Shown here: positions 1-64,000 of the stretch, piece by piece
Layout of the letters: every line of letters starts with the position of its first letter
Position numbering within the stretch: the first letter of the stretch is position 1
Source of the DNA: Patescibacteria group bacterium
Lineage (GTDB): Bacteria; Patescibacteriota; Minisyncoccia; Minisyncoccales; PEYH01
Direction of reading: 5' to 3'
Length of the DNA: 64,000 nt
NCBI GenBank assembly: GCA_018817645.1
Contig: JAHITK010000014.1
Location: forward strand, 9,989-73,988
Made by a program: the position numbers and the translations under genes
The notes under the pieces: model-generated
What the model was told of the DNA's origin: nothing
The model's input: the letters and a program-made list of their open reading frames with translations, nothing else
Databases searched by the model: none

Positions 1-659
1 ACTTTCTTACCTACTAGATGCGCTTTCCAAGTCAGGGCCATATCTTCGGCCATATTGCCTTCCGGGAATCCGCCCAGTTCTTTCAGTATCGCGGTGTTCA
101 GAGCGGAAAAACATCCCGAAGCAACCAACGAGGACTGCCAGTGTACCTGCGCACTCTTGTGAATGCGCAAATAGTATAAGTACTGGACCAGACGAGCCAT
201 TTCCCAGAAGTTCTTTATCCTCTGAGGAATGACAAAACCGGAAGCACATAAGGTTTTGCCATCGCTCAAGGCAGGGATGAGGTATTCTATGGCTTTGGGG
301 TCCAGAACTGTATCGGCATCTACATTGACAACGACTTCTGTATGCACGAAGCTGGTGCCAAAGTTCAGGGCTCGCGATTTTGTGCCAGTGTTGCAATGGG
401 TTCTCACAACCTTCGTTACTAAGCTGGCTGCGATTTGGGCAGTTCTATCCAGTGAGCAATCGTCAACAACAATGATTTCCTCAACAGGATAGGTTTGCGC
501 TTGGACACTGCGGATAGTAGCAGTAATGACCGCTTCTTCGTTAAAAGCGGGAATCAAAACCGTAACCGACGGCTTGTAGGTTGACGAGGGTTTTTCCTTC
601 CGCTCTTTACCGATTGAAAACAGCAGCAAAGACAGAATAAAACCAGAAATCTTTCTCAT
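1..659 (-). CDS. Family 2 glycosyltransferase, partial (3' end beyond left edge)
   Basis: Hand translation from ATG at 659 (absent from ORF track because no stop lies in the window): MRKISGFILSLLLFSIGKERKEKPSSTYKPSVTVLIPAFNEEAVITATIRSVQAQTYPVEEIIVVDDCSLDRTAQIA...NVDADTVLD. GT-A/GT2 signatures present (LIPAxNEE, VVDDxS, DxD). AGGAGG lies 5 nt upstream of the ATG. Confidence 0.8.
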   Translation of the reverse strand, partial: MRKISGFILSLLLFSIGKERKEKPSSTYKPSVTVLIPAFNEEAVITATIRSVQAQTYPVEEIIVVDDCSLDRTAQIAASLVTKVVRTHCNTGTKSRALNFGTSFVHTEVVVNVDADTVLDPKAIEYLIPALSDGKTLCASGFVIPQRIKNFWEMARLVQYLYYLRIHKSAQVHWQSSLVASGCFSALNTAILKELGGFPEGNMAEDMALTWKAHLVGKK

Positions 660-1192
660 TCTCACCTCCTTTTTTTTCTCTCTCTATTCTATATTGGTTA
701 TTGGTTTTCAAGGTGCTGCTGAAATATGTTTATTTAACTATTAAAAACATTTTTTGTCAATGTCTGTGTAATGGTTCAATAGCTTTGCAGCACTCTGATT
801 ACGGAGGTAAACAAAATATGGAGGTTCGGCCTCCATACCAATGTCAAGTAAAAGTTTTCCACAGCTCTTTTTCTTTTCAATTTGCTATTGATAGTATAAT
901 GAAAATAACGGTACTTTATTTATATTAAAATTAGATAAAAAAAATATCTCTGGATGCCTGAGGGGAAGGAAAATCAACTCAGGCACCCGGAGATATTTTT
1001 TTGAATATTCAAATATATCATATTCTAAACAGGCGACAGGAACTTGTCAAGACATTTGCGTCGTCTGGGAGTAATTTTATGAAATAATCTCCTCTAACCC
1101 CTCACTATACCCTCTATAATCACAAAAACCCGGCTTCTTTCTGCCGGGTCTCGCTGTATAAAATCGTATCTTAGGAGTTATATTGATGCTAA

Positions 1193-1855
1193 CTAATCCT
1201 GTACCTGGTTTTCCCTGACTTGAACCAGAAAATCGCCCACTACATCCTGGACGTAGGCAATCTGGCTTAACCAAGAAAGGGAAATGCCCACGACAATCAG
1301 TAAAAACCCAAAATAGTGCGAACCTCCGCTGTTAACCCCATTTAGTTGTGAGATTGTCAGCGCCGTAAAACCGCACAAGTAAAAAGCAAATTTGACTCTT
1401 CCTAAAATATTCGGCTCCGGAAGCTTTACTCTTCGGTCAAGCAAAACCCAAAGAGCGTAAATAACCAGCAAGGTCTCCGGCAAAATTATTTGCATTATCA
1501 AGTGGGGAGCAATAATACTGCGGGAAAACAAATACCATAATACCCCTATTGCCAATACCTTATCTGCAATCGGGTCGAAAATTTTTCCAAAATTAGTAAT
1601 TTGATTTCTTTTCCTTGCCAGCGTTCCGTCTATGATGTCTCCTAAAAACCCAAAGGCAATCAGAAAAAGCACCAGCCAACCTCCAACTATCTTCGGAAAA
1701 TAAAGAAGCCAGGAGAAAGAAAAACGAATGGCGGTAATATGATTTGGTTTTAACCAATCAGGGATAAATCCCAAGAACTTAATTAAAAAATTATCTCTTA
1801 CCCGGGTTTCCGCAATTGTCAATCTATTTATTGCTGAAAAGCATTTATTTAACAT
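1193..1855 (-). CDS. CDP-alcohol phosphatidyltransferase family protein
   Basis: 220-aa polytopic membrane ORF with the family motif DG(x2)AR(x8)G(x3)D(x3)D: DIIDGTLARKRNQITNFGKIFDPIADK. Confidence 0.75.
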   Translation of the reverse strand: MLNKCFSAINRLTIAETRVRDNFLIKFLGFIPDWLKPNHITAIRFSFSWLLYFPKIVGGWLVLFLIAFGFLGDIIDGTLARKRNQITNFGKIFDPIADKVLAIGVLWYLFSRSIIAPHLIMQIILPETLLVIYALWVLLDRRVKLPEPNILGRVKFAFYLCGFTALTISQLNGVNSGGSHYFGFLLIVVGISLSWLSQIAYVQDVVGDFLVQVRENQVQD

Positions 1856-1877
1856 AACAATCTCGCCTTTAATTATT

Positions 1878-2747
1878 CTATTTCTGACATTGGGGACAAA
1901 AATGCGCGGAACGGCTGCCGATTATTTTCCTTTGGATTATTGCTCCGCATTTCAGACATTTTTCTCCGGTGCGGCGATAAACCCTTGTGATGTCCTGATA
2001 TTCGCCTGTTTCTCCGTCCGGCTTGCGGAAATCGGGAACGCTTGAGCCGGAAAATTCAATCGCCTGCCAAAGAATTTTTGAAATCGCTTTGTGAATCTTT
2101 TTCCGTTCCGGCTCTTTCAGTCCTTTCGCCGGTCTGAAAGGCAAAACGCCGGCTAAAAAAAGAATCTCGTCAGCGTAAATATTGCCAATGCCGGCAATAA
2201 GATTCTGGTCCATCAAAACCTGTTTTATTTTCCTCCTCCCTGATTTGCCAATTATTTCCTTAAATTGTTCATAATCAAGCTCCAAGGCGTCAATCCCTAA
2301 TTCGCTTGTTATCTTCGCCTTTCCCAATAATTTGTTGTCCCACAACTCTATTCGGCCGAATTTTCGCATATCGGAAAAAGCCAGCATCATCCCGTTATCA
2401 AGCCAAAATATAATGTGGATAAACCGGTTCATCGGGTCTTCCAGCGGGCCCTTTTGCGCCGGCCTCCACTCCTCTTTTTCTTTTTCCCATTTTCCAATCA
2501 GGAAATGGCCGGTCATTTTCGGATGGACAAAAAGGGTTTTTTCTCCGGAGAGTTGGAATAAAACAACCTTGCCCCTGCGCTTGATATCAATAATTTGTTC
2601 GCCGATAATCCTCTTTTTGAACTGATTAAAATTCTTCGGCCCTTTAATCAGTTTTGGCGCATCGGTCCAAACATCAACAAAGGTTCTTTTCAGAACCCTT
2701 TTTCTCAAACCCTGAACCATTGTCTCCACTTCCGGCAATTCAGGCAT
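1878..2747 (-). CDS. mutM: Formamidopyrimidine-DNA glycosylase (Fpg/MutM)
   Basis: N-terminus MPELPEVET (catalytic Pro2/Glu3), H2TH region, C-terminal zinc finger CLKCGx(13)CPQC. 289 aa. Confidence 0.9.
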   Translation of the reverse strand: MPELPEVETMVQGLRKRVLKRTFVDVWTDAPKLIKGPKNFNQFKKRIIGEQIIDIKRRGKVVLFQLSGEKTLFVHPKMTGHFLIGKWEKEKEEWRPAQKGPLEDPMNRFIHIIFWLDNGMMLAFSDMRKFGRIELWDNKLLGKAKITSELGIDALELDYEQFKEIIGKSGRRKIKQVLMDQNLIAGIGNIYADEILFLAGVLPFRPAKGLKEPERKKIHKAISKILWQAIEFSGSSVPDFRKPDGETGEYQDITRVYRRTGEKCLKCGAIIQRKIIGSRSAHFCPQCQK

Positions 2748-3369
2748 ATTTATTGTAATCCAAATTTTTTAAGATTGATTTTCTCAATCGCGCCATCTTA
2801 TGATTGGAAAGATTGAGTTCCAGAACCGCCCTCTGCGAAGAAACTATTTCTATCAATTTCTGATTCAAATTTTTCAAGCCATATTTTTCTATAATCCCCC
2901 GATACTTCTTCCAATCTACGATGTTCGCAGACAAAAGCGAAAAAATATCAACCAAGTCTTTTTTCCCTTTATTGCTGTTCTGGCGCGAAGAAAAAGCGTA
3001 AAGTTTCAGGGTGAGCAAAACTTCAGGCACAGGCGCTAAAAATCCTTCAATGCTCTGCGAGTAATCTGATATTATATCCTCGACAGGAATCCCTATTTCG
3101 GAAAAATGGGGAAGGTAGATATCAATATCTACTTCTTCGTTTTTTATCTCGTATTTTTTGAGCCGTTCATTCTTAAAAACTTCAAATTTTTCTTTCAATG
3201 CTTCTAATTGGTTGTAATCAACGATAATATCAATGTCCTTTGATTTTAAACTTTTAGCGTAAGCGAACACTGCCCAACCGCCAATAAGAACAAAATTAAA
3301 CTCGCCCCTTAGTTCTTGAAGGATTTCAAAACTCTTTTCTGTGATTAAATCATGGTAGAACTCAGGCAT
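2740..3369 (-). CDS. Putative minimal nucleotidyltransferase (AbiEii-like candidate toxin)
   Basis: 209 aa. NTase-fold signature hGG-x(n)-DhDh: VLIGGWAVFAYAKSLKSKDIDIIV. Starts 1 nt after the upstream wHTH gene. Confidence 0.45.
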   Translation of the reverse strand: MPEFYHDLITEKSFEILQELRGEFNFVLIGGWAVFAYAKSLKSKDIDIIVDYNQLEALKEKFEVFKNERLKKYEIKNEEVDIDIYLPHFSEIGIPVEDIISDYSQSIEGFLAPVPEVLLTLKLYAFSSRQNSNKGKKDLVDIFSLLSANIVDWKKYRGIIEKYGLKNLNQKLIEIVSSQRAVLELNLSNHKMARLRKSILKNLDYNKYA

Positions 3370-3370
3370 A

Positions 3371-3967
3371 TCAAAAATGAAAAACTTTTTCTTTTAGGGC
3401 GTCTAAATAATTTTTGGCATACCATTCCCGCAGATTCCATAAATCAACAAATGTCTGGCAATCAGGCGTTATTTTCCCCTTGCTAAAGTTTTCAAGCCAT
3501 CTGTCGGATAATATAACTACAAGGTTAATTATTCCTTTTTGGAACGGAAAACGAGATTTTATATCAGTTAATTTCTCTTTTTTAGAATAAACATAGATCT
3601 TGTCATAGTCGGCCGGGGCGTCTTTGTATTTTTTCAGATAAGCGGAAAAAGCGCCAAAAGTTATATGAGGGGGCATTTCGCCCTCTATCTCTTTTACGCT
3701 CTTGTCTGTATGTGTTTGGTAAATAACATCTTTTTGCAGATTGCGGAAAGTGGCCCAAAGATAAAGCCATTTCTCGGCGTCAACAACCTTAAATCCCCTG
3801 CCCCCCGCTTCAATGCAACCAGAGGCGCGAGGAACCTTCAAAGCATTAAAAACCGTGCTCAAAGAGAATTTATATTTTTGGGCTATCTCTTTTTGGGTAA
3901 ATTCAAATTTCTTGTTTTCCAGGACTTGAAATAGTATTTCCCGCCAAATTATCTCTTTTTTGGTCAT
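3371..3967 (-). CDS. Winged-helix DNA-binding protein (AbiEi-like candidate antitoxin/regulator)
   Basis: 198 aa. N-terminal HTH-like segment FTQKEIAQKYKFSLSTVFNALK. Translationally coupled to the NTase gene. Confidence 0.45.
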   Translation of the reverse strand: MTKKEIIWREILFQVLENKKFEFTQKEIAQKYKFSLSTVFNALKVPRASGCIEAGGRGFKVVDAEKWLYLWATFRNLQKDVIYQTHTDKSVKEIEGEMPPHITFGAFSAYLKKYKDAPADYDKIYVYSKKEKLTDIKSRFPFQKGIINLVVILSDRWLENFSKGKITPDCQTFVDLWNLREWYAKNYLDALKEKVFHF

Positions 3968-4005
3968 CGTTTCGTTAAAAACAATAAATTATTGACTTCG
4001 TTTCT

Positions 4006-4034
4006 ATAATAATAGAAATGAAAACGACTGTCAA
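4006..4034 (-). promoter_or_regulatory. Sigma70-like promoter with overlapping inverted repeat, upstream of the wHTH gene
   Basis: Minus strand reads TTGACA (4034-4029), a 17-nt spacer, then TATTAT (4011-4006). TTTCTAT-N4-ATAGAAA inverted repeat overlaps the -10. Confidence 0.5.
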
Positions 4035-4061
4035 GAAATTTTAAGAATTATTTTAAGAGCA

Positions 4062-4559
4062 TTACAACTCTTTAAGCATTTCCCAACTGATATGGAAAAA
4101 CGGGGGTGTTTCAAATTTGTTCATTTCTTCCGGTTTAATCCATTTGAAATCAGTATGCTCAGAGTCCAATTTTATCCTGGGCTTTTCTTTTAACTCAACC
4201 AAGACCGGGAAGCGAAGCCATAACCGGTGAACGGTCTCGTCTTTTATCTTGTATGACTGTCCGAATTTGAGGTCCGCAATATTCTCTTCCGTAATGCTTG
4301 TCTCTTCTTTTAATTCCTCCAAAACCTTTTCCCGGATCGGCTTCAGCTCGTCCAAATAACCGGCCACGGTACTCCATTTTCCCTGATAAGTGCTTACTTT
4401 TTTACTTCTCTTCAAAAGCAGGATTTCTCCCTGATATCTGACAAAAATAATCAGGACGGGCGCGCTGATGGAATTGGTATAATCAATTCTGCCATCAGAA
4501 AACTTTGGCAAATCCGCGCCCAATTTTTTAATAATTTCAAAAATATATTCCTCTTTCAT
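4062..4559 (-). CDS. NUDIX hydrolase
   Basis: Nudix box GYLDELKPIREKVLEELKEETSI (Gx5Ex7REUxEExGU pattern). 165 aa. Confidence 0.8.
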   Translation of the reverse strand: MKEEYIFEIIKKLGADLPKFSDGRIDYTNSISAPVLIIFVRYQGEILLLKRSKKVSTYQGKWSTVAGYLDELKPIREKVLEELKEETSITEENIADLKFGQSYKIKDETVHRLWLRFPVLVELKEKPRIKLDSEHTDFKWIKPEEMNKFETPPFFHISWEMLKEL

Positions 4560-5314
4560 AAGGACACCTCAATTCCGACCGGACAATGGTCAGAACCCAT
4601 TACTTTATCAAGGATAAAAGCAGATTTAACATTTTCCGCCAGCGGAGCAGAGATAAAACAATAATCTATCCTCCATCCCAAATTGCGCTCTCGGGCATTG
4701 GCAAAATACGGCCACCAGGTATAATGGCCCGCTGCATCATCAAACTTTCGAAAACTGTCAATAAATCCTAATTTAACAATCTTATCAATTTGCTCTCTTT
4801 CTTCTGCCGTGAACATTATGCTGTTCTGATTCTCTTTTGGCCGAGCCAAGTCAACCTCCTGATGGGCAATATTGAAATCGCCCACGGCAATCACTTTCTT
4901 GCTTTTAATCGCTTTCAGGTAATCAATAAGGAAATCGTACACTTTTAGCTTGTATTCCAGATTTTCTTTCTGTCTTCCGCCGTGGGGCAGATAAAGGTTG
5001 AGCAGAATAAATTCCGGAAAATCCAGCCGAATCATTCTCCCTTCTCCGTCAAAACGGCTTAACCCGATGCTCTTTTCTTCTTTATCGGGGGCTGTCTTTG
5101 AATAGACGGCTGTTCCGCTGTATCCGGGCTTTTGCGCCGGATTTAAGAAAAGATGATGGCCCTTGATTTTCCTCAATTCCTCCGGCAAATCCGAATCATT
5201 AGACCTTACTTCCTGCAAGCAGACAATATCCGCTTCGGCGCTTTTGAACCAATCCAAAAATCCCTTCTTGTAATTCGCCCTTAACCCGTTGACATTCCAG
5301 GAAAAAATCTTCAT
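4556..5314 (-). CDS. xth: Exodeoxyribonuclease III
   Basis: MKIFSWNVNGLRA...DIVCLQE...GDFNIAH...SDHCPV are classic ExoIII/AP endonuclease motifs. 252 aa. Confidence 0.9.
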   Translation of the reverse strand: MKIFSWNVNGLRANYKKGFLDWFKSAEADIVCLQEVRSNDSDLPEELRKIKGHHLFLNPAQKPGYSGTAVYSKTAPDKEEKSIGLSRFDGEGRMIRLDFPEFILLNLYLPHGGRQKENLEYKLKVYDFLIDYLKAIKSKKVIAVGDFNIAHQEVDLARPKENQNSIMFTAEEREQIDKIVKLGFIDSFRKFDDAAGHYTWWPYFANARERNLGWRIDYCFISAPLAENVKSAFILDKVMGSDHCPVGIEVSL

Positions 5315-5315
5315 C

Positions 5316-5726
5316 TTAATTGCTGGTATTAATGCCCTGCTCTTCTTCTCTTTGAAGAGCCCTGATTTCCTTCTTTAAAGACCTCATTTCCAACTCTCTC
5401 TGAATAATCATCTGGTACCAGGATTCAAGCTCCGCCGCCCTTGTCTGAAGAGCATCCCGGCTCTTCTGGAATTTCAATGTCTGTTCCTCTAATTCATCCC
5501 TGCTTTGCTTCAACTGTTCTGTTTTTTCCTGGGCTTTCTTCCTTAAAATCTCTTCTTTGCGGGATTCTCTTACTGAATATCTCACCAGTAAAAAACCAAT
5601 AAGGCAATAAAGGAGGAAGATAACAGCGTCGGCAATCATTATGCCCATAGCCCCGGCTGAAAAAATCTGGATAAAAGAAATAATCGCTATCCCGGAAATC
5701 AAAATGATTGTTATAACCGTTCTCAT
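5316..5726 (-). CDS. Hypothetical membrane-anchored coiled-coil protein
   Basis: Two N-terminal hydrophobic helices followed by a charged heptad-like segment (KEEILRKKAQEKTEQLKQSRDELEEQ...). Confidence 0.5.
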   Translation of the reverse strand: MRTVITIILISGIAIISFIQIFSAGAMGIMIADAVIFLLYCLIGFLLVRYSVRESRKEEILRKKAQEKTEQLKQSRDELEEQTLKFQKSRDALQTRAAELESWYQMIIQRELEMRSLKKEIRALQREEEQGINTSN

Positions 5727-5794
5727 TTTAAAATTCGCTTTATTCTTTTATTTTACCAGAAAATAGAAAAATCACCTATGGCGGTTTTTTAATT

Positions 5795-5813
5795 GTTAGG
5801 GTGCGACCCTAAC
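5795..5813. repeat. GC-rich palindromic element GTTAGGGTGCGACCCTAAC (copy 1 of 2)
   Basis: Perfect 8-bp stem with a 3-nt loop. An identical 19-mer occurs at 28963-28981. Confidence 0.8.
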
Positions 5814-5883
5814 GCGAGATAAAACTAATTATAAAGCGGAGAGGATAAAGTACGCTCTCCTCTCCGCTCCGCTTCTCAATTTA

Positions 5884-6414
5884 TCAACCTTGAAGGTTGA
5901 TGACGAGAATGTTCTGTGGACTGCAGTCGTTCGCCGGCCGGCGAACAACCAGGTAGGCCCTATACACACCAGGGATTTGGAAAATGCTCGTATTAACACA
6001 GACTCGCCATACGCCGTCATCTCCAAGAACGAACGGTATGTAACTGGGCTCTCCGGCCAAGATCTCAAACGTCTCGTTGGGCAAAAGCCGGCAGAAAGCG
6101 AGATATGGGGGGACATAATCCAAACCATCGTCCGCAGACACAACCTGAAATGAAAAACAGATTGTATCTCCGAACACAGGATTGGGATTATCCACCATTG
6201 GACCTTCTAAGTCCAACTTCGGCAGTAAAAACCATTCCGGTGTCTGATGGCTTGGCCTTGGCCCCGAATGATTTGGGGCCTCACCATCCCCCCCATTGCC
6301 ATTGTCGCCAGGAGGTCCCTCGGGCGGCGCCTCAAAATCCGCGAGCACTGCTCCCGCGCAGTACAGCATTGCCAACAACGCCACAACCATCGCAACCAAA
6401 ATCCGGCTTTTCAT
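5884..6414 (-). CDS. Hypothetical secreted protein (GC-rich cassette)
   Basis: Internal ATG at 6414 preceded by AAGGAGG (6418-6425). Signal-peptide-like MKSRILVAMVVALLAMLYCAGAVLA. The longer track ORF (to 6612) would overlap ychF. Confidence 0.55.
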   Translation of the reverse strand: MKSRILVAMVVALLAMLYCAGAVLADFEAPPEGPPGDNGNGGDGEAPNHSGPRPSHQTPEWFLLPKLDLEGPMVDNPNPVFGDTICFSFQVVSADDGLDYVPPYLAFCRLLPNETFEILAGEPSYIPFVLGDDGVWRVCVNTSIFQIPGVYRAYLVVRRPANDCSPQNILVINLQG

Positions 6415-6506
6415 CGTTCCCTCCTTAAATCCACAATATATCTGTATTATACCTGTAAAAATAAAAAAATCAATACCACTAATACAAAATCCATATTCTA
6501 TAAACT

Positions 6507-7583
6507 CTACCCGTCGGTTTTGATTTCTATGACATCCCCGTCCTGAACAACATATTCCTTGCCTTCGGTGCGAAGCAGACCCTTTTCTCTGGCACCGGAA
6601 AATCCCCTGCAATCAATTAGGTCTTTCCAATTTATGACTTGCGCTTTGATGAAATGAGTTTCAAAATCAGTATGGACCACCCCGCCTGCCTGGGGCGCCG
6701 TAGACCCTCTTTTTAGCGTCCATCCCCGCACCTCATTAGTTGCCACGGCAGTAAAAAAGGTTATCAAATCAAGCAGTTTATAACATTCCTTTATTAAAAC
6801 ATCTAATTGAATTTCCGCTGGCAAGTCAAGTTCAATTCTTTGTTCAGCGGTAAAATCAGCTGCCTCAAGTTCTGTCAAGACATCGGCTATCAGGAAAGGC
6901 CAATTATTCTTCTTGAATGTCTCTACCACTTCTACTGAAACCTCGCTTTCTGTGCCATTAAGCAAAAAGAGCCGCTTTTTCATAGTCAACAATTGATAAC
7001 TATTTAGAATTTTCCTTTCCTCCTCGCTCCATTGCGATTCAAACAAGAGCTCCCCTTCCCGCAGTAATTTCCACGCCTTTACAACCGCTGACATCTCTTT
7101 TTCCAGATTTTTGTCTTTCGCTTTGCCTTTCAATTCCTTTTCCAGCGACTCCGCTCTTTTTTCAATGGTCTCCAAATCCTTGAGAACCATTTCCATATCC
7201 AAAATCTCTTTTTCTTCCAAAACATCAATTTTAGACCGCGTATTAACGACATCTTCTTTGTTAAAACATCGTAAAACATAGACAATGGCATCCACTTCCC
7301 GGATATTTGCCAAAAATTTGTTTCCTAATCCCTCTCCTTGGCTTGCCCCCCTGACCAGCCCGGCAATGTCAACAAATTCCACGGTAGTATAAATTTTCTT
7401 GGCCGAAGAAGTAAGTTCGGCCAATTTGTCTATTCTCTGGTCAAGGACGGCAACCACGCCCACATTCGGGGCTATGGTGCAAAAAGGATAATTCGCGCGG
7501 TCAACCTCTTTTTTGGTTATGGCTTGGAAAAGCGTTGACTTGCCCACATTGGGCAAACCGACGATTCCTATACTCAAAGACAT
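6507..7583 (-). CDS. ychF: Ribosome-binding ATPase YchF
   Basis: P-loop [12 protein letters not shown]-terminal TGS-like domain ([23 protein letters not shown]). 358 aa. Confidence 0.9.
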
Positions 7584-7731
7584 TTTTATATTTTAGAACT
7601 TAAATTTCTATTTTAGAAAAGAGATATTATCCACGGCGATGAAATCGCCGAATTTTTTCGTTAAATTAGAAACTTCAATCATATTAATATGCCGTTATTA
7701 TAGTTAGATATAAATAAATCGTCAAATAAAA

Positions 7732-7764
7732 CAAGAAATGCTTCTGGATGGAAAGCATTTCTTG
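7732..7764 (-). terminator. Intrinsic terminator after the 7780-7971 ORF
   Basis: CAAGAAATGCTT/AAGCATTTCTTG 11-12 bp stem, followed on the minus strand by TTTTATTT. Confidence 0.6.
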
Positions 7765-7779
7765 TCAGTAAAAAATATT

Positions 7780-7971
7780 CTATTCTTGAACGCTTGGACT
7801 TGAAGTTGAACTTGGCCCTGGATTTAAGCCCGGTCTCAGTCCGAAACCGCCTCGCCCTCCTCTAAAATCTCCGAATTTCCCGGGCATTTCTAAGCCCATA
7901 CACCAACACCAACCGTCGTCTATGCCGTTATCTTTTGCCCAGGCACTTACTTCTTCGCGAATATTCTCCAT
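7780..7971 (-). CDS. Hypothetical small W/C/G-rich protein (63 aa)
   Basis: ORF MENIREEVSAWAKDNGIDDGWCWCMGLEMPGKFGDFRGGRGGFG... has its own terminator, but no SD was seen. Confidence 0.3.
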   Translation of the reverse strand: MENIREEVSAWAKDNGIDDGWCWCMGLEMPGKFGDFRGGRGGFGLRPGLNPGPSSTSSPSVQE

Positions 7972-8050
7972 TATTTATCTGGTTGATTTTGATTCTTGTT
8001 CTTCTAACGGCCTTTCTACTAATTTAATACGACATAATTAAAAATTTATT

Positions 8051-8725
8051 TCACTCATCTTTTTTCATAAATTTGGTGGTTTCGGAATAAAGGACTAATT
8101 TTGAACCGCCGTCAACATTTTTAATGGTTAAAATTTGCTCGGTCTTGCTGATAAATTCTCCTTGCAAAAAAACGTTGCCCGCAGTTCTCCCCGGTTGATT
8201 GGAAATATCGGGCAAGGATCCGCTGTCCCTCAATGTTTGGATTGCTTGCCTCTTTTCTTCCGGAGTCATATTTTCAAATCCCGCCGGCATATTCGGCATA
8301 TTCGCCGGCGCTTGACCGGCATTGGGCATATTCGCGTTAGAGGGAGTGCCGGTGGCGTTGAGACGAAAATTTATCTGCCCGGCATTAGGAACATTGGCGA
8401 AGTTCTCGACAGAGCCGATATAAACCATATTGGCGCTAACGCTTCCGTCCGGGTTGTCGGTTCCTTCAATCATAAGGTAATCCCCTGCTTTTAAGTCCTC
8501 CGCGCTTGCTTCGGAAAATCCTTGAAGAAAGGTTTCCATTCCTCTTGCGTCGTCCGTTGTTGTCGCATTAGCCGTCTGTTGTCCGCTGATAGCAGATTTA
8601 TCATCAACGGATTTCAAACTGTTGGTCAGAAGAATTATTCCCGCGATAATCCCGACCGCCACCAAAACCGCGGGTATTATAATCGCAATTTTTAATTTTA
8701 TATTTTTAAATTTTAAAGAAAACAT
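8051..8725 (-). CDS. Hypothetical membrane-anchored/secreted protein
   Basis: ATG at 8725 (the track start at 8734 is TTG). N-terminal TM IAIIIPAVLVAVGIIAGIILL. N/A/P/M-rich low-complexity centre. Confidence 0.6.
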   Translation of the reverse strand: MFSLKFKNIKLKIAIIIPAVLVAVGIIAGIILLTNSLKSVDDKSAISGQQTANATTTDDARGMETFLQGFSEASAEDLKAGDYLMIEGTDNPDGSVSANMVYIGSVENFANVPNAGQINFRLNATGTPSNANMPNAGQAPANMPNMPAGFENMTPEEKRQAIQTLRDSGSLPDISNQPGRTAGNVFLQGEFISKTEQILTIKNVDGGSKLVLYSETTKFMKKDE

Positions 8726-8734
8726 GCCTTTCAA

Positions 8735-8797
8735 TTTTGGATTTTGGATTTTGGATTTTGAGTTTGATTTGACATTTGGATTTGGGATTTTGGATTT
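8735..8797. repeat. TTTTGGA-heptamer / TTTGACATTTGG repeat element (copy a)
   Basis: Reads ATTTTGGATTTTGGATTTTGGATTTTGAGTTTGATTTGACATTTGGATTTGGGATTTTGGATTT. Related copies at 48058, 56613, 58000 and 58556. Confidence 0.8.
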
Positions 8798-8799
8798 AT

Positions 8800-10026
8800 T
8801 TATTCGTACCTTAACGCCTCAATAGGATTAAGCGAGGCGGCACGTCTGGCAGGATAGTATCCGAAAATAATTCCGATGGAGGCCGAGACCCCAAAAGCCA
8901 AAGCAATTGACCAGCCCGCAACATTAGTGCTGATGCCGGCGAATTTCTGAATTCCAAAAGAAATAAGCCATCCGACAATAATCCCGATAATCCCGCCCAT
9001 AAAAGTAAGCATTGTGGCTTCGGCTAAAAATTGCATACTGATGTCTCTGTTTTTGGCGCCAATCGCCTTGCGAAGCCCGATTTCGCGCGTTCTTTCCGTA
9101 ACCGTAGTAAGCATCATATTCATAATGCCAATGCCTCCGACAATCAAAGATATTCCGGCAATCGCCCCTAAAAAGATGGTTAAAGTTCCGGTTACGGAAG
9201 TCATAGTGTTCAAAATATCGGCCTGATTCATTATGGAAAAATCGGCCAAAGCAGGGTCGGCAATATTATGGCGGACTAAAAGCAAAGTGGTTATTTCTTC
9301 TTGCGCCACGGTCATATATTTCTCGTCGCTCACCTGAACATTTATAGTGGTGACATAGTTATTGCCCGACAAAAACTTTTGGGCGGTAGAAATCGGCACA
9401 AAAATAATGTCATCCTGGCTGCCGCCAAAACCCGTCCCGCCCTTGCTTTCGGTAACGCCGATGACCGTGAATTCAATCTTATTTATTTTGATTTTTCTCC
9501 CAATCGGGTCCGCTCCTTCTCCGAATAAATCAGATGCCGTAGTCGGCCCTAAAACCGCCACTTTTGCCGTGCTTTTTATATCCTGTTCCGAAATAAAAGA
9601 ACCGCTGTTGATAGTAAAATTTTTGACTCCGGCATATTGCGGAACCGTTCCGAGCACCGAAGTATTGGTGTTTGTCCCTTTGGCGGTTACTTGATACCTG
9701 GTAGAAACCTCCGGCGCTACCGCGTCTATATGAGAAATTTCTTGCAATATCGCATCAGCGTCATCTCCCGTAAGGGTCTGGGCCGAGCCCCGGCCTATAC
9801 TGATTTGCACCCGGTTTCCGCCCTGAACTCCGGGATAGACCACTAGCAGATTTGAACCGATTGACTGGATGTTGGATTTAATATCCGCTTCCGCCCCCTG
9901 ACCGATAGATATCAAAGCCACCACCGAACCGATGCCGATAACAATACCTAAAACCGTCAGCACAGTTCTGGCTTTATTAGCGAGAATGGCAGAAATCGTT
10001 TCTTCAAATAAATCGCTTAAAAGCAT
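8800..10026 (-). CDS. ABC transporter permease, MacB/FtsX family
   Basis: 408 aa. N-terminal TM, large periplasmic domain, C-terminal FtsX-type 3-TM bundle (TREIGLRKAIGAKNRDI). Confidence 0.85.
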   Translation of the reverse strand: MLLSDLFEETISAILANKARTVLTVLGIVIGIGSVVALISIGQGAEADIKSNIQSIGSNLLVVYPGVQGGNRVQISIGRGSAQTLTGDDADAILQEISHIDAVAPEVSTRYQVTAKGTNTNTSVLGTVPQYAGVKNFTINSGSFISEQDIKSTAKVAVLGPTTASDLFGEGADPIGRKIKINKIEFTVIGVTESKGGTGFGGSQDDIIFVPISTAQKFLSGNNYVTTINVQVSDEKYMTVAQEEITTLLLVRHNIADPALADFSIMNQADILNTMTSVTGTLTIFLGAIAGISLIVGGIGIMNMMLTTVTERTREIGLRKAIGAKNRDISMQFLAEATMLTFMGGIIGIIVGWLISFGIQKFAGISTNVAGWSIALAFGVSASIGIIFGYYPARRAASLNPIEALRYE

Positions 10027-10057
10027 ATTTTTTTCTCCCTTAAAGCGAATATAATGT

Positions 10058-10768
10058 TTATTCTTTGATGGGCTTCATGGCTTGGGAATAAGCCGCCAAA
10101 GCATCTTCAATAATCTCTCCGTCTTTGATGGAAATTATCCTTTTTGCTCTTTCCGCGATATATCTTTCATGAGTTATCAAAACGATTGTCTGTCCTTGCC
10201 TGTTTAATTCCTGGAATGTTTTCAGCACAATATCCCCAGTTTTGCTGTCCAGGTTTCCGGTCGGTTCGTCGGCAAGAATTAAAGAAGGATTATTCACCAG
10301 GGCCCGGGCAATGGCCACTCTTTGCATCTGCCCGCCTGATAACTGGTTTGAAAGATGATAAAAGCGGGTCTCTTCTAATCCGGCGTTAAGCAAGGCCTTT
10401 TTGGCTATTTCTTCGCGCTTTTCGCGCGGAGAATTCGCATAAATTAACGGCAAGACCACATTGCGAATAACGGTTGTCCTCGGCAAAAGATTAAATGTCT
10501 GAAAAACAAATCCGATTTTCTTCTTGCGGATATCGGCTAACTCATTGTCGGAAAGATTGGCAATATCTTTACCCTCAAACAAGTATTGCCCGCTGGTGGG
10601 CGTATCAAGACATCCCAAAATATGCATCAGGGTTGATTTGCCTGAACCGGACGGCCCGATAATCGCCACAAACTCTCCTTCCTTAACGATGAAGGAAACA
10701 TCCTTTAATGCCTTGGTCTCTATTTCATCATGCTTATAAATTTTTGTAATGTTTTTAACTTCTATCAT
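10058..10768 (-). CDS. ABC transporter ATP-binding protein (MacB/LolD type)
   Basis: Walker [10 protein letters not shown], signature [15 protein letters not shown], Walker [13 protein letters not shown]. Confidence 0.9.
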
Positions 10769-10775
10769 ATATATT

Positions 10776-10920
10776 CTGCCGAGACCTGCCGAGATCAGAA
10801 TCCTGCCGAGATCAGAATCCTGCCGAGATCAGAATCCTGCCGAGATCATTTCTCGGCAACTTTTTCTCGGCAACTTTGCCGAGAAATGATCCAACTTTGC
10901 CGAGAAATGATCTCGGCAGG
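10776..10920. repeat. Array of GCCGAGA / TCTCGGC half-sites (set 1)
   Basis: CTGCCGAGATCAGAATC x3 in tandem, plus palindromes GCCGAGA-TCATT-TCTCGGC and GCCGAGA-AATGA-TCTCGGC. About 10 half-sites in 145 bp. Confidence 0.85.
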
Positions 10921-10942
10921 TGGTTTATAAATTCTCAAGAGG

Positions 10943-12736
10943 TTAACGCATTATTCTCATCATCTCTCCTCCCCCTGCGCCGGCTGAAAAACCATTGGAT
11001 GTTCCGGTGCTTGAATTATTAGAGGAAGAAGCAGAGGTCTGGATAATCACCTCATCTCCTTCGTTAAGGCCACTGGTAATTTCTGTCATTGTGTCGTTAG
11101 AAAGCCCCGCCTCCACCGCTTTCCGGCTGATTGTTCCGTCCGAAGACATAATTTCAACATACTGCTGCTCCCCTTGATATTTAACGGCGGAATTTGGAAC
11201 CAGAAGCACTCCCTGTTTGATGTTTGTCATAATCTCCGCCGAAATGCTCATATTCGGCTTTATTTTATCCTCCTGCGTATCCAGGGCTATTTTCACATCA
11301 TAACTCACTACGCCTTGGCTTACTGTCCCCAAGGTGTCAATATCCGCCACTTCTCCGGTAAGAGTCATCTCTTCAATGGCGTCAAGCGTAATGGTGGCTT
11401 TCTGGCCTAATGCCAACTGACTTACATCCACTTCGTTAAGAGTAATTTCGGCTAATTTTTGTTTGGTGATAATGGACGCCAAAACGGTTCCCGAAGAAAC
11501 GGATTGTCCTTTTGACGCATTGGCTTCAATTATTATTCCGTCAAACGGAGCCCTTACATAACAATTATCCAGCGTCTTTTTAGCGTCGGTTAAAGCGTCT
11601 TTCTTCTGTTGAACCGCAATTTCTTTGGCTCTGATTTCCAGAGCATCCGCTCCCGCTTTAAGATTTTCCAAACTCAACTCTTTTTCCTTAATGCTTCTCT
11701 CTGCCGACACAATCGTGTCTTTGGCGCTTTGAATGCTGCGTTGAACCGATAAAAGAGTAGAAAGATGGCTATTGACTTTTGAGATATATGACTTCAGTTC
11801 TGTCTGATAAGCGGTTACATCGGAGAAAATCCTCAGTCCTTTTTTGGTGCGGAAATCCACCCAATAGTCAAGCATATTTATCTCGCTTTTTATTGTTTCG
11901 GACATTGCCCGAATGGTTTGAATCGTTTCGTCTAATAAAGCGTCAATCGTCTCCTGGTCAGAAAGGCGGTTGGCTGCCCTATAACTGCTCAGATTATCAT
12001 CATATTTCTGGCGAACGGCAGAATATGCTTCCTCCGCTTTATCGGTAAATGTCAGGAATTCCGTTCTTTCGTCAATATATTGAGAGGGAATAGAATTAAT
12101 TAAGCCGTGAACATTATCGTTCCCACCGGATACATCGGGTTCGTTATCCGCTAATTCCTGGCCATATAAGACATTCTCTGTGTCTGTAATGATTGTCGGC
12201 AAATCAAGGAAGACGTTTGCCACATCATTAAAACCGTCTTCGTAAGCATTCAGAATATTTTCTTCATCCTTGGGAATGGATTCTTTGGTGGACAATAAAT
12301 CATTTTCCGCTTTTAACAATGTCAATTCATCCGGAGGATTTGACAGCTCTTGCAGGTCTAATTTTGCCGTTTCTAATGATGTTTCCGCGTCCCGCACCGC
12401 TTTTTCAGCGTCGCTGGTGTCAATTTTAAAAAGCAAAGTTCCGGCTTTGACCTCATCGCCGTTTTTAACGCTTACAGAGACTATGTCGCCTGAAACCCGG
12501 GGCTTGATGTCCGCTTGGTTGGAAACCGCTATCTGGCCGGTCCCGCTTACGGTGGTGATAAGAGTCCCTTTTTCCACAATGGCGGTAGTATAACTTATCT
12601 CCCCTTGATTTTGCGAACTCATAGTTCTGATTCCAAAATAACCCGCTAAAACAAGGATGGCGATTATGATGATGGCAATAAACTTATGCCTCATCATCCA
12701 CTTATACAAGCTCTTAGCCCTAAAAAATATTTTCAT
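10943..12736 (-). CDS. HlyD/MacA-type periplasmic adaptor (membrane fusion protein)
   Basis: N-terminal TM, long coiled-coil hairpin, beta-barrel C-domain, operon partner of the ABC/FtsX genes. ATG at 12736 chosen (track start 12787 is GTG); the start is uncertain. Confidence 0.8.
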   Translation of the reverse strand: MKIFFRAKSLYKWMMRHKFIAIIIIAILVLAGYFGIRTMSSQNQGEISYTTAIVEKGTLITTVSGTGQIAVSNQADIKPRVSGDIVSVSVKNGDEVKAGTLLFKIDTSDAEKAVRDAETSLETAKLDLQELSNPPDELTLLKAENDLLSTKESIPKDEENILNAYEDGFNDVANVFLDLPTIITDTENVLYGQELADNEPDVSGGNDNVHGLINSIPSQYIDERTEFLTFTDKAEEAYSAVRQKYDDNLSSYRAANRLSDQETIDALLDETIQTIRAMSETIKSEINMLDYWVDFRTKKGLRIFSDVTAYQTELKSYISKVNSHLSTLLSVQRSIQSAKDTIVSAERSIKEKELSLENLKAGADALEIRAKEIAVQQKKDALTDAKKTLDNCYVRAPFDGIIIEANASKGQSVSSGTVLASIITKQKLAEITLNEVDVSQLALGQKATITLDAIEEMTLTGEVADIDTLGTVSQGVVSYDVKIALDTQEDKIKPNMSISAEIMTNIKQGVLLVPNSAVKYQGEQQYVEIMSSDGTISRKAVEAGLSNDTMTEITSGLNEGDEVIIQTSASSSNNSSTGTSNGFSAGAGGGEMMRIMR

Positions 12737-12857
12737 AAAAAAATTATTAAAGATTAAAAAGAGATATTTCTTGCTGAAATATCCCACACTTTATTACTAC
12801 AACAATTACTACAACAAAAATCAAATTTTGTTTCATTTTCTCAACCTGTCTGTAAAC

Positions 12858-12962
12858 TGCCGAGATCGTTTCTCGGCGGTTTCTCGTCTCGGCAGTTTCT
12901 CGGCGCTTCTCGGCGCTCTATGGCTAATTGCCGGGATTGCCGAGATCGTTTCTCGGCGGTTT
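12858..12962. repeat. Array of GCCGAGA / TCTCGGC half-sites (set 2)
   Basis: TGCCGAGATCGTTTCTCGGCGGTT occurs twice (12858 and 12939), with extra TCTCGGC half-sites between. The right copy encodes the last residues (PPRNDLG) of the 12924-13709 ORF. Confidence 0.85.
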
Positions 12963-13709
12963 GCGGTTGTCAAACATAGGGAAAAAGAGATCCCTGTCTT
13001 CCTCTATTATGCGAACGCCAAAAGCGTTAACAGAAGAATCTTTTTTATCTCCCATAATCATTATTAAATCCCCTTCTTCTATCTCTTGATTTTTGGGCAG
13101 AATAGTTTGCGGAGAAACAAGAACCTCAAAAATCTCGCCCTTTTCATTGCTTATCGTAAGCCCTTGCTCGCCAACGGCAGACACCTCTCCGATATGGACA
13201 TTGGGAAGCGCTTGCAAGGCGCGTTCCCGGTAAAATGACCCGATAATAGGTATTCTGCCTTCTGCGGCCCCTCTAAACAATTGAGGATGAATGACTGTAT
13301 GCGAGACAACCAATCCGATTATGGAGACGAACAGCAAAATCCCGAGCACGGAATAAACCAAGGGCCTTCTATAAACAAAGGAAAATTTCCTGGCTAAAAT
13401 TTCCAAAATAACCACCACTGCCAATGCGAAAATTAACCAATGCCATGGGAAACGCGCGAAAAAAAGCCCCATCCCCCGCGCTCCGAATCCGGGCGCGTAC
13501 CAAAGGCCGGTGGCTCGTATCTTAAACATTACAAAACTAAAAACAAAAGCGGCAAAGGCAAAAAAGAGTATCGTCCCCAAGATGAAAAATGCGGTTTTCA
13601 AAATAAACAGCAACTTCGGCCTCATCAATAATTCTTTTCCCCTGATTCTTTTCAAAATCCGCTCTTTTATATTATTTTTCAAAGAATTGCTATTATGGTT
13701 GTTGTCCAT
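12924..13709 (-). CDS. Membrane protein, candidate anti-sigma factor
   Basis: Overlaps the upstream ECF sigma gene by 17 nt. Several TM helices then a soluble C-domain. No recognisable family motif. Confidence 0.5.
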   Translation of the reverse strand: MDNNHNSNSLKNNIKERILKRIRGKELLMRPKLLFILKTAFFILGTILFFAFAAFVFSFVMFKIRATGLWYAPGFGARGMGLFFARFPWHWLIFALAVVVILEILARKFSFVYRRPLVYSVLGILLFVSIIGLVVSHTVIHPQLFRGAAEGRIPIIGSFYRERALQALPNVHIGEVSAVGEQGLTISNEKGEIFEVLVSPQTILPKNQEIEEGDLIMIMGDKKDSSVNAFGVRIIEEDRDLFFPMFDNRKPPRNDLGNPGN

Positions 13710-14256
13710 ATATTTTATTATAAATAGTTTTTAACTTTTCTCTGCCTCGACTCAGGCGCACACCGATAGTGGAAATCGGCAACTGCAAGATGTCCGCAAT
13801 CTCCTGATAACTCAATTCCTCTAAGTAATAAAAGATAATCACTTCCCGATATTTCATCTCTAACCGGTTAAGACATTTTTCTATTATGGTTCGCATCTCT
13901 TGATAATTCACCTCCCTGTCGGTTTCGTTGTCGCGAAGTCGAATAGAGTGCGGGAGGAAAACATCAAAATTAAATGATGAAAAAAATCTCCTTTTTCTCA
14001 GGTGGTTGACCAACTCGTTGTGGGCAATCCGGTAAAGCCAAGAAGAAAATTTTCTTTTAATGTCAAAACTTTGAATGTTGACATAGGCCTTGATAAAAAC
14101 AGTTTGGATTATATCGTCAGTGTCTTCCTTGTTTGAAAGAAATTTTCGCGCGTAACGCCTGATTTTCTCCTCGTATCTTTCAATCAAAACGCCAAAAAAA
14201 TCAGTTCTGCCTGATTGAACCAGATGCACAATTTCTTCATCGCTCTTCTCCGACAT
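13693..14256 (-). CDS. RNA polymerase sigma-70 family (ECF-type) sigma factor
   Basis: Region 2 (DIIQTVFIKAY...WLYRIAHN) and region 4 HTH (LSYQEIADILQLPISTIGVRLSRGREKL). 187 aa. Confidence 0.85.
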   Translation of the reverse strand: MSEKSDEEIVHLVQSGRTDFFGVLIERYEEKIRRYARKFLSNKEDTDDIIQTVFIKAYVNIQSFDIKRKFSSWLYRIAHNELVNHLRKRRFFSSFNFDVFLPHSIRLRDNETDREVNYQEMRTIIEKCLNRLEMKYREVIIFYYLEELSYQEIADILQLPISTIGVRLSRGREKLKTIYNKIYGQQP

Positions 14257-14300
14257 ATATTATTAACTACTAATTAATACAATTACCACCATCTTTTATT

Positions 14301-15059
14301 TCAGACCGTAATTTCTACCCAGCGCCAGCGGTCGTATTGGTCCTTGAAAAACTCAAAATCTTTATACCCTTGTTTTATCAATAATTCTTTGATTTTTGTC
14401 TTCTGAAAAGAATCAAATTCAAGATAAATTTTTCCATTTGGCTTTAAATGATTTTTCGCCTCTTTGAGAAACTTCTTGATATACAGCAAGCCGTCCTTTC
14501 CGGCAAAAAGCGCGCTTGGCGGCTCATATTCTAAAACCGATTTTTGCGCCTTCGCTTTGCGCTCTAATGCGATATACGGCGGATTGGCAAATATGTAATC
14601 GTATTTTTTTGTGATGTTTTTGAAAATATCTGTCTGAATAACTGATGTCTTTCTTTTATTAAGTCCATTAAGCCGAAGATTAAACCTAATCTGCCACAGA
14701 AAATCCTTATTGATTTCGCCGAAATCAACTTGAACCCCGGGAACATATTTCAGAACCGCAATCCCGATGGCCCCGCTGCCGGAAAACAAATCCAAGCATC
14801 GCACTCTGCCTTGTCTGTCTTTTATTTCCTTAATCGCTTTTTCTGCCCAAAATTCTGTTTCTGGCCGAGGTATCAGCGGTCTTTTCCGCAAATCAATCTT
14901 AGCGCCCAGAAATTTCACAAAACCGATAAGATAGTCCAGGGGTTCTCCTTGCTTTAATTTTTCAATATCCGCTCTGGCTTCAGCGGTAAGCTTGCCCTGA
15001 TACTTCTCGTCCAAAAGCCAATTAACTTGTTTTTCAAAAAAAATCTGTGATTTATTCAT
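14301..15059 (-). CDS. prmC: Release-factor glutamine N5-methyltransferase (PrmC/HemK)
   Basis: AdoMet motif LDLFSGSGAIG and the NPPY catalytic motif (IFANPPYI). Confidence 0.8.
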   Translation of the reverse strand: MNKSQIFFEKQVNWLLDEKYQGKLTAEARADIEKLKQGEPLDYLIGFVKFLGAKIDLRKRPLIPRPETEFWAEKAIKEIKDRQGRVRCLDLFSGSGAIGIAVLKYVPGVQVDFGEINKDFLWQIRFNLRLNGLNKRKTSVIQTDIFKNITKKYDYIFANPPYIALERKAKAQKSVLEYEPPSALFAGKDGLLYIKKFLKEAKNHLKPNGKIYLEFDSFQKTKIKELLIKQGYKDFEFFKDQYDRWRWVEITV

Positions 15060-15639
15060 TCTTAAAAATTTTGGCGATTAAATAAAATTCTCTACTATAT
15101 TTTCTTACCGCGCTCGGACGATACGATTTAACAAAATTAAATAATCTTTTTATTTCTTTTAAAAACTCTTCCGTTCCCTCTCCTTCAAATGTCTTGCAAA
15201 CAAAAATCCCTCTTGCCTTCAATGATTGTTTAGCGATATCTAAAGCGGTTTTGGCCAGCTCTAATGATTTTGCTGTATCAACAAAATGAATGCCCGAAGT
15301 GCCCGGCGCCGCATCAGAAACAATCGCATCAAACCGTTCGCTGAAACTGCCGACAAGCTCTCTAATATCACCCTTGATAAACTTCATATTATCCTTAAGC
15401 GAAATTTTCAAATCCACCACATCAACACCTGTCACTCTGCCCTTTTTGCCGATTTTCCCGCTGAGATAAATCATCCAGGAACCGGGGGCGCACCCGATAT
15501 CCAATACCAAATCGCCCCGCTTGATGAGCCGATATTTTTTATCTATCTCCTGTAATTTATAGACAGAACGAGCCGGATAATTTTCTTCTTTGGCTTTTTT
15601 GAAATAAAAATCCTGCCGTGTGTTTTTCGCCTTCTTCAT
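15052..15639 (-). CDS. rlmE: 23S rRNA U2552 2'-O-methyltransferase (RlmE/FtsJ)
   Basis: RSVYKLQEIDKKY...VLDIGCAPGSW...VVSDAAP are FtsJ-family motifs. Confidence 0.85.
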   Translation of the reverse strand: MKKAKNTRQDFYFKKAKEENYPARSVYKLQEIDKKYRLIKRGDLVLDIGCAPGSWMIYLSGKIGKKGRVTGVDVVDLKISLKDNMKFIKGDIRELVGSFSERFDAIVSDAAPGTSGIHFVDTAKSLELAKTALDIAKQSLKARGIFVCKTFEGEGTEEFLKEIKRLFNFVKSYRPSAVRKYSREFYLIAKIFKNE

Positions 15640-16055
15640 TTTAGATTTTTGATATAAGCCATAATGAATTTTTCAATGGCAGCCACTGTTTCCTCTTTAA
15701 ATTTGGGGCTGCTTTCAGCGATCCAAAGAGCAAAATTATATAACTCTTTATTATCCGCTATCAACCATTTTTTGTTTTTATGCAGAAAAACAAATAAAGT
15801 AGTTATGGCGATTCTTTTGTTGCCATTCTGAAAAGGATGATTTTTTATCATCAAATAAAAAAGAATGGCCGCCTTGCCAATAAGGCCGCTATAAAGCGGT
15901 TTCTTTGCGAATGTCTGAAAAGGCACGCCCAGACAACTTTCTAAAATATTGGGCGATCTGGTTTCAAATTCCGGAATCGGCTCATTGGATGTCATCAACT
16001 GGCGAGCCAGCCGGAAAGCGATATATTCAACTTCTTTAATGGACAATATTTTCAT
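15636..16055 (-). CDS. doc: Doc-family (Fic fold) toxin
   Basis: Fic/Doc motif HPFQNGNKRIA. 139 aa. 1-nt overlap with the upstream HTH gene. Confidence 0.8.
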   Translation of the reverse strand: MKILSIKEVEYIAFRLARQLMTSNEPIPEFETRSPNILESCLGVPFQTFAKKPLYSGLIGKAAILFYLMIKNHPFQNGNKRIAITTLFVFLHKNKKWLIADNKELYNFALWIAESSPKFKEETVAAIEKFIMAYIKNLK

Positions 16056-16309
16056 TATGTTTCCCCTAACATTCTTAAAGTTTCTCCATATTCTTTAACT
16101 ATTTTTCTGACCGCTTTATCAACTTCTGACTTTTGCTCCCCTGTGAGTTCTTTGCCTAAAATTCCGTATAAATCTTTTTTATCAATAGCAAAATTACGGC
16201 CTATTTTAACCGCCTCTATTGTCCCCTTTTTAATCTTTTTATAAACCGCTATCCTGCTTATCCCGAGCAATTTTGCCAGTTCAGTGGTTGAGATAAAATT
16301 TTTATCCAT
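16055..16309 (-). CDS. Excisionase/MerR-type HTH protein, candidate antitoxin of Doc
   Basis: ISTTELAKLLGISRIAVYKKIKKGTI helix-turn-helix. 84 aa. Coupled to doc. Confidence 0.65.
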   Translation of the reverse strand: MDKNFISTTELAKLLGISRIAVYKKIKKGTIEAVKIGRNFAIDKKDLYGILGKELTGEQKSEVDKAVRKIVKEYGETLRMLGET

Positions 16310-16318
16310 ATTTGTTTT

Positions 16319-16371
16319 GTTAACCTATTATGATAGGTTAACCTATGTTAACCCATTAGTCAATGGTTAAC
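16319..16371. promoter_or_regulatory. GTTAAC-containing operator-like repeats upstream of the HTH-doc pair
   Basis: Perfect palindrome GTTAACCTAT-TATG-ATAGGTTAAC (16319-16342), plus further GTTAACC/GGTTAAC half-sites at 16347 and 16365. Confidence 0.55.
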
Positions 16372-16846
16372 AACTAAATTTACTTTTGTATTTAATATAT
16401 TTCTTAATCGTCTCGCTAAAACTTTCGGCCAAATCCATCTTTAACCCTTCTTCCGGCGTTACCCAAACATAATCGTTGATTTCCCTCTTATCCAATTCAA
16501 TCTCATCGCCATCTTTCAATTTGCATAAAAAATCAAAATAAATGAAATGCGCCGGGCGGTGAAAATCTTTTGAATTTACAAGCTCCTCAAAAGAAAGATT
16601 TTCCTTTGGCTCTATGTCAAGGCCTGTTTCCTCTTTAATCTCTCGTTTAAGCGCTTCGACCATCCTTTCTCCCGGCTCAATATGTCCAGCAGGCATCATC
16701 CATTTGTTAAACCATTTTGATGATTGAATCAGAAGAATTTTTCCGTCATTATTTTCAATGGTCGCAGACACAACAACCTCAACCCCCTTCGGGAATCTGT
16801 TGTTGATGTCTTCGGTCCTACTTTCATTATCATTATTTATAAACAT
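16367..16846 (-). CDS. NUDIX hydrolase
   Basis: Nudix box GHIEPGERMVEALKREIKEETGL. 159 aa. Confidence 0.8.
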   Translation of the reverse strand: MFINNDNESRTEDINNRFPKGVEVVVSATIENNDGKILLIQSSKWFNKWMMPAGHIEPGERMVEALKREIKEETGLDIEPKENLSFEELVNSKDFHRPAHFIYFDFLCKLKDGDEIELDKREINDYVWVTPEEGLKMDLAESFSETIKKYIKYKSKFSC

Positions 16847-16905
16847 ATTTTTATCTTTTTATCTTACCAAAAAATCCTTGATTTGTCCCGCCTGAACTAA
16901 AAATA

Positions 16906-16939
16906 TTGACCTTCCAGCGTCAAAATGCTATATTATAAT
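16906..16939 (+). promoter_or_regulatory. Sigma70-like promoter for the plus-strand mini-gene
   Basis: TTGACC (16906-16911), 17-nt spacer, TATATT, immediately followed by TATAAT (16934-16939). Confidence 0.45.
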
Positions 16940-16962
16940 CACACGGAATCTAAGGAGGCGGT

Positions 16963-17127
16963 ATGAATCTACAGAAATATGGGCCCCCTGCTCCTCGTCG
17001 CGGGAAGAACGGTCATGGGAAGAACGAGAGAAGCAATGGGCAGAGGCGTCCTCCACGCTCAAGGCGATGCTTTAGGTGCAGGAGACCAATGCCTTGGTCG
17101 TGTAACTATTGCCGACGGAGCAGATGA
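16963..17127 (+). CDS. Hypothetical 54-aa arginine-rich CxxC...CxxC (zinc-ribbon-like) protein
   Basis: Hand translation (below the track cut-off): MNLQKYGPPAPRRGKNGHGKNERSNGQRRPPRSRRCFRCRRPMPWSCNYCRRSR. TAAGGAGG lies 5-7 nt upstream of the ATG. GC-rich patch. Confidence 0.35.
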   Translation: MNLQKYGPPAPRRGKNGHGKNERSNGQRRPPRSRRCFRCRRPMPWSCNYCRRSR

Positions 17128-17291
17128 GGCCTACCGGATCCAACTATCCGCCATCCACCCAGTAGCGTTCCTCCCTTTATATTGGGGAGGAAACCAATTC
17201 CGAACGGCGAGCAATCCTGCCCGCCTTTTTCTTCTTACAATTACAAAATAAACGGAAGTCCGACTTCCGCCAACTCAACTTCTATCGCAAA

Positions 17292-17501
17292 TTATAGACC
17301 CAAATTGGTCCCGCTTATAGCGCTTAAAAATTGAGGAATGAGAAACAATATCCCAATAAGAGGCAAAACAATTACAATTATGGTGATAATAAGCGTCCAA
17401 AGAAAATATTTTCTCATCCTCTCAACAGAGCGGTAAATCTCTTCAAGTTTTTTGTCTTGCGCTTCAATTTTTCTCAAAATTTCTTCTTCCATATATTTCA
17501 T
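17292..17501 (-). CDS. Hypothetical small membrane protein
   Basis: 69 aa. Charged N-terminal helix then one long TM (FLWTLIITIIVIVLPLIGILFLIPQFL). Confidence 0.5.
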   Translation of the reverse strand: MKYMEEEILRKIEAQDKKLEEIYRSVERMRKYFLWTLIITIIVIVLPLIGILFLIPQFLSAISGTNLGL

Positions 17502-17596
17502 CTTACCACAAAATCGCCCAAAAAGCGATTTTTTTGGACTTCTTTAATTAACACCTGCTACTACTTAACTATTTAATTCTTAGCAGAAAAGAAAAC

Positions 17597-17626
17597 CCCA
17601 GACGCCCGGTGAAACCAGCGCCTGGG
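17597..17626 (-). terminator. Intrinsic terminator after 17632-18036
   Basis: CCCAGACG...CGCCTGGG stem (1 mismatch), followed on the minus strand by GTTTTCTTTTCTG. Confidence 0.5.
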
Positions 17627-17631
17627 ATGCT

Positions 17632-18036
17632 TCATGGTACTATTCTCCTTGGAACTCTCCTTTTTAGCCATTGCCCCGCAAAAGCGCAGGAAGCGATAGC
17701 AAGGAAGAATGTGCCGATGGCCTCATATCGTGCTGCGTATGCCAACACGAATGTAGCCAGAAGGGAGATCGTGCTCACACCACACGCCCAAAACGAGATC
17801 AGTTTGGGTTTATTCGGCAATCTCGCAGGATTGTCGAAATCCGTGTAGTTCTTGACCAGCATTTTGAACACTTTCAACCAAAGTCCAGTCACGATCAACC
17901 CTATGAGGGTGAAAGCGAAGATAAGCAGTTTCATCGCCAATCCCCCAGGATTGATCTTCGTAAGATTCAATCCCTTGAACGGACTCTTGAGCTTAAGTTT
18001 CTTGTTCCAACGCAACACCTTTTCGTACCCGTACAC
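17632..18036 (-). CDS. Hypothetical membrane protein (GC-rich cassette)
   Basis: GTG at 18036 sits 5 nt after AAGGAGG (the track start at 18060 is TTG). 3-4 TM helices. The overlapping plus-frame ORFs are probably compositional. Confidence 0.55.
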   Translation of the reverse strand: MYGYEKVLRWNKKLKLKSPFKGLNLTKINPGGLAMKLLIFAFTLIGLIVTGLWLKVFKMLVKNYTDFDNPARLPNKPKLISFWACGVSTISLLATFVLAYAARYEAIGTFFLAIASCAFAGQWLKRRVPRRIVP

Positions 18037-18099
18037 GACGACCTCCTTATGTTTTGACAAAGTTCTGTATCTATTACTCGTTCTCGTTTAATTATGTAT

Positions 18100-18129
18100 A
18101 TTATACCATACTAAATGGCATTCTGTCAA
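18100..18129 (-). promoter_or_regulatory. Near-consensus extended -10 promoter for 17632-18036
   Basis: Minus strand reads TTGACA (18129-18124), 18-nt spacer, TGgTATAAT (18108-18100). Confidence 0.6.
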
Positions 18130-18337
18130 TGGCTCAACTTCAAAAACCCTGACAAAGCAAGATAAAAAATAGTACACGTCCCTATTTCGTCAAATCATCC
18201 CTGGAGAAAATTCACAATTAACTCGAAACCTGAAGTTTCTATTTCCTTAAAAACCTGACATTTCTAAATCCTTTTGACATATTCAGAGAAATACTTGACA
18301 AGTATTCTGTGTTTGATAATATGATAGTATTACTACG

Positions 18338-18378
18338 AAAAAGACCCTATTAAGGCTCGTCCTTAATGGGGTCTTTTT
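18338..18378. terminator. Strong bidirectional intrinsic terminator
   Basis: AAAAAGACCCTATTAAGG-CTCGT-CCTTAATGGGGTCTTTTT. 13-bp stem flanked by A-run and T-run. Confidence 0.75.
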
Positions 18379-18458
18379 CATTTCTTATCTTTAAGATAGA
18401 GCGTTGGTCATTGATATAGGATATTTTGGCGCCTGTTCTTTTCAAAAGTATTGAGCAC

Positions 18459-18551
18459 TTTTCCTTAGGTGCTGGCGATAATATGCCTAATAATTTATCT
18501 TTCTCATGTAAAAGAAAAAAATAGAAGAAAAAATAGAGTTGACCCCATTTT
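18459..18551. repeat. Dispersed ~85-bp repeat (copy 1) ending in AAAAAATAGAGTTGACCCCATTTT
   Basis: Matches 22168-22247 base for base, except for a 13-nt internal duplication. Confidence 0.85.
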
Positions 18552-18605
18552 TGACATTTTTGACCCCATTTTTGATGACCATTTTTGACCCCATTTTTGA
18601 TTTTC
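18539..18605. repeat. Iteron-like array of TTGAC(CC)CATTTTT units
   Basis: Reads TTGACCCCATTT TTGACATTTT TGACCCCATTTT TGATGACCATTT TTGACCCCATTTT TGATTTTCATTTTTT. Spacing is 10-13 bp. Confidence 0.7.
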
Positions 18606-18633
18606 ATTTTTTCTAGCGGGATAGTCTTTTTAT

Positions 18634-19881
18634 TTACGGCAGATTCACAGAACGATCTGTGATTGATTTCTCGGCACAAGAGAGTGCATCTTCTTCTCGC
18701 GGACACTCTTCTGAAAAATAATATTTTGTTGCCTTAAAATTTAAAATCCCTAATTTTTCATCTAAACTTGTAATTTCGTAATTTGTATCTTCTTCCTCTA
18801 ATAATGTGCTTTCTCCTCCCGAAACAAGATTCTTAAAATAAATAGCAGCATCATTAGAAGGTCCGGGCATCGAATAATGCGGGGTTTTATCCCCTTCAGC
18901 GACATAAACAACTTTCCCAAAAGAGTCATAGAAATGGGCACTGGAATTTGCTATCCAATCAGATTGCTTAGTTTTGAACGATAAAATTTGATATCCAGGA
19001 TCGACACTTCCTCCGCCCGCTCCCGGAGACCCCTTGCAAGTATCCAAAATAACCCCGCTGTCGTCTTTGACTATCGCATAAGGGAGCAGTAATGCCATCC
19101 AATTGCTTCCTCCTTCGACTTCCACGTCTTTTATCAAAGTTGACATTGATAGATCCTTGTCATAAATAACTAATCTTACTAACTGATTCTCCCAATATTT
19201 CATTTCCTCGCCACCCGAATTAAGATATGCTCTCAATATTTTATTACTATTATGAAATGGAATCGATAAGATATGATAGAAGCCAGATTGCGGAGTGTCG
19301 ACAGGATAATCTCCTTCTCCGTTATCATATTGATTTGGGAACCTAAACGGATTTTCTTTTTCCATAACTGGACAGGGGCAATATCTATTCCAATAATCAA
19401 AAATCCAATCCACGTCAGCCATAATCGTCTGGCTGCTTCTTTTACAACTATAGACGCAATGATAATAAAATATACTATCGTCCTCTATGCTTTGGAGAGA
19501 GCAATCATTAAGGTCTACCCCATTATCCTCTATATATTTAGAAGTTCCTTTATCATTAAAAGCGGCGGTGCAGGCGGCTATCTTTTCATCTTCTGTGGGA
19601 TTCAGCGGAAGATTATCTTTGATAATAGAAAGGGGAAATTCTATTGTCTTCTCCGCGCCCGCGCCTTGAGGTGTGCTAGTTCCATCTGTGGTCGTGGCGG
19701 AAGGCATAGATGTGGGGCTCGACGTAGGCATATTTGTTAAAACTGGCTCCATCTCAATTGATTTATTTTCACCTAAATACCAGGCCACTGCTCCGATAAT
19801 TATTGCTAACAAAACGACTATAAAAAAAGCGATAGGAATAGAGGTCCCTTTATTAAGGCATGATTTAATGTCTTTAAACAT
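18634..19881 (-). CDS. Hypothetical membrane-anchored extracellular protein
   Basis: 415 aa. N-terminal TM (IAFFIVVLLAIIIGAVAWYL), S/T/P linker, Cys-containing globular region. Confidence 0.65.
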   Translation of the reverse strand: MFKDIKSCLNKGTSIPIAFFIVVLLAIIIGAVAWYLGENKSIEMEPVLTNMPTSSPTSMPSATTTDGTSTPQGAGAEKTIEFPLSIIKDNLPLNPTEDEKIAACTAAFNDKGTSKYIEDNGVDLNDCSLQSIEDDSIFYYHCVYSCKRSSQTIMADVDWIFDYWNRYCPCPVMEKENPFRFPNQYDNGEGDYPVDTPQSGFYHILSIPFHNSNKILRAYLNSGGEEMKYWENQLVRLVIYDKDLSMSTLIKDVEVEGGSNWMALLLPYAIVKDDSGVILDTCKGSPGAGGGSVDPGYQILSFKTKQSDWIANSSAHFYDSFGKVVYVAEGDKTPHYSMPGPSNDAAIYFKNLVSGGESTLLEEEDTNYEITSLDEKLGILNFKATKYYFSEECPREEDALSCAEKSITDRSVNLP

Positions 19882-19929
19882 ATTGTCCAGATTAATTATT
19901 TTATTATATCATAAAATCTACTAAAAAAA

Positions 19930-20035
19930 TATTTTCAACGCTCCTCGGTCGCACTAACGCCATCCCGTTAATTTAGCCATATATTCGAATCCTAACGGGG
20001 TGCCTGAAAATTGACCTCCAGAAACGTTGAAAATA
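19930..20035 (-). other. Structured GC-rich non-coding element / complex terminator
   Basis: 11-bp outer stem TATTTTCAACG/CGTTGAAAATA encloses an 8-bp inner stem (TCCCGTTA/TAACGGGG). On the minus strand a T7 run follows. Confidence 0.45.
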
Positions 20036-20044
20036 CAGGGCTTC

Positions 20045-20087
20045 TCGGTCGCACATGCCTGCCTGTGCTGAGCTTGTCGAAGTGTTG
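20045..20087. repeat. 43-bp direct repeat, left copy (island boundary)
   Basis: TCGGTCGCACATGCCTGCCTGTGCTGAGCTTGTCGAAGTGTTG is identical to 23949-23991. Confidence 0.9.
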
Positions 20088-20201
20088 TCCTAGTCGGTCT
20101 AGAACCTGAGCGGGTCAATCCTCGTAAGGGTTTCTGGGATAGTTTCCGAACATCCATTTAATGCCTCTCGGTCGGGGGGCCTATGGCCTATTCTGTACTG
20201 T

Positions 20202-21254
20202 TCACTTTACCGCGTAATTCATAGCAGCAAATTCATACTGACTAATAAAAATTCTTTTAAGGGGCGAGAGAGAGTTAATCTCATAAAATACCAGCATTGC
20301 TTCGCGATATTCATTTTCGTCTACGCTCCGGTACGAAAGAGGGGCAAGGCCATGAGAAATTAGTAAAGCGTTGGTCATTAGACGTGCTGTTCGTTTATTA
20401 CCATCTTCAAAGGGTTGAATATAGCTAATTCCAATAAGGGCGAGTAGTGCTTTGGCGTAAGGCGTATTTAGCGTTGAGATAACCTTTGAAAGTTTTTTTA
20501 CCGCTTCTTCAATTTGATATCCATTATCCAATGGTTGATATTTCGAACCCACCACTCCAACCGGTTTTTTCCGCAAACCCAAATCAACGCTTAGATCTTT
20601 AACTAAAACTGCATGAAGTTTCTCTATGTTTACTCGTGTAAGATCGCGGAAAAGCGACAAATTTTGGCGGATGAAAACAAAGGCCTCTTTGTGGTTTAAA
20701 ATCATTCGCGCTTCTTTTTTATCATGTCCTTCTGCTTCCTTATTATTTAGAATCAATCTTTCGGTATCAAGAAGCGTATATGTATTGCCCTCAATTTTTG
20801 ATGACTTCCAGGCAAGCTCAATAACCAACCGCTCCAGCTCTTTTTTTTGAACAACTGCGGATGTGTTTTTTGTCCTCTTTTCATATTCAGCCGTTGCGGC
20901 GTTGAGAACTTTTAATTCATTCTCGTCGAAAATATCTCTTGGCACAGATTGGAATAGTTCAAAGTTATATCTGCTTAATCCGAATCTTCTGTCTGGTTCA
21001 ACAGCGCAATATTCCTTTGCATCAATAGGGGCAAATAAACGGCCATTGACGCTTACCCGGTAAGTTATAGATGGCCCGGAGCCAGAAACGACAAGCAGGC
21101 CGGATGCCGCCATACCAGAAAGCGCCCGTTTAATAGTAACAAGAGAAACCTTATCGCCTTCCTCTGTTATTTTTGAGTGAACAGCAGAGGATGATAGAGC
21201 GCCGTTTTTAAGAATTATTAAAAGTATTTTCGATTGTTTTTGATTCATTCCCAT
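20202..21254 (-). CDS. Fic family protein with N-terminal wHTH; catalytic His replaced by Gln
   Basis: 350 aa. Fic motif region reads QPFEDGNKRTARL, where the canonical form is HxFx(D/E)GNGRxxR. Confidence 0.8.
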   Translation of the reverse strand: MGMNQKQSKILLIILKNGALSSSAVHSKITEEGDKVSLVTIKRALSGMAASGLLVVSGSGPSITYRVSVNGRLFAPIDAKEYCAVEPDRRFGLSRYNFELFQSVPRDIFDENELKVLNAATAEYEKRTKNTSAVVQKKELERLVIELAWKSSKIEGNTYTLLDTERLILNNKEAEGHDKKEARMILNHKEAFVFIRQNLSLFRDLTRVNIEKLHAVLVKDLSVDLGLRKKPVGVVGSKYQPLDNGYQIEEAVKKLSKVISTLNTPYAKALLALIGISYIQPFEDGNKRTARLMTNALLISHGLAPLSYRSVDENEYREAMLVFYEINSLSPLKRIFISQYEFAAMNYAVK

Positions 21255-21372
21255 ATTATACTATTCGTATCAATTATACACATTTATCGTATCATATTGA
21301 TACGATAAACACAACTATTAATAAGTATTATGAAATTAGTAAAAAATTAAAAACATATCCGGATTTACGGAT

Positions 21373-22131
21373 TTATGCTATTCCTTGGCCGTTCAATTCT
21401 CGGCCGAATTTTGTTTTCATAAAACGCAAAAACATTTTCAGAGATGATAGGATTTCATTCTCGTCCCGACCATCAAAAAGAACATGGTTTTGCCACCAAC
21501 GCGGGAACTCATATGTCGCGAACTCCAACCTAATTGCCTCAAAGCTTAAAAAACCGACCCAGAAAACTCTTTCAAAGAAGATTTCAACAACTCTATAGTG
21601 TTCTTCCGCTTCCTTTTTGGATAGTTTCTCTTCTTGAGATAAAAATTCTTTATAACAAGGCAAAATTTCTTTTTCCACCTGCCGCTTAAACGGCTTTTGG
21701 CGTCTTCCCATTTCTTCCAGCATCGCTGTATAATCGTCATAAGGCATTTCGCTACCTCCGACGATAACTTTCGGCATACGGCTATCACTTAGCTTTTTGG
21801 AGCTGGATTCTTTTTTTATTTCTACTGATATCATCTGCTGCGGGGATTTACCGCCTAACGACCGGTGAGGAAAGGCATTCCACGCATCAGTGCTAACTCT
21901 CAAAATTTCATCAAATTTTTTAGTTTTGATATCAGTGATATCTTTAATATCTTTAAAACAGTGAAAAAACTTTTTTTGAAAATTATTACTGGCCTCGCTC
22001 GCTGAATCGCCATAATCATTAAAAATCCAGTCCTTCACTTTGGCAACACTCAAAACACCACTAAGTTTATACTGGGATATAATCTTTTGCAGTCTTTCTC
22101 TTACATCTTTTTCAGCCAATTTTTTGAACAT
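21373..22131 (-). CDS. Hypothetical protein
   Basis: 252-aa ORF with no motif I can name. Preceded by the dispersed 85-bp repeat. Confidence 0.55.
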   Translation of the reverse strand: MFKKLAEKDVRERLQKIISQYKLSGVLSVAKVKDWIFNDYGDSASEASNNFQKKFFHCFKDIKDITDIKTKKFDEILRVSTDAWNAFPHRSLGGKSPQQMISVEIKKESSSKKLSDSRMPKVIVGGSEMPYDDYTAMLEEMGRRQKPFKRQVEKEILPCYKEFLSQEEKLSKKEAEEHYRVVEIFFERVFWVGFLSFEAIRLEFATYEFPRWWQNHVLFDGRDENEILSSLKMFLRFMKTKFGRELNGQGIA

Positions 22132-22140
22132 AAATAACGG

Positions 22141-22247
22141 AAAAATAGATTTGACACCAATTTTTATTTTTCCTTAGGTGCTGGCGATAATATGCCTAAT
22201 AATTTATCTTTCTCATGTAAAAGAAAAAATAGAGTTGACCCCATTTT
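22141..22247. repeat. Dispersed ~85-bp repeat (copy 2) flanked by a degenerate and a perfect TAGAGTTGACCCCATTTT motif
   Basis: 22168-22247 matches 18459-18551. 22141-22165 (AAAAATAGATTTGACACCAATTTTT) is a degenerate motif copy. Confidence 0.85.
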
Positions 22248-22268
22248 CCCCATTTTCCCCTTATCTGC

Positions 22269-22295
22269 CCTCCCCCTCGCAAGGCGATGGGGAGG
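22269..22295. repeat. GC hairpin CCTCCCCCTCGC/GCGATGGGGAGG
   Basis: 12-bp stem with one mismatch. Related to the perfect hairpin at 22868-22897. Confidence 0.7.
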
Positions 22296-22332
22296 ATTAA
22301 GGTGGGGGTGGAGAATTTAATTTGAAAAAAAG

Positions 22333-22611
22333 TTATGTCACGAGAATAAAGGCGAGTGCTAGTTCTAGTAGATATATGATTATGCCAGCTATTGCATATT
22401 TTCTATATTTCGGGTTTTTTCTACCTACATAACATAGAGGTGCTCCAGTCAACAATAAAATACCATAGACGCAAAGACTCAAAATCGTATATCCAAACAT
22501 ACACTCACCCACTATCCATCCACTGCAGCTAGATTCATCAGTAGAAATTACCATTAACCAAAAAAAGCAGTGGGGGCACCAAAAAAGAAAGTAATGCAAG
22601 TATAAAGCCAA
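22333..22611 (-). CDS. Hypothetical small membrane protein (holin-like by context only)
   Basis: 92 aa with 3 hydrophobic segments. Overlaps 22538-22729 in another frame near A6-A7 homopolymers. Confidence 0.4.
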   Translation of the reverse strand: MALYLHYFLFWCPHCFFWLMVISTDESSCSGWIVGECMFGYTILSLCVYGILLLTGAPLCYVGRKNPKYRKYAIAGIIIYLLELALAFILVT

Positions 22612-22729
22612 GCATCCCCGATATGTCTTTTTGGGCTATTTCTTTTTTGTCTACTTTTCGCCACTTCCTTATTATTCTTATTATAACCAAAGGGATTACT
22701 ATAGCAACCAAAGGTAATAATAGTGACAT
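22538..22729 (-). CDS. Hypothetical small membrane protein
   Basis: 63 aa with two TM segments separated by RKWRKVDKKE. Possibly the N-terminal part of a frameshifted gene together with 22333-22611. Confidence 0.4.
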   Translation of the reverse strand: MSLLLPLVAIVIPLVIIRIIRKWRKVDKKEIAQKDISGMLGFILALLSFLVPPLLFLVNGNFY

Positions 22730-22867
22730 TTTTTTAAATTGCTTAATAGTATTTTTAGTATATTTATTATACCAAACAAGTTCTAACGTTGTATAGTATC
22801 TGAAGCTGTCTATCGAGTCTATCGAGATTGAACCTCGATAGTTCTCTTGACCTCCCCCTCCTAAAAT

Positions 22868-22897
22868 CCCTCCCCCTCGCCAAGGCGAGGGGGAGGG
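22868..22897. repeat. Perfect 14-bp GC hairpin CCCTCCCCCTCGCC-AA-GGCGAGGGGGAGGG
   Basis: Read directly from the sequence. Same orientation and sequence family as 22269-22295. Confidence 0.85.
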
Positions 22898-22988
22898 ATA
22901 AAGGGAAGGGGAGAAGAAGGAAGAAGAAGGGAGGAGGAAAAAGAAAAAGGGATTTAGGAGGGGGAGGATTTAGGTGGGGGAGAAAAAT
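22884..22988 (+). repeat. Polypurine (G/A) tract of ~100 nt
   Basis: GGCGAGGGGGAGGGATAAAGGGAAGGGGAGAAGAAGGAAGAAGAAGGGAGGAGGAAAAAGAAAAAGGGATTTAGGAGGGGGAGGATTTAGGTGGGGGAG. Only a handful of pyrimidines. Confidence 0.8.
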
Positions 22989-23090
22989 TTATTTCAGTTC
23001 GTCGCCGGGAAGTTCGGATTTGGGGAAAACCAAGCTAGGTTTTTTGAAAACCGCAAAAAGGCGAGTAGAAAAAAGAGAAAAAAATAGAGA

Positions 23091-23114
23091 AAAAAATAGA
23101 GTTGACCCCATTTT
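23091..23114. repeat. AAAAAATAGAGTTGACCCCATTTT motif (copy 3)
   Basis: The identical 24-mer occurs at 18528-18551 and 22224-22247. A 1-mismatch copy is at 63443-63466. Confidence 0.85.
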
Positions 23115-23159
23115 CCACATTTTCCATTTTCCCTGGCTGAACATCATTTACTTATTAAA

Positions 23160-23687
23160 TTACTCTATCATTTTTTCAAACTTTCCCCAATCAAAATTCC
23201 ATGGGTCTGTTTTTCTGCCCGGAGCCACTGCTTCGTGGCCGAGAATATTGGCCAAAGGAATATTATATGCCTCTGCCTTATACTTAACCAATTTCGCTAA
23301 AGATTGATATTGGGCCTCATTGGGCGATTCTGATTGATGATATATAAGTTCTATCCCGATTGAAAAATTATTAACACCAATCCTACCATCCGGCATCTCG
23401 CTGACGCCGGCGTGATAAGCTATGTTATTATCGTCGACTAATTGATAAATACTCCCCTCTCTGTCTATAAGATAATGAGGAGATACTTGATATGTTCTAA
23501 ACTCTTTTATTACCCCCTCAACACTATAAGGATCATCTCCAAGGGCATCATATGCAGAATGGATAATAATAGTATCTATCTCGCGCGAGCCAGAATATTT
23601 CTTATATCCCCATGTAACTAATTTATTGATAATAGTAGGCTCGCTGGCTAACTCCTCAACTGGTTCAATATTAGCCTCGCTCCCCAT
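23160..23687 (-). CDS. N-acetylmuramoyl-L-alanine amidase (Amidase_2/PGRP, endolysin-like)
   Basis: IIIHSAY...SPHYLIDREGSIYQLV...AYHAG...NNFSIGIELI...ILGHEAVAPGRKTDP matches the T7-lysozyme/AmpD-type pattern. Confidence 0.85.
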   Translation of the reverse strand: MGSEANIEPVEELASEPTIINKLVTWGYKKYSGSREIDTIIIHSAYDALGDDPYSVEGVIKEFRTYQVSPHYLIDREGSIYQLVDDNNIAYHAGVSEMPDGRIGVNNFSIGIELIYHQSESPNEAQYQSLAKLVKYKAEAYNIPLANILGHEAVAPGRKTDPWNFDWGKFEKMIE

Positions 23688-23726
23688 TTCCTGACCCGTT
23701 TCTTTTTCTGTTAACCCATTTTCTTG

Positions 23727-23924
23727 CTAGCCATCGCTTATTGTTTGTGTCGGCTCGGGATTCACTGTCTGTTGTTCGCGCTCAACTTGCGTATAGCTTT
23801 CAATTGGTTTCTCCTGCGACAGACGCCACAAGCCAAACACAACACTTAAAATACCTAGTCCCGTGACAAATAATAAGACGATCACAAGTGGATCAAATAT
23901 TTTATTCGGATTTATTAACCTCAT
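23727..23924 (-). CDS. Hypothetical small membrane protein upstream of the amidase
   Basis: MRLINPNKIFDPLVIVLLFVTGLGILSVVFGLW signal-anchor-like TM. Same reading frame as the amidase, separated by one TAG. The track start at 23960 lies inside the 43-bp repeat. Confidence 0.45.
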   Translation of the reverse strand: MRLINPNKIFDPLVIVLLFVTGLGILSVVFGLWRLSQEKPIESYTQVEREQQTVNPEPTQTISDG

Positions 23925-23948
23925 AAAGTTAGAGTATTTTGACCCCTT

Positions 23949-23991
23949 TCGGTCGCACATGCCTGCCTGTGCTGAGCTTGTCGAAGTGTTG
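23949..23991. repeat. 43-bp direct repeat, right copy (abuts tRNA 3' end)
   Basis: Identical to 20045-20087. Its last 2-3 nt overlap the 3' end of the tRNA-like gene. Confidence 0.9.
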
Positions 23992-24059
23992 CGGGGCTTG
24001 GATTCGGACCAAGATAGCCGCCTCCAAGGGGCGGTGTCCTACCGTTAGACGACCCCGCA
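23989..24059 (-). tRNA. Atypical tRNA-Gln(UUG)-like gene (C33 and C55)
   Basis: Reads TGCGGGG TC GTCT AACGGTA GGAC A CCGCC CCTTGGA GGCGG CTAT CTTGG TCCGAAT CCAAG CCCCGCA A. U1:A72 as in bacterial tRNA-Gln, but the anticodon loop has C at 33 and the T-loop reads TCC instead of TTC. Confidence 0.55.
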
Positions 24060-24077
24060 GTAAAAATCTTTCTACTA

Positions 24078-25190
24078 CTAATCGCCGGTGATTTCAAGGA
24101 TTGCCAGTTCTAGGGGCAATTGGGGAATCGGCGAATATCTTATTTTATTCTGCGCTTCTAAAAACGCTTTGAGCGCCTGACGGATTTCGGGCTTCGGAAA
24201 TTTAAGGGCTTGTTTTTTAAGCTCTCCCTTTATTTCCTGCGTGAGATTGCGGAAAATCGGATTTTCCAGGTCAGGGCTTATTTTTAAAATCAATATCTGG
24301 CGCAGATATTCAACAATCGCTTTTGCCAATTCCAGCGGATCCAACCCTTTTTCAATTATTTCATTCAAAAAACCGACTGCTGCGCCTGATTTTTTCTCAA
24401 AAATCAAATCAATTAATTTGGCAATTAACCCCACATCAATCACCCCCAATAATATCTTTACATCTTCCTCGGTAATCTCCTTTTTGTCGTCCTGGTCGGA
24501 AACCTTGCTGAAACTCAAAATTTGGTCAAGCAAAACTTCAGCATTTCTGACAGCGCCATCGGCATTCATAGCGATAAGGTCCAGGGCCGGCTTGCTAATT
24601 TTGATTTTTTCTTTCTTAACAATCATTTCAAGCTTTTTCATTATTTCCAAAACAGAGAGTTTACGGAAATCAAATCTTTGGCATCTTGAACTGATTGTCG
24701 GAATCATTTTGTGGGCTTCGGTGGTGGCTAAAACAAACACGGTGAAAGAAGGGGGCTCTTCAAGCATTTTTAACAAGGCATTAGCCGCGTCCTTTGAAAG
24801 TTGATGGCTTTCATCAATAATAAAAACCTTGTATTTCAAGCGAGTCGGCGCAAATCTTATGCCTTCTTTTAACTCCCTGATGTCATCTATTCCCCTGTTT
24901 GAAGCGGCGTCTATTTCTACCAAATCAATCGCCCGGCCGCTGTTTATCTCCATACACGACTGGCACTTGTTGCACGGCTCAAAGCCCTGCAAGTTCTCGC
25001 AGTTTATGGCCTTGGCCAAAAGACGGGCAATGGTCGTTTTGCCGGACCCTTTGGGACCGGAAAACAAATAACAATGGGACAACAAGTCATTGGTTATCTC
25101 ATTGGTGATTGTCTGAACAATATGTTCCTGCCCCACCACTTCGGAAAAGCTTTTCGGCCGGTATTTGCGATATAAAACAAGATTAGCCAT
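24078..25190 (-). CDS. dnaX: DNA polymerase III subunit gamma/tau
   Basis: YRPKSFSEVVGQEH, Walker A GPKGSGKTT, Zn module CxxCxxC, Walker B IIDESH, SRC motif (SRCQRF). Confidence 0.9.
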   Translation of the reverse strand: MANLVLYRKYRPKSFSEVVGQEHIVQTITNEITNDLLSHCYLFSGPKGSGKTTIARLLAKAINCENLQGFEPCNKCQSCMEINSGRAIDLVEIDAASNRGIDDIRELKEGIRFAPTRLKYKVFIIDESHQLSKDAANALLKMLEEPPSFTVFVLATTEAHKMIPTISSRCQRFDFRKLSVLEIMKKLEMIVKKEKIKISKPALDLIAMNADGAVRNAEVLLDQILSFSKVSDQDDKKEITEEDVKILLGVIDVGLIAKLIDLIFEKKSGAAVGFLNEIIEKGLDPLELAKAIVEYLRQILILKISPDLENPIFRNLTQEIKGELKKQALKFPKPEIRQALKAFLEAQNKIRYSPIPQLPLELAILEITGD

Positions 25191-25243
25191 TATTTAATCG
25201 TTAATCATTTGTCGTTAATTACTTATCACTGATCATTTGCTGA

Positions 25244-25873
25244 TTATTTTTTGAAGATGAAAAATTTGTAGCCGAGGAAGTTCCACATAAATCCGATTAA
25301 AACTCCTACAAAAGGCGCGATTATTCCTGCCAATACATTGCCGGAAACCGCTGCGCTTGAACTAGCCAATCGGACAATTAAAGAAGCGATTCCCACATTG
25401 AGCAGGGCCCCGATTCCGGTGATGAAATAAAATCCGGCGAATTCTTTCCCTTTTGCCTTTCCTCCTTTTTCAAAAGTCCAGGATCTATTCCAGAAATAGC
25501 TGTTAGTCGCTGCCGCGGTGAAGGATAAAAATTTGAAAAACGCATACAAGGCGATTGTTTGTCCAGCATCTATCTTGCTTATCCACAAAAGAAAACCGAG
25601 CACCCCGAAATCAATAAAAGTGTTTAAAGCTCCGACCACCACAAATCTGGCAAGCTGCCAAATCACCTTAATCTTTTTCGCCAATTTGTCTGCTATGAAT
25701 AATCCAGCCAAAACCAAGAACGGCAGAATAATCGGCAAGAAGAAGAAATAAGCGAATTTGAATCCCTGCCATTTACTCAAAATATCCGGCTCAAGATTTT
25801 TAAGGGTTGGCAATGCCAAAAGCCCGATTAAAAAACCGATAACAAGGCCTAACGTGACGTCTCTTTTAAGCAT
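25244..25873 (-). CDS. GtrA-family membrane protein
   Basis: FVVVGALNTFIDFGVLGFLL...NRSWTF are GtrA-like motifs, with two extra N-terminal TM helices. Confidence 0.65.
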   Translation of the reverse strand: MLKRDVTLGLVIGFLIGLLALPTLKNLEPDILSKWQGFKFAYFFFLPIILPFLVLAGLFIADKLAKKIKVIWQLARFVVVGALNTFIDFGVLGFLLWISKIDAGQTIALYAFFKFLSFTAAATNSYFWNRSWTFEKGGKAKGKEFAGFYFITGIGALLNVGIASLIVRLASSSAAVSGNVLAGIIAPFVGVLIGFMWNFLGYKFFIFKK

Positions 25874-25953
25874 AGCTTTAAAATTAATTATTCTTTCATA
25901 TTATCAGAAACCCTGATTATTGCCAAGTCAGGGAATTTTGATCGCTGGTCAGG

Positions 25954-25980
25954 CCATTACGAGGCCCGGCCTCGTAATGG
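25954..25980. repeat. Palindromic element CCATTACGAGGCC-C-GGCCTCGTAATGG
   Basis: 13-bp perfect arms. Family members at 45361, 45425 and about 46026. Confidence 0.85.
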
Positions 25981-26052
25981 ATTATTGTGGTGGGTTTGAG
26001 TAAAAGGCGAAAATATATTAGAATAAACTAACCCTAATACTTAAACAAACGG

Positions 26053-27456
26053 ATGATTAAGGTATATAATTCCCTGACCAGAAAGAAAGAGATATTTAAG
26101 CCCTTGAAAGACAAAAAGGTGGCTTTTTATGTGTGCGGGCCAACGGTTTACGGGCCTGGACATATCGGGCACGCGCGGACATATATTGCTTTTGATATTA
26201 TCAGAAGATATTTAGAGCATAAAGGCTATAAAGTGAAATATGTGATGAATATTACTGACATTCACGACGACATTATTACAACGGCCCAAATGCAGAAAAC
26301 AGACATTTTTGTCTTGGGCAATAAATACACAAAACTTTTTTTGGAGGACCAAAAAAAACTTGGCATCAAGCCAGCGACTGTTTATCCAAGGGTAACAGAA
26401 CATATAAAGGAGATTATAAAATTCATTCAGGAGTTGGAGAAAAGGGGTTTTGCCTATGAGAAAAATGACTCTGTATATTTTGATGTTTCCAAGTTCAAGG
26501 ATTACGGCAAGCTTTCAGGTATCAAGGTCCAAAAAACAAAGACAGGCACAAGAGTGGAAACAGATAAATACGAGCGCGACGAAGCAGTTGATTTCGTGCT
26601 GTGGAAAAAAGCCAAAAAGGGCGAGCCATTTTGGGAGAGTCCTTGGGGGCAAGGCAGGCCGGGCTGGCATATTGAATGCTCGGTGATGATTAAAAAACTT
26701 CTGGGCGAACAGATTGACATCCACGCCGGCGCCCGGGATTTATTGTTCCCTCACCATGAAAACGAGATTGCCCAAACAGAGTCAATTGCCAAGAAAAAAC
26801 CCTTTGTAAAATACTGGCTGCACGGCGGTCTTTTGATGATAGAAGGGCAAAAAATGTCCAAGTCGCTCGACAATTTCATCACCATAGAAAAGGTTTTGGA
26901 AAAATGGGAGCCGAGGGTGCTAAGAATGTTTGTCGCTTCCAGCCATTACCAAAGCGAATTAAATTGGTCGGAGAAAAATCTTTTGCAGGCGAAGAAAAAT
27001 CTGGAGAGGATGGAGGAACTTGTAAACAAACTCAAAACTCAAAACGCAAAACGCAAAACAACAACTCAAAAATCAAAACAGATTGAGGCCATAATGCGGA
27101 AAGCAAGAAAGGGGCTTAAAGGGGTGATGGAGGATAATTTCAACACGCCGGAGGCGCTGGCAGGGCTTTTTGAAATGATAAAAGCGATAAATCCCCTGCT
27201 TGATAAAAATGAAATTGATGAAAAGCAGGCGAAAAAGATTTTGGAATTTCTGAAAGAGATTGATAAAATTTTTAACTTTATTTTTCCGTATAAAAAAGAA
27301 AGTGTTCCCGCTCACGTCAAGGAATTGGTCAAAAAACGAAAGGAATACAGAAGAAGCAAGCAATGGCAAAAGGCAGATGAAATCAGAAAACAAATTGAGC
27401 GATTAGGATTTGCGATAAAAGACACGGCCAACGGAACAGAAATAAAGAGGAAATGA
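26053..27456 (+). CDS. cysS: Cysteine--tRNA ligase
   Basis: HIGH motif (GHIGHAR), KMSKS (KMSKSLDN), Zn-binding C28/C209/H234 context. 467 aa. Confidence 0.95.
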   Translation: MIKVYNSLTRKKEIFKPLKDKKVAFYVCGPTVYGPGHIGHARTYIAFDIIRRYLEHKGYKVKYVMNITDIHDDIITTAQMQKTDIFVLGNKYTKLFLEDQKKLGIKPATVYPRVTEHIKEIIKFIQELEKRGFAYEKNDSVYFDVSKFKDYGKLSGIKVQKTKTGTRVETDKYERDEAVDFVLWKKAKKGEPFWESPWGQGRPGWHIECSVMIKKLLGEQIDIHAGARDLLFPHHENEIAQTESIAKKKPFVKYWLHGGLLMIEGQKMSKSLDNFITIEKVLEKWEPRVLRMFVASSHYQSELNWSEKNLLQAKKNLERMEELVNKLKTQNAKRKTTTQKSKQIEAIMRKARKGLKGVMEDNFNTPEALAGLFEMIKAINPLLDKNEIDEKQAKKILEFLKEIDKIFNFIFPYKKESVPAHVKELVKKRKEYRRSKQWQKADEIRKQIERLGFAIKDTANGTEIKRK

Positions 27457-27467
27457 TTTTATCCACA

Positions 27468-27504
27468 GACCAAAAATGTCCGCTATAGGCGGACATTTTT
27501 GGTC
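27468..27504 (+). terminator. Intrinsic terminator after cysS
   Basis: GACCAAAAATGTCCGC-TATAG-GCGGACATTTTTGGTC. Confidence 0.7.
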
Positions 27505-27539
27505 CCCTTGCCAAAACTTGGAATTTGATTAGAATAGAG

Positions 27540-28949
27540 ATGATGGCTGATTACTCAAAAAACAATCAATCCCTGCCGGATAAAACCCCGCCCCAAAATA
27601 TTGAAGCGGAGAAATCATTGTTGGGCAGTTTGATGATTGACAGAAACGCGATTATAAAAGTGGTGGATTTTTTACAGCCGCGCGATTTCTATAAAAATCA
27701 GCACCAGACAATCTATGAATCAATGCGCGACCTTTTTGACCGGAATGAAATAATCGACTTCTTGTCTTCATCGTCCCGCTTGCAGGAAAAAGGCAAATTA
27801 GAATCAATCGGCGGAAAGGCCTATCTTACCGAACTCATAAACTCCGTGCCTAATGCCATGCATGTTTTGGATTACGCCAAAATTGTCCAAAAAAAGAGAA
27901 TTTTAAGAGACCTTATCCAGACCTCTTATGAAATCGGCAGTATGGGATTTAATGAAGAAGAAGAAGTGGATGTTCTCCTGGATAGAGCGGAAAGCCAGAT
28001 ATTTAACATTGCCCAACGGTCACTTTCCCAGCAATTTACTCCGATAAAAAGCGAATTGGAAGGCGCTTTTGAGAGAATTGACAATCTTTCAAAGCACCGA
28101 GGCGCGCCCAGAGGAATTCCAACCGGATTTGTGGATTTGGACAAAATTCTTTCCGGTTTTCAGAAGTCCGACCTGGTAATTCTGGCGGCCCGTCCTTCAA
28201 TCGGTAAAAGCGGTTTGGCTTTAGATATCGCCCGCCATATCGGAGTCAATGAGAAAAAACCAGTCGGTGTATTCAGTTTGGAAATGTCTAAAGACCAAGT
28301 AATTGACCGCTTCATCGCCAGCCAGTCAAATGTTGACCTTTGGAAATTAAGAACCGGCCACCTTTCCGGAGAAGGACCGGAAAATGATTTTGAAAGAATC
28401 CAGCATGCCCTTGGGATGTTATCAGAAGCCCCCATTTTTATAGACGACACGGCCGGGATTAATATAATGCAGATGAGAGCCATGGCCAGACGATTGCAAG
28501 TCCAGCACGGCTTATCTTTATTGATTGTTGATTATCTCCAATTAATGGAGCCGAGAATGGCCAATATGCAGATGGTCCAACAGATGACGGAAATCTCCCG
28601 CTCTCTTAAGGGGTTAGCTAAGGAATTGGCAGTTCCAGTGCTGGCCTTATCTCAATTATCAAGAGCGGTTGAACAAAGAACTCCCGCCATCCCGAAATTA
28701 TCAGACCTTCGTGAAACCGGAGCATTAGAGCAAGATGCAGACGTGGTTTTGTTTATTTATCGCGAAGACAAATACCGGCAGGATACTGCCAGAAAGAATA
28801 TTGCCGATATTTTAATTGCCAAACACAGAAACGGCCCGGTTGGCAAGGTTGAATTATATTTTGACGAATCGAGAGCGAGTTTCCGAAATCTTGAGAAAAG
28901 AGAATTTGAGGGTCCGGAAGGAGTTGAATTGGAAGACCTCCTCCCCTGA
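27540..28949 (+). CDS. dnaB: Replicative DNA helicase DnaB
   Basis: PQNIEAEKSLLGSLM, Walker A ARPSIGKSG, Walker B LLIVDYLQLM. ATG at 27540 preferred over the TTG at 27525. Confidence 0.95.
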   Translation: MMADYSKNNQSLPDKTPPQNIEAEKSLLGSLMIDRNAIIKVVDFLQPRDFYKNQHQTIYESMRDLFDRNEIIDFLSSSSRLQEKGKLESIGGKAYLTELINSVPNAMHVLDYAKIVQKKRILRDLIQTSYEIGSMGFNEEEEVDVLLDRAESQIFNIAQRSLSQQFTPIKSELEGAFERIDNLSKHRGAPRGIPTGFVDLDKILSGFQKSDLVILAARPSIGKSGLALDIARHIGVNEKKPVGVFSLEMSKDQVIDRFIASQSNVDLWKLRTGHLSGEGPENDFERIQHALGMLSEAPIFIDDTAGINIMQMRAMARRLQVQHGLSLLIVDYLQLMEPRMANMQMVQQMTEISRSLKGLAKELAVPVLALSQLSRAVEQRTPAIPKLSDLRETGALEQDADVVLFIYREDKYRQDTARKNIADILIAKHRNGPVGKVELYFDESRASFRNLEKREFEGPEGVELEDLLP

Positions 28950-28962
28950 TGTCATGCCTGAT

Positions 28963-28981
28963 GTTAGGGTGCGACCCTAAC
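28963..28981. repeat. GC-rich palindromic element GTTAGGGTGCGACCCTAAC (copy 2 of 2)
   Basis: Identical to 5795-5813. Sits between the convergent dnaB and rplU genes. Confidence 0.8.
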
Positions 28982-28988
28982 AATTTAG

Positions 28989-29303
28989 TTAAACCTCCGG
29001 AATTTCTTTAATTTCAACCAAAGTATAGTTTTGGCGATGGCCCTTTTTAAGTTTATATCTCTTTTTGGGGCTATATTTAAAGGCAATAACTTTCTTGCCT
29101 TTTTTTGTTTCCAAAACCTTAGCCAGAACCTTAGCCCCCTTAACCATCGGCGTTCCAATGGTCAATTTTTTGCTCCGCTCCAATAATAAAACCTCGTCAA
29201 AGGTTATTTCTTCACCTTCTTTCTTCTCTAATTTTTCCACTTTAATCTTATCACCGGGCTTAACAAGATATTGCTTCCCGCCTGTTTTGATTACTGCCAA
29301 CAT
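28989..29303 (-). CDS. rplU: 50S ribosomal protein L21
   Basis: MLAVIKTGGKQYLVKPGDKIKVEKL. ATG at 29303; the track N-extension is encoded by a GC-rich repeat element. Confidence 0.9.
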   Translation of the reverse strand: MLAVIKTGGKQYLVKPGDKIKVEKLEKKEGEEITFDEVLLLERSKKLTIGTPMVKGAKVLAKVLETKKGKKVIAFKYSPKKRYKLKKGHRQNYTLVEIKEIPEV

Positions 29304-29315
29304 ATAGATTAATTT

Positions 29316-29367
29316 CCCGCCTGCATCGCTATGCGAGCCAGCTCGCTTGCGAAGCATTGCGGGCAGG
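29316..29367. repeat. 52-nt GC-rich structured element (copy 1, minus orientation)
   Basis: Its reverse complement CCTGCCCGCAATGCTTCGCAAGCGAGCTGGCTCGCATAGCGATGCAGGCGGG is about 85% identical by eye to 55653-55707. Confidence 0.7.
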
Positions 29368-29392
29368 TTAATTTTTAATTTTGAATTTTGAA

Positions 29393-30406
29393 TTAATCAT
29401 CATCACTCCCGGAAGGAAGCTGTTTTTCCTCTGACGACCCTTCTAATAATCGCTCTACCCTATCATCAAAACGGGATAAGAGCTTTTCAGAATCATCATA
29501 AGAAGATAAAGCGTTTTTCAAATGGCTTCCCAATTTTCTGAACACATCCATTATCTTCTTGCCATTTTGCTGTATTTTTGTCAATCTTTTTAAGATATCC
29601 TGGGTCTTTCTGCTTATCTGGACATCTTTATACCAATGACTTACCGCAGATAAAGTCAATAAGATATTATTCGGCGAGGCCAAAATTATTCTCTTGGAGC
29701 GGGCGAATCTTGCCAAGTCCTCCTCTTGCATCATTGTTATCTCGTAATAGACCGCTTCGGCTGGAATATACATAATCGCCTGATCAGTGGTCCCTTCGGA
29801 GGGCAAAATATATTTTGAGGCAATTTCTTGTATTTTTACCTTAGTATCTTCAATAAACTTCTTGCGGAACAGCTTCTTCTCCTCATCATTTTCCGCTTCA
29901 ACCATCTTCTTATAATTGTCATAGGAAAACTTTGCGTCTATCGGGAGAATCTTATTATTCGGCAATTTCAGAGCAATGTCCACCTGTTCGCCCGAAGAAA
30001 ACAAATACTGCGATTGGTAAAGTTCTTTCGGAAAATATTCGCTTAAAATGTGCTCCAAGCTTTCCTCGCCCCACTCCCCTCGCAACTTCGGCGACCGGAA
30101 TATTTCCTGAAAAGAAGAAATGCTTTTCATCACCTCTTGGACTTGCTTCATATCTTCTCGGATTTGGACCGTCTCTTTGGTAAAAGAGGAAATCTGCTGG
30201 TTCATTGCTTTGGAAGTTCCGTCAACACTGCCACGGATCTCTTTTAATTGCCCGGACATCAGGTCAGTTAATCTTCTTTCTAAATCTCTGATAGAATCAT
30301 TCTGTTTCTGGTCTATATCCCCTTTCTTACGGGTCAAGAAAAAAGCTACAGCCATCATGCCTCCTGCAATAAGTATAAACACAATAATTAATAAAGCATC
30401 ACTCAT
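29393..30406 (-). CDS. rmuC: DNA recombination protein RmuC
   Basis: N-terminal TM, coiled coil, RmuC nuclease-like core (LPIDAKFSYDNY...MYIPAEAVYYE). Confidence 0.8.
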   Translation of the reverse strand: MSDALLIIVFILIAGGMMAVAFFLTRKKGDIDQKQNDSIRDLERRLTDLMSGQLKEIRGSVDGTSKAMNQQISSFTKETVQIREDMKQVQEVMKSISSFQEIFRSPKLRGEWGEESLEHILSEYFPKELYQSQYLFSSGEQVDIALKLPNNKILPIDAKFSYDNYKKMVEAENDEEKKLFRKKFIEDTKVKIQEIASKYILPSEGTTDQAIMYIPAEAVYYEITMMQEEDLARFARSKRIILASPNNILLTLSAVSHWYKDVQISRKTQDILKRLTKIQQNGKKIMDVFRKLGSHLKNALSSYDDSEKLLSRFDDRVERLLEGSSEEKQLPSGSDDD

Positions 30407-30487
30407 ATCAAGAATATGTTAGCATTAAGAAGGGTTTAAGGCAAATGAGGGCGGGAGGCGCGCATCATATTCTATTTTTAGTCAAAC

Positions 30488-30512
30488 AAAAACGCCTCAA
30501 AAAGGCGTTTTT
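30488..30512 (-). terminator. Terminator downstream of tRNA-Glu
   Basis: AAAAACGCC-TCAAAAA-GGCGTTTTT. Confidence 0.65.
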
Positions 30513-30520
30513 AAATTCGG

Positions 30521-30592
30521 CGGCCCCGACGGGAGTCGAACCCGTGTACCATGATTGAGAATCATGTATCCTAACCACTAGATGACGGGGCC
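30521..30592 (-). tRNA. tRNA-Glu(CUC)
   Basis: Reads GGCCCCG TC ATCT AGTGGTTA GGAT A CATGA TTCTCAA TCATG GTAC ACGGG TTCGACT CCCGT CGGGGCC G. A canonical cloverleaf. Confidence 0.85.
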
Positions 30593-30653
30593 AAGCGAAA
30601 TTATGATAACACAAAAAAATAAAAATAGCAAATTTGATATTTCCGAATAGCCG

Positions 30654-32354
30654 TTACTCTTTTTCCGGCAAAATCTGGTAATAATCCAAAATATATTTTG
30701 CTAAATTTTGAAAGAGAAAAATCGCTGATTCGCTGCCTGTTCTTGTTTTGGGGTTGTCTAACTTTACCGCAATCACAAACTCCGGGCTAAAAGCCGGGGC
30801 AAAACCGATAAAACTCTGCCAGGTCTGGTCGCTGTATCCGGCTTTATTTATGCCAAGAGCGGAATACGGAATTTGAGAGGTTCCGGTTTTGCCAGCCACA
30901 TAATATCCGGGCACCCGGGCTCCGCTGCCATAACCGCTCTCGGTAACCGCAATAAGCATTTTGGTGAGGTCTTCGGCGGTATTTGAAGAAATAATTTGCT
31001 GCCGTGGATTATCTAACAGAAAGGGCTTTTTAGTCCCGCTGTCCATAACTGCCTCAACCACATAGGGCTGGATAAACTTGCCCTTATTGGCAATAGCGCA
31101 AAACGCCCTCGCCATTTGCATTAAATTCATATTAATGCCCTGGCCGAAGGAAGCAGTGGCGTAATTGACCTCCCAACCCTTTTTAAATTCCTGATTCTCA
31201 GAATAGGTCTCCCCGCTTAAATCAATATTGCTTTTTTCAAAAACTCCAAACTTTTCCAAATAATCAGTAAATACTTGGTGGCTCAATTGGTTTTGAACAA
31301 AAACCGCGCCCGTATTGATAGACCTCTCCAGAACCTGCGTCATAGTTGCTTCGCCCCAAATTCTGTTATCATAGTTGGTAATGGTCTTGTCTTTAATCAC
31401 CACCTTGCCAGTATCTACATAAGTGGTGTCTGGAGTGATTTTCCCCTCATTCAAAGCCGCGGCCATAGTGATTGCCTTGAAAGCCGAGCCCGGCTCATAA
31501 ACCGCTTGAATCGCCTTATCTTGAAAAAGCTCAATCTGATTGTTCTCGGCGTATTCCTGGAAGTTGTTAGGATTAAATCCGGGAAAGTCCGCCAAAGCCA
31601 TAACTTTCCCGGAGGCCGGCTCGATTACTATTATCTGTCCCGATTGAAAGCCAAATTTCTCGGAATAATCTTTGAGAATATTTTCCGCTTGGGATTGGAT
31701 ATTTTTATCAATAGTCAAAATCAAATCCACTCCTTTCATAGAGCCGGCGGTATCGCCGTCTGTCAATCTTCCAAAAGGACCATAGGATATTTTCTGCCAC
31801 CCCTCCTGCCCTGCCAAGACATCATTCCAGTAGCCCTCTATTCCGTATTGACCTTCGCCGCTTTGATTGACAAATCCCAGCACATCCGAGGCAAGCTGGC
31901 CGAATGGATACAGGCGCTGGCGCTCTTGGTCTAAATAAACGCCATCCAGTCCGAGTTCTTGAATCTTCTGCCCTTCTTCTTCGGAAATATTTCTTTTGAC
32001 CAAAAGGAAAAGCTTTTCGCTGTTGGTCTCGATATTTTTAAGCAAATCGTCTTTAGCCACTGAAAGCGCGGAAGCCAATAGTTCGGCCACTCTCTCTTTC
32101 TCTCCTATCAATTTCGGAGCGACATAACAAAACCGGCTTTCTTCATTAGTGGCTGCGAGTACGATTTTATCTTTGTCATATAAAAAAATATCTCCTCTTT
32201 CGCCGGAGATTTGCTGAAATATTTCCTGGTGTCCTTTGGCCAGCGCTTTGTAAAGCTCCCCGTTTATTGCCTGAAGAAAAAATAAGCGGGCAACAACGGC
32301 TGCTCCAAAAAGAAAAACTAAAAAGTAAATTAAATTAATCCTGGCGAACTTCAT
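30654..32354 (-). CDS. ftsI: Penicillin-binding protein 2/FtsI (peptidoglycan D,D-transpeptidase)
   Basis: SxxK (GSAFK), SxN (ERSINTG), KTG (AGKTGTS). dcw-cluster position. Confidence 0.9.
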   Translation of the reverse strand: MKFARINLIYFLVFLFGAAVVARLFFLQAINGELYKALAKGHQEIFQQISGERGDIFLYDKDKIVLAATNEESRFCYVAPKLIGEKERVAELLASALSVAKDDLLKNIETNSEKLFLLVKRNISEEEGQKIQELGLDGVYLDQERQRLYPFGQLASDVLGFVNQSGEGQYGIEGYWNDVLAGQEGWQKISYGPFGRLTDGDTAGSMKGVDLILTIDKNIQSQAENILKDYSEKFGFQSGQIIVIEPASGKVMALADFPGFNPNNFQEYAENNQIELFQDKAIQAVYEPGSAFKAITMAAALNEGKITPDTTYVDTGKVVIKDKTITNYDNRIWGEATMTQVLERSINTGAVFVQNQLSHQVFTDYLEKFGVFEKSNIDLSGETYSENQEFKKGWEVNYATASFGQGINMNLMQMARAFCAIANKGKFIQPYVVEAVMDSGTKKPFLLDNPRQQIISSNTAEDLTKMLIAVTESGYGSGARVPGYYVAGKTGTSQIPYSALGINKAGYSDQTWQSFIGFAPAFSPEFVIAVKLDNPKTRTGSESAIFLFQNLAKYILDYYQILPEKE

Positions 32355-32356
32355 TA

Positions 32357-32668
32357 TTATTTAGCCAATACCGTGCTTCCCCCTGCCCTTATATAATGGA
32401 CCTTATCTATTCTTTCAAAATCAAGGTTTTGGGCTATTTTATCCAGTTCCGGAATTTCTTTGACAGAGGCCAATAACGAACTGTCTGAATCGGCTTTTGG
32501 CCGGCCGGCTAATTTATCCTGAATGCCGGAAATCAAGGCGCAATTCCGGGACAGGGTCTGCATTTGCAAAACCCACACCGCCATCAATCCAATGATTGAA
32601 AAAATAGATAAGCCCCAAATGAACTTTAAGTTTATCCTGAAGGAAGATTTTTTAATCCGAGTGGTCAT
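32357..32668 (-). CDS. FtsL-like cell division protein
   Basis: 103-aa bitopic protein between rsmH and ftsI. The call rests on position only. Confidence 0.5.
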   Translation of the reverse strand: MTTRIKKSSFRINLKFIWGLSIFSIIGLMAVWVLQMQTLSRNCALISGIQDKLAGRPKADSDSSLLASVKEIPELDKIAQNLDFERIDKVHYIRAGGSTVLAK

Positions 32669-33570
32669 ATTATCTTTTTGGCTATTCTTAATTTTGCCGA
32701 CCTTGAACGAGGGTTAACGCTAATCTCCTCGAAACCGGGAATAATTGGTTTTTTCGTGATGATTTCAAAAACATGAATCTCCTGGCATCTCTTGAAAAAT
32801 CTTTTTACTTCTCCGTCCTCCAGAGAGTGAAACGAAATGACGGCGATTCTCCCCTCTTTTGCCAAGACCTCTGCCGCCTGCACCAATCCTTTCTTGACAT
32901 TTTCTATTTCAGAATTTACGGCTATGCGCAGGGCTTGAAATGTTTTGGTGGCCGGATGAAGCTTTTTCCTTTGGTAGCGCGAAGGGAGCGCTGACCAAAC
33001 GACTTCTACTAAATCAAATGTCGTGCGTATTGGTTTTTCTTTTCTTTGCTCCCCTATCTTCCGGGCGATAATCCGGGCAAATCGCTCTTCTCCATAATCC
33101 TTCAGAATCTTCTCTATATCCTCTTCGGAATAGCTGTTTATTATTTCCAGGGCAGTCAAGGAATTGGTTTGAGGATTATATCTCATATCAAGCGGTTCAT
33201 CCTCTCTGAAAGAGAATCCTCTTCCGCTTTCCTCAAAGTGCCAGCTTGACAGGCCCAAATCCATTACAATCCCGTTCACCGGCCCGAAGCTCCGTTCGGC
33301 AATAATGTTTTTAAGGTTGATATAAGAATCATTCACTAAAATCAACCTGTTTTGGATTTTGGATTTTGGATTTTGGATTTCGCCCTCCTCCTGGAATTTT
33401 CTGTAAAGTTCCGGGTCCGCTTCTATTGCCAAAACCTTCCCGTCCGGTTCAATTGCGTCCAAGAGGGCGAAAGTGTGCCCTCCTTCCCCAAAAGTGCAAT
33501 CAATGAAATTCTCGCCTGGTTTCGGGTCAAGCCATTCTATAATTTCTTTTGTAAGTACGGGCGTATGCAT
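32665..33570 (-). CDS. rsmH: 16S rRNA (cytosine1402-N4)-methyltransferase RsmH
   Basis: HTPVL...DCTFGEGGH...DLGLSS...RGFSF...PLDMR...SFHSLED. Contains a heptamer-repeat-encoded insertion EIQNPKSKIQN. Confidence 0.9.
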   Translation of the reverse strand: MHTPVLTKEIIEWLDPKPGENFIDCTFGEGGHTFALLDAIEPDGKVLAIEADPELYRKFQEEGEIQNPKSKIQNRLILVNDSYINLKNIIAERSFGPVNGIVMDLGLSSWHFEESGRGFSFREDEPLDMRYNPQTNSLTALEIINSYSEEDIEKILKDYGEERFARIIARKIGEQRKEKPIRTTFDLVEVVWSALPSRYQRKKLHPATKTFQALRIAVNSEIENVKKGLVQAAEVLAKEGRIAVISFHSLEDGEVKRFFKRCQEIHVFEIITKKPIIPGFEEISVNPRSRSAKLRIAKKII

Positions 33571-33621
33571 TTTCTTCCTCCCAAATCATTTTTATTTGCG
33601 CCTCTTTTGACTCTTTTGACT

Positions 33622-34053
33622 TTAGAGCCCGACTTCCGTCAATCGCTCTGCCATATCCCCCATCCCTTTTTCCGTTTTCTGGGTATAACTCTTCCAGGCG
33701 GCTTCATCCCAAATTTCCACTCTGTTGGAAATGCCGGCAATAATTGTTTTCTTTTTCAGGCCGGCGTATTTTTTCAAGTAATCCGGAACCAATATCCTTC
33801 CCAAAGAATCAATCGCCACTTCAGCGGCCCCGGCCAGCATAAAGCGGGAGAACCCCCTGGCATCAGCTTTTTGAAACGGAAGCTCGCTTAACCGCTTGGC
33901 TAACTTTTCCCATTCGCTTACGGAAAAAAGAAAAAGACAGTTGTCTAATCCCCTGGTAATAACTGCCTTGTTTCCTAAAGATTTTCTAAGCTTAGCCGGT
34001 ATGCCTAACCGTCTTTTGGTGTCTAATGAATATGTGTATTCTCCGATGAACAT
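33622..34053 (-). CDS. mraZ: Transcriptional regulator MraZ
   Basis: MFIGEYTYSLDTKRRLGIPAKLR and a second DxxxR repeat (AAEVAIDSLGRILVP). 143 aa. Confidence 0.9.
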   Translation of the reverse strand: MFIGEYTYSLDTKRRLGIPAKLRKSLGNKAVITRGLDNCLFLFSVSEWEKLAKRLSELPFQKADARGFSRFMLAGAAEVAIDSLGRILVPDYLKKYAGLKKKTIIAGISNRVEIWDEAAWKSYTQKTEKGMGDMAERLTEVGL

Positions 34054-34096
34054 GTTAGAAAAACTTAATGAACGAAGTGAATTTTAGTTTTTCTGC

Positions 34097-34198
34097 ACCC
34101 CGCCCTCAATATTGCTATTTTCTTTTGGGGACGATTAGGGGTGGCTATTGCAATCTTTTATTTCGTATTATCGTAGATTTAGAGATTGAGGGCGGGGT
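34097..34198 (-). other. Long-range 14-bp GC stem enclosing ~74 nt in the mraZ leader
   Basis: ACCCCGCCCTCAAT (34097-34110) is perfectly complementary to ATTGAGGGCGGGGT (34185-34198). Confidence 0.5.
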
Positions 34199-34235
34199 CT
34201 CGTAATCTATTTTTATCAAAAATAGATTACTCGAG

Positions 34236-34331
34236 TTATCCACAGTTCTTAAAAGTTATCCCCACCTTTCTCCACAACAGCTTCTTTATACCCCACAATT
34301 AACCACCAGTCAACCACTCCCCTGTGGAAAA
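34236..34331. promoter_or_regulatory. Helically phased GTGG(N) repeat array (candidate MraZ operator) including DnaA-box-like 9-mers
   Basis: CCAC occurs at 34240, 34262, 34272, 34293, 34303 and 34314 (spacings 22, 10, 21, 10, 11). TTATCCACA (34236), TTATCCCCA (34256), TTCTCCACA (34268), TGTGGAAAA (34323). Confidence 0.5.
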
Positions 34332-34340
34332 CTATCAGGA

Positions 34341-34375
34341 ACGAAAAGTCGGCTCACACGAGCCGACTTTTCGTT
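34341..34375 (-). terminator. Intrinsic terminator after the 1176-aa gene
   Basis: ACGAAAAGTCGGCTC-ACAC-GAGCCGACTTTTCGT. Confidence 0.75.
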
Positions 34376-34422
34376 TCAGATTTCAGTTAGTTTTACAACC
34401 GCAGTATTTGCAACCGCATCAA

Positions 34423-37400
34423 TTATAATCTTACCAATTCCGATTCCTTTTTCTTTCTCATCCAATAATAACCGGTGAAAACAAGAATTCCGCTTAATAT
34501 CAGGATAAACAATATCACCAGCCAGAAGGCCAAACTGCCGATTATTTTAACAATCTGGGAAAAGATTGTTCCAGCCGCGGCCGCGCCTCCCGCGCCTTTC
34601 AAGACCTCGATGCTTACACTGTCGCTGGTGGTTTTATCCTCTCCATAAACAACCGTGCTCAAATTGCTTAAATAAGTGGTTCCGGAAGTGAATTCGCCAG
34701 CATCGCCCACTTTGGCGTCAAAGCTTATATATTTAGATTGCTTTGGAGCCAAGGTTCCCAAACCAAACCCAGCCAGAATATTGCCCACGAACGGCGTATC
34801 ATCCACTTTCAGATTTCCTAAATAATCAAGGTTTGTCGGCAAAAAATTTTCAAGCTTAACATCGGAAATGGTTTCATTGCCGGAAGAAGCCACAATAATC
34901 AAGAATGAAAGCTTGTCTCCGGGTTCTGCTGACAGGGTTTTCTTCCAACCTTCGTCAATGCCTGACTTTTTTACCAAAACAGAGACAGCCACGGTGTCAG
35001 CCATCGGAAGTTTTACATCAACCGGGCATTCGCAAAATGTCTCATTGCAATTTACTGCCCCGTCTCCGCAATGCTGACAACTTGAACAATAGTCAGTTGA
35101 GTCCTTGCTGCAAGTTGTGCCATCGCACTTTAAGTCATGATAACATCTGTCTATGTCGCATCTGTCTAAGGTGCAGGAGTTGTCGTCCTCGCAATCCATA
35201 TATTTGCTTAAGCGCGTTCCGGAAGAATTATACCAATAGACATCATTATCATAACACTGCCTTGTCTGAATTATCGGAGTCACTGAACAAGTTGAATTAT
35301 AATTACAGGTTGAGTCGCCCACCGAACAGGTTTCATTGCTTGAACAATAGTCAGCCACTATCCAGGAAGACCAATTGCCCCAGCTTCCCCAATTGCCGTC
35401 GCATTGGGCGCTCTCTCCGGAGCAATATCTAAATCTTATTCTGGTGCTCTGCCCGACATCTGCGCCGCATCCCGCTCCCCAAGGGCAGCTGTATTGGGTT
35501 TCTGATTCGCTCTTGCAAACAGCGCTTGAACTCTTATAATTTTGCCCGTCGCAACAGGGTCCGGAAGTGCATTCCTGTTCTGCCACGCACTGGCCGTTCT
35601 TGCAGGTCTCATCGCTGGCGCATTTTTTCACAAAAGATTTCTGCAGAGATGAATTGCTGAAGCAGGAACTGCCGGAACATCCTTTGTCATAGCAAGTCCT
35701 CTCTTTATAGACGCTGTCTCCGGAGCAATAATAAGAGCTCCAGGAGGTACAAGAGTCGTCTCCGCAATCCTCATATCTGTCTTGCCTGCTGTTATTGGAA
35801 TCATACCAATAAACATCGTTGTTGTAACAGGATTTGTGGTCGTTTTGATTGTAACAAGAGTAGCAGTTGTTGCAATTATTGCAGGTATCACAGATATTGC
35901 ATCCGCAACTGGAATCATAATTGCAAGTATATTCAGCGACGCCCCCGGTGCAATACCAACTTGGCTTTTGGTTGCTGTTACAGCTTCCATAACCGCAATA
36001 AGTCGGTCCCAAAATGCTCTCAACCGGAGACCATTCCAAGCAGGAATCGGAATCATAATTTCCGCAGGTCTGCTTATGGGCGCTGTCATAACATCTTACC
36101 TGTCCGGAAAAAGCGCATTCGCTTTGGCAGGCCTGTCCGCAATCTTGCGAACAATTGTATTGATTTTCTCCGCATTCAGAATTGCAGATTCCATTTCCAC
36201 AGGAATAACACTGCGAGGAACAGGTAGAATCGCTGTATGTGCAGGTTCCGCCCGAACAATAATAGTCCCGGCGAGTACTGCCGATGCAAGTGTCAGTCCC
36301 GCAGCTTTCCGGACTTGACCATTCTAAACAGGAATCCGAGTCGTAATTTCCGCAAATTTTCTTTGAACCGCTGTCATGACAGGTTGTCTGGCCAGTTACA
36401 GCGCATTCATCCTGGCAAGTGGGTGGATTACAGCTTGAATCGCTTACGCATTTTGATTCAAATTGAGTATCGCAACTATTGGGACTGCAAGTTCTTGTCC
36501 GGGTTTGATACATTTGGCCTGAACCGCATCCATCTTGAGCGCATCCCTGATTGCTCCAAGAACTCCAATCATTGCATTGGCAAGTAGTCACGCACTGGCC
36601 ATTGCTGCAGATTTTCCCGATTGCCGAACAATCCTGATAATTTTCCCATTGATTTTGAGCAAAACAAACAGCGCCTGAACATCCTCTAACAATCTTTTTT
36701 CTTTGAACCATATTGCCAGAGCATTGATAATCGTCTGTCCAGAAATCACTGCCGCATTCGTCATATTTATCTTCTCTGGCGCTGCAGGAATCATACCAGT
36801 AAACATCATTGTCATAGCAGGACTTGTAATTGTGGGTGGTGCAAGTAGTCACGCATTGTCCATTGCTACAGACCTTGCCATCGTCAGCGCAATTATATTC
36901 ATTCACCCACTCGTTATAGTTATAGCAAGAAGAACCGGAACATCCTTTCTTGTTCTTTTCTCTTTGAACCCAGTCCCCGGAACATTGGTAATTAGTAGTC
37001 CAGGAATCGCTCCCGCAGTTCTGGCTGGTTTGCCACACTGCATTGGAAAAACAAGAAGCATTGGAGCATCCTTTATCTAACCATTTTCTTTGTAAAGTGT
37101 TTCCTGAACATTGATAATCGCTGGTCCAGCCGCTGGTTCCGCATTCGCTGGATTTATCCTCTCTCGCCTGACAGGAGTTGTACCAGTAAACATCATTGTC
37201 ATAGCAGGACTTGTAATTGTGGGTGGTGCAAGTAGTCACGCATTGTCCATTGCTGCAGGTTTTTCCACTGGTTGAACAATTCTGATAATTTTCCCATTGA
37301 TTGTAATTATAGCAAGAAGAACCGGAACATCCTTTCTTGTTCTTTTCTCTTTGGATCCAATCCCCGGAACATCTGTAATTGTCGGTCCAGGAGTCGGAAC

Positions 37401-37953
37401 CGCAATCCCCGTAATCTTTCCAAATTGTATTGCTGAAACAGGAACTCCCAGAGCATCCTTTATCCAGCCACTTCCTTTGCAAATGGCTCCCGGAACATTG
37501 ATAATCGTTGGCCCAACCGGTAGAGCCGCAGTCCTGATATATCCCTTCTCTGGCGCCGCAGGAATTATACCAATAGACATCATTATTATAGCAGGCCCGA
37601 TGATCTTGAGGGGTGCAAGAATTCACGCACATCCCATTCTGGCAGACAGTGCCGGAAAGACAACTCATAGAAGAGGACCATTCTAAACAGACATCGCAGT
37701 CATAGTTTCCGCAGGCCTTGTAATGAGTGGAATCGGTGCAAGCTCTTTGGTCATAATATGAGCATTCGTCGGAGCAACTTGTGCCGCATCCCCATTGCCC
37801 ATAAACCACATAACTCTTAGAAAAATTAGAGTCATCTCCATTAGAATCAAAATGCGCCTTTATTAAAGGTTGGATTAAAAATGCGAGAGCAAAAAGAGTG
37901 ATAACAATAAAAAATACTCTTAATTTCTTCATATTTTTTGTGCCGTATGGCAC
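34423..37953 (-). CDS. Giant cysteine-rich repeat surface protein with C-terminal membrane anchor
   Basis: 1176 aa. Signal peptide, 3 tandem 129-aa Cys-rich modules (387-bp DNA period, e.g. 36811 vs 37198), WSxWS/CGxG...RTRTC thrombospondin-type-1-like motif, Ig-like C-domain, terminal TM + RKKK. Confidence 0.8.
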   Translation of the reverse strand: MPYGTKNMKKLRVFFIVITLFALAFLIQPLIKAHFDSNGDDSNFSKSYVVYGQWGCGTSCSDECSYYDQRACTDSTHYKACGNYDCDVCLEWSSSMSCLSGTVCQNGMCVNSCTPQDHRACYNNDVYWYNSCGAREGIYQDCGSTGWANDYQCSGSHLQRKWLDKGCSGSSCFSNTIWKDYGDCGSDSWTDNYRCSGDWIQREKNKKGCSGSSCYNYNQWENYQNCSTSGKTCSNGQCVTTCTTHNYKSCYDNDVYWYNSCQAREDKSSECGTSGWTSDYQCSGNTLQRKWLDKGCSNASCFSNAVWQTSQNCGSDSWTTNYQCSGDWVQREKNKKGCSGSSCYNYNEWVNEYNCADDGKVCSNGQCVTTCTTHNYKSCYDNDVYWYDSCSAREDKYDECGSDFWTDDYQCSGNMVQRKKIVRGCSGAVCFAQNQWENYQDCSAIGKICSNGQCVTTCQCNDWSSWSNQGCAQDGCGSGQMYQTRTRTCSPNSCDTQFESKCVSDSSCNPPTCQDECAVTGQTTCHDSGSKKICGNYDSDSCLEWSSPESCGTDTCIGSTRRDYYCSGGTCTYSDSTCSSQCYSCGNGICNSECGENQYNCSQDCGQACQSECAFSGQVRCYDSAHKQTCGNYDSDSCLEWSPVESILGPTYCGYGSCNSNQKPSWYCTGGVAEYTCNYDSSCGCNICDTCNNCNNCYSCYNQNDHKSCYNNDVYWYDSNNSRQDRYEDCGDDSCTSWSSYYCSGDSVYKERTCYDKGCSGSSCFSNSSLQKSFVKKCASDETCKNGQCVAEQECTSGPCCDGQNYKSSSAVCKSESETQYSCPWGAGCGADVGQSTRIRFRYCSGESAQCDGNWGSWGNWSSWIVADYCSSNETCSVGDSTCNYNSTCSVTPIIQTRQCYDNDVYWYNSSGTRLSKYMDCEDDNSCTLDRCDIDRCYHDLKCDGTTCSKDSTDYCSSCQHCGDGAVNCNETFCECPVDVKLPMADTVAVSVLVKKSGIDEGWKKTLSAEPGDKLSFLIIVASSGNETISDVKLENFLPTNLDYLGNLKVDDTPFVGNILAGFGLGTLAPKQSKYISFDAKVGDAGEFTSGTTYLSNLSTVVYGEDKTTSDSVSIEVLKGAGGAAAAGTIFSQIVKIIGSLAFWLVILFILILSGILVFTGYYWMRKKKESELVRL

Positions 37954-38061
37954 TATTAGTTTTGATTTAACTCTACCCTATTTCCTATATTTTGTCAATA
38001 GGTTATTATAGTTTACGCCCATTAAAAAAGATTGTCAATAATAATCCCGGCCAAATCAATA

Positions 38062-38088
38062 ACAAGGCGGACAGAATGTCCGCCTTGT
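38062..38088 (-). terminator. Terminator after 38128-39267
   Basis: ACAAGGCGGACA-GAA-TGTCCGCCTTGT. Confidence 0.6.
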
Positions 38089-38127
38089 CCTTTGACCATA
38101 AAATAAGGGTTTGACGACCTGTCCTGG

Positions 38128-39267
38128 CTATCCTCCGCAGGATTTTGTCCCGTCATAAAAAATCCCTGTTTCGGTTCCCGCAAACCACATCTGCAAGAAT
38201 GGCATTAATAAATCTATGATATTGCTGGAGTTTTCCGGTGCGATAATCTCTTGCGGCTTATTGAATTCAGAAAACAGCACTTTAAAATTCAGTGCCACTT
38301 CCCTTGCTTGAGCGAAATCAGTACTAAGAACAGAAAAATTCTTATCGCCCTTAATTTTATAAATATACTTGTCTTTAACCCCTATCCAGATTTCAAATGT
38401 TATCTCTCCTGCTCTTTCAAGGCCATCCGCAATTTTCTTCATATTCTCTTCGTCATTCGTTTGTGCCGGAGCCAAGGAGCCAAGCTCCTCTTGGACGATT
38501 TTGGAAATATTAAATAAAAAGTCCTTTGCGTTCTTAGGGTCTATGGCTACCAAATAATGATACGCCAGATTGCCATCTATTTTTTCATTGCGTAATTTTG
38601 ACTTCGTTTTAAACAACGGATATTTCTTCAAAAGGTCCATTACTTCGTTTTTTATTTTCTCGCTTTCGGTTCCGCCATTTAAAAGCGCTAAATTCATTCC
38701 TGCCTCCCCTGGATCAAATCTATACCACTTTCCCACATACGGACTGACATCTATCCCATAAGTAGTTAATTGAAGCGTTAAAACAAGCGGGATGGTTACA
38801 TTGATATAAAAAACATTATCTATTGCGCGCGCTTCTCCGTTAAAGACAAGTTCTATTCCTCCATTCCTAAAAGAAATATCAAACGATGCCTGTGATTTGG
38901 GATTCTGCGGATCTGTCCTGTCTTCCTTAGCATCAACGGTTATTTTTGTTTTACCTTCAGTGCCATCCGTCATCTCAAGACCCAATTCCACCTTAGTGCG
39001 CATCCTGTCAATGTTTGAAATATTGTTTATCGCCTCCATTATGACCTTGTCGGGCGAAGGCCTTAGAGGATTCCAAACCGGATCCCAGAGGCCGGTGGCA
39101 AAAACAATTCCCATGCCAACGATAATGACTCCAATGCCAATGGCGATAGCTAAAATAATATTCCTTTTGCTTTTCGGTTTTTTAGCCGGGGCTGGCGGAA
39201 AATCGCTGCCTCGGCCTTCCTGACTTATTGTTCTGCCTGCACTATAATTTTGCTCTTGTTCTTCCAT
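38128..39267 (-). CDS. Hypothetical membrane-anchored protein
   Basis: 379 aa. Cytoplasmic N-tail, one TM (IILAIAIGIGVIIVGMGIVFA), large extracellular domain. Confidence 0.6.
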   Translation of the reverse strand: MEEQEQNYSAGRTISQEGRGSDFPPAPAKKPKSKRNIILAIAIGIGVIIVGMGIVFATGLWDPVWNPLRPSPDKVIMEAINNISNIDRMRTKVELGLEMTDGTEGKTKITVDAKEDRTDPQNPKSQASFDISFRNGGIELVFNGEARAIDNVFYINVTIPLVLTLQLTTYGIDVSPYVGKWYRFDPGEAGMNLALLNGGTESEKIKNEVMDLLKKYPLFKTKSKLRNEKIDGNLAYHYLVAIDPKNAKDFLFNISKIVQEELGSLAPAQTNDEENMKKIADGLERAGEITFEIWIGVKDKYIYKIKGDKNFSVLSTDFAQAREVALNFKVLFSEFNKPQEIIAPENSSNIIDLLMPFLQMWFAGTETGIFYDGTKSCGG

Positions 39268-39393
39268 AAGTTTAATTTTTAATTCTTAATAATCTGTTTG
39301 AAAATTAAAAATTGGTATTTCATTGTAAATTGTAAATTGGAAATTGAAAATTAACTTCTTTTATGTTTTTAGACCAATGGGCTGCCGATATAA

Positions 39394-41934
39394 TCACTCC
39401 GCCTTTCTGATATTAAACCTCTTCGGTTCTACCTCAATCCTGTCCCCTCTTTTTATTTCGTCTTTTAAAAGCGCTTCGGCCAAAACATTTTCCACTTTGT
39501 CCTGAATTACCCTTTTTAAATTTCTCGCCCCAAAAGTAATGTCATAACCAAGTTCCACAATTTTCTCCTTGAGCTCTTGGGTGATTACAAAATCAATGTT
39601 CTTTTCTATCAATCCTTCCTGAATCTTTTTAAACATCAATTGGGCTATATCTAAAAGATTCTCCTTGCTCAACGGCTTAAACAGAACCACTGCGTCAAAC
39701 CTGTTTATAAACTCGGGGCGGAAAATCCTTTGGTCAAAAAGCTTGTCTAATAATTTCCCCTTAACAATGGCAAAATCCAAATTGTTTTTTAAAGCGTCTA
39801 AAATAACTTCATAGCCAGCGTTGGAAGTGGCGATGATAATGGCATTCTTGAAATCTACTTTTCTCCCCAGGCCATCGGTAATGTGGCCATCATCCAAAAC
39901 CTGCAAAAACAAATTTAAAATATTGGGATGGGCTTTTTCTATTTCATCCAAAAGAATCAAGGAAAACGGATTTTCCCGCACCGGCGTGGTAAGAAGCCCT
40001 TCGTTTCCGGAAGAACCCATAAGCCGAGGAATATCATCCTGGGACTGAAACTCTGACATATCAAGCCGAATCATTTTTTCTTCCGAGCCGAAATAGATTT
40101 CGGCCAGCGCTTTTGAGGTTTCGGTTTTGCCGACACCAGTCGGACCTAAAAAGAGAAAACCGCCCATCGGACCCTTCCTTTCTTTAAGTTTGGCTCGGGC
40201 TCGGCGCAAGGCAGTGGAAACCTCCCTGACCGCCTCTTGCTGGTTAATAATCCTTTGGTGAATAAGCTCTTCCAGATTAAGCAAGACCTCCTTTTCTTTC
40301 ATCTCTATTTTCCCCACCGGAATTTCTGTTTTCCGAGCCACTATCTTATCAATGTCTTCCGGCAAAATCCATCTTCCTTTCTCGGTTGTCGTTTTTACCA
40401 TTGCTTCTTCCAAAACCTCAATGGCTTTCTTGGGGAACGGCACATCCGCGATGTATCTGCCGGTCAATTCCACAATCTGTTCCAAGGCCGGATAGGTTAT
40501 AAATTTATGAAATTTGGCTTCCAGGGCAGGAGCTAATCTCTGCAGTATTCTCATTGTTTCCCCGGGCGAGGGCTCCTGGATTTCCACCTTGGAAAAAAGA
40601 TTTAAAATCGTCGGGTTTTCCTCAATCTGCTTATGAAGACCGGCATAACTGGCAAGGGCGATAATTTTGAATTCCGGGAATTTCAAATACGAGGAAATCA
40701 GGCCGGAGATATCTATTTTGCCCGGCGCCGGCTCTCGGCCCACAAAATTATGGAATTCATCAATGATTAAAATTACATTTCTCGCATTGATTACCTCTTT
40801 AAAAATCTTATCTAAAACATCTTCCACTTGGTCCAAATTCTGCATCTGGGCAAGTAATTGAGGAATTTTCAATTCCAAGACCCTATTATAATTCACGGCT
40901 GGAAAACTTTGCCCTTTGTTGCTTTTGATGGCAATGGCTTTGACCACATTTTCCATTCCCACTCCCGGCTCCCCGACTAAAAGAACATTATTCATTTCCG
41001 GACTGGATAAGGTCCTTTCCACCTGCTCAATTTCTTTTTCGTAACCAATGACTATTTCCATCCCTTCATTCAACACCGATTGATTATAATCCATGGCGTA
41101 TTCGTCCAGCGTAATTGTATAACCGCTTGACCAACTCCTAGCGATACTGCCCTTCCGGGCTAAATTATCGTAATCCCAAAACCTCTTGCGCCGCTTCCTT
41201 TTATCCTCTTCTTCCTCCCACCACAAAACCGCATTCCTGACATCATTGGGCCGCAAGTCCGCTTCCAGTAAAAACAAGCCCAATATCGGCTCATTTTTCG
41301 CCAGGGCTAAAAACATATCTCCCGTCTCAATATATTTATGCTTTTTGCTTTGGGCGATTTCAAAGGCATCTTTAACCGCTTGTTCAAATTTCTGGGAATA
41401 AATGCCCTGGCTTAAAGTATCCTGACTTTTCGGCCCTGAAAAACATTCTGCCAGCTTATGACCCAGCGCCTCAATGTCTATCAATAAGCGCGAGAGGATA
41501 AAATTGAGCTTAGAATTCTCTCTTAGAAGAAAATAAAGGAAGAGGCTGGCATTAATGGGAAAAATATTTTTTCTCTTTGAAAATCTGATGGCGCAATCAA
41601 GGCCCCTGGCGGTGTCAATGCTTAAAAATTCCGCCAGATTGACCACTGGCGTTACGGCCGGGGTCTCCGGATTGCTAACCTTTGTTTTTATAAAACCGCT
41701 TATCAGAAAACAAACAGTTCCGAAACTGAAAAACACTAAAGCAAAACCGAGAAGAAAATCGTATTCATTGCCGAATCCGGCTCCGACATTGACAAAGATA
41801 AAGATAAAAACGGAACCGGCCGAGACAACAAAGAAAATTGCCTTAAGCCCGAAAATTATTGAGGCAACAAGGCCCTCGGCAATCCGCATTGCCCTGAAAA
41901 CCGCTGTTTTTTGGAAATCAAAATTAAACATCAA
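39394..41934 (-). CDS. Clp/Hsp100-family AAA+ ATPase with N-terminal transmembrane region
   Basis: 846 aa. NBD2 Walker A GPTGVGKTE. NBD1 Walker A degenerate (GEPGVGMEN, no Lys) but Walker B is intact (LIIDEFH). 3-4 hydrophobic helices at the N-terminus. Confidence 0.8.
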   Translation of the reverse strand: MMFNFDFQKTAVFRAMRIAEGLVASIIFGLKAIFFVVSAGSVFIFIFVNVGAGFGNEYDFLLGFALVFFSFGTVCFLISGFIKTKVSNPETPAVTPVVNLAEFLSIDTARGLDCAIRFSKRKNIFPINASLFLYFLLRENSKLNFILSRLLIDIEALGHKLAECFSGPKSQDTLSQGIYSQKFEQAVKDAFEIAQSKKHKYIETGDMFLALAKNEPILGLFLLEADLRPNDVRNAVLWWEEEEDKRKRRKRFWDYDNLARKGSIARSWSSGYTITLDEYAMDYNQSVLNEGMEIVIGYEKEIEQVERTLSSPEMNNVLLVGEPGVGMENVVKAIAIKSNKGQSFPAVNYNRVLELKIPQLLAQMQNLDQVEDVLDKIFKEVINARNVILIIDEFHNFVGREPAPGKIDISGLISSYLKFPEFKIIALASYAGLHKQIEENPTILNLFSKVEIQEPSPGETMRILQRLAPALEAKFHKFITYPALEQIVELTGRYIADVPFPKKAIEVLEEAMVKTTTEKGRWILPEDIDKIVARKTEIPVGKIEMKEKEVLLNLEELIHQRIINQQEAVREVSTALRRARAKLKERKGPMGGFLFLGPTGVGKTETSKALAEIYFGSEEKMIRLDMSEFQSQDDIPRLMGSSGNEGLLTTPVRENPFSLILLDEIEKAHPNILNLFLQVLDDGHITDGLGRKVDFKNAIIIATSNAGYEVILDALKNNLDFAIVKGKLLDKLFDQRIFRPEFINRFDAVVLFKPLSKENLLDIAQLMFKKIQEGLIEKNIDFVITQELKEKIVELGYDITFGARNLKRVIQDKVENVLAEALLKDEIKRGDRIEVEPKRFNIRKAE

Positions 41935-42314
41935 AATAAAAGTTTAATGCCATAAGCGAAACCCGCGACGATGATGGCCGGCAATAGAATCCAACCGAGA
42001 AAAACGATTGCCCCTAAAAAGAAAATGATGGCTTCAAAAATGACGCCGAAAACAATCAGCACGCTCCTTATTATCGCGCCCAAGAGTCGGGCGAAAGTGT
42101 TTGAGATAAATGTCTCCGCATATCTGGAAACGCTGAATCCCCGGCCATAAGACCATTGATAGCCGTGCCAGGGGGCGAAAAGAGTCCTGATGAGGGCAAC
42201 CACGGAGAAGAAACTTAAATAAAAGCGGAGATAATTTTTCCACGCCTTGCCGAGCTCTTTCGGCACATCATAAAAATGCCAAACTAAATATTGAGCAATG
42301 ATGTTTTGGCCCAT
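41931..42314 (-). CDS. Hypothetical membrane protein
   Basis: 127 aa with multiple TM segments. 4-nt overlap with the Clp-like gene. Confidence 0.55.
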   Translation of the reverse strand: MGQNIIAQYLVWHFYDVPKELGKAWKNYLRFYLSFFSVVALIRTLFAPWHGYQWSYGRGFSVSRYAETFISNTFARLLGAIIRSVLIVFGVIFEAIIFFLGAIVFLGWILLPAIIVAGFAYGIKLLF

Positions 42315-42384
42315 TAGCTAATTTTACCAAAATTACACAAAAACAACAAAGGGCAGGAAGATATTCCGAATATCAACTCCCGCC

Positions 42385-42621
42385 CTATGACTTTTTGCGC
42401 CCAATTTCATACCGTACTGATTCAAGCGGTTCCCATGGTACCAGCTCATCGCCTTCCAGCCCTCCGTACAACAACGCCAGCGCAAATGCCTGTTCTATCA
42501 GGGTGATTAAGCGTTCCAACTCTTTCCCTCTTACGATTTTCCCTTTGCCATCTTTGGTCACCCTAATCAAGGCAACGGTCTTGTGTTTTTCTTTTTCATC
42601 CCTATCAAACATGCCCATCAT
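42385..42621 (-). CDS. Hypothetical small protein
   Basis: 78-aa ORF with no recognisable motifs. Confidence 0.4.
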   Translation of the reverse strand: MMGMFDRDEKEKHKTVALIRVTKDGKGKIVRGKELERLITLIEQAFALALLYGGLEGDELVPWEPLESVRYEIGRKKS

Positions 42622-42818
42622 AATTTTTCACCTCCTCTGCGCCTTTTGGTTCTCAAAGGGCTAATTTGATAATACTCCCACGACCGCAAAAAAACAATAA
42701 AAAACACCTTGCCGCTGGCGCGAGGCGAGGCGAAATGTTTGACAAAAGCCCTTCGTCGCTTCGCTCCTCAGAGTAAAGGAACAAGTAAATTCGCTTTGCT
42801 CATTAACTTGTTCTATTA

Positions 42819-42970
42819 TGGGCGCAGATGGACTCGAACCATCGACCTCTATCGTGTGAGGATAGTCCCGATTTTGTTTTGGCTCTGCCAAAGTACAAAA
42901 TCGTGGATCCTCGACATTATACTAAATCAAAGATTTAGATAATGTCGGGACGCTCTAACTTCACCCGCCC
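42819..42970 (-). other. tRNA-Val(CAC)-like gene interrupted by an 85-nt structured insertion (intron-bearing tRNA or pseudogene)
   Basis: The 3' part is canonical: CTATC CTCACAC GATAG AGGTC GATGG TTCGAGT CCATC TGCGCCC A. The candidate 5' part GGGCGGG TG AAGTTA GAGC G lies 85 nt upstream. The insertion (42866-42950) is closed by TCCCG/CGGGA and folds into two long hairpins. Confidence 0.5.
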
Positions 42971-42983
42971 AAATTTGGGCATA

Positions 42984-43057
42984 TGGGCGTGTGCGGATTC
43001 GAACCACAGATCTCACGGATGTGAACCGTGCGCTCTAACCAACTGAGCTACACGCCC
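42984..43057 (-). tRNA. tRNA-Val(CAC)
   Basis: Reads GGGCGTG TA GCTC AGTTGGTTA GAGC G CACGG TTCACAT CCGTG AGATC TGTGG TTCGAAT CCGCA CACGCCC A. Confidence 0.85.
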
Positions 43058-43153
43058 AAATTTTCGGCGGGCAGGCCTGAGCCATGCGCCCTGTCTGTTT
43101 ATCTTACTACTTTAATTTTTGCCAGTAAAGGACTACAATGAAGCTATAAAGCT

Positions 43154-43933
43154 ATGCAGGTATTTGATTATCACATCAATCCAAAATCAAAAAAGGGCTT
43201 AATATTCAAAAGCTTCTATTTCCAGCCGGAAAATGAACGCGAAAAGCCGCTGGGCGGCTTGTGCATCATCGGAGAATTTTCCGACTCCCTTTCCAAAGAC
43301 AAAAAAATCCTTGAGGACTTAAGCCATACCATCAAAGAAGAATACTTTTCCGATGTCCATAAGACGCCCATAGAAGCCCTGAAATCAGGCCTTCAAAAAG
43401 GAAACCAATATCTTGAAGAGCTGTCTCTTCAGGGAAATGTAAGATGGCTCGGAAACTTGAGCATAGCCGTGATTGCTGTCAAGGACTTTGATATTCATTT
43501 CTCTAAGGCCGGAAATATTAAATTGCTTCTTTTAAGAAGCGGAGAATATCACGACATTGGCGAAAACTTGGAGTTCCAAAAATCATCACCCGATAAGCCG
43601 ACCCAAATATTCTCCAATATCGCTTCCGGAAATCTTGTGGACAAGGACCGGATTATTATCCTGACCCAAGAGGTGTTTGAATTTTTTCACCTTCATATCG
43701 CAGAGCCAATTTCCAATTTTCCGGGCGTAACCCCTCAAATATTATCCAAGCTCTTAAAGGACAATAAAAGCGAGATGAAAGAATATTCCGGCGTGATGTT
43801 TGTCATAGCGATTAATAAAAAGGGCCGAAGAAGACGATGGTGGCCTGCTATCAAGACCCCTTTGGGCAAAAAAATAGCCCTGATTATCGCGCTTATTCTT
43901 TTATTACTTCTGTCTTATTGGATATTCAGGTAA
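43154..43933 (+). CDS. Hypothetical protein with C-terminal TM anchor
   Basis: 259-aa ORF. C-terminal IALIIALILLLLLSYWIF. One of the few plus-strand genes. Confidence 0.55.
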   Translation: MQVFDYHINPKSKKGLIFKSFYFQPENEREKPLGGLCIIGEFSDSLSKDKKILEDLSHTIKEEYFSDVHKTPIEALKSGLQKGNQYLEELSLQGNVRWLGNLSIAVIAVKDFDIHFSKAGNIKLLLLRSGEYHDIGENLEFQKSSPDKPTQIFSNIASGNLVDKDRIIILTQEVFEFFHLHIAEPISNFPGVTPQILSKLLKDNKSEMKEYSGVMFVIAINKKGRRRRWWPAIKTPLGKKIALIIALILLLLLSYWIFR

Positions 43934-43952
43934 TCTTATTGTGCCACTGAAA

Positions 43953-43980
43953 GCAAAAAGCCCCGCAAGGGGCTTTTTGC
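43953..43980. terminator. Bidirectional terminator between convergent genes
   Basis: GCAAAAAGCCCC-GCAA-GGGGCTTTTTGC. Confidence 0.8.
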
Positions 43981-44002
43981 TTATCTCTTTCATTTCAATG
44001 AA

Positions 44003-44428
44003 TTACTTGAGTTCTACAGTCGCTCCGGCTGTTTCAAATTTCTTTTTAATGTCTTCGGCCTCTTCTTTCTTCGCTTTTTCCTTAATGACCTGCGGTTCAG
44101 CGGCGGCGGCATCTACCAAATCCTTTGCTTCTTTCAATCCTTTAGCCGTGGCGTCTCTGACTGCTTTGATGACATCAATTTTCTTATCCCCCACTGTTTT
44201 AAGAATCACATCATACTCTGATTTCTCTTCCTCGGCTCCGGCTCCGGGAACCGCTCCGGCTGCCGGAACTGCGGCAACCGCCACTGGCGCGGCTGCGCTT
44301 ACGCCGAATTTTCTTTCAAGAACCTTGACCAATTCCGCCAAATCAACCACTTTCATATCCTCAATCTCTTTGACAATTTTGGCGAATTTTTCCGGCACTT
44401 TCACTTTCTCTTCCTTTTTTTCCGGCAT
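44003..44428 (-). CDS. rplL: 50S ribosomal protein L7/L12
   Basis: C-terminal domain [33 protein letters not shown]...[18 protein letters not shown]. Ala-rich hinge. ATG at 44428 preferred over 44506. Confidence 0.9.
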
Positions 44429-44579
44429 GGTTGTTGCCTGAGAAACATCACCGACATTATCGCTTACAGACGAACTAGAAATTTTTTCTGTAGATCTTTC
44501 TACCATATTTTTATAAATTAATTATTTAATTATTGATTACTAATTAATGGCCATTAATAATTGACTATTTTGAAAACTG

Positions 44580-45110
44580 TTATTGCTTTTCAGCAATCGC
44601 CCCGAAGGCGTACATCAGACCTTTTATAATTTGCCGCTGAACAGCCACAAATCCTGAAATCGGCGCAGAAAGCGTCCCTGCCAATTTGGCGAAAAGTTCT
44701 TGCTTGGACGGCAATTGAGCTAACGTGATAACCTCCTCTGCGTTCATAAACTCACAATTATTTCCGTCAGAGATGTATCCGCCAATAAGTTTTAAATTAT
44801 TTTGCTCTTGCGAAAACTGATAGGCGGTTTTTACCGGCGCTAACTCATCCTCAAAGCCGAAAATCAAAGCAATCTCGCTGCTTAATTTTTCTTTTGGGAA
44901 ATCCAATTTTTTTTCTTTAAAAGCTATCTGAGCCAATGTCTTTTTTACAACCACGAATTTGGCTCCTGCTTCCTTCAATTTTTTTCTAAGATTGACCAAA
45001 TCGTGGAATTTCAGGCCGGAAAAATTAACAAAAACTATGGCTCTTTGTTTTTCAAGCTTTTCTTTTATCCCTTCCACTATTTTCTTCTTTTGCTCTTTTG
45101 TTAACGGCAT
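44580..45110 (-). CDS. rplJ: 50S ribosomal protein L10
   Basis: MPLTKEQKKKIVEGIKEKL...VFVNFSGLKFHDLVNLRKKLKEAGAKFVVVKKTL. ATG at 45110 preferred. Confidence 0.9.
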   Translation of the reverse strand: MPLTKEQKKKIVEGIKEKLEKQRAIVFVNFSGLKFHDLVNLRKKLKEAGAKFVVVKKTLAQIAFKEKKLDFPKEKLSSEIALIFGFEDELAPVKTAYQFSQEQNNLKLIGGYISDGNNCEFMNAEEVITLAQLPSKQELFAKLAGTLSAPISGFVAVQRQIIKGLMYAFGAIAEKQ

Positions 45111-45360
45111 ATCTTTTATATCTTTAAAAAAATAAATGGTCTCCGGAATGACCGCAGACAAACAATCAATGATAAATTATCATTAATATTACCTCGGCGG
45201 GACTTATGTTTGCCCGCTGTCTACGGTTTGTCCTCTCAAGTTTTGCGAAGCAAAATTTGAGGGGATTTCTATTATGTTTCCAGTATATCTATTTTAAAAA
45301 TCCTGTCAAGCTTTTGGCTATTTTGTCCTTGATCCCCCTGTGGATAACTTTCCTCCAAAA

Positions 45361-45381
45361 ATTACGAGGCCCGGCCTCGTA
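45361..45381. repeat. Palindromic element ATTACGAGGCC-C-GGCCTCGTA
   Basis: Same family as 25954-25980. Confidence 0.8.
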
Positions 45382-45424
45382 GTGAGAATCCGTTGATTTA
45401 ACGCGGTTTGCGCGTTTTGGGAAA

Positions 45425-45447
45425 ATTACGAGGCCGGGCCTCGTAAT
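45425..45447. repeat. Palindromic element ATTACGAGGCC-G-GGCCTCGTAAT overlapping the 3' end of the DJ-1 gene
   Basis: Same family. It encodes the C-terminal LRGPAS and the stop of 45426-45971. Confidence 0.8.
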
Positions 45448-45971
45448 TGTCCTCGCAATTTTTGGAGGATGGTCTGGGCAAACTCATCGGCTGCGGATGG
45501 GCCGTTGGCTGTTATAATGTTTCCGTCGCAAACCACGGGTTTGTCCAGATATTCTGCTCCCCCTTCTTCCAAAACCCTGATTGGCTTCTTGTCCATTACG
45601 CTTGACCAGATGGTCGCCTTTTTCCCTTTTAAAATCCCGGCTTTTGCCAAAATTGCCGGCGCAATGCAAATGGCTGCCAATAATTTCCCTTGCTGATTTG
45701 CCTCTTTAGCAATTTCCCAAACCTCCTCGTCGTCAATGTATTTATAAGCACCGGGGCCGCCAGCAAAAACCACCGCGTCAAGCTGTGATATATCAATCTC
45801 GTCAAATGTTTTGTCCACCTGTGCCTCTCCCCCGCTTCCGCCAATGGCAATACCCTTTTGCGAACTGACGGTAATAACTTCAAAACCAGCGCCAAGAAAA
45901 ATGTTTCTCGGAATAAAATACTCCTCATCCCGAAAATTCCTAAAAGAAATTATAATGGCTATTTTTGCCAT
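45426..45971 (-). CDS. DJ-1/PfpI family protein
   Basis: Nucleophile elbow AAICIAPAIL and a conserved VVFAGGPG segment. 181 aa. Confidence 0.85.
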   Translation of the reverse strand: MAKIAIIISFRNFRDEEYFIPRNIFLGAGFEVITVSSQKGIAIGGSGGEAQVDKTFDEIDISQLDAVVFAGGPGAYKYIDDEEVWEIAKEANQQGKLLAAICIAPAILAKAGILKGKKATIWSSVMDKKPIRVLEEGGAEYLDKPVVCDGNIITANGPSAADEFAQTILQKLRGQLRGPAS

Positions 45972-46077
45972 AAAACTATTTTAATATTTTAATATATTAT
46001 GCCATAAAACCCCGCTTTTGTCGCAACGAGGCCTGCCCGCAGTGCTATAGCGTTGTAGGCGGGCCGGGTCTCGTAAT

Positions 46078-47076
46078 TTATTTCAGATATTTTTGGATGG
46101 CGAGGTTGTGTTCCTGCAAGGTTCTGCTGAAAACCGTTTCTCCGTCCGGCTTTGACAGGAAATAATTGTAATCACTTTCCTCGGGATAAATTGCTGCCTT
46201 AATAGCAGACAACCCGGGATTAGAAATAGGCCCTGTTGGCAAGCCGGCGTATTTATAAGTATTGTACGGCGACTCTATTTGAGTGTCGCTTACACTGTAT
46301 CGCCATTTATCAACCCCTAAGGCATAGGCAATGGTGGCGCAGGATTGCAAGGGATAATGATTCTTCAGCCGTTTCCAAAAAATTCCTGACACAATGGCCC
46401 GGTCAGCATCAGTCGCCACTTCTTTTTCTATTATTGAGGCCATTGTAATGATTTCAAAAATTGTCTTGTCCTGGGACTGAATTTCCTCTCTCATCTCTGG
46501 GTTGAGTTTTTTGTCGAAGTTAGTCAAGAATATCCTTATAACCTCCTCTGGGCTGGCTGTTTGCTTAATCCAATAAGTGTCTGGGAAAAGATACCCTTCC
46601 AAATTATTTTTCCCTGGCTTGTCTTTCAAAAAATCAAATTCTTCGGCGAGGCCTGCTGAAGCATTAACTGCTTCCAAAAAACTTTCTGGCTGGCAAACCC
46701 CCTTGTCTTCAAGATATTCGGCTATATTCCTTATATTCCAGCCCTCTATGATGGTAATTTTCGTCCCGACAGTATTCCCTCGAATAATCTGGTCAGCAAT
46801 TTCCTTTATAGACATAGAACCGGAAAGGAGGTAATCCCCTGCTTTAAGGGATAATTCTTTGCCGTACAAATAAACATAAACTTTGAAAAAGAGGTCATTA
46901 TTGATGAATCCCTGCTGCTTCAAATTAGCGGATATATCGCCGAGCCCATCCCCTGTTTCAACCCTAAATATCCTTTCTTCGCTATTCACAGAAGAAGGGA
47001 CATAAATTTGAAACCACGCCACAAGAAAAAGTGCCAAAATAATTGCTATAAAAATAAGGATGGATTTTTTTGTCAT
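46078..47076 (-). CDS. mltG: Endolytic murein transglycosylase MltG (YceG-like)
   Basis: N-terminal TM, LysM-like segment, YceG core (ITMASIIEKE...LQSCATIAY...YNTYKYAGLPTGPISNPG). Confidence 0.85.
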   Translation of the reverse strand: MTKKSILIFIAIILALFLVAWFQIYVPSSVNSEERIFRVETGDGLGDISANLKQQGFINNDLFFKVYVYLYGKELSLKAGDYLLSGSMSIKEIADQIIRGNTVGTKITIIEGWNIRNIAEYLEDKGVCQPESFLEAVNASAGLAEEFDFLKDKPGKNNLEGYLFPDTYWIKQTASPEEVIRIFLTNFDKKLNPEMREEIQSQDKTIFEIITMASIIEKEVATDADRAIVSGIFWKRLKNHYPLQSCATIAYALGVDKWRYSVSDTQIESPYNTYKYAGLPTGPISNPGLSAIKAAIYPEESDYNYFLSKPDGETVFSRTLQEHNLAIQKYLK

Positions 47077-47142
47077 TGCCTCAAGGTAAAAGTATTGTAA
47101 AAATTATTCAGTTGTAGTAAGTTATAGAAAAGGAGGTGCACG

Positions 47143-47331
47143 ATGCGATTTCCCCAAAGTTTTTCTAATCTTCTAATGTTTGTGGGTTTCCTCTGTGCTG
47201 CCTGCATGATAATAGTGGGTGTGACGTCACTCCATTCTGGCGGCTCAGACGATTTCGTGTGCGGGCTCGGGTTAGCAGCCATCTGCCTAATCTTATTCGG
47301 GCAACCTTCAATGAGAAAACCCGATCCATAG
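47143..47331 (+). CDS. Hypothetical 62-aa membrane protein (GC-rich cassette)
   Basis: AAAGGAGG lies 6 nt upstream of the ATG. Two TM segments. Own terminator at 47346-47375. Confidence 0.5.
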   Translation: MRFPQSFSNLLMFVGFLCAACMIIVGVTSLHSGGSDDFVCGLGLAAICLILFGQPSMRKPDP

Positions 47332-47345
47332 TACAAACCTCGACA

Positions 47346-47375
47346 TAGCAGGAACGACCTTATGCGTTCCTGCTA
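47346..47375 (+). terminator. Intrinsic terminator after the 47143 mini-gene
   Basis: TAGCAGGAACG-ACCTTATG-CGTTCCTGCTA followed by TTCTTTTT. Confidence 0.7.
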
Positions 47376-48053
47376 TTCTTTTTCTACTAAGGGGACAAAG
47401 ACAAATCCTGGATATTCTTCTTTTTCAAAAGACCCATCCGCTTTTTTAGTAAAAGCGCAAATGGAGTTATTTATCGGCATCACTATTTTACCGCCGATTT
47501 TAACCTGTTTTTCCCAAGCGGAGGGCATACTGTCCGCCGAAGCCGAACAAAGAATCCTGTCAAACGGAGCTTCCTGCGGATAGCCCTTTCTTCCGTCTCC
47601 TAAGATAAATTCTAACCTGCCTTGCTTAATAAATCCATACTTCCCGGCATTTCTTTTTCCGAGTTCTTTTAATTCAGGGACAATCTCAATAGCAATCACC
47701 TTGCCATTAATTTGAGATTTGGAATTTTGGATTTGTTTGGGATTTGGGAATTGGGAATTGAGAATTCCCTTCTGGCTTACTATGTAAGCCAGAAGGGCGC
47801 TTGTCCAGCCGGAACCAGAGCCGACATCAAGAATTTTGTTCCCGGCTTTGGGCCCTAATTTCTCCAGCATAAAAGCCACTACTAATGGCTGGGAAATCGT
47901 CTGCCCATAGCCGATTGGAAACGCCTCATCCACCTCCGCCATCTCTTTATAGCCATCGCCTAAAAAATCCTCGCGTTTAACCGTTTGAAACGCTTTGATA
48001 ATTTCCGGGGTCTTTAGCCAACCCTGTTTAATTAAATCATCTGTTAAAGACAT
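47373..48053 (-). CDS. pcm: Protein-L-isoaspartate O-methyltransferase
   Basis: GQTISQPLVVAFMLEKL, VLDVGSGSGWTSALLA. Carries a repeat-encoded insertion ILNSQFPNPKQIQNSKSQIN. Confidence 0.85.
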   Translation of the reverse strand: MSLTDDLIKQGWLKTPEIIKAFQTVKREDFLGDGYKEMAEVDEAFPIGYGQTISQPLVVAFMLEKLGPKAGNKILDVGSGSGWTSALLAYIVSQKGILNSQFPNPKQIQNSKSQINGKVIAIEIVPELKELGKRNAGKYGFIKQGRLEFILGDGRKGYPQEAPFDRILCSASADSMPSAWEKQVKIGGKIVMPINNSICAFTKKADGSFEKEEYPGFVFVPLVEKE

Positions 48054-48057
48054 GTCT

Positions 48058-48212
48058 TAAATCTCAATGTCAAAATCCCAATGTCAAATCAAATCCAAAT
48101 GACTCAATGTCAAAAGAATACATTTTTTCAATTTGGATTTTGGATTTTGAGCTTGATTTGACATTTGAGCTTTGGGTTTTGGGTTTTGGGTTTTGGATTT
48201 TGGATTTTGAAT
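48058..48212. repeat. TTTTGGA-heptamer / TTTGACATTTG repeat element (copy b, inverted pair)
   Basis: Reverse-type arm (AATGTCAAAATCCCAATGTCAAATCAAATCCAAATGAC), a spacer, then the forward arm (TTTGGATTTTGGATTTTGAGCTTGATTTGACATTTGAGCTTTGGGTTTTGGG...). Confidence 0.85.
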
Positions 48213-48237
48213 AAAATTATATTCCCTGAACGGATTT

Positions 48238-49467
48238 CTACTCATAACTCCGCAAGGCCTCCGTGGGTCTTAACTTCGCGGCTTTGCGGGCAGGCAAATA
48301 TCCTGAAAGGCAGCCAATCAAAAATGAGAAAAATAATCCGAATATTATTAACGATGCCGGCATATACGCTTCCAACAAAAATGCTCCGCTTGCCCGGCTG
48401 TAACCCTCTATTAGTTTGGCAACGATAAGCCCAAAAATTACACCGCCGGCGCCGCCTATCAAACCGAGAATGCCCGATTCTATCAGAAAAATCGAAATAA
48501 CCGCGCTGTTCTTCGCCCCAATTGCTTTCAATACTCCTATTTCTTTTGTTCTCTCCCGCACAGAGGTGAACATCGTATTCATAATTCCAAGTCCTCCGAC
48601 CAAAATTGAAATAGCGGCAAAGAGCATCACTGCCGCCTGAATCACTCCGAGAACCCCGCCGGCAATACTCCCCATTTTTTCCGAGGTGAGCACTGAAAAA
48701 TCTGACACATCTTCTCCCCTTCTCCTTTTTCTTACCTCGTCCAACTCACTTTTTATCCTGGCCGCTAGTTCATCCGGGGAAACTCCCTCTTCTGCCTTAA
48801 CCATAATCGCCAAAGCGCCTCCCTCCCTGTCTCCGGTGATCTGTTGGAAGACCTCCCGGTCAAGATAAACCGATGTATCGTCCCCTTTATTCCCGATAGA
48901 ATTCAAAATTCCTACCACCTTAAAAGATTTGCCGTTAACAGTAACTGTATCGCCTACTTTTATTCTTTTGCTAAAGAAGTCCTTTTCCGCCACCAAACTG
49001 CCGAGCAAAAGTTCTCTTTTGCCGGGTGAGGGCCAGGTGCCTTCAGATAAATTCCAACCCTGAAAATTGCTCAAAAAATCCTTTCCCTCGTCCCAAGGAA
49101 AACCAGTAAGAAAAATTGTTTTCTGCTCATTGTTATAGCGCATCAGTTGAGATTTTTGAGACATGGGCAAAGCCACCTCCACTCCCTTCGTCTTTTTGAC
49201 TGTTTGGATGTCTTCTTCGCTTAACATCTGACCGCCCATAAATGTTGTTAAGGGGTTATCTATAGCCCCAGGCATAACAAAAATTATATCCCCGCCCAGA
49301 GCATTTAATTGCTTAAGGATAGTATTTTTAATTCCTCCACTGAGAGAGATAAGGGTTATTACTAAAAAAATTCCGACCACAATACCAAGAATAGTCAACC
49401 AACTCCTTAATCTTCTGGTCTTGAGATTTTTTATAGCAAGCTTAAAATATTCTTTTATTGCTTCCAT
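48238..49467 (-). CDS. ABC transporter permease, MacB/FtsX family (paralog 2)
   Basis: 409 aa. Same architecture as 8800-10026 (TKEIGVLKAIGAKNSAV). Confidence 0.85.
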   Translation of the reverse strand: MEAIKEYFKLAIKNLKTRRLRSWLTILGIVVGIFLVITLISLSGGIKNTILKQLNALGGDIIFVMPGAIDNPLTTFMGGQMLSEEDIQTVKKTKGVEVALPMSQKSQLMRYNNEQKTIFLTGFPWDEGKDFLSNFQGWNLSEGTWPSPGKRELLLGSLVAEKDFFSKRIKVGDTVTVNGKSFKVVGILNSIGNKGDDTSVYLDREVFQQITGDREGGALAIMVKAEEGVSPDELAARIKSELDEVRKRRRGEDVSDFSVLTSEKMGSIAGGVLGVIQAAVMLFAAISILVGGLGIMNTMFTSVRERTKEIGVLKAIGAKNSAVISIFLIESGILGLIGGAGGVIFGLIVAKLIEGYSRASGAFLLEAYMPASLIIFGLFFSFLIGCLSGYLPARKAAKLRPTEALRSYE

Positions 49468-50168
49468 ATGGTTTGTTCGCTTTGTTTATGATTTTGGACT
49501 ATTTGACCGTCAATAATATGAAATATTTTTTGGCTATAATTGGCTATAATCGAATCATGGGTGACGACTACAATAGTCCCTTTTTGTTCTTTGTGAAATT
49601 GGACTAAAATATCCATAATTTTTTGCCCAGAGTGCGAATCAAGGTTGCCTGTCGGCTCATCAGCGATAACCAATTGAGGTTTATTAGCAAAGGCCCGGGC
49701 AATAGCCACCCTTTGACGCTGACCGCCTGAAAGTTCTGAAGGCAGATGGTCAACCCTATCGCCCAACCCGACTAAATCTAAAAGATAGCGCGCTCGCGCT
49801 TTTCTTTGCTCTTCCTCCTGCCCTTGGAAAACCATGGGGAGCATAACATTTTCCAAAGCTGTCAGGTGTTGCAATAAATTAAATTGTTGAAAAATAAAGC
49901 CAATTTTTTGTCCCCTGGCTTGGGCAAGCTGGCTCTCAGAAAGTATAGATGTATCTTGTCCATCAAGAAAAATTTTTCCCTTGCTCGGGAAATCCAAACA
50001 ACCGATCATATTTAAGAGAGTGCTTTTCCCTGAACCGCTTGGGCCCATAATTGAGACAAATGTGCCTGGAAAAATCTCCAAACTAATTCCCCTAACCGCA
50101 GGAACCTCTACTTTGCCCATCTGATATGTTTTCCAGACATCTTGAAGGCGTATGATTGATTTTTCCAT
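49455..50168 (-). CDS. ABC transporter ATP-binding protein (paralog 2)
   Basis: [39 protein letters not shown] at 50168 preferred. Confidence 0.9.
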   Translation of the reverse strand: MEKSIIRLQDVWKTYQMGKVEVPAVRGISLEIFPGTFVSIMGPSGSGKSTLLNMIGCLDFPSKGKIFLDGQDTSILSESQLAQARGQKIGFIFQQFNLLQHLTALENVMLPMVFQGQEEEQRKARARYLLDLVGLGDRVDHLPSELSGGQRQRVAIARAFANKPQLVIADEPTGNLDSHSGQKIMDILVQFHKEQKGTIVVVTHDSIIANYSQKIFHIIDGQIVQNHKQSEQTIWKQ

Positions 50169-50172
50169 ATTT

Positions 50173-64000: not shown

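Follow-up and report, generated by a model that had tools for sequence, protein, structure and literature searches.

Shine-Dalgarno-led, GC-richer gene cassettes among core genes largely devoid of Shine-Dalgarno motifs in a Paceibacterota genome

Phage morons, in the concept of Juhala and Hendrix, are autonomous promoter-gene-terminator units of atypical composition that are inserted between genes, while the Lawrence-Ochman concept describes horizontally transferred atypical genes and genomic islets and their amelioration. The Patescibacteria form a large, mostly uncultured share of bacterial diversity and have reduced ribosomes, and to our knowledge their translation initiation has barely been studied. 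In the GeneMarkS-2 "group B" genomes (Bacteroides/Flavobacterium), a standard anti-Shine-Dalgarno (anti-SD) sequence can coexist with few Shine-Dalgarno (SD) motifs: Bacteroides ovatus has an SD in ~3% of its genes and otherwise an A-rich non-SD motif, and where genes are atypical, their GC is more often below that of the host (PMC6028130). Some Parcubacteria even have a 16S rRNA without an anti-SD (Tsurumaki et al. 2022, PMC9297842). The locus described here shares features with each of these systems.

The window, i.e., the whole stretch of 64,000 nucleotides analysed, comes from a Paceibacterota (Parcubacteria, candidate-phyla-radiation) MAG. The focal gene, C2, sits in a cassette of ~0.7 kb directly behind ychF, between the ychF stop codon (6507) and the promoter of a zapG-like gene; all features are collected in Table 1. 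An earlier note on this DNA had described an ORF with a signal-peptide-like start and an AAGGAGG 5 nt from its ATG, lying in a GC-richer patch with overlapping ORFs, and the sequence bears this out: GC is 0.492 in the 500-bp interval 6001–6500 and 0.414 on average in the window, the ORF itself has a GC of 0.531 and a third-position GC (GC3) of 0.559, and six other-frame ORFs of 62–107 aa overlap it, as expected because GC-rich DNA has few stop codons. The promoter-like site implies a 5′ UTR of ~25 nt, and the SD pairs with ACCUCCUUA at a duplex energy of −12.6 kcal/mol. Downstream, folding of the 3′ region (116 nt) gives −40.4 kcal/mol (z = −4.4), and the hairpin at 5833–5870, which is strong with a weak U-tract, is the likely terminator predicted for the cassette. 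The palindrome at 5795–5813, which the note had placed after the ORF, does exist; it lies ~70 nt beyond the stop codon, where the inserted segment ends on the right, and with no U-run and a much stronger hairpin at 5833–5870 it is probably not the terminator. Promoter and terminator activity are both predicted from sequence, and the locus would then consist of a promoter of the sigma-70 type, a full SD in a short leader, a gene for a small exported protein and a hairpin terminator.

Table 1. Position of the SD-led units and their elements in the window
Feature	Position	Strand	Basis or remark
C1: SD (665–671) and 5′ part of PgaC-like family-2 glycosyltransferase (GT2)	3–671	−	window start truncates gene
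C2: focal gene, 176 aa	5884–6414	−	ORF and translation
C2: promoter-like site TTGATT-16 nt-TATAAT	6446–6473	−	consensus scan, 10/12 positions
C2: Shine-Dalgarno AAGGAGG	6420–6426	−	5 nt (GAACG) upstream of ATG
C2: strong hairpin, then UUUAUAAUUAGUUUUAU	5833–5870	−	14 nt past stop codon
C2: palindrome GUUAGGGU CGC ACCCUAAC	5795–5813	−	8-bp stem, no U-run
C2: present/absent segment, whole promoter-SD-ORF-terminator unit	5785–6500 (approximate)	−	comparison with relatives
C3: unit	16906–17250	+	L003 ortholog, consensus scan
C3: promoter TTGACC-17-TATATT	16906–16934	+	10/12 consensus positions
C3: SD	16952–16958	+	AAGGAGG
C3: 54-aa basic CxxC...CxxC zinc-ribbon ORF	16963–17127	+	translation
C4: unit	17632–18129	−	consensus scan, translation
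C4: promoter TTGACA-18-TATAAT with TG extension	18129–18100	−	12/12 consensus positions
C4: SD	18042–18048	−	AAGGAGG
C4: 134-aa membrane protein ORF, GTG start	17632–18036	−	translation
C5: unit	47070–47376	+	antisense to surrounding genes
C5: SD	47130–47136	+	AAGGAGG
C5: 62-aa ORF, two hydrophobic segments	47143–47331	+	translation
C5: hairpin terminator, 12-bp stem and T-run	47345–47376	+	terminator scan
C6/C7: unit	61655–62380	+	divergent from nucleotidyltransferase/NTase_sub_bind pair (60816–61594)
C6: promoter TTGACA-18-TATTAT	61655–61684	+	11/12 consensus positions
C6: SD	61706–61712	+	AAGGAGG
C6: 175-aa ORF	61721–62248	+	translation
C7: second SD, short ORF from 62264	62252–62258	+	AAGGAGG
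C6/C7: hairpin and T-run	~62330–62378	+	by eye

The C2 product begins MKSRILVAMVVALLAMLYCAGAVLA|DFEAPPEG..., with a putative signal peptide at residues 1–25 (coded by 6340–6414) in which ~20 hydrophobic residues separate MKSR from VLA|D; in the ortholog a hydrophobic run likewise separates MWKK from VFG|D, and the DFEAPPE that comes next is conserved. A Pro/Gly/Asp/Asn-rich, acidic linker (residues ~26–58) leads into a Cys-containing all-β domain of ~115 aa (residues ~59–176). In the AlphaFold2 model an N-terminal helix (residues 2–23) is followed by a disordered stretch and 7–8 strands; the full-length model is poor (pLDDT 56), and the domain modelled from a two-sequence alignment reaches a pLDDT of 64. 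Foldseek against the PDB returned generic Ig-like and nanobody matches, none at E ≤ 1e-3, and we claim no specific fold family. The sequence suggests a small exported protein with a cleavable signal peptide and a disulfide-capable β-sandwich, and as the product of an episymbiont it most likely acts at the surface or in host contact and evolves fast; its homologs among 5.8 billion proteins form only two clusters.

The same mini-cassette build had been claimed for six sites, and the recurrence is real, with two corrections. The site at 1–659 is no mini-cassette and belongs to a two-gene operon: on the full contig a polysaccharide deacetylase gene, also SD-led and GC-rich, comes after the C1 glycosyltransferase (L001 15756–17671), and at 61721–62248 C6 is followed by a second SD-led ORF, C7. 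Often, as had been claimed, a unit has its own promoter-like site, with consensus matches of 9/12 (the weak site of C5) to 12/12 for C2 to C6 and none in the scan for C1. Separate hairpin terminators were likewise proposed; the terminator scan finds a textbook one only in C5, and the hairpins with T-runs of C3, C4 and C6/C7 were found by eye, having been missed by the scan rules. C4 has only nine relatives, all remote, among 1.84 billion representative proteins, and the 90%-identity cluster of C5 has a single member. In the L003 ortholog of C3 the promoter, AAGGAGGCG and the Cys pairs are retained, and two in-frame indels leave the reading frame intact (dN/dS = 0.37); the 3′ UTR of C3, ~120 nt long and with a putative terminator, is conserved.

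For the SD census in the window we used a curated list of 68 genes with starts of our own calling, because C3 and C5 escape a simple gene caller, which also mis-refines one start. As a word, AAGGAGG is not over-represented (14 copies found, 11.8 expected); half of the copies lie within genes, and the other seven, those of Table 1, are intergenic and 5–8 nt upstream of a start. The anti-SD pairing energy of the 68 genes is bimodal. At or below −11 kcal/mol stand six genes (−12.0 to −12.9), which are exactly the six units proposed in the earlier note, while 53 of the 68 are above −5 kcal/mol and have no SD, and the best core gene reaches −10.2 kcal/mol. The note had seen no SD at ychF, xth, mutM, cysS, rplU, ftsI and mraZ, in agreement with their energies of −3.1 to +1.9 kcal/mol, and SD motifs are essentially absent from core genes. 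The six strong-SD genes also have the highest GC of all (0.505 vs 0.406, GC3 0.541 vs 0.427; Mann-Whitney p = 6e-8), so that the GC profile proposed as a check does differ from the background; individual cassettes range from 0.476 to 0.552 in GC and from 0.49 to 0.59 in GC3, and the link between SD and GC persists when pooled over four genomes (p = 1.4e-9). The initiation regions differ too, folding at −9.4 kcal/mol in cassettes vs −5.5 kcal/mol in core genes (p = 0.001), and core upstream DNA has 25% GC, with A at 0.49–0.54 in positions −2 to −5.

Other loci were covered by a motif-centred SD census with a reversed-motif control, with 2–4 genomes compared per cassette and some of the comparison loci chosen via cassette homologs. 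SD-led ORF starts number 7 in the window vs 2 for the control and, per 100 kb, 9 vs 0 in the closest relatives. In Parcubacteria without an anti-SD in the 16S, such starts are no commoner than in the control. The SD is kept in orthologs of C2 (2/2 genomes), C3 (2/2), C6 (three lineages), GT2 and the deacetylase (three genomes each), at ortholog protein identities of ~50–60%. Among core genes, macB has a moderate SD that three orthologs do not preserve and that was therefore treated as chance.

That the GC-rich patches might not be genes at all, with ORFs and SDs arising by chance in structured RNAs, in repeats or in chimeric assemblies, is in our view extremely improbable. GC-rich DNA in an AT-rich genome does yield long spurious ORFs in several frames, gene finders leave C3 uncalled, the 3′ UTR of C3 is more conserved than its coding sequence, and C7 has no stop codon ahead of the terminator. 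Against such a reading, C2 and its one ortholog differ with a pN of 0.19 and a pS of 0.74 (dN/dS ~0.06): C2 is a real coding gene under purifying selection. C3 keeps its frame and Cys pairs as described, GT2 matches Pfam down to 7e-30, C4 and C6 have protein homologs, and SD-led starts exceed the control both in the window and in close relatives. Rfam at gathering thresholds finds only tRNAs and the L10 leader in the window, and an ncRNA nature of the cassettes was dropped, as none has a match even at E < 0.5. Misassembly, which the earlier note had wished to exclude, is contradicted by the C2 cassette and its borders being 100% identical in separate assemblies, and four sequencing runs give one and the same C2 ortholog. 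For C1, C2, C4 and C6 the non-gene reading is largely refuted.

The comparison of C2 among relatives shows gene flux. In L003 the ortholog (P0002) is placed between ychF and the zapG-like gene as in the window and retains TATAAT, AAGGAGG and a terminator: the promoter stretch TTGATTTTTTT..GGTATAATA is preserved, the SD is present as AAGGAGGGA, and a textbook GC hairpin with a T-run stands at the equivalent place of the 3′ end. In L014 and L015, two relatives just as close, the gene is cleanly missing from this junction; the flanks are conserved, ychF and the zapG-like gene are 140 and 125 nt apart, respectively, and flank homology with the window starts only at ~5782. Pairwise identities give ((L003,L014),window),L015, with L014 the sister of L003, and the presence of C2 in the window and L003 is not monophyletic. 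Between these two, the pS of C2 is higher than that of the flanking genes, and GC3 drops from the 0.559 of the window allele to 0.363 in L003.

Flux is also apparent at other units. The GT2 + deacetylase pair is found in L007 and L009, SD-led and 7–9 GC points over background, is missing from L003 and has unrelated contexts in the three genomes that carry it (L007, L009 and that of the window); among the named GT2 matches, at 41–54% identity, are Parcubacteria, Bacillota, Bipolaricaulota and others. Homologs of C6 at 47–52% identity always adjoin the nucleotidyltransferase/NTase_sub_bind pair, and their 5′ UTR CCTTTACAA(A)GGAGGTG is preserved in three lineages. In L010, however, the flanks (a toxin-antitoxin pair) are 91% identical to the window and yet C6 is unalignable, suggesting that it has been replaced or is hyperdivergent. 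A three-gene SD-led block in the distant relative L059 is missing in the relatives of that genome.

Could these genes simply be a native, vertically inherited class of resident genes for exported, membrane or niche proteins, in which selection, for instance for high or conditional expression or mRNA stability, holds a strong SD together with GC and GC3 and the patchiness reflects loss only? Orthologous cassettes have a near-constant excess of 7 to 10 GC points in hosts at 34, 38 and 41% GC, as such a class would show, their SDs are conserved at the protein identities given above, their homologs are all Patescibacteria-like, and C2 and C3 are common to two species. We nevertheless consider this unlikely. 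The ribosomal protein genes rplU, rplJ, rplL and rpsP have neither an SD nor raised GC3; the C2 allele of L003 is at background GC3, which is therefore not upheld by selection there; and the non-monophyletic C2, the unalignable C6 between near-identical flanks and the GT2 + deacetylase pair in three unrelated contexts all count against loss alone. It counts against an origin in a foreign pool, on the other hand, that neutral foreign GC3 should have decayed at the divergences seen, where synonymous sites are saturated, barring recurrent transfers.

The earlier note had suggested horizontal acquisition, and of this the gene flux (C2, GT2 + deacetylase, C6) stands, with no donor, mobility genes or border repeats to accompany it. 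Wherever a homolog has a name or a context, it is on a Patescibacteria or CPR-like contig, and a donor outside the Patescibacteria was not found; C2, C4 and C6 have a handful of homologs each, all on Patescibacteria-like or unnamed contigs. The cassettes are scattered across 62 kb and not arrayed, and their borders share no k-mers except the SD; integron-type or MITE-type mobility was rejected because the borders have no shared repeats. None of the six tRNA genes in the window adjoins a cassette. Predicted promoters and terminators of their own, atypical composition and intergenic insertion would also suit moron-like cargo of Patescibacteria phages or mobile elements, carried on or left by integrated elements, as would neighbours typical of variable regions (Fic/HTH, AbiEii and nucleotidyltransferase/HEPN-type pairs) and the weak PHROG matches of GT2 to GtrB-like moron genes. 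This origin seems to us very unlikely, as there are no close relatives of C2, C4 or C6 in 2.9 million viral contigs, PHROG matches are absent for C2, C3, C6 and C7 and marginal for C4 and C5 (E 0.003–0.05), and neither an integrase among the called neighbours nor att-like repeats nor phage structural genes were found near any unit; Pfam matches only GT2 among the cassettes. The flanks are housekeeping genes (ychF, zapG-like, xth, NUDIX and similar).

The explanation we favour, and hold to be moderately probable, is that the units are accessory cassettes, each self-contained, that stem from a pool of GC-richer, SD-using genes and are gained, lost or swapped. They would form a class of ~10% of the genes of the clade, transcriptionally autonomous, 8–10 points higher in GC including third positions, and led by a canonical, extended SD, AAGGAGG[TG], 5–9 nt from the start. 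Whole units would be exchanged among related genomes, most likely via recombination in conserved flanks, a route suggested because mobility genes and border repeats are absent. The direction of events, gain or loss, is our reading of the distribution, and individual units may have been lost. Core genes would initiate from A/U-rich, weakly structured leaders, or possibly from leaderless mRNAs, without an SD. Cassettes would need the SD on account of 5′ ends with more structure than the A/U-rich leaders of the core: the SD-independent route would be closed to such GC-richer ends, and selection would keep the SD. Since SD-led units come and go while the core lacks SDs, the core and accessory genes of this host appear to initiate translation in two ways. 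The earlier suggestion of differently translated genes is thus upheld at the level of sequence, in the SDs and structured starts of the cassettes and the A/U-rich, SD-free leaders of the core.

Whether the ribosome of this host can read an SD depends on its 16S rRNA. No rRNA lies in the window, nor in 780 kb of comparison loci save that of the distant L059, whose 16S has no anti-SD and ends GGAUCA-U7-AAAA; the same end is found at 43 metagenome loci. In the single metagenome scanned for 16S ends, U-tail ends came solely from distant lineages, plus eukaryotic 18S. The U-tail lineages are far from the window (ychF 51–59% identical) and have no excess of SD-led ORFs apart from the one inserted block in L059. 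The excess in the window's own clade argues that it retains a working anti-SD. The opposite view, that the anti-SD has been lost or masked, would give two initiation regimes for core and flexible genes, with SD cassettes as poorly translated incoming DNA or as a special regulon; it seems to us quite unlikely. Such a regulon would comprise exported, membrane and host-interaction proteins, read only when conditions are special or when initiation takes a specialised route, and the conserved U-rich 16S tail and A-rich core leaders would form a replacement SD/anti-SD pair. A 16S of the window genome ending GGAUCACCUCCUU would fit SD-dependent translation of the cassettes; with an end GGAUCAUUUUUUU, lacking CCUCC, the SD:anti-SD mechanism would fall and anti-SD loss would be favoured.

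In this genome, the strength of the SD is by itself enough to tell accessory, GC-richer, transcriptionally autonomous genes from those of the core, making it a cheap marker of the flexible pool, which in these episymbionts likely includes surface and host-contact proteins. Gene finders with a single model miss or mis-start such genes, as seen for C3, which is uncalled, and C2, which the NCBI annotation starts 15 codons late. Finally, gene content is predicted to depend on how the 16S ends at its 3′ side: clades with an anti-SD can acquire SD-led genes, U-tail clades cannot.

Compared with known systems, the cassettes resemble integron gene cassettes in being small, mostly one-gene units that differ from relative to relative and whose function is often unknown; unlike these, they have their own promoters, no attC-like or shared border repeat and no integrase in sight, and are scattered. 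With the Parcubacteria devoid of an anti-SD the window shares the phylum-level group and core genes nearly without SDs, whereas its clade has an excess of SD-led ORFs. Like atypical genes and genomic islets, the cassettes are deviant in GC and GC3, patchy and near toxin-antitoxin and defence-type genes, but their GC deviates upward, the offset recurs in orthologs across host GC, and neither a donor nor mobility machinery was found.

The group B genomes offer a parallel for initiation: here too, most genes have A-rich, SD-free upstream regions (A at −2 to −5) and a minority has a canonical SD. The window differs in its phylum, Paceibacterota, and in that the SD-led minority is the GC-rich accessory fraction, a link not found described in the literature searched. 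For architecture, a parallel is the phage moron. Like morons, the cassettes are units of one or two genes with a sigma-70-type promoter and a terminator, both predicted, and odd composition, and they are intergenic, leave the flanking genes undisturbed and are present or absent between close relatives. Unlike morons, they sit in the genome of a cellular CPR organism, between housekeeping genes of the chromosome, with no viral relatives, and they differ from their surroundings also in the signal for translation initiation.

The focal unit, C2, has the anatomy that the earlier note ascribed to it: the ORF, AAGGAGG 5 nt before the ATG, the GC-rich patch and the overlapping ORFs were all found. 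GC is 0.531 and GC3 0.559 for the ORF, against a GC content of 41.4% for the window; the six ORFs overlapping C2 in other frames, all shorter, are what a scarcity of stop codons in GC-rich DNA would produce. Two hairpins fold 3' of the stop codon (−40.4 kcal/mol, z = −4.4). The palindrome noted there exists, but has no U-run, and the first hairpin is likely the terminator instead.

Features of the C2 unit and of other elements in the window
Feature	Position	Strand or location	Details
C2 ORF	5884-6414	minus	176 aa, N-terminus MKSRILVAMVVALLAMLYCAGAVLA followed by DFEAPPEG
C2 Shine-Dalgarno (SD) AAGGAGG	6420-6426	minus	then GAACG, then ATG
C2 promoter-like site TTGATT-16-TATAAT	6473-6446	minus	consensus scan
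Strong hairpin, U-rich stretch after it	5833-5870	3' of C2 stop	RNA folding
Palindrome without U-run	5795-5813	3' of C2 stop	RNA folding
C6/C7 unit with divergent nucleotidyltransferase / NTase_sub_bind (MNT/HEPN-like) pair	60816-62380		also in L010-L013
C7, putative short ORF	62264-62467		perfect SD
C3 3' UTR	17128-17250		in L003, 6960-7065, minus
718-aa gene	58648-60804		N-terminal hydrophobic segment
L10 leader, rplJ, rplL	44003-45971
Genes with −10-like hexamers (TAAAAT / TATAAT)	6507-7583, 12924-13709, 41931-42314, 45426-45971		hexamers end 6-7 nt before ATG
17-nt tandem repeat (CCTGCCGAGATCAGAAT)	10785-10848	upstream of ABC-transporter gene	3.8 copies, two more than in the otherwise identical ENA contig (L001)
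Short AT-rich intergenic repeat arrays	57442-57590, 8734-8797, 48132-48209, 56613-56726	directly upstream of rnc, a 224-aa gene, rpsP, nusB	TTAATTGT in 18.5 copies; ATTTTGG / TTTGGAT / AAATCCAAATGTCA
GC-rich perfect palindromes (CCCTCCCCCTCGCCAAGGCGAGGGGGAGGG)	22232-22295, 22850-22980, 23069-23130, 18539-18601		TAGAGTTGACCCCATTTTCC-type repeats nearby
387-nt tandem duplication	36771-37595	inside 1176-aa ORF 34423-37953	2.1 copies, 78% identical

The word AAGGAGG is not enriched in the window (14 copies, 11.8 expected); 7/14 copies lie within genes, and 7/14 are intergenic, 5-8 nt before a start codon. When the −20 to −4 region of each of the 68 window genes is scored by its duplex energy with ACCUCCUUA, the scores are bimodal: 53 genes lie above −5 kcal/mol, five are moderate, and six, exactly the focal unit and the five sites where the architecture was said to recur (1-659, 5884-6414, 16963-17127, 17632-18036, 47143-47331 and 61721-62248), reach −11 or below. 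The genes said to have no SD (ychF, xth, mutM, cysS, rplU, ftsI and mraZ) score −3.1 to +1.9 kcal/mol. The six SD-led units are also the GC-richest genes of the window (GC 0.505 against 0.406 in the other 62 genes, GC3 0.541 against 0.427; Mann-Whitney p=6e-8), and promoter-like sites, with 9-12 of 12 consensus positions matched, lie upstream of 5/6. Two sites needed amending. The first, 1-659, is SD-led and GC-rich, but is no mini-cassette; it starts a two-gene operon (PgaC-like glycosyltransferase of family 2, GT2, and polysaccharide deacetylase), both genes of which are SD-led and GC-rich. At 61721-62248 the SD-led GC-rich unit stands, and a short ORF with an SD of its own comes after it. 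An SD does not always accompany high GC, since the 718-aa gene has a cassette-like GC of 0.485 without an SD; its homolog in L010 is likewise GC-rich without an SD.

In a ychF scan of species-representative genomes the window falls among Paceibacterota / Parcubacteria / Minisyncoccales, and NCBI lists the focal protein as a hypothetical protein of "Patescibacteria group bacterium", with the start annotated 15 codons later. The protein has a single further relative among 5.8 billion, P0002, which shares 72% identity with it over the C-terminal domain, while Pfam, PHROG and viral-contig searches returned none. P0002 is found in L003, a locus from a genome of 36.7% GC whose core proteins are 66-90% identical to those of the window, and it occupies the same position (ychF, gene, zapG-like gene, xth), with the promoter (TTGATTTTTTT...GGTATAATA), SD (AAGGAGGGA) and hairpin-plus-T terminator all kept. 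Between the two alleles of the domain pN is 0.19 and pS 0.74, so that, judged from sequence, C2 is a protein-coding gene under purifying selection. Its product is made up of a putative signal peptide, a low-complexity linker that is acidic, Gly/Pro-rich and variable, and an all-beta domain of ~115 aa containing four Cys; the AlphaFold2 models, of modest confidence, match nothing more specific than generic Ig-like sandwiches. We believe that it is most likely an exported, fast-evolving surface protein. Chimeric assembly, a concern raised for the cassette borders, is unlikely, because cassette and borders are 100% identical between separate assemblies, and four runs gave the same ortholog sequence.

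The unit comes and goes between relatives. In L014 and L015 (ychF 84% and 81% identical to that of the window), only 140 and 125 nt separate ychF from the zapG-like gene, the whole C2 unit (~715 bp) being absent, and flank homology resumes at ~5782. From pairwise ychF and xth identities the grouping is ((L003,L014),window),L015, so that at least two events are needed to explain C2 in both the window and L003. The L003 allele has a GC3 of 0.363 against 0.559, and pS between the alleles is higher than that of the flanking genes. The GT2 and deacetylase pair is missing from L003 and intact in unrelated contexts in L007 (34% GC) and L009 (38% GC), SD-led each time and 7-9 GC points over background. 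A GC offset constant across hosts would also suit a native, selectively maintained gene class, a reading we consider improbable. The proposal of acquired and/or differently translated genes is largely right, with "foreign" meaning a flexible gene pool only; no donor outside Patescibacteria was found. No mobility signatures (shared border repeats, integrases, tRNA targets) were found at the cassettes, so that exchange by recombination in conserved flanks would be the most economical route.

C6 homologs (47-52% identical) are always divergent from the nucleotidyltransferase / NTase_sub_bind pair. In L010 this pair shares 91% DNA identity with that of the window, beside a C6 that is wholly unalignable in DNA and has just 48% protein identity; pair and C6 may together be one functional or mobile module. 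C7 has no stop before the terminator hairpin in the window and L010 alike, and in L012 the stop falls within the terminator stem; whether C7 is coding is uncertain. Palindromic repeats like CCCTCCCCCTCGCCAAGGCGAGGGGGAGGG also occur upstream of the L012 C6 homolog, and in Rfam these palindromes match generic hairpin (miRNA) models only. The 3' UTR of C3, the zinc-ribbon unit, containing a CCUCCC...GGGAGG hairpin and a terminator, is ~80% identical between the window and L003, exceeding the conservation of the C3 coding sequence, and may be a cis-regulatory element or small RNA.

Upstream of core genes the GC content is 25% and A is enriched between −2 and −5; initiation regions fold at −5.5 kcal/mol in core genes against −9.4 in cassettes (p=0.001). 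The −10-like hexamers listed in the table hint that some core genes have leaderless mRNAs. All orthologous cassettes examined keep the SD (C2 in 2 genomes, C3 in 2, GT2 in 3, deacetylase in 3); for C6, three lineages whose proteins are about 50% identical keep the leader CCTTTACAA(A)GGAGGTG. The core gene macB, by contrast, has a moderate SD that its orthologs do not share. Often the SD of a cassette is extended (GGAGGTGA), in agreement with the canonical 16S tail.

The CCUCCU motif is reported to be missing from about half of Parcubacteria 16S genes (Tsurumaki et al., PMC9297842). The distant locus L059 (ychF 58% identical to that of the window) has a 16S 3' end on its own contig, in which intact helix 45 is followed by GGATCA and TTTTTTTT, with no CCTCC. 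A metagenome scan yielded 43 more Parcubacteria ends lacking the anti-SD (among L065-L144), many with the order 16S-greA-tRNA-(variable)-ychF; with ychF only 51-59% identical to that of the window, all these loci are distant from it. Many of these ends (L059:560-730 and the 43 loci) read GGAUCA-UUUUUUU-AAAA in place of GGAUCACCUCCUUA, helix 45 being intact. The U-run is conserved and faces the A-rich core-gene leaders, so that a replacement pairing is conceivable.

ORF starts with a strong SD, counted against a reversed-motif control, number 2 in 156 kb flanking 16S genes that lack the anti-SD (control 4), 9 in 100 kb of the closest relatives (ychF at least 69% identical; control 0), 7 in the 64-kb window (control 2) and 4 in the 20.6 kb of L003 (control 0). 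Across 51 ychF-selected loci, SD-led ORFs are GC-richer (dGC +0.040 vs +0.010, p=0.002). The exception among lineages without an anti-SD is a three-gene SD-led block in L059 (2052-3254), which has sigma-70-like promoters and terminators, is absent from the relatives L090, L144 and L072, and is an insertion with an SD unable to pair canonically with that ribosome. These patterns suggest that SD-led cassettes mark incoming DNA and accumulate only in clades able to use them, which argues, indirectly, that the clade of the window retains a working anti-SD. Anti-SD loss has been linked to a uL1-lacking Parcubacteria group (PMC9297842). In the window, the L10 leader, rplJ and rplL are preceded not by rplK and rplA but by a 181-aa ORF whose start looks DJ-1/PfpI-like by eye; this arrangement could fit that group.

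In the literature searched, no link of SD use to GC excess and accessory status is described for Parcubacteria. The cassettes are akin to atypical or moron-like cassettes, and the genome to SD-poor genomes: its core genes, with A-rich, SD-free upstream regions, resemble those of the "group B" genomes of Bacteroidetes, in which the anti-SD is intact and the SD is used by only about 3% of genes (PMC6028130).

Follow-up and report, generated by a model that had tools for sequence, protein, structure and literature searches.

The window, that is the whole 64,000-nt stretch of Patescibacteria contig analysed here, carries five intergenic copies of a heptamer-based repeat, all of them between minus-strand genes and all at the positions where a sequence-only reading of this DNA had placed them (Table 1). 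The gene content around them is housekeeping. The copies stand well above chance: the 13-mer GATTTGACATTTG was found nine times in the window with at most one mismatch against 0.26 expected, a count that none of 100 shuffles reached, and TTTTGGATTTTGGA with at most two mismatches was found 31 times against 3.9 expected. A search of the window with a profile of the 56-nt arm described below detected eight arms (E 4e-12 to 4e-7). The copies take the form of four arm-loop-arm elements of ~95-155 nt, one of them with a truncated left arm, and one single arm. The arrangement as inverted pairs, which had been attributed to the family, is therefore seen in the long copies and not in 8735-8797, which is a single arm, or in full in 58556-58648, whose left arm is truncated.

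Table 1. Coordinates of the heptad-armed repeats in the window, with matches to the 56-nt arm profile
Feature	Position	Strand	Arms and profile matches
Solo arm	8735-8797	(-)	profile 8744-8795(+), E 1.3e-8; CAAA-type read on the gene strand
Left CAAA-type arm of a gene-less paired element	48058-48111	(+)	profile 48066-48111(-)
Right TTTG-type arm of the same element	48132-48212	(+)	profile 48133-48182(+)
Gene-less paired element	56613-56730		arms 56615-56666(-) and 56679-56730(+); loop ~9-12 nt
Gene-less paired element	58000-58117		arms 58003-58052(-) and 58064-58116(+)
Element with truncated left arm	58556-58650		left arm 58556-58585; complete right arm 58601-58650(+)

The single arm at 8735-8797 occupies the gap between a macB-like gene (stop 8800) and a 224-aa gene (start near 8727); it is lengthened by TTTTGGA/TCCAAAA heptads and retains the mini-ORF MSNQTQNPKSKIQN*, with its ATG at 8775. 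The element at 48058-48212 lies between a macB-like gene (48238-49467) and pcm (47373-48053), with an ATG at 48081 in its left arm, reading MSNQIQ.., and with tandem TTTTGGG/TTTTGGA heptads that extend the outer end of its right arm. The element at 56613-56730 is situated between rnc (stop 56738) and rpsP, that at 58000-58117 takes up the entire gap from rpmF to nusB and has a mini-ORF ATG at 58021, and that at 58556-58650 stands between a 718-aa gene and rpmF, immediately following the stop codon of the former (58648). Copies had been noticed to abut the stop codon of the upstream gene, and indeed 0-4 nt separate an arm end from the stop codon in four cases: the macB-like gene at 8800, rnc, rpmF (L32) and the 718-aa gene. 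The called starts of nusB and rpsP fall within elements. The similarities read from the sequence were also recovered by alignment, with 92.9% identity over 113 nt between 56613-56730 and 58000-58117, and 90.8% identity over 87 nt between 48058-48212 and 58556-58648.

Three shorter heptamer runs that had been listed beside the family, at 53861-53895, 29365-29395 and 39320-39350, do exist and give no match to the arm profile. These runs are part of a wider surplus of period-7 arrays in this genome, and their membership in the family is not demonstrable. Among the tandem repeats of the window, 7 nt is the most frequent period (23 of 92 TRF rows).

Several other repeats were observed in the window. 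Heptad runs occur inside the ORFs of rsmH (33350-33380), pcm (47709-47766), trmD (55078-55103) and cysS (27028-27079), always CAAA-type on the coding strand; they would encode K/Q/N/P-rich stretches such as IQNPKSKIQN and resemble tandem repeats that create disordered protein segments. A 47-nt inverted pair, 29318-29364 and 55657-55703 (83% complementary, ..GCGAGCCAGCTCGCTTGCGAAGC..), has one member near rplU and the other, 26 kb away, between trmD and khpA. Perfect tandem repeats of 17-, 14- and 21-nt units with a common motif, CTGCCGAGA/TCTCGGCAG, at 10785-10912 and 12871-12946 flank a 614-aa ORF (10943-12787). The five copies of another family, AAAAATAGAGTTGACCCCATTTT, which contains a promoter-like TTGAC, are located at 18510, 22122, 22206, 23073 and 63425, and a perfect 62-nt duplicate is formed by 18459-18520 and 22168-22229, 3.7 kb apart. 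Finally, a 1176-aa ORF (34423-37953) has no Pfam match and is built of 387-nt repeats that are ~78% identical.

Filled and empty sites in a conserved gene string

The rpmF-nusB-rnc-rpsP string is conserved in seven relatives, in which RNase III is 71-91% identical. The rpmF-to-nusB gap, which is 134 nt long in the window and consists entirely of the element, measures 12, 5, 11 and 13 nt in the relatives L121, L223, L224 and L225, respectively. When the element is subtracted, the window site reads TAAAATTTCTAATAACATG and the L121 site reads TAAAATTTCAATAATATG, which delimits the insertion to within a 2-nt AT ambiguity. The presence/absence polymorphism at orthologous sites that had been proposed as a check on the family was thus found, with one site filled in the window and empty in four relatives. 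The rnc-to-rpsP site is filled only in the window and in L124, a 91% relative with homologous flanks; the L124 copy has diverged and its right arm is built of different heptads, implying that the arms change through heptad turnover as well as point mutation. Target-site duplications of at least 3 nt were not found: among 35 elements, a 3-nt duplication was seen in none, a 4-nt match in one and a 5-nt match in one.

Elements of the family often occupy gaps between co-directional genes, including those inside rpmF-nusB-rnc-rpsP, and some are located between divergent genes. Solo arms showed no strand bias with respect to transcription (14 vs 15 and 13 vs 11). The elements seem to insert into the short spacers that follow stop codons, or to persist only there, and would be transcribed as part of the host operon.

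Other arrays were seen in the same gene string. The nusB-to-rnc gap is filled by an octamer array, GCAATTAA/ACAATTAA on the gene strand (57442-57590, 18.5 copies), which overlaps the nusB 3' end; this array has ~20 copies in L124, 3 in L121 and none in L223 and L225, whose gaps measure 2-3 nt. The same gaps of relatives hold heptad arrays of other "dialects" (L123 5392-5505; L121-L124 upstream of rpmF), for example ATTTCTA four times, ATCA, three more units and then ATTGAAA four times (the same 4 + 4-nt + 3 layout as in the arms), or runs of AATCAAT or TGATAAC. The heptad layout appears to be generic in the lineage while the heptad sequence turns over. Because period-7 arrays with unrelated heptads are found in other gaps, slippage and heptad turnover must also shape these regions. 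A GC-rich segment, GAGCCGGAGCGAACCCCGAGCGGGCCGAGGGGGAGCGGAGGCGAGGGAAC (~58397-58445 in the window), lies directly 5' of the rpmF GTG start and is conserved in four relatives; it is duplicated 5' of nusB in L122 and L124, and a similar sequence, GAGCGAAGCGAAGG, adjoins the AAATGCA run at 53840-53860. This segment is possibly a leader or another small repeat family.

Arm architecture, pairing and spread across genomes

A scan of one genome per species with the 19-nt core GRRYTTGATTTGACATTTG gave at least 119 stretches. The same heptad flanks are present in ~105 of the 119 listed, and about a dozen are bare chance matches. The repeat family is not private to this genome and is very widespread. 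Among the matches listed, the carriers belong to many classes of Patescibacteria, to Desulfobacterota and to Chloroflexota, and other carrier MAGs are labelled Gammaproteobacteria, Latescibacterota and others; such labels depend on the quality of the binning and may be wrong. Some family copies lie on long contigs or beside genes that are unlikely in Patescibacteria (argJ, secA and asmA; L057). An archaeal occurrence is not claimed, because the sole contig labelled Candidatus Pacearchaeota (L096) carries a bacterial-type RNase J with an RNase_J_C domain and a bacterial solute-binding protein (SBP_bac_5), which makes its label doubtful. The 15 core matches in IMG/VR contained one distinct arm-like sequence (L215, identical to L220), the others being chance matches.

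A composite subfamily of ~375 nt was also observed, in which conserved flanks and an insert of ~110 nt between two heptad arms are found (L057 827-1200 and 5420-5790; also L014, L032, L033, L042, L043, L052 and L116). In a Desulfobacteraceae MAG two copies in inverted orientation enclose argJ-secA, and nearly identical ones are present in differently labelled MAGs.

The architecture of the arm was obtained from a matrix of 100 copies anchored on the 19-nt core. Information content is zero on both sides of a 56-nt arm, showing that the arm has sharp ends; conserved boundaries, the lack of which would have pointed to mere low-complexity drift according to the sequence-only reading, are thus present. 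The TTTG-type arm is composed of T, TTTGnnn, TTTGnnn, TTTGGAT, TTGA, TTTGACA, TTTGAnn, TTTGnnA, TTTGnnn and TT, and the mirror arm of CAAA type, also 56 nt, of AA, four degenerate heptads nnnCAAA, TCAA and three nnnCAAA. In each heptad four fixed bases are conserved over ~100 genomes and the three variable bases are free, and the TCAA centre is conserved as well. A complete short element consists of a CAAA-arm, a loop usually of 0-18 nt and a TTTG-arm, and this order of arms was found 35 times and the opposite order never.

If the repeats were locally made low-complexity DNA, produced by 7-nt slippage with no common origin, one would expect what is seen in part: the dominance of period 7 in the window, arms visibly lengthened by tandem heptads (48167-48212), and a neighbouring octamer array that ranges from 3 to 20 copies between relatives. 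However, the sharp 56-nt boundaries, and a TCAA centre, a 4+3 heptad count and an arm order that are the same in ~100 genomes of several phyla, together with the constant register of the arms relative to the start codon of a single gene family (see below), make such an origin hardly credible.

The match of CAAA to UUUG, repeated once per 7 nt, allows the paired forms to build a long RNA stem rich in mismatches, which RNase III could cut by analogy with the rRNA intervening sequences (IVSs). On either strand, folding energies of -37 to -40 kcal/mol (z -4.7 to -6.7) were obtained for the regions 56605-56740 and 57990-58125. The value for 48055-48200 was -33 kcal/mol (z -3.3), and 8725-8805 and 58550-58655 gave no fold. 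The ability to form long imperfect hairpins, predicted earlier, is thus clearest in the two best palindromes and is not shared by every copy. The mean fold of 34 elements was -31.6 kcal/mol, compared with -15.4 kcal/mol for shuffled arms, but chimeric arm pairs folded better than the native ones (-36.7 vs -31.6 kcal/mol, p = 8e-4). At the 23 variable positions of the mini elements, arm complementarity was 31.6%, compared with 37.5% for shuffled partners, and none of 2000 permutations fell below the observed value; in 52 full-length cassettes the complementarity was 35.0% compared with 35.4% for shuffled arms. Complementarity in both mini and full-length forms, and the folds of the chimeras, rule out the hairpin as a conserved feature: the arms do not covary, and pairing is not maintained. 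The deficit of pairing in the short forms would probably reflect the instability in DNA of long perfect palindromes with short spacers, those with mismatches having survived.

These results bear on the idea that the paired copies are selected RNA hairpins in operons, serving as RNase III sites or as 3' stabilisers in the manner of E. coli REP/BIME. The folding energies of the two best palindromes and the position right after stops in co-directional gene strings agree with this idea, as does the fact that the stems of rRNA IVSs are RNase III substrates (PMC4990558). On the other hand, complementarity below or equal to that of shuffled partners and the better folding of chimeric arms are not what selection for a hairpin would leave, no fold is formed by solo arms or by the 58550-58655 copy, and elements are also present between divergent genes. 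We therefore regard selected hairpins as quite improbable.

TTGACA is contained in every copy, as had been stated, and a mobile promoter/terminator module had been suggested. This suggestion failed. In one region 6 promoter-like sites were counted where 4.8 +/- 2.5 were expected, and in the other none where 1.1 were expected, so that TTGACA has no -10 partner above chance, and TTGACA is merely one of the allowed heptads (TTTGACA). Neither a sigma-70 promoter with 16-18 nt spacing nor an intrinsic terminator with a GC-rich stem and a T-run was found in the copies: the stems are AT-rich, with no GC clamp and no T-run, and no terminator-like site lies within any copy. One hybrid promoter candidate is directed towards rpsP, combining TTGTCA of the arm, an 18-nt spacer and TATGTT of the flank. 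In addition, elements sit inside conserved operons that need read-through. A portable promoter with TTGACA as its -35, or a terminator formed by the hairpin, is thus highly improbable. No Rfam family matched the copies at the gathering threshold or at permissive E-values, apart from microRNA-precursor hairpin models far below the threshold, and the Rfam matches in the window are tRNAs and the L10 leader only.

A gene-bearing relative of the repeats

The full form of the element is ~0.5 kb long and consists of a 56-nt left arm, a gene of ~125 aa and an inverted 56-nt right arm. Arms adjoining a ~125-aa ORF were found at four genome loci, two with both arms (L007 and L017) and two with one detected arm (L051 and L108). 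The ORF belongs to PF05635, the "23S rRNA intervening-sequence protein" family (S23p; E 1e-16), and to TIGR02436, a four-helix-bundle protein family (E 3.5e-23), and the closest solved structure to the cassette protein is 2RLD. The cassette ATG is located in the most conserved stretch of the arm and the first ~11 codons (MSNQIQNPN..) are encoded by the arm, which read from the start codon is A-ATG-TCA-AAT-CAA-ATC-CAA-AAT-CCA-AA, or M S N Q I Q N P; seven heptads cover the gene from ATG-22 to ATG+33. A search for the subfamily returned 6458 protein clusters at E<=1e-10. The best 120 of these 6458 all carry M[STP]NQ.QNP.., either at the start or after a short arm-encoded extension, followed by YDLxERTAKFGE.

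A metagenome scan for cassettes gave at least 600 stretches, and the 80 best loci were examined. Of these 80 best loci, 64 have a CAAA arm that spans the ATG and ends on its outer side at ATG-22, 47 have a TTTG arm soon after the stop, and 38 have both; with a position matrix, both arms were recognised in 52 distinct cassettes. The right arm begins 2-17 nt past the stop in most full-length copies, and the full-length relatives have no good Shine-Dalgarno sequence. The orientation of full-length copies is that of the upstream gene in 64 of 67 cases, and often no more than ~12 nt separate the stop of this gene from their arm end, in agreement with the earlier remark on copies abutting stops. The neighbourhoods are unrelated, the commonest neighbour gene family recurring in at most 7 of the 80 cassette loci, and no recurrent mobility gene, transposase or reverse transcriptase was found beside the 80 cassettes, so that no mechanism of movement can be named. 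The cassette protein gave no match in PADLOC and PHROG, libraries of defence and phage proteins; a phage origin was rejected, as relatives of this protein are absent from IMG/VR.

The window corresponds, in reverse complement, to positions 1062-65061 of a 133.7-kb ENA metagenome contig. No full-length copy or PF05635 gene was found in positions 1-73157 of this source contig (precomputed Pfam annotation of called genes), and no homologue of the arm-associated four-helix-bundle subfamily was found among the window ORFs. All eight window arms retain the ATG and an M[ST]NQ.. peptide, such as MSNQTQNPKSK, followed by a stop; these are remnants of 14-28 codons and no gene is present. Because every arm keeps the start codon and the peptide without the gene, the window copies correspond to the two cassette ends minus the gene. 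The direction of descent could also be the reverse, the gene having been captured in the loop of a pre-existing palindrome. We consider it probable that the repeats are non-autonomous, miniature (MITE-like) relatives of an IVS-like PF05635 cassette that is common in uncultivated bacteria. The cassette would then be, or have been, mobile or selfish, and the gene-less forms would be its miniature derivatives.

The features conserved in the arms, namely the TTTG/CAAA phase, the 4+3 heptad count and the TCAA centre, point to protein recognition of each arm, and the ends would most likely be recognised by a protein that reads the TTTG/CAAA phase arm by arm, not through pairing between the arms. This leads to the possibility that the arms are working protein-binding arrays and that the gene-less copies are regulatory or architectural sites tying operons to PF05635 or to another host protein. 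Such arrays would account for four fixed bases per heptad and a TCAA conserved over ~100 genomes with three bases left free, and for arms without covariation, which fit recognition of each arm better than base pairing; similar 7-bp arrays are bound by the omega repressor of pSM19035, which may serve as an analogy. Yet close relatives lack the elements at the same sites, so that no host function is required there, no PF05635 gene is present in 73 kb of the contig, and the same conservation would arise just as well if spread were limited to copies whose ends are intact. For these reasons we think that binding sites with a host function are an unlikely explanation, and we return below to miniature relatives of an IVS-like cassette.

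Relation to intervening sequences and other known elements

IVS elements and S23p proteins have been known since the early 1990s, while their origin, mobility and function have remained unexplained; mobility has long been suspected and never shown (PMC4990558). In Coxiella, the S23p ORF has a poor Shine-Dalgarno sequence, is bordered by inverted repeats and is excised by RNase III as part of the IVS, and tandem heptamers (GACAGAT), the number of which varies between strains, lie just 5' of its ATG (PMC4990558). The sequence-only reading knew of no described counterpart, and this was wrong in kind, since an IVS with inverted-repeat borders and tandem heptamers has been described (PMC4990558). 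The full-length relatives resemble the IVSs with an S23p ORF of Leptospira, Coxiella and Brucella in that they encode the same PF05635 family, carry the ORF between inverted repeats able to form a long stem, and have tandem heptamers 5' of or around the ATG and a weak ribosome-binding site. The inverted-repeat borders and 5' tandem heptamers are present in the family, and the PF05635/TIGR02436 protein is encoded by the full-length relatives and not by the window copies.

The differences from the rRNA IVSs are as follows. The window copies lie between protein genes and are not inserted in a 23S rRNA helix, and six conserved 16S/23S rRNA motifs, searched as exact matches, are absent from 205 loci (1.24 Mb). 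The arms here are made of seven degenerate heptads with a fixed TCAA centre and the start codon inside, and are only ~65% complementary without covariation, whereas the Coxiella stem is 28 bp long and nearly perfect. The family here also has abundant gene-less derivatives and spans several phyla. A further resemblance is that short ORF-less IVS hairpins occur in Salmonella and Campylobacter. We therefore class the heptad-armed family as related to IVS cassettes, working like them and MITE-like in behaviour, and not as a strict member of the rRNA IVS class.

The first description of the repeats as MITE/REP-like was appropriate in its MITE part. Like the bacterial MITEs Correia, RUP and Nezha, the short elements are small (<600 bp), AT-rich, intergenic and without an ORF, have terminal inverted repeats and many copies, show presence/absence polymorphism of the insertion, and are kin to a longer gene-bearing element. 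Unlike these MITEs, they show no target duplication of 3 nt or more, their longer partner has no recognisable transposase, and one sequence family spans several phyla. A classical cut-and-paste MITE was rejected on the first two of these grounds. The REP part of the description did not hold. The elements share with REP/BIME and REPIN-RAYT that they are palindromic intergenic repeats located after stop codons inside operons, but no RAYT/Y1 transposase family is present among the called genes of the 73 kb of source contig (positions 1-73157, precomputed Pfam annotation), neither a RAYT gene flanked by the repeats nor a conserved stem was found, pairing is not conserved, and the family is not confined to one species.

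Avd, the accessory protein of diversity-generating retroelements (DGRs), forms a small basic pentamer of four-helix bundles and belongs structurally to the same superfamily as PF05635. Unlike in the DGRs, no reverse transcriptase, template repeat or variable repeat lies beside the cassettes (80 loci). PF05635 has been cited in papers on DGRs. A further reading, which we think rather unlikely, is that the family represents a transposase-less mobile element of a new type: an Avd-like pentamer would recognise both arrays of seven heptads and promote spread or retention with the help of host enzymes, gene-less copies would be mobilised in trans, and the IVSs of 23S rRNA would be an rRNA-borne branch. 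If this reading is true, the nature of IVSs and S23p proteins could be tested directly.

Two other systems are built on 7-nt units. Cyanobacterial STRRs are simple tandem runs of one heptamer, and the omega repressor of plasmid pSM19035 binds 7-bp arrays in direct and inverted orientation, with plasmid-borne sites of WATCACW. Both resemble the arms, by description only, in their 7-nt unit, direct and inverted order and intergenic location; unlike the arms, neither is tied to a PF05635 gene. TIGR-Tas arrays were set aside because they are reportedly tandem, with a period of ~36 nt, unlike these dispersed palindromes. In the searchable literature we found no paper on this heptad-armed family, its core sequence or its gene-less copies, and none on palindromic or heptamer repeats of Patescibacteria, on MITEs in CPR or on four-helix-bundle proteins of Patescibacteria.

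The family comprises thousands of copies outside rRNA, with heptad-built ends, gene-less derivatives and clean filled and empty sites, and is thus material suited to testing whether IVS-like cassettes move and what reads their ends. It also matters for the annotation of Patescibacteria and other MAGs, in which the arms create spurious start codons and mini-ORFs and fill operon spacers, and the elements may affect mRNA processing.

Follow-up and report, generated by a model that had tools for sequence, protein, structure and literature searches.

The 24-mer AAAAAATAGAGTTGRCCCCATTTT, found in four copies and one degenerate copy, all on the plus strand, within the 64-kb window (the whole stretch of DNA analyzed here), is probably a TIRtron terminal inverted repeat (TIR), i.e., it belongs to an element in which a single gene for a RAYT-like Y1 HUH tyrosine transposase (TIRYT) lies between inverted repeats, and it is present in the window in solo form. 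The motif is the same as the TIRs that flank TIRYT genes in other genomes and, therefore, we regard the repeat as the footprint of a mobile element and not as a replication or promoter signal. No TIRYT gene was encountered within the 64-kb window and its TIR copies are thus considered to be solo and REP-like; of the source contig (133.7 kb), about 85 kb were read.

The exact 24-mer occupies positions 18528-18551 (copy 1), 22224-22247 (copy 2) and 23091-23114 (copy 3), and an A-to-G variant is located at 63443-63466 (copy 4). No occurrence of the 24-mer was obtained in 100 dinucleotide shuffles and, when up to three mismatches were allowed, five copies were observed in the window versus none in the shuffles. 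The degenerate copy (AATAGATTTGACACCAATTT; 22141-22165) contains the 20-mer core with three mismatches at 22144-22163, was recovered in an nhmmer profile search with E = 0.014 and lies 7 nt upstream of the ATG of a 252-aa ORF (21373-22131, minus strand). A first-pass annotation of this DNA had described dispersed repeats, expanded into an array at one place, whose terminal 24-mer recurred at three further sites, one of them degenerate (now copies 3 and 4 and the degenerate copy); copies, unit and array were all re-found, and the repeat family is genuine. The G strand of the motif reads on the minus strand (AAAATGGGGTCAACTCTATTTTTT in the case of copy 1) and in all five window copies it is placed on the G-rich strand, as it is at 22 of 27 CPR loci; in Clostridia and Chloroflexi MAGs, an orientation bias was looked for and was absent.

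When a model of TIRtron left ends was used, nhmmer detected copy 1 with E = 4.6e-5, and this copy is identical to the TIRs around the Y1_Tnp genes of loci L017, L076, L080, L081, and L086. Copy 2, also matched by nhmmer, extends over 22224-22260 (minus strand) when its outer CCCCATTTT, reiterated 2.4 times according to Tandem Repeats Finder (22239-22260), is included. Similarly, copy 3 covers 23069-23132 (minus strand), with its inner arm reiterated at 23069-23101 and its outer end at 23108-23132. Copy 4 codes, just as had been proposed, for the last codons and the stop of a gene, namely for the eight residues ENGANSIF and the TAA of the ORF 63441-63977 (minus strand), which is called in the source assembly, and it adjoins an MntA/HepT toxin-antitoxin pair (62417-63282). 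The window copies lie between genes or at the 3' ends of genes in accessory regions (Fic, MntA/HepT), and the ORFs adjoining them code for a secreted protein, Fic and membrane proteins; TIRs of this kind mark accessory regions with Fic, MntA/HepT or other toxin-antitoxin pairs. Rfam reported nothing at any of the copies.

Copies 1 and 2 form the outer ends of a larger duplicated unit at 18459-18551 (93 bp) and 22168-22247 (80 bp), and alignment bore out the previous observation that both versions are the same apart from a 13-nt internal duplication, which is an insertion in copy 1 (18515-18527) that repeats the inner arm of the motif. The interiors of the two units (18459-18527 and 22168-22223, minus strand) align with each other and have exactly the same inner boundary, and in a comparison of all loci a 29-mer of interior sequence was confined to these two sites. 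Unit copy 2 indeed lies just upstream of the start of the ORF 21373-22131, its interior being directly upstream of the ORF and its TIR side ending at 22247, with 36 nt separating the end of copy 2 from the downstream ATG at 22131. The sole promoter-like site of the unit is weak and on the minus strand (ATGAGA-18-TATTAT, 9 of 12 matches; 18507-18478 and 22216-22187). A relationship between the interior of the unit and the interiors of TIRtrons was not detected by local alignment or nhmmer, and a reading of the 56-nt interior as the decayed promoter and start codon of a TIRtron was rejected, since the best local match (TATcGCCAGcACC-TAAGGA versus TATGGCCAGACCTTTAAGGA) was equalled by 329 of 1000 shuffles and nhmmer alignments stop at the TIR.

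Further copies were sought beyond the window, and the exact 20-mer core was found at 72 loci with unrelated flanks in about 42 species-representative genomes, which are MAGs of several phyla comprising Nealsonbacteria and other CPR bacteria, Dehalococcoidia/Chloroflexota, three "Clostridia" MAGs (6-10 loci each) and others. At L017, L029, and L076, inverted 24-mers are present on both sides of an ORF of 232-233 aa that matches Pfam Y1_Tnp with E = 3e-15 to 4e-14, and the TAG stop of this transposase gene falls inside the right TIR copy. Across all loci solo TIRs are far commoner than genes, and in one Nealsonbacteria species the transposase gene resides at a single conserved locus. L076 harbors a group of three TIRs (1447-1525) in addition to the gene-flanking pair, inverted TIR dimers occur at L008, L014, L035, L068, and L071, and at L026 TIR copies split a 72-aa remnant of Y1_Tnp. 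The motif is unchanged between phyla, and transposases of Parcubacteria and Chloroflexota that are 81% identical have one TIR sequence in common, which directly documents that genes have recently passed between these phyla. Regarding presence/absence polymorphism, exact-protein look-ups led to the source contig and to a single Logan assembly of that same genome, and no site occupied in one genome and empty in another was found.

The transposase family comprises 2618 homologues at E ≤ 1e-10, many of them on contigs of about 1 kb that are broken at repeats, TIRs being places where short-read assemblies break. Flanking inverted repeats scoring at least 14 were obtained for 56 of 80 metagenomic homologues versus 0 of 240 shuffles. 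The sequence of the TIR changes along with the protein clade, both ends together (e.g., GGGGTCAACTCTATTTT, GGTGTCAACTCTGGTTTT, GGGGTCACCTCTATT, GGGGACGGTTCTCTTTA, and ATTGGGGTCAGATTCCAAT), and a homologue from a Pseudomonas aeruginosa plasmid (36% identical) possesses perfect 32-nt TIRs starting with AAAGGGGACAG; among PLSDB plasmids, only homologues of ≤40% identity were encountered. In the family alignment (229-249 aa, typically 232 aa), H60, H62, and Y120 are invariant within the motifs PNHIHL, VWQGRY, and GLY[VI]ELNP. Scores with the NCBIfam model REP_Tyr_transpos were 69.5 and 65.6 bits, below the cut-off of 80, and the IS200 model gave 20 bits at a cut-off of 55. The C-terminal half of the transposase is conserved. 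For a C-terminal HTH (Bac_DnaA_C, HTH_23, HTH_28) there was no Pfam match at E ≤ 10, either with the C-terminal 112 aa or with whole proteins, and the sole C-terminal Pfam match was a weak AT_hook at RGRPRK, the tail RGRP(K/R) being invariant. A search of the family profile against the PDB gave no sequence-level match.

A literature search with the sequence string gave unrelated hits only. TIRtrons and TIRYTs have been described with a TIR consensus of GGGGWSAS and with TIR families whose members stand singly, as dimers or in groups (Di Nocera et al., 2013; PMC3733652). Our elements resemble them in having one RAYT-like Y1 HUH gene of about 235 aa between inverted repeats of 20-30 nt with a GGGG-W-S-A core, a gene promoter after the left TIR, a right TIR that overlaps the 3' end of the gene, additional TIRs scattered as singles, dimers and groups (five copies in the window) and a patchy distribution pointing to horizontal transfer. 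In contrast, the core of the window clade, GGGGTCAA, agrees with GGGGWSAS at 7 of 8 positions and departs from it at the last, with an A where an S is expected; the cores of sister clades are GGGGTCAG, a full match to GGGGWSAS, and GGGGACGG, and that of the Pseudomonas plasmid homologue is GGGGACAG. Other differences are the AT-hook-like RGRP tail in place of a detectable C-terminal HTH, TIRs that are identical to the base across phyla and often tandemly reiterated in their outer half, and the hosts, which are CPR/Patescibacteria, Chloroflexota and other uncultured lineages absent from the surveys of 2013-2018. The TIRtron class itself is known, but its CPR member is new, as are the exact conservation across phyla, the arrays at the ends and the flanking of cassettes by copies in the same orientation, and the class now extends to CPR/Patescibacteria and other uncultured subsurface lineages outside the earlier complete-genome surveys. 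The TIRYTs correspond to subclass 2.1 of TnpA-Y1 and to Group 1 of the RAYTs. Subclass 2.1 is characterized by NH[VYF]H, W[EQ], and YIELNP or Y[IV]HLNP at a median length of about 238 aa (Quentin et al., 2018; PMC6006769, Table 1), and Group 1 comprises the RAYTs that are most prone to horizontal transfer, most IS-like and most often duplicated (Bertels et al., 2017; PMC5581495). With NHIH (I where V, Y, or F is listed), VWQG, and Y[VI]ELNP, the family appears to match RAYT Group 1 and, by motif comparison alone, TnpA-Y1 subclass 2.1.

With the REP/REPIN and RAYT (TnpA-REP) pairs of E. coli and Pseudomonas, the system shares short extragenic repeats that are inverted around a single-copy Y1 transposase gene, intergenic dispersal, often right after stop codons, co-evolution of repeat and enzyme and a single-stranded hairpin as presumed substrate. 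However, the motif has no 5' GT[AG]G foot (neither GTAG nor GTGG), its hairpin is much weaker and A/T-rich, the copy number appears lower, the REP_Tyr_transpos score is under the cut-off (69.5 vs. 80), and transfer crosses phyla whereas REP/RAYT pairs are mostly vertical. IS200/IS605 elements (IS608, ISDra2) have HUH Y1 chemistry in common with our family and may share with it a mechanism on single-stranded DNA of the lagging-strand template with strand-specific hairpin recognition; moreover, the copies in the same orientation around gene cassettes in the window and at several CPR loci recall LE and RE. In contrast to the 24-nt TIRs found here, those elements lack TIRs, their TnpA of about 150 aa has a Y...Q motif (232 aa, Y..LNP and 20 bits with the IS200 model here), and they exist in multiple near-identical copies whereas the present gene is at one conserved locus in the sampled Nealsonbacteria species.

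Folding of the TIR favored the G strand over the C strand, with -1.8 kcal/mol (z = -1.8) for the former, compared to -4 to -5 kcal/mol for TIR hairpins of other clades, and the hairpin of the window clade is predicted to be thermodynamically weak. For about half of the TIR types, self-complementarity was no better than in shuffles. A single consensus hairpin for all clades was ruled out by clade differences in loop length and register and, because these vary, a register-tolerant permutation test was applied instead of a fixed structure. In this test, the arms around the core co-vary, with 4.35 of 6 Watson-Crick pairs versus 3.90 ± 0.13 under the null, a value reached in 1 of 2000 permutations. 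As minus-strand RNA, the TIR folded into an 8-bp hairpin.

TIR ends are tandemly reiterated at three of the window copies, most strongly at copy 1, where the outer half (TTGACCCCATTT) is repeated 5-6 times at 18539-18613 (minus strand; three units of TTGACCCCATTT plus TTGACATTT, TTGATGACCATTT, and TTGATTTTCATTTTTT; the array end at about 18613 was judged by eye). For 18539-18600, Tandem Repeats Finder gave a period of 12 with 5.3 copies and a period of 25 with 2.7 copies and 90% matches. In a Logan assembly from a different run (SRR6514274, locus L164), the array is the same base for base, with the contig then breaking inside the repeat unit; it therefore did not arise as an artefact of a single assembly. 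Reiteration of the outer end is common across the family, being present at 36 of 115 TIR sites in other genomes, and the outer heptamer recurs 47 times outside versus 14 times inside the TIR and 9.8 times in shuffles. We propose that this outer-half reiteration marks the place where the TIRYT enzyme probably acts. Many short T-tract arrays without relation to the motif are also produced by the source genome, and general slippage, rather than the transposase, may therefore account for the larger part of the array at 18539-18613.

Previously, this array had been taken for an iteron-like series of binding sites, or its TTGAC units for the -35 boxes of an orphan transcript of 150-200 nt from the gap at 18380-18630, and both proposals now seem extremely improbable. 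Its spacing of 9-13 bp is regular, it shares with plasmid iterons short tandem direct repeats at about one helical turn, TTGAC fits the -35 consensus and the strong terminator noticed before is close by, at 18337-18379, as a bidirectional intrinsic terminator whose 19-pair stem precedes a T run. Nevertheless, each unit represents one half of a transposon end, is 9-13 nt long and recurs at TIR ends in other phyla, whereas iterons measure 17-22 bp, are replicon-specific and accompany a rep gene and an A/T-rich unwinding region, none of which holds here: neither a rep gene nor an origin was found near the array, and the neighborhood is one of chromosomal housekeeping (dnaX, cysS, dnaB, tRNAs). 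On the plus strand, no sigma-70 site was reported in 18459-18620, 22224-22290, or 23091-23150, no -10 element follows any TTGACC after 16-18 nt in any copy, and the terminator is upstream of the array, not downstream; the genes adjoining the copies are on the minus strand, opposite to the TTGAC of the motif. The stop codon at 18634 and this terminator enclose copy 1 with its array, both of which likely lie in the 3' UTR of a 415-aa gene. The ORF 18350-18706 across them is spurious, as had been suspected, having no Pfam or PADLOC match, not being called in the source assembly and consisting of repeat-encoded sequence. With the repeat explained as a TIR, its mis-annotation as an origin, a promoter or a gene is avoided. 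An ECF-sigma promoter on the minus strand (GTCAAC-N17-GTC) was also considered and discarded, as it fits only some Nealsonbacteria loci and the window copies lack GTC or CGTC at the right distance. The motif was absent from viral contigs of IMG/VR.

We consider it unlikely that the copies are relics of full-length TIRtrons that lost their gene by deletion, the 80/93-bp unit then being a truncated end duplicated by ordinary recombination. A decaying TIRtron does exist elsewhere (the 72-aa Y1_Tnp remnant of L026), duplication is most frequent among the IS-like Group 1 RAYTs (PMC5581495), and the interior of the unit opens like the left ends of TIRtrons (CTTT..., with an A/T-rich -10-like stretch) and has a local match to the start codon region at the right distance; however, that match is not significant given the shuffles above, the profile alignment ends at the TIR, both units share exactly the same inner boundary, solo TIRs outnumber genes by far and the gene occupies a single conserved locus in one Nealsonbacteria species. 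Furthermore, no remnant of a transposase gene is present beside copy 3, and the idea that this copy closes a decayed gene on the right was rejected (tblastn E = 0.67; hhalign aligned only nine TIR-encoded residues). Somewhat less probable still is that TIRs in the same orientation function as the two ends, left and right, of an element of the IS608 type, forming an HUH-driven cassette system that moves toxin-antitoxin and defence genes among CPR and neighboring phyla. With both hairpins on one strand, TIRYT could excise and reinsert the intervening DNA. Hints in this direction are the five window copies in the same orientation that bracket Fic, unknown and membrane-protein segments, the single cassettes between direct TIR copies at L001 and L028, the identity of the TIR across phyla and the 1.5-kb contig L025 with two toxin-antitoxin pairs, which could be circular or tandem because its ends overlap by 55 nt including the TIR; if it were so, the half-TIR arrays would be scars of repeated cleavage and ligation. 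Very unlikely, in our view, is a host cis-regulatory or structural element under selection (an operator or nucleoid-protein array, or an RNA terminator or stabilizer hairpin) that transposase genes merely adjoin. The copies are found between genes, frequently right beside stop codons or ribosome-binding sites, and in several cases a canonical TTGACA-17-TATAAT promoter follows 20-50 nt downstream; the minus-strand RNA gives the 8-bp hairpin, and REPs are known to be co-opted as regulatory or structural elements (PMC3733652). Yet a site of 20-24 nt that is base-identical across phyla next to unrelated neighbors is unlike regulons, the repeat changes in step with the transposase clade, inverted copies of it enclose the transposase gene, the hairpin is weak and Rfam is blank there.

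To our knowledge, the TIRYT/TIRtron class has barely been studied and no TIRYT has been studied biochemically; the reiteration of the outer half offers a concrete substrate for a first experiment of this kind. If the window copies are solo TIRs, a TIRYT encoded elsewhere in the genome would recognize a weak hairpin formed by the G-rich strand (AAAATGGGG-TCAA-CTCTATTTT) in single-stranded DNA of the lagging-strand template, and the invariant AT-hook-like RGRP(K/R) tail at its C-terminus could bind A/T runs beside the TIR. The enzyme would then cut and rejoin DNA via a 5'-phosphotyrosine link, seeding solo copies in trans, and half-TIR arrays might arise by replication slippage or by repeated abortive cleavage and ligation at the outer boundary of the element. 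We infer such recognition, cleavage and mobilization of TIRs by TIRYT from the biochemistry of REP/RAYT and IS200/IS605 systems. In a secondary role, copies in minus-strand mRNAs would, as with REPs, give a small RNA hairpin containing G-U pairs, and such hairpins could possibly exert minor effects in 3' or 5' UTRs.

The 24-mer AAAAAATAGAGTTGRCCCCATTTT occurs four times in the window, at 18528, 22224, 23091 and 63443, in all cases on the plus strand and where none would be expected by chance; a degenerate fifth copy is located at 22144-22163 (nhmmer E = 0.014). The units at 18459-18551 and 22168-22247, which end in copies 1 and 2, differ solely by 13 nt inserted at 18515-18527, a duplication of the motif's inner arm. 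The region matches the description in the first-pass annotation of a dispersed repeat with two near-identical units and a local array. As the inner boundary is exactly identical in both units, they descend from one truncated or composite unit that became copied.

Clustering of the open reading frames around the motif revealed one family directly attached to it at four loci of different phyla, a protein of 232-233 amino acids that matches the IS200-like Pfam family Y1_Tnp (E ~1e-14). At three loci (L017, L029 and L076) an inverted pair of the motif encloses the transposase gene: the left member, AAAATGGGGTCAACTCTATTTT, is about 30-40 nt ahead of the start codon, and the TAG stop of the gene lies inside the right one; at L076 a promoter-like TGnTAAAAT is found between left copy and start codon. 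The family comprises 2618 members at E <= 1e-10, many of them on contigs of about 1 kb. Of eighty metagenomic homologues (33-81% identity), 56 possess flanking inverted repeats scoring >= 14, compared to none of 240 shuffled controls. The repeat sequence shifts with the protein clade, the two ends changing in step (GGGGTCACC.../...GGTGACCCC or GGTGTCAACTCTGG.../...CCAGAGTTGACACC; further clade-specific repeats are GGGGACGGTTCTCTTTA and ATTGGGGTCAGATTCCAAT), and this co-variation provides the strongest evidence that repeat and enzyme belong together.

RAYT-like genes with long terminal inverted repeats (TIRs) in place of REPs have been described by Di Nocera et al. (2013; PMC3733652), who coined the names TIRtron for the element and TIRYT for the enzyme, gave GGGGWSAS as the TIR consensus and found TIR families to be moderately abundant as singles, dimers or groups. 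Most TIRYTs were assigned to TnpA-Y1 subclass 2.1, characterized by NH[VYF]H, W[EQ], YIELNP, a length of about 238 amino acids and an HTH-like domain at the C terminus (Quentin et al., 2018; PMC6006769). The same set was named RAYT Group 1, which is the most IS-like and the most readily transferred horizontally, and in which the flanking 16-mer is present in about 12 copies (Bertels et al., 2017; PMC5581495). Similarly to subclass 2.1, the transposase family attached to the motif displays NHIH, VWQG, Y[VI]ELNP and a length of 232 amino acids. Its NCBIfam scores are 69.5 bits for REP_Tyr_transpos (cut-off 80) and just 20 bits for IS200, and a homologue on a Pseudomonas aeruginosa plasmid (36% identical) is flanked by perfect 32-nt TIRs that start with AAAGGGGACAG. 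Because signatures, length, scores and the TIRs of this homologue compare in this way, the element is filed as a putative member of the TIRtron/TIRYT kind. However, its core GGGGTCAA is one position off the published consensus and, unlike in subclass 2.1, the C-terminal half of the family proteins shows no detectable HTH, only an AT-hook-like tail. This tail, an invariant RGRP(K/R)(K/R) (family alignment A1, residues 226-228 of P0001), is encoded at or within the right TIR (right ends of L078-L110), and in some TIRYT genes the reading frame continues through the TIR, adding ...KNRVDPI. A canonical REP was rejected because the GT[AG]G foot is absent and the hairpin is weak, and an IS200/IS605 element because of the low IS200 score. 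Neither a TIRYT gene nor a gene remnant was found within the 64-kb window, and therefore all five copies are solo TIRs. The 56-nt interior of the unit was considered as a decayed TIRtron promoter with start codon and this was rejected, as the local match was not significant and profile alignments end at the TIR.

When one genome from each species (596 Gb in all) was scanned for the 20-mer core, 72 loci were obtained in about 42 assemblies, about 2 chance matches being expected by our own estimate. Carriers include Nealsonbacteria, other Parcubacteria, MAGs labelled Saccharibacteria, Dehalococcoidia/Chloroflexota and single MAGs of further groups; three "Clostridia" MAGs contain 6-10 loci each. 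The flanks are unrelated to one another, and the sites are intergenic, frequently abutting stop codons. At "Clostridia" loci L034, L036, L040 and L072, small CCTCCC...GGGAGG hairpins, which resemble the G/C-rich hairpins next to window copies 2 and 3, are located just inside the TIR. The 1538-bp contig L025 (1-1538), binned as Woesearchaeota, has identical terminal 55 nt at both ends, TIR included, with two toxin-antitoxin pairs between them, and may represent a circle, a tandem copy or a cassette enclosed by two direct repeats that contain the TIR.

The window comes from the chromosome of a Nealsonbacteria-like CPR bacterium and has nearly all genes on the minus strand; the GC skew of the plus strand is negative except at 24001-28000, where cysS is on the plus strand. 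Housekeeping genes (dnaX, cysS, tRNAs) adjoin the region. Copy 1 (18528-18551) and the array are enclosed by the stop codon (18634) of a gene for a secreted-looking protein of 415 aa on one side and a bidirectional terminator (18337-18379) on the other. Copy 2 (22224-22247) and the degenerate copy are closely upstream of a 252-aa ORF to which no function was assigned, copy 3 (23091-23114) follows an amidase gene, and copy 4 (63443-63466), which is adjacent to a MntA/HepT toxin-antitoxin pair, provides the final eight codons of a called gene. A SoFic-like Fic protein (20202-21254; 350 aa) is encoded between copies 1 and 2, less than 5 kb from a second Fic/Doc-family gene (15636-16309) for a 139-aa Doc-like protein with a HTH_17 partner, and an ECF sigma factor is encoded at 13693-14256. 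A strong promoter-like plus-strand site at 18295-18379 (TTGACA-16-TAATAT, upstream TG) leads directly into the terminator, and its predicted transcript would be about 45 nt at most.

The array at 18539-18600 has a period of 12 and 5.3 copies (Tandem Repeats Finder); by eye it consists of TTGACCCCATTT three times, then TTGACATTT, TTGATGACCATTT and TTGATTTTCATTTTTT. A Logan assembly made independently from a different sequencing run has the identical array, base for base, its contig stopping inside the repeat unit, as is typical of short-read contigs at repeats. Within this TIR clade, 36 of 115 distinct sites have at least one extra terminal heptamer within 45 nt outside the TIR, compared to 12 with one inside; total heptamers were 47 outside and 14 inside, with 9.8 expected from shuffles. 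Similar arrays exist at L045 and L084, outer ends are reiterated in other TIR clades too, and copies 1 and 3 carry a duplicated inner arm as well. Since outer-end reiteration is family-wide, the window array is the extreme case of a common property of these ends. It might have arisen by replication slippage on short A/T-run repeats or because the enzyme acted repeatedly at the boundary; a contribution of slippage is favoured by the numerous unrelated 7-8-nt T-tract arrays of this genome. The earlier iteron-like reading finds no replicon context, and no plus-strand promoter was found in or beside any copy, the sole promoter-like site in the unit being weak and on the minus strand. Nothing hints at the proposed orphan transcript, which seems unlikely. 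The suspicion that ORF 18350-18706 is spurious was supported.

The G-rich strand of the TIR is predicted to fold as AAAATGGGG-TCAA-CTCTATTTT, two of the pairs being G-T; its folding energy as DNA, -1.8 kcal/mol (z = -1.8), is a little better than that of the complement, whereas TIRs of other clades reach -4 to -5 kcal/mol. In a set of 40 TIR types, the six bases that precede the G run on its 5' side form 4.35 pairs with the 3' arm, compared to 3.90 ± 0.13 after permutation, a value reached in 1 of 2000 permutations; taken singly, about half of the TIR types are no better than shuffles in self-complementarity. The G strand is on the G-rich strand, that is, the lagging-strand template, in all five window copies and in 22 of 27 CPR loci, a bias absent in Clostridia and Chloroflexi MAGs. 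By analogy with TnpA-REP and IS608, a TIRYT encoded elsewhere may bind the weak hairpin in single-stranded DNA, cut at the outer TIR boundary and copy TIRs in trans. In minus-strand transcripts the TIR is predicted to form an 8-bp RNA hairpin, so that REP-like side effects on mRNA are possible.

This kind of element is already known and the finding is ordinary in its category. New are the occurrence of TIRtrons in CPR bacteria and further uncultured lineages, a TIR conserved base-perfect across phyla (transposases are 81% identical between Parcubacteria and Chloroflexota), the end-reiteration signature, the AT-hook-like tail and accessory cassettes bracketed by same-orientation TIR copies (L001, L025, L028 and the window). 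From this bracketing, a HUH-driven system for cassette mobilisation is conceivable, if improbable.

Other repeats occur in the window. An exact 43-nt repeat, caacacTTCGACAAGCTCAGCACAGGCAGGCatgtgcgaccga, is present in two copies only, on the minus strand: one (23948-23989) begins at the tRNA-Gln (23988-24059) 3' end, the second (20044-20085) sits between the Fic gene and that for the 415-aa protein, and Logan contig L164 breaks within the repeat. It could be an att-like duplication around a 3.9-kb island or a processing/terminator element. G/C-rich hairpins of the CCCTCCCCCTCGCC-TTGG-CGAGGGGGAGGG type and long purine/pyrimidine tracts (~22265-22295, ~22865-22895 and 22900-22990) are found next to TIR copies 2 and 3. 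A second dispersed family consists of palindromic intergenic elements of 110-170 nt (48059-48221, 56613-56740 and 57999-58125; partial copies at 8716-8804 and 58573-58648), built of the 7-nt T-tract units ATTTGAC / ATTTGGA and their complements and each located between tandem minus-strand genes; the TTGACATTT unit also occurs within the TIR array, at 18551-18559. The octamer TTAATTGT is repeated 18.5 times in an intergenic gap (57442-57590). Finally, arrays of CTGCCGAGATCA / TGATCTCGGCA units, among them a perfect 17-mer x 3.8, flank the 614-aa minus-strand ORF 10943-12787 at 10776-10920 and 12860-12960 and have the appearance of a distinct operator-like or REP-like repeat.

Follow-up and report, generated by a model that had tools for sequence, protein, structure and literature searches.

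The DNA analysed here, referred to as the window, is a 64-kb stretch of a Parcubacteria (Patescibacteria) genome with a GC content of about 41%. Four housekeeping genes in it, cysS, rsmH, pcm and trmD, contain tracts of tandem 7-nt units, and further arrays of this kind lie between genes (Table 1). The intergenic arrays were either single or arranged as inverted pairs, which gave long hairpins right after stop codons. A sequence-only reading had proposed that the same heptamer was inserted in-frame into the four genes, and that a selfish or slippage-prone repeat had colonised surface loops of essential proteins. We found period-7 arrays at all four sites. An Rfam search of the window returned only tRNAs and an L10 leader and placed no family at the repeats.

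Table 1. Genes and heptamer-repeat features of the window (positions are those of the 64-kb window).
Feature	Positions	Strand	Details
Single-arm intergenic array	8734..8797	-	TCCAAAA-type, 9.6 units; lies between a MacB-like permease stop codon and the next gene start
cysS gene	26053..27456	+	467 aa; best structure match 8qhp, E 5.9e-144
cysS tract	27028..27080	+	CTCAAAA/CGCAAAA-type heptamers, about 7.6 units, read as KLKTQNAKRKTTTQKSKQ
Intergenic array, rmuC to rplU	29368..29394	-	TTCAAAA-type (the trmD unit)
rsmH gene	32665..33570	-	301 aa; 16S rRNA m4C1402 methyltransferase; structure match, PF01795
rsmH array	33350..33380	-	perfect (TCCAAAA) x4.4; in-frame EIQNPKSKIQN, RsmH residues about 64-74
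pcm gene	47373..48053	-	226 aa; protein-L-isoaspartate O-methyltransferase
pcm insert	47706..47768	-	63 nt, 21 residues, GILNSQFPNPKQIQNSKSQIN
Heptamer hairpin directly upstream of pcm	48059..48209	-	A-rich 5' arm and complementary T-rich 3' arm; fold -32 kcal/mol, z -3.0
Intergenic array	53862..53892	+	(AAATGCA/AAACGCA) x4.4; unit related to the cysS tract
trmD gene	54898..55628	-	N-terminal domain in one frame, C-terminal domain (...SIEK*) in the -1 frame
Perfect palindrome in trmD	54976..55002	-	CCAAAATTTCGCagaGCGAAATTTTGG; inside a second, in-frame insert of the C-terminal domain
trmD linker array	55078..55103	-	(TTCAAAA) x3.7; one unit short, frame shifted by -1
Heptamer hairpin, rnc to rpsP	56613..56726	-	fold -40 kcal/mol, z -6.0
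Heptamer hairpin, rpmF to nusB	57999..58118	-	fold -37 kcal/mol, z -4.7
Weaker heptamer element	58560..58650	-	3' of a 718-aa gene; fold z -1.4, not significant

TRF and a period scan identified 11–13 period-7 arrays in the window, and all four coding tracts were among them. In 100 dinucleotide-preserving shuffles of the window the mean was 0.01 arrays (maximum 1), as compared with 11 in the real sequence. Periods of 4–6 and 8–12 gave 0–2 arrays each. The window density amounted to 17 period-7 arrays per 100 kb. Related Parcubacteria loci, 900 kb in all, had 10.8 such arrays per 100 kb, with 1.1 or fewer for periods 4–6 and 8–12, and loci from other phyla had 2.4 per 100 kb. Inverted heptamer pairs were also present in cyanobacteria and other phyla among the loci examined.

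The units were compared among the four genes and the intergenic arrays. The unit differed from gene to gene: TCCAAAA in rsmH, ATTCCCA/AATCCCA/TCCAAAA in pcm, CTCAAAA/CGCAAAA in cysS and TTCAAAA in trmD. The idea of one and the same heptamer therefore held only in that the unit types are common with the intergenic arrays of the window, where those of each gene recurred. For instance, 25–26 nt of the single-arm array (8734–8760) were identical to the rsmH array, and the trmD array was 95.7% identical to positions 29370–29392 over 23 nt. The single-arm array is not predicted to fold. The proposal that the inserts belong, as DNA-level heptamer repeats, to one class with the intergenic elements is supported.

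Arrays within genes were a restricted set. Of 108 arrays, 41 were located well inside long ORFs, though about 90% of the DNA is coding. The coding strand was the A-rich one in 39 of these 41. Among distinct coding arrays, 24 of 36 were free of stop codons in all frames on the coding strand; if reversed, only 9 of 36 were. Fold prediction showed the coding arrays to be unstructured as RNA. The idea that a coding array might pair, within its mRNA, with a complementary arm close by was considered and dropped: the arrays fold as single strands. The other array hosts in relatives were a class-I aminoacyl-tRNA synthetase, a Mur ligase, MurB and RNase HII.

The array in rsmH is a perfect 31-nt repeat on the coding strand. 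The best structure match of the protein was 1m6y (E 5.5e-65). At the array site RsmH had 9 residues more than the E. coli enzyme (the sequence-only reading had given about 10) and 6 more than the T. maritima enzyme. In the AlphaFold model the array forms a coil between helix 53–62 and strand 76–80, and residues 61–70 are the lowest-confidence block of the model (pLDDT ~60). The loop has about 11 residues in most homologues of 58–67% identity. Heptamer tracts were found in this loop in all close relatives examined, the loci of which were taken from exact-protein look-ups; the array is split by a 33-nt block in locus L082 and decayed in L085. Locus L002 also carries an array in the same loop. 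A control set of distant rsmH genes was obtained by a contig search with an RsmH alignment, and the matches listed were mostly from distant phyla (best 57% identity). The rsmH genes of other phyla in this set showed at most weak two-copy traces, and none at the loop that holds the array.

The pcm insert consists of nine degenerate heptamers (AATTCTC, AATTCCC, AATTCCC, AAATCCC, AAACAAA, TCCAAAA, TTCCAAA, TCTCAAA, TTAAT), and it had no counterpart in solved PIMT structures. In the AlphaFold model, Pcm residues 97–113 are a coil with pLDDT <50 between helix 83–92 and strand 118–123. The insert was missing in the nearest relatives (68–76% identity), whose Pcm includes a 204-aa form. A homologous insert was present in many Pcm proteins of 60–66% identity, with the consensus SQKGNPKSEILNPKQIPNSKSQIPNGKV and with the residues NPK..QI.NSK still recognisable. 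The internal DNA junction AAAC-AAATCCAAAAT was common to the inserts across homologues, while each lineage had homogenised a unit of its own (AATTCCC in the window, AAATCCC in L171 and AAATCCG in L172). Given that the insert is old, as the 60–66% identity homologues and the same junction indicate, its absence from the nearest relatives looks like loss. The comparison of the filled site with the empty site in L093 revealed only GG in common, with no target-site duplication and no terminal inverted repeats. In addition, the second half of the insert matched the 5' arm of one of the intergenic hairpins (58058–58087) with 90% identity across 31 nt.

In cysS, the heptamer tract is read in frame and falls between two helices, in a stretch whose length varies among CysRS proteins. 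At this site 8qhp is about as long, and the Coxiella enzyme (3tqo) is about 13 residues shorter. Thus, of the proposed CysS insert the in-frame heptamer tract stands, but a clean insert does not, since 8qhp is about equally long there. All four close relatives had heptamer tracts at the site, with differing unit variants and lengths.

The trmD array requires a closer description. The frame of the N-terminal domain runs from 55628 down to the array, beyond which the assembled frame is unrelated sequence. When the two frames were joined, TrmD matched solved TrmD structures through YPQYTRP and LLSGNH, and the array site corresponded to the interdomain linker. The GGAGAGT that flanks the array on either side is coding sequence in relatives too. 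A single trmD frame was found in 30 of 30 relatives checked. These results contradict the in-frame reading that had been assumed for trmD, as the C-terminal domain sits in the -1 frame in the window. The in-frame reading of the K/Q/N-rich tracts was thus correct for RsmH, Pcm and CysS only.

The window was compared with an ENA contig of the same genome. Over 64 kb the two differed at only two places, both in tandem repeats: the window lacks 7 nt of the trmD array and has 34 nt more, equal to two 17-nt units, at 10785–10848. The rsmH, pcm and cysS tracts were identical between these independent assemblies. The ENA contig carries an additional AATTCAA (window position 55077) and encodes a complete TrmD of 245 aa. 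In the window, which comes from the NCBI MAG, TrmD is called as a protein of 231 aa (MBU1045956.1), and both products are on the public record. The Logan contig L181 has at least 4 units of the array and ends inside it. Judged from the reading frames, the array with 3 units instead of 4 would cut off the C-terminal domain in the window. The one-unit difference could stem from the handling of the repeat by the assembler or a curator.

We further surveyed 76 distinct related trmD genes. Arrays occurred at two hot spots only, the linker and the loop at residues 70–89, with about 15 different units, and no array was found elsewhere in the N-terminal domain of these 76 genes. Depending on the lineage, the linker units were TTCAAAA, ATACAAG, CAAATTT, TTAAAAA, AAGAATC, AAATACC, TACGGAC or CAAGAGA, and the loop units were AAAAGTC, AAATCAC, AAATCTC, AAAAACC, AAAACAC, AAAAATC, CGCAAAG or AGGTCAA. 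The second, palindrome-bearing insert of trmD was common to L091 and L092 and absent in L093. The pair L096/L100 was considered as a case of in-place unit switching and set aside: the two loci differ only across about 1.2 kb around trmD and are near-identical elsewhere, and this looks like a recombination tract.

The suspected instability of the repeats was supported by three observations, namely the one-unit trmD difference between assemblies, a 7-nt indel in an intergenic array between L139 and L141, and the lineage-specific homogenisation of units. No copy-number change was seen over 14–20 kb in near-identical genomes (L082/L083/L084 and L088/L089/L090), indicating no hypermutability of the arrays over very short times. 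A recent arrival of the tracts is not supported, given the presence of the Pcm insert in homologues of 60–66% identity, of RsmH and CysS tracts in all close relatives, and of recurrent hot spots in the TrmD loops. In alignments with relatives, which the sequence-only reading had named as the comparison that could refute it, the outcome was mixed: the segments proved ancestral in position, yet the relatives carry DNA-level repeats. Its assignment of the tracts to exposed loops or linkers agreed with the models, in which the RsmH and Pcm segments are low-confidence coil, and with the position of the trmD tract.

We consider it probable that the four tracts are A-rich heptanucleotide microsatellites within genes, STRR-like, that are renewed by slippage and survive in permissive loops. 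They would belong to a repeat class that pervades the Parcubacteria clade. Arrays in genes would arise and be renewed locally in 7-nt steps, through replication slippage or unequal exchange. Selection may then remove all but a narrow subset, which would leave the filter observed among the coding arrays. The surviving arrays would have an A-rich coding strand, would mostly lack stop codons in all three frames, would not exceed some 5 units, with the net length kept divisible by 3, and would sit in loops or linkers with room for additional residues. As 7 is not divisible by 3, translation along such an array passes through each of the three frames, and this three-frame reading results in peptides with a 7-residue period (SKIQNPK, FKIQNSK, LKTQNSK), which are predicted to be disordered. 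The sites would be long-lived hot spots rather than fresh insertions. The price of a heptamer array would be that a single-unit slip shifts the frame, as in the trmD allele of the window.

It is unlikely that the tracts are kept for a function of their own. Such a function might lie in K/Q/N-rich disordered loops that aid the enzymes, for example in RNA binding by RsmH, CysRS and TrmD, or in an A-rich RNA or DNA motif that serves as a signal (such as a translation enhancer or a site bound by a protein). The conservation of position and length across wide evolutionary distances, as in the RsmH loop and the Pcm consensus, the action of three of the four hosts on RNA, and the lack of structure in the RNA of the coding arrays would all fit. 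However, the peptides at the same site diverge (KIKNLKLKI, QDTKYKIQDT, YGLRTTD as TACGGAC units would encode it, KSKVKSQ), and the shared feature is a 7-nt DNA period and no peptide property. Many close relatives lack the tract altogether, as seen in the 204-aa Pcm and in the TrmD linkers SAGGG and STGDK. Moreover, Pcm has no RNA substrate, MurB, a Mur ligase and RNase HII are among the hosts in relatives, and the model confidence in the inserts is very low. The kept residues of the Pcm insert could reflect selection, acting either on the peptide or on a DNA/RNA motif, and a purely neutral picture of tolerated junk does not predict their conservation.

The selfish element of the sequence-only reading fared worse, and we regard it as quite improbable. 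In its explicit form, the intergenic palindromic element, whole or as a single arm, would have been copied into genes by a transposition-like or recombination process. The unit types common to coding and intergenic arrays (the rsmH, trmD and pcm cross-matches), the 63-nt length of the Pcm insert, which is about that of one hairpin arm, and the lack of the insert in the nearest relatives would agree with this, and the match of the Pcm insert to a hairpin arm leaves room for exchange between arrays. Against it, each gene has its own unit and there is no common element body: the best cross-matches are 18–31 nt of simple repeat, and perfect matches between short repeats carry little information. 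The empty-site comparison of pcm gave none of the marks of an insertion beyond GG, and the insert is old, with the same internal junction in many homologues. About 15 unrelated units occupy orthologous loops across lineages. No transposase or REP-associated (RAYT-like) gene was noticed in a non-systematic look at the window.

A more far-reaching proposal, which we hold to be a long shot, is that a dedicated process measuring 7 nt makes and maintains the arrays genome-wide in Parcubacteria, perhaps also in cyanobacteria and other phyla, and that arrays in essential genes such as trmD are reversible frame switches or dosage regulators and not debris. Candidates for such a process would be polymerase or primase slippage of fixed length, templated repeat addition, or a DNA- or RNA-binding protein with a 7-nt register.

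For trmD itself, a contingency switch that is reversibly ON or OFF, or the expression of the 3-unit allele through a -1 ribosomal slip on A_AAA, appears very improbable. The 3-unit (out of frame) and 4-unit (in frame) alleles do lie on otherwise identical backgrounds, and the heptanucleotide repeat of neuO works in this manner (PMC13001214). For a ribosomal slip, the frame overlap is confined to the array, and TCA-AAA would let tRNA-Lys re-pair one base back. But 3–4 units are far below typical phase-variable tracts, and the 3-unit allele may represent a minority variant or have arisen in assembly. Nor does trmD count among the surface or accessory genes: its role is housekeeping, and it is essential in the bacteria tested. 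A canonical X_XXY_YYZ slippery site is missing, as is a hairpin at stimulatory spacing, since the palindrome starts 76 nt beyond the 3' end of the array (55002 vs 55078). Given the single frame in all 30 relatives, there is no conserved recoding signal at trmD, and programmed -1 frameshifting was rejected.

Finally, the suggestion that the tracts are ordinary low-complexity coding sequence of an AT-rich genome with A-rich K/N/Q codons, or assembly noise of the kind seen in the two tandem repeats that differ between assemblies, is almost certainly wrong: it is already contradicted by the shuffles and by the strict excess at period 7, and the perfect rsmH repeat, the identity of the rsmH, pcm and cysS tracts in independent assemblies and the arrays at the same sites in relatives from other samples speak against it as well.

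If the tracts are indeed slippage-renewed heptamer microsatellites, heptamer repeats are translated in the core enzymes RsmH, Pcm, CysRS and TrmD, and in the synthetase, Mur ligase, MurB and RNase HII of relatives. This would offer a simple DNA-level account of many lineage-specific K/Q/N-rich loops in the proteins of the clade. The question of why the unit is seven would become testable in a second, very different bacterial group, with a strict period, about 15 units and two TrmD loops to work from. In annotation, genes that contain a 7-nt repeat are at risk of frameshifts, as the TrmD calls of 231 aa and 245 aa illustrate. We found nothing specific in the literature on heptamer or tandem repeats in Patescibacteria/CPR, and no paper describing translated heptamer arrays at recurrent loop hot spots of housekeeping genes.

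Several known repeat systems resemble these arrays in part. The neuO gene of E. coli K1 has a 7-nt repeat in its ORF that is translated in three frames; the full-length product needs a frame-keeping repeat number, which changes by strand slippage (PMC13001214). The 3-unit and 4-unit trmD alleles are formally like OFF and ON, and in both cases the number of units sets the frame. However, neuO is a phage-borne accessory gene with 3–53 repeats at its 5' end that are used as a switch, whereas the arrays described here are short (3–5 units) and internal, and reside in core enzymes (rsmH, pcm, cysS, trmD) where OFF should harm; the OFF state was found in 0 of 30 related trmD genes.

The aaTRs of Borgs are perfect nucleotide repeats that evolve fast, have independent origins at many sites, are found in ORFs as well as between them, are biased towards A and add disorder to proteins; inside ORFs their unit length is always divisible by three (PMC9879509). 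The repeats of the window also give predicted disorder (pLDDT <50 in Pcm and ~60 in RsmH, both coil). Their unit is 7 nt, in contrast, so the frame is kept through net length only and one-unit slips shift it, and the period is fixed, whereas Borg units are nearly all unique. In Plasmodium falciparum and other AT-rich genomes, slippage-driven N/K-rich inserts, in which A-rich codons dominate, are tolerated in surface loops of conserved enzymes. These inserts are mostly homopolymeric or codon repeats, without a strict 7-nt period common to intergenic hairpins. Like REP/REPIN and MITE-like elements, the intergenic partners in the window are hairpin-forming repeats between genes, but they have no conserved element sequence or defined ends, and their arms are tandem heptamers.

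The cyanobacterial STRRs are the remaining comparison. Classical STRR units are CCCCAGT, TTGGTCA and CAACAGT, and an STRR has reportedly been found inside an essential gene, that of RNase P RNA (Vioque 1997). STRRs are tandem 7-bp units that are dispersed, often intergenic and capable of forming hairpins between cistrons, and roles in transcript stability and translational coupling have been suggested for them (PMC2670836). The arrays of the window share the 7-bp tandem units, the many dispersed copies and the intergenic hairpins (z -6.0, -4.7 and -3.0). Furthermore, the Nostoc locus L080 carries inverted AAAATCT/AAAATCC arrays, a unit also found in the window. A cyanobacterial origin of the window was considered and dropped, as the HIP1 motif of cyanobacteria (GCGATCGC) was absent from the 64 kb and the proteins are those of Parcubacteria. 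The host differs, being a member of the Patescibacteria/Parcubacteria and no heterocyst-forming cyanobacterium, and the units are A-rich NCAAAAN types instead of the classical consensus. The arrays described here also differ in being translated, within protein-coding housekeeping genes and at recurrent loop hot spots. If our interpretation is correct, STRR-like heptamer repeats extend from cyanobacteria to the Candidate Phyla Radiation.

The window, part of an uncultured Patescibacteria/Parcubacteria genome, has a GC content of about 41% and is about 90% coding, with the minus strand predominating. Its period-7 arrays number 11, whereas 100 dinucleotide-preserving shuffles gave 0.01 on average and never more than 1, and periods 4-6 and 8-12 gave 0-2 arrays each, indicating that the heptamer signal is not due to chance. 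TRF and a separate period scan placed the four coding tracts, in rsmH, pcm, cysS and trmD, where the sequence-only reading had seen them. Its description of them as the same heptamer held in part: the unit differs gene by gene, but every unit type reappears in intergenic arrays. Another translated heptamer tract, in a fifth gene, lies on the plus strand: (AATTTTA) x4.3 at 8687-8717 supplies the N-terminal residues (MFSLKFKNIKLKI...) of a 223-aa hypothetical protein.

Heptamer arrays and hairpins in the window
Feature	Position	Repeat or fold	Reading or remark
rsmH array	33350-33380	perfect (TCCAAAA) x4.4	coding strand; EIQNPKSKIQN
pcm insert	47706-47768	63 nt, nine degenerate heptamers	GILNSQFPNPKQIQNSKSQIN
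cysS tract	27028-27080	CTCAAAA/CGCAAAA-type units	KLKTQNAKRKTTTQKSKQ
trmD array	55078-55103	(TTCAAAA) x3.7	interdomain linker
Intergenic arrays	8734-8797, 48132-48209, 58600-58617	TCCAAAA	shares unit with rsmH array
Intergenic array	29368-29394	TTCAAAA	shares unit with trmD array
Intergenic array	53862-53892	CGCAAAA-like	unit resembles cysS type
Intergenic hairpin	56610-56735	-40 kcal/mol, z -6.0	
Intergenic hairpin	57995-58122	-37 kcal/mol, z -4.7	
Intergenic hairpin	48060-48205	z -3.0	

RsmH is longer than its E. coli counterpart at the array, in line with the sequence-only reading, although by 9 residues and not about 10; the Thermotoga maritima protein is 6 residues shorter than that of the window. 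The loci of close relatives (L082-L090; 85-88% identity) are syntenic with the window. In L082 the same array is interrupted by 33 nt of non-repeat sequence, and removal of this block gives the window sequence; the array is decayed in L085, and L088 has another variant. In RsmH homologues of 58-67% identity, the loop of about 11 residues is retained with peptides of other heptamers (TKNQKPK from ACCAAAA, IKNQKSK from ATCAAAA); judged from the peptide, TTATCAA-like units would fit LSIINDQLS. At 57% identity, an AAAAATC array was read in the DNA at the same loop (L002). In our set, rsmH genes of other phyla showed nothing beyond weak two-copy traces, none of them at this loop. In the AlphaFold model (mean pLDDT 90.3), residues 61-70 average about 60 and form a coil that links helix 53-62 to strand 76-80. 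RsmH-loop arrays are broken by non-repeat blocks in L082 (10190-10290) and in L025, where the blocks are the GC-rich palindromes CCGCCGCGGCGG and CCCGAGTACTCGGG, which suggests that small insertions of another type land within heptamer arrays.

The pcm insert was confirmed to lie between the helix after the AdoMet-binding glycine motif and the strand GKVIAIE. None of the matched solved PIMT structures has it, and neither do the nearest Pcm relatives (68-76% identity, 204-208 aa). Many homologues at 60-66% identity have an alignable insert with the consensus SQKGNPKSEILNPKQIPNSKSQIPNGKV. The pcm DNA of two other loci (L171 and L172) has the internal junction of the window (AAAC/AACC-AAATCCAAAAT), and the flanking units are homogenised lineage by lineage (AATTCCC, AAATCCC, AAATCCG). 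The presence of the insert in these homologues, with a common junction, argues that it is old and was probably lost from some lines, and is no fresh arrival. Residues 97-113 fall below pLDDT 50 in a model averaging 90.6, forming a coil that joins helix 83-92 to strand 118-123. From fold topology, the RsmH and Pcm inserts would both sit at the N-terminal edge of a strand of the Rossmann-type methyltransferase, on the side opposite the cofactor site. In another locus (L167, ~8030-8060), a short perfect palindrome, TTGCACGGGTTcAACCCGTGCAA, lies in frame in pcm exactly at the site of the window's insert.

The cysS tract lies in a connector between helices that differs in length from one CysRS to another, and each of the four close relatives has a heptamer tract there, with differing units and lengths. 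Array sites persist and units change. Conservation of tract position and length is compatible with retention for a selected function of the peptide or RNA; as a general need, however, such a function is at odds with the variety of peptides at a single site and with the absence of a tract from many relatives, and we consider it rather improbable. The coding tracts are also unlikely to be a mobile element, because no duplicated target site, terminal repeats or common element body were found for them, the units are site-specific and the sites are old. As a correction to the sequence-only reading, the tracts are best seen as long-lived hot spots of slippage and not as the recent arrival of a single selfish element.

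The trmD array is not in frame, contrary to the sequence-only reading. The assembled frame past it resembles no TrmD, and the C-terminal domain lies in the -1 frame; when the frames are joined, the product aligns with solved TrmD structures across both the YPQYTRP and the LLSGNH motifs. A single frame is kept in each of the 30 related trmD genes examined; in L093 the array is the same but longer by exactly one unit. The 231-aa window product is NCBI MBU1045956.1, on a 75-kb contig, which identifies the window as the NCBI MAG assembly of the genome in ENA contig ERZ27247128:k141_771363 (133.7 kb), whose RsmH and Pcm, listed under 'Patescibacteria group bacterium', are identical to those of the window. 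Only two tandem repeats distinguish these assemblies over the full 64 kb: the window lacks 7 nt at 55077 (trmD array) and gains 34 nt (two 17-nt units) at 10785-10848. The ENA contig has the extra trmD unit and an intact TrmD of 245 aa, and a third assembly (Logan, run SRR6514274) stops within the array with at least four units visible. Therefore, the window carries a frame-shifted allele of an essential gene, one unit short, which may be a population variant or an assembly product; a one-unit difference can separate otherwise identical sequences. Phase switching or recoding at trmD could formally account for the shift, but has no support.

Among 76 distinct related trmD genes, period-7 arrays occurred at two places only, the loop at residues 70-89 (17 arrays) and the interdomain linker and just past it (about 20 arrays), with about 15 unrelated units; the N-terminal domain outside these sites had none. 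An in-frame perfect palindrome, CCAAAATTTCGCagaGCGAAATTTTGG, in the C-terminal domain (54976-55002) is common to L091 and L092 and missing from L093. Two further loci, L096 and L100, are 98.5-100% identical across 20 kb and divergent solely over trmD and its downstream flank (~10040-11200), with linker units ATACAAG and CAAATTT, respectively; this looks like a recombination tract.

The intergenic form of the heptamer elements is a long imperfect hairpin immediately 3' of a stop codon, with an A-rich heptamer run (AAATCCAAAATCCAAATGTCAAA...) as 5' arm and its complement as 3' arm. The array at 8734-8797 is a single arm that does not fold, and the coding tracts are single, unpaired arms (rsmH fold z +2.2). 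Hairpins or arrays at 56600-56615, 58000-58040 and 8722-8734 stop no more than about 10 nt from the start codon that follows, and no Shine-Dalgarno sequence is apparent; the repeat may be the leader of the downstream cistron.

Other local repeats were recorded. Arrays of 9-21-nt periods (10776-10912 and 12871-12946) flank an HlyD-like membrane-fusion gene (10943-12787); those on one side are built on CTGCCGAGA, those on the other on its complement, TCTCGGCAG. An 8-nt array, (TTAATTGT) x18.5, lies between nusB and rnc (57442-57590) and is distinct from the heptamers, and intergenic TTGACCCCATTT- or CCCCATTTT-type repeats (periods 9-12 and 25; 18539-18601, 22239-22260, 23108-23132) form another local family. 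A 387-nt repeat x2.1 (36771-37595) lies inside a 1176-aa ORF (34423-37953) with a weak DUF11 match; the relatives' contigs L083 and L084 end within its orthologue. By Pfam matches, an MjaI-like restriction enzyme adjoins an N4/N6 DNA methyltransferase (52022-53611), and several nucleotidyltransferase/HEPN-type toxin-antitoxin pairs lie near the window end (60816-63282).

The strict period of 7 extends to the relatives. Period-7 arrays were abundant in related loci, at 10.8 per 100 kb over 900 kb, with other periods at 1.1 or less; loci from other phyla had 2.4. Of 108 arrays, 41 lay well within long ORFs. The coding strand was the A-rich one in 39 of these, and of the remaining two, L138 resembles a spurious antisense ORF. 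No stop triplet occurred in any coding-strand frame of 24 of the 36 distinct coding arrays, compared with 9 if reversed, and 32 of 54 intergenic arrays had stops on both strands. Three units of a 7-nt repeat already pass through every reading frame, so this filter is a direct consequence of the genetic code; it explains the orientation bias, and an insertion preference is not needed. Coding copies are a subset filtered by coding-strand composition, stop absence, shortness and loop location. Local birth and renewal of arrays would proceed by slippage or unequal exchange, and selection would purge frame-breaking and fold-disrupting changes. Heptamer arrays also occur in relatives' class-I aminoacyl-tRNA synthetase, Mur ligase, MurB and RNase HII, and the translated-heptamer phenomenon is real and broader than was claimed.

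In a non-exhaustive literature search, no account came up of heptamer arrays being translated within housekeeping genes of CPR bacteria. The heptanucleotide repeat of neuO (PMC13001214) follows the same frame arithmetic as trmD, but in an accessory-gene switch. Borg tandem repeats (PMC9879509) likewise add disordered regions, but their units are only of lengths divisible by three, unlike heptamers. Inverted heptamer-array pairs were present in Nostoc (L080, 11297-11467) and in MAGs labelled Pyrinomonadaceae, Deltaproteobacteria and Acidobacteriota (among these loci, L043 at 4572-4645 and 9820-9933, L058, L014 and L069); heptamer hairpin elements therefore range beyond cyanobacteria and CPR. 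The closest known system is the cyanobacterial STRR, in which tandem units of 7 bp fold into hairpins between cistrons and to which no function has been assigned (PMC2670836). The Nostoc locus carries inverted AAAATCT/AAAATCC arrays, a unit that the window has as well.

Follow-up and report, generated by a model that had tools for sequence, protein, structure and literature searches.

A tRNA-Val(CAC) gene of a Patescibacteria genome is interrupted by two inserts, one of which contains a second tRNA-Val(CAC): a candidate small cassette carrying a replacement tRNA

The locus described here lies in the window, the whole 64-kb stretch of DNA that was analysed, which is part of a 133.7-kb contig from a Patescibacteria (CPR) metagenome-assembled genome. 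The tRNA locus is flanked on one side by a gene for a ClpB-like ATPase and two small ORFs and on the other side by a gene for a 259-aa protein of unassigned function, which is followed by the genes for ribosomal proteins L7/L12 and L10. The flanking genes are housekeeping genes and are syntenic with those of relatives; the 259-aa protein has 25 homologue clusters, and the gene order is conserved. Pfam searches of the 56 largest ORFs of the window revealed no integrase, transposase, RtcB, or splicing endonuclease, nor did the scanned ORFs include an HUH transposase. The Pfam scan did show a normal RNase III gene in the window.

The first-pass annotation had flagged a 152-nt feature (42819 to 42970) as a Val-type tRNA gene with an 85-nt insertion, and all of the flagged elements were found on the minus strand at the coordinates it gave. 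Read 5' to 3' on that strand, the locus begins further upstream, with the promoter-like sequence TTTACT-17 nt-TAAGAT of the resident tRNA-Val gene (43101 to 43129), which has been conserved ahead of the tRNA in those relatives that were read. Judged from its sequence, this would be the sole evident promoter for the whole composite; a strict promoter scan omitted it because only 8 of the 12 consensus positions matched. It is followed by a 5' fragment of the resident tRNA-Val(CAC) gene, positions 1 to 15 (GGGCGCATGGCTCAG; 43077 to 43091), which spans the 5' strand of the acceptor, U8-G9, and the 5' strand of the D stem. The D-loop is then occupied by a 117-nt insert, insert A, which consists of a left flank (GCCTGCCCGCCGAAAATTT; 43058 to 43076), an intact tRNA-Val(CAC) that starts 19 nt past the old 5' fragment (N; 42984 to 43057), and a right flank (TATGCCCAAATTTGGGCGGGTGAA; 42960 to 42983) that holds the palindrome GCCCAAATTTGGGC and the GGGCGGG motif. 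The nested tRNA was called by ARAGORN, scored 68.8 bits with Rfam, and is presumed to be the working gene; its anticodon is identical to that of the resident gene, and its stems are unlike those of the resident gene. The two flanks of insert A form inverted repeats, CCCGCC[G]AAA(A)TTT ... AAATTTGGGCGGG (the flanks are also written CCCGCCNAAATTT...AAATTTGGGCGGG), and CCCGCC and AAATTT of the left flank pair with the right flank as a closing helix in the minimum-energy fold.

Downstream of insert A lies GTTAGAGCG (42951 to 42959), corresponding to resident positions of about 19 to 26, i.e., the end of the D-loop, the 3' strand of the D stem, and G26. It is followed by the 85-nt insert B (42866 to 42950), which is bounded by the inverted repeats TCCCGA ... 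TCGGGA, so that A and B both have terminal inverted repeats. By folding, insert B comprises hairpin 1 (TCC-CGAC...GTCG-AGGA; 42908 to 42950) and hairpin 2 (TCCA-CGATTTTGT...ACAAAATCG-GGA; 42866 to 42907). The remainder of the resident gene, positions 27 to 73 (42819 to 42865), is made up of the anticodon arm CTATC-CTCACAC-GATAG, AGGTC, the T arm GATGG-TTCGAGT-CCATC, and TGCGCCC-A, with A73 as the last base. About 100 nt downstream, a computed scan found a terminator-like hairpin followed by a T-run (42704 to 42721), which is the probable end of the transcription unit. The anticodon arm, AGGTC, T arm, and TGCGCCC-A, as well as AGAGC-G and the 85-nt TCCCG...CGGGA block, are all where the first-pass annotation had placed them.

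Comparison with relatives revealed how these parts fit together. Every other locus covering the site has one uninterrupted tRNA-Val(CAC) gene beside the gene for the 259-aa protein (L002, L005 to L010, L016 to L022, L036 to L038, and L041 to L044). Coverage of the gene is partial in L003, L013, L015, L039, and L040, where it is uninterrupted as far as the sequence reaches; in L004, the gene is intact up to the variable loop, at which point the contig runs into unrelated sequence. The gene in the closest relatives (87% protein identity) reads GGGCGCATGGCTCAGT[C/T]GGTTAGAGCG CTATCCTCACACGATAGAGG[T/C]CGATGGTTCGAGTCCATCTGCGCCCA. The three collinear pieces in the window are identical to the L005 and L016 genes at 71 of 71 positions (15/15 for the 5' fragment, 9/9 for GTTAGAGCG, and 47/47 for the 3' fragment). 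This orthologue match places the true 5' end of the old gene at 43077 to 43091, the intact tRNA within the D-loop, and insert B between G26 and C27, exactly at 26/27. Relative to the empty sites, insert B is base-exact, 3 nt of the D-loop at the insert A junction (TTG/TCG, including G18) are missing or replaced, and there is no target-site duplication. The neighboring gene has 65% third-position identity between the window and L005/L016. None of the 71 exon positions has changed; therefore, either the insertion is very recent or selection is continuing.

Thus, the earlier claim that a tRNA-Val gene is interrupted here was correct, since the uninterrupted orthologues prove that a tRNA-Val(CAC) gene was once intact and the 85-nt block sits exactly at 26/27, but the interruption is not single: insert A, with its nested tRNA, had been overlooked. 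The canonical tRNA-Val described as lying 14 nt upstream is indeed intact at 42984 to 43057; its distance from GGGCGGG is 13 nt, however, and it is not simply an upstream neighbor but is nested within the old gene. Likewise, GGGCGGG (42964 to 42970) had been taken for the 5' acceptor strand and the 5' D-stem strand had been considered missing, whereas the true 5' end, GGGCGCATGGCTCAG, includes that D-stem strand and lies upstream of the intact tRNA. Orthologue alignment and ARAGORN together rule out the sequence beginning with GGGCGGG as the ancestral 5' end; it may be a tRNA-5'-like segment borne by a cassette.

The same composite, with identical junctions, is present in a second genome. L014, a JGI contig from an independent assembly and sample, encodes a neighboring protein with 77% identity to that of the window, and the third-position identity of the gene is 53%, near synonymous saturation. 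The non-tRNA cassette parts of the two loci are about 91% identical (84/92, with the hairpin 1 interior left out). The left flank of insert A is identical at 15 of 19 positions and is absent from empty sites; a stretch homologous to the right flank is present in L014 and is decayed in a third locus, L034. The nested tRNA of L014 is identical to that of the window at 65 of 66 readable bases, a run of 10 Ns masking its 3' end, and is followed by GGGTAAAGTTAGAGCG. Hairpin 2 is identical at 39 of 42 positions, with the changes confined to the bulge and loop. The interior of hairpin 1 in L014 and L034 is a different, shorter GC-rich hairpin, which stands on the same base (TCC-CGAC...GTCG-AGGA in L014). 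The old 5' fragment of L014 is GGGCGTATGGCTCAG, its old 3' fragment ends in TACGCCC, and one extra A is present in the 5' strand of its anticodon stem. At acceptor pair 6-67, L014 has U-A and the window has C-G, each being the local allele: L018, whose protein is 98% identical to that of L014 (84% at third positions) and whose upstream DNA is near-identical, has an empty site with the same U6-A67 allele (T6/A67). Occupied sites are therefore those of the window and L014, and empty sister sites are found in L016/L005/L002 and L018, respectively.

The third locus, L034, encodes a neighboring protein 93% identical to that of L014 and has an intact old tRNA gene, with a decayed relative of the cassette (roughly 125 nt) between the promoter and +1. 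The parts of this relic are, in order, a tRNA 5'-like remnant, TTTGG..TGAATAAAGTTGTAGTC (whose counterpart of GTTAGAGCG is the diverged GTTGTAGTC), hairpin 1', and hairpin 2', which keeps the hairpin 2 stem core GATTTTGT/ACAAAATC. Since this relic lies in the leader, the module is not tied to position 26/27. Moreover, since GTTGTAGTC is contiguous with the hairpin module outside the tRNA, the origin of GTTAGAGCG in the window is ambiguous: it may be a piece of the resident gene or a cassette-borne copy.

These independent loci bear on whether the composite could be an assembly artefact, namely, two strain variants of the tRNA-Val locus joined as a chimera. The region is palindromic, the nested and resident tRNAs share an 18-nt stretch, the L014 scaffold has its 10-N gap at the palindrome, and the window protein is recorded on one contig only. 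However, L014 has the same order of parts, with point differences, in data from a different sample, project, and assembler; a related module is present in a third assembly (L034); and an assembly made at k = 141 would not join via an 18-nt repeat. Because L014 and L034 are independent assemblies, we reject an artefact, the chance of which we regard as negligible.

The two long hairpins described earlier for the 85-nt block were borne out by folding. The block has a predicted energy of -40 kcal/mol compared to -14 +/- 2.9 for shuffled sequences (z = -9.0; 0 of 200 shuffles folded as well), and the 152-nt flagged feature has a z of -7.4. When the two hairpins were compared across the three copies, 91% of cells were paired, and 6 of 27 pairs had changes on both sides. 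Comparing the locus across relatives had been proposed as a check for compensatory changes in the insert helices, and pairing is indeed kept; with n = 3 sequences, this shows only that the hairpins persist through sequence change and is not proof of action as RNA. The module, with or without the tRNA 3' domain, could be a structured RNA (one acting in the processing, stability, or termination of the tRNA-Val transcript, or a small RNA that resembles a tRNA). Consistent with such a role, it shares the tRNA-Val transcription unit in 3 of 3 genomes, lying between promoter and tRNA sequence, and compensatory changes keep the hairpins even in the diverged L034. On the other hand, it has no match in Rfam, palindromes can be maintained at the DNA level without an RNA function, and the module is dispensable, because most relatives lack it and have a normal tRNA-Val gene. 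We therefore consider a structured RNA quite unlikely.

We then asked what the tRNA finders make of the composite. ARAGORN, one of the checks suggested earlier, made no call for the interrupted gene (42819 to 42970), and Rfam model RF00005 matched only its 3' part (42819 to 42885), at 22.1 bits, which is below the gathering score of 29. Taking an RF00005 score of at least 29 bits or an ARAGORN call as the mark of a canonical tRNA, the nested tRNA is canonical and 42819 to 42970 is not. The parse of GGGCGGG...AGAGCG plus the 3' part was likewise not called, whereas the three pieces 43077 to 43091, 42951 to 42959, and 42819 to 42865, when joined, were called tRNA-Val(CAC). As RNA, the joined exons 1, 2, and 3 would read GGGCGCAUGGCUCAG...CUAUCCUCACAC... 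(~74 nt), with exon borders of ...GGCUCAG/GUUAGAGCG and ...AGAGCG/CUAUCC. In the minimum-energy fold of the 273-nt composite (z = -9), the acceptor stem, D stem, and T arm of the old tRNA are closed around the inserts.

These features raise the question of whether the interrupted gene is functional, with A and B removed from the RNA either by splicing of an unknown type or by RNase P, Z, or III cuts followed by ligation or assembly, so that there would be two tRNA-Val(CAC) species. Inserts A and B would then be helix-closed intervening elements of an undescribed class, which home into the tRNA genes of bacteria and are taken out at the RNA level; from one promoter would come both the nested tRNA and an old tRNA-Val that is rejoined or assembled piecewise. 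If true, this would be a bacterial counterpart of the archaeal multi-intron or split tRNAs, one whose tRNA "intron" itself contains a tRNA gene. In its favor, helices close both inserts exactly at the insertion points, and the predicted fold preserves the acceptor stem, D stem, and T arm of the old tRNA; insert B is exact to the base; all 71 exon positions match working orthologues, although the neighboring gene is 65% identical at third positions; the joined exons are called as a tRNA; hairpin pairing is kept through sequence change; and tRNA introns are tolerated by Patescibacteria (PMC13011429).

Several observations argue against removal at the RNA level. A group I intron would have a P3-P8 core detectable with RF00028, a length of ~200 nt or more, and a position after a U in the anticodon loop, and Rfam found no match to Intron_gpI (RF00028) at E <= 10 in 42600 to 43200 and the inserts are too short, so the earlier exclusion of a group I intron holds. 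The bulge-helix-bulge (BHB) motif, in which a 4-bp helix lies between two 3-nt bulges where exon and intron meet, had also been reported as not obvious in the insert, and inspection of the sequence and folds revealed none: the ends of A (CCCGCC/GGCGGG) and B (UCCCGA/UCGGGA) pair directly, and the splice points are opposed in a continuous helix. Furthermore, joining at the A junction would leave the D-loop TTG/TCG, including G18, unrestored; L014 has an extra A in the 5' strand of its anticodon stem; release of the mature nested tRNA separates exon 1 from the remainder of the precursor; the redundant tRNA with the same anticodon in the transcription unit removes the need for the old gene; the L034 module is outside the tRNA; and RtcB and EndA were not found among the window ORFs scanned with Pfam. 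RNA-level removal is thus disfavored, and both a functional interrupted gene and the homing of removable elements seem to us improbable. The first-pass annotation had offered three possibilities, a novel tRNA interruption, a half-tRNA, or a pseudogene; the evidence favors a pseudogene or junction relic and does not favor a spliced tRNA or a half-tRNA.

The distribution of occupied and empty sites points to a mobile element. The insertion looks mobile because the same spot is occupied in a second, distantly related genome. In both hosts, the exons and outer flanks are local. The window's closest relatives, too, have empty sites, implying that the cassette either was gained two or more times at this position or spread horizontally with no long homology at its flanks. 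Two other routes were considered and rejected. Vertical inheritance with repeated precise loss is unparsimonious, as several exact double deletions plus the restoration of 3 nt would be needed. No model of a single crossover or other homologous recombination gives both junctions, and the homology on the left would be just 9 to 15 nt. Most simply, the sequences would reflect recurrent site-directed insertion, either of the same small cassette or of A and B jointly. Because the L034 counterpart of GTTAGAGCG adjoins the hairpins at a place outside the tRNA, the cassette may be one unit of ~211 bp that replaced positions 16 to 26, or A and B may be two insertions.

A related possibility is that the locus is the scar of an integrase-mediated event, in which a larger plasmid- or phage-like element with a tRNA-Val and a tRNA-like attP recombined with the resident gene and was later mostly deleted. 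Such an event would leave the 5' fragment upstream and, downstream, a hybrid made of the element's 5' half (GGGCGGG..AGAGCG), an insert at 26/27, and the native 3' part. The arrangement of a 5' fragment, foreign DNA, and a hybrid tRNA with an insert near 24 to 27 parallels the model in PMC3293823. In addition, IMG/VR contigs hold partial tRNA-Val(CAC) copies beginning at about position 23 to 26, which would mean that attachment-site identity blocks start where insert B sits, and GGGCGGGTGAAGTTAGAGCG and its AAATTT leader are similar to the nested tRNA's 5' half and leader. However, no integrase or other element gene is left, and the flanking gene order is that of the relatives with empty sites. 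An attL/attR direct repeat is also absent: by inspection, the two junctions share no core of 5 nt or more. Moreover, the hybrid cannot be folded as a tRNA (it has no ARAGORN call, a mismatch at 6/67, and no 5' D-stem strand), and deletion by chance would not recreate the same junction in two lineages, each with its own exon alleles. We consider an integrase scar unlikely.

We searched for further copies of the inserts. Exact, 3-mismatch, blastn-short, gapped-pattern, and covariance model searches of the window and of ~245 kb of related loci yielded no additional copy of either insert, and a 36-mer of the nested tRNA had no match in the genome collection. The known total is therefore two composite instances and one relic; we discarded the idea of an element repeated within the window, as the searches gave only these three copies. 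A phage or viral origin was rejected: scans of IMG/VR and a BLAST search against phage sequences returned, besides one chance match, only generic tRNA similarity and ordinary tRNA-Val(CAC) genes of other bacteria with a shared anticodon arm. Two matches were dismissed as due to chance: the L035 match from the viral scan lies inside a coding gene, and L011, the sole metagenome match to the ends of insert B, lies within a GC-rich coding gene.

Taking these results together, we think it probable, with moderate confidence, that the resident promoter drives a replacement tRNA brought by a small, non-autonomous, site-directed cassette and that the flagged feature is a nonfunctional junction relic. 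We propose that a noncoding cassette of about 211 bp landed in the resident tRNA-Val(CAC) gene between positions 15 and 27. It would consist of insert A, i.e., a whole tRNA-Val(CAC) of different sequence with inverted repeats on either side, and the two-hairpin insert B, with the D-arm-like GTTAGAGCG between them. The resident gene would thereby have been left in fragments (1 to 15 upstream, possibly 19 to 26, and 27 to 73 downstream) and would no longer work. A single transcript, including the nested tRNA, would probably be made from the resident promoter, because only 19 nt separate the nested tRNA from the old 5' fragment. Cleavage by RNase P together with processing at the 3' end would then release the nested tRNA, which would take over GUG decoding. 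That release would necessarily cut the old 5' piece from the rest, so that the old gene would be a relic. The inverted-repeat or hairpin ends may be recombination or recognition structures for the insertion machinery, and an enzyme supplied in trans would move the cassette. Within this reading, the flagged 152-nt feature is the right-hand insertion junction, composed of the cassette flank, the hairpin module, and the displaced native 3' two-thirds of the gene. That the cassette is mobile and site directed is what we infer from the recurrence of the insertion and the empty sister sites.

Elements of several known kinds resemble this cassette in part. Integrative elements with tRNA genes as targets carry a copy that restores the gene, and derivatives without an integrase are known as cis-mobilizable elements. 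As with these, the target at our locus is a tRNA gene, element sequence preserves function, the displaced native 3' part stays behind as a partial tRNA from about position 27, and the element is non-autonomous. However, those integrative elements replace only a 3' segment and are flanked by direct att repeats, whereas the cassette in the window has a whole tRNA of different sequence, no direct repeats, and inverted-repeat or hairpin ends. Miniature palindromic elements include MITEs, hairpin-ended IS200/IS605 derivatives, Rickettsia palindromic elements, and the RNase III-cut intervening sequences of rRNA. They are similar to the cassette in that they are short and noncoding, have hairpin or inverted-repeat ends, make no target duplication, and insert at places in a structured RNA from which a closed helix can stick out. 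Those families are multicopy, whereas the window cassette is without a second copy in 64 kb plus ~245 kb, and we know of no miniature palindromic element with an entire tRNA gene as its cargo. Disruption of tRNA genes by mobile DNA, in which a fragment is left behind and an insert is gained, has been proposed as the origin of the tRNAs of archaea that contain introns or are split; to our knowledge, bacterial examples of tRNA disruption beyond self-splicing introns are essentially undescribed.

In a limited full-text search of the literature, we came across no report of one bacterial tRNA gene lying within the D-loop of another. The closest parallel is the tRNA-Thr gene of Caldiarchaeum subterraneum, into which a mobile element integrated, disrupting it (Sugahara et al. 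2012; PMC3293823). Both cases show heterogeneity at a single locus in the population, with empty and occupied alleles in close relatives, and in both a 5' fragment lies upstream, foreign DNA lies between, and the downstream copy has an element-derived insert near 24/25. The Caldiarchaeum case is archaeal, however, and involves a 1.8-kb element that encodes a recombinase; its insert is a BHB intron, which the host can splice. The window locus is bacterial, with ~211 bp, no recombinase gene, a complete second tRNA, and a hybrid that is not foldable as a tRNA. The multi-intron, split, and permuted tRNA genes of archaea and red algae have BHB introns at noncanonical positions (PMC3978253, PMC4090602). 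They are similar to our locus in having interruptions in the D-loop and near 26/27, paired insert ends, and a structure that standard tRNA finders miss; unlike them, the window locus has no BHB, a bacterial host, an imperfect D-loop exon junction, and a functional tRNA nested in an insert. In Patescibacteria themselves, Nakagawa et al. 2026 (PMC13011429) described group I introns in the anticodon loop of tRNAs (e.g., at 35/36), which group I covariance models (RF00028 plus one for bacterial tRNA introns) detect and which self-splice in vitro; the published work on tRNA introns in this phylum covers only these anticodon-loop group I introns. The phylum is the same, and in both cases the tRNA genes were missed by annotators because of insertions, whereas the window inserts are 85 and 117 nt long, lie at 26/27 and in the D-loop, and have no match to Intron_gpI.

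These results carry a warning for annotation: tRNA finders see the nested gene only, and a naive reading of the surrounding sequence leads to a false "intron-containing tRNA." Closely related Patescibacteria display empty, occupied, and decayed states of the locus, in which a cassette of ~200 bp would bring a substitute tRNA and borrow the promoter of its victim. If mobile, the cassette would be an unusually small "self-compensating" element, one that breaks an essential single-copy gene and whose cargo repairs the damage, and it would provide a route for the horizontal swapping of tRNA genes.

Several repeats are present in the window, among them a perfect 62-nt direct repeat with copies at 18459-18520 and 22168-22229, spaced 3.7 kb apart. 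The open reading frames (ORFs) between the two copies include one encoding a Fic-domain protein, and this may be a small stretch of DNA that is mobile or has been duplicated. A related motif, AAAAATAGAGTTGACCCCATTTT, occurs five times (window 18510, 22122, 22206, 23073, and 63425). A G/T-rich family (TTTTGGATTTTGGATTT, GATTTGACATTTG) is intergenic, with members of about 40 to 75 nt found in both orientations at window positions 8725, 33340, 47694, 48114, 55066, 56613, 57999, and 58582; these often form inverted pairs between genes. The 8-nt unit TTAATTG(C/T) makes up a tandem array in two blocks (57404-57606), which is flanked by the genes for RNase III and NusB.

A DNA methylase gene (N6_N4_Mtase) adjoins that of an MjaI-type restriction endonuclease (window 52022-53611), and together they are a type II restriction-modification pair, flanked by the tRNA-Trp gene at one end and by the tRNA-Thr/Tyr genes at the opposite end. 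A 1,176-amino-acid ORF (window 34423-37953) is internally repetitive, with repeats about 387 nt long; neither this ORF nor the 379-amino-acid ORF downstream of it had a Pfam match.

Directly 3' of the old, interrupted tRNA-Val, between its 3' end and the terminator-like hairpin, lies an extra stretch of ~80 nt (window 42780-42818, minus strand) that could not be aligned with relatives and that contains the inverted repeat GAACAAGT...ACTTGTTC. At the syntenic site in one relative (L004; GCA_018900475.1, JAHIGD010000191.1, positions 1-400), the tRNA-Val is intact as far as the variable loop (…GATAGAGGCC), past which the T arm and acceptor are not those of the other relatives (AACCGTTCAAATCGGTTCAGACCCA); an RNase P RNA-like sequence, GGAGGAAAGTCCGGAC, is found ~200 nt farther on. 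Either the DNA was rearranged at this tRNA or the contig is chimeric.

Partial copies of tRNA-Val(CAC) were also found in three IMG/VR contigs (L026, positions 1-60; L030, about 6585-6660; and L031, about 1915-1990), in each case starting at approximately tRNA position 23 to 26 and extending to the 3' end. These copies look like attachment-site identity blocks belonging to elements whose integration target is a tRNA-Val of this type.
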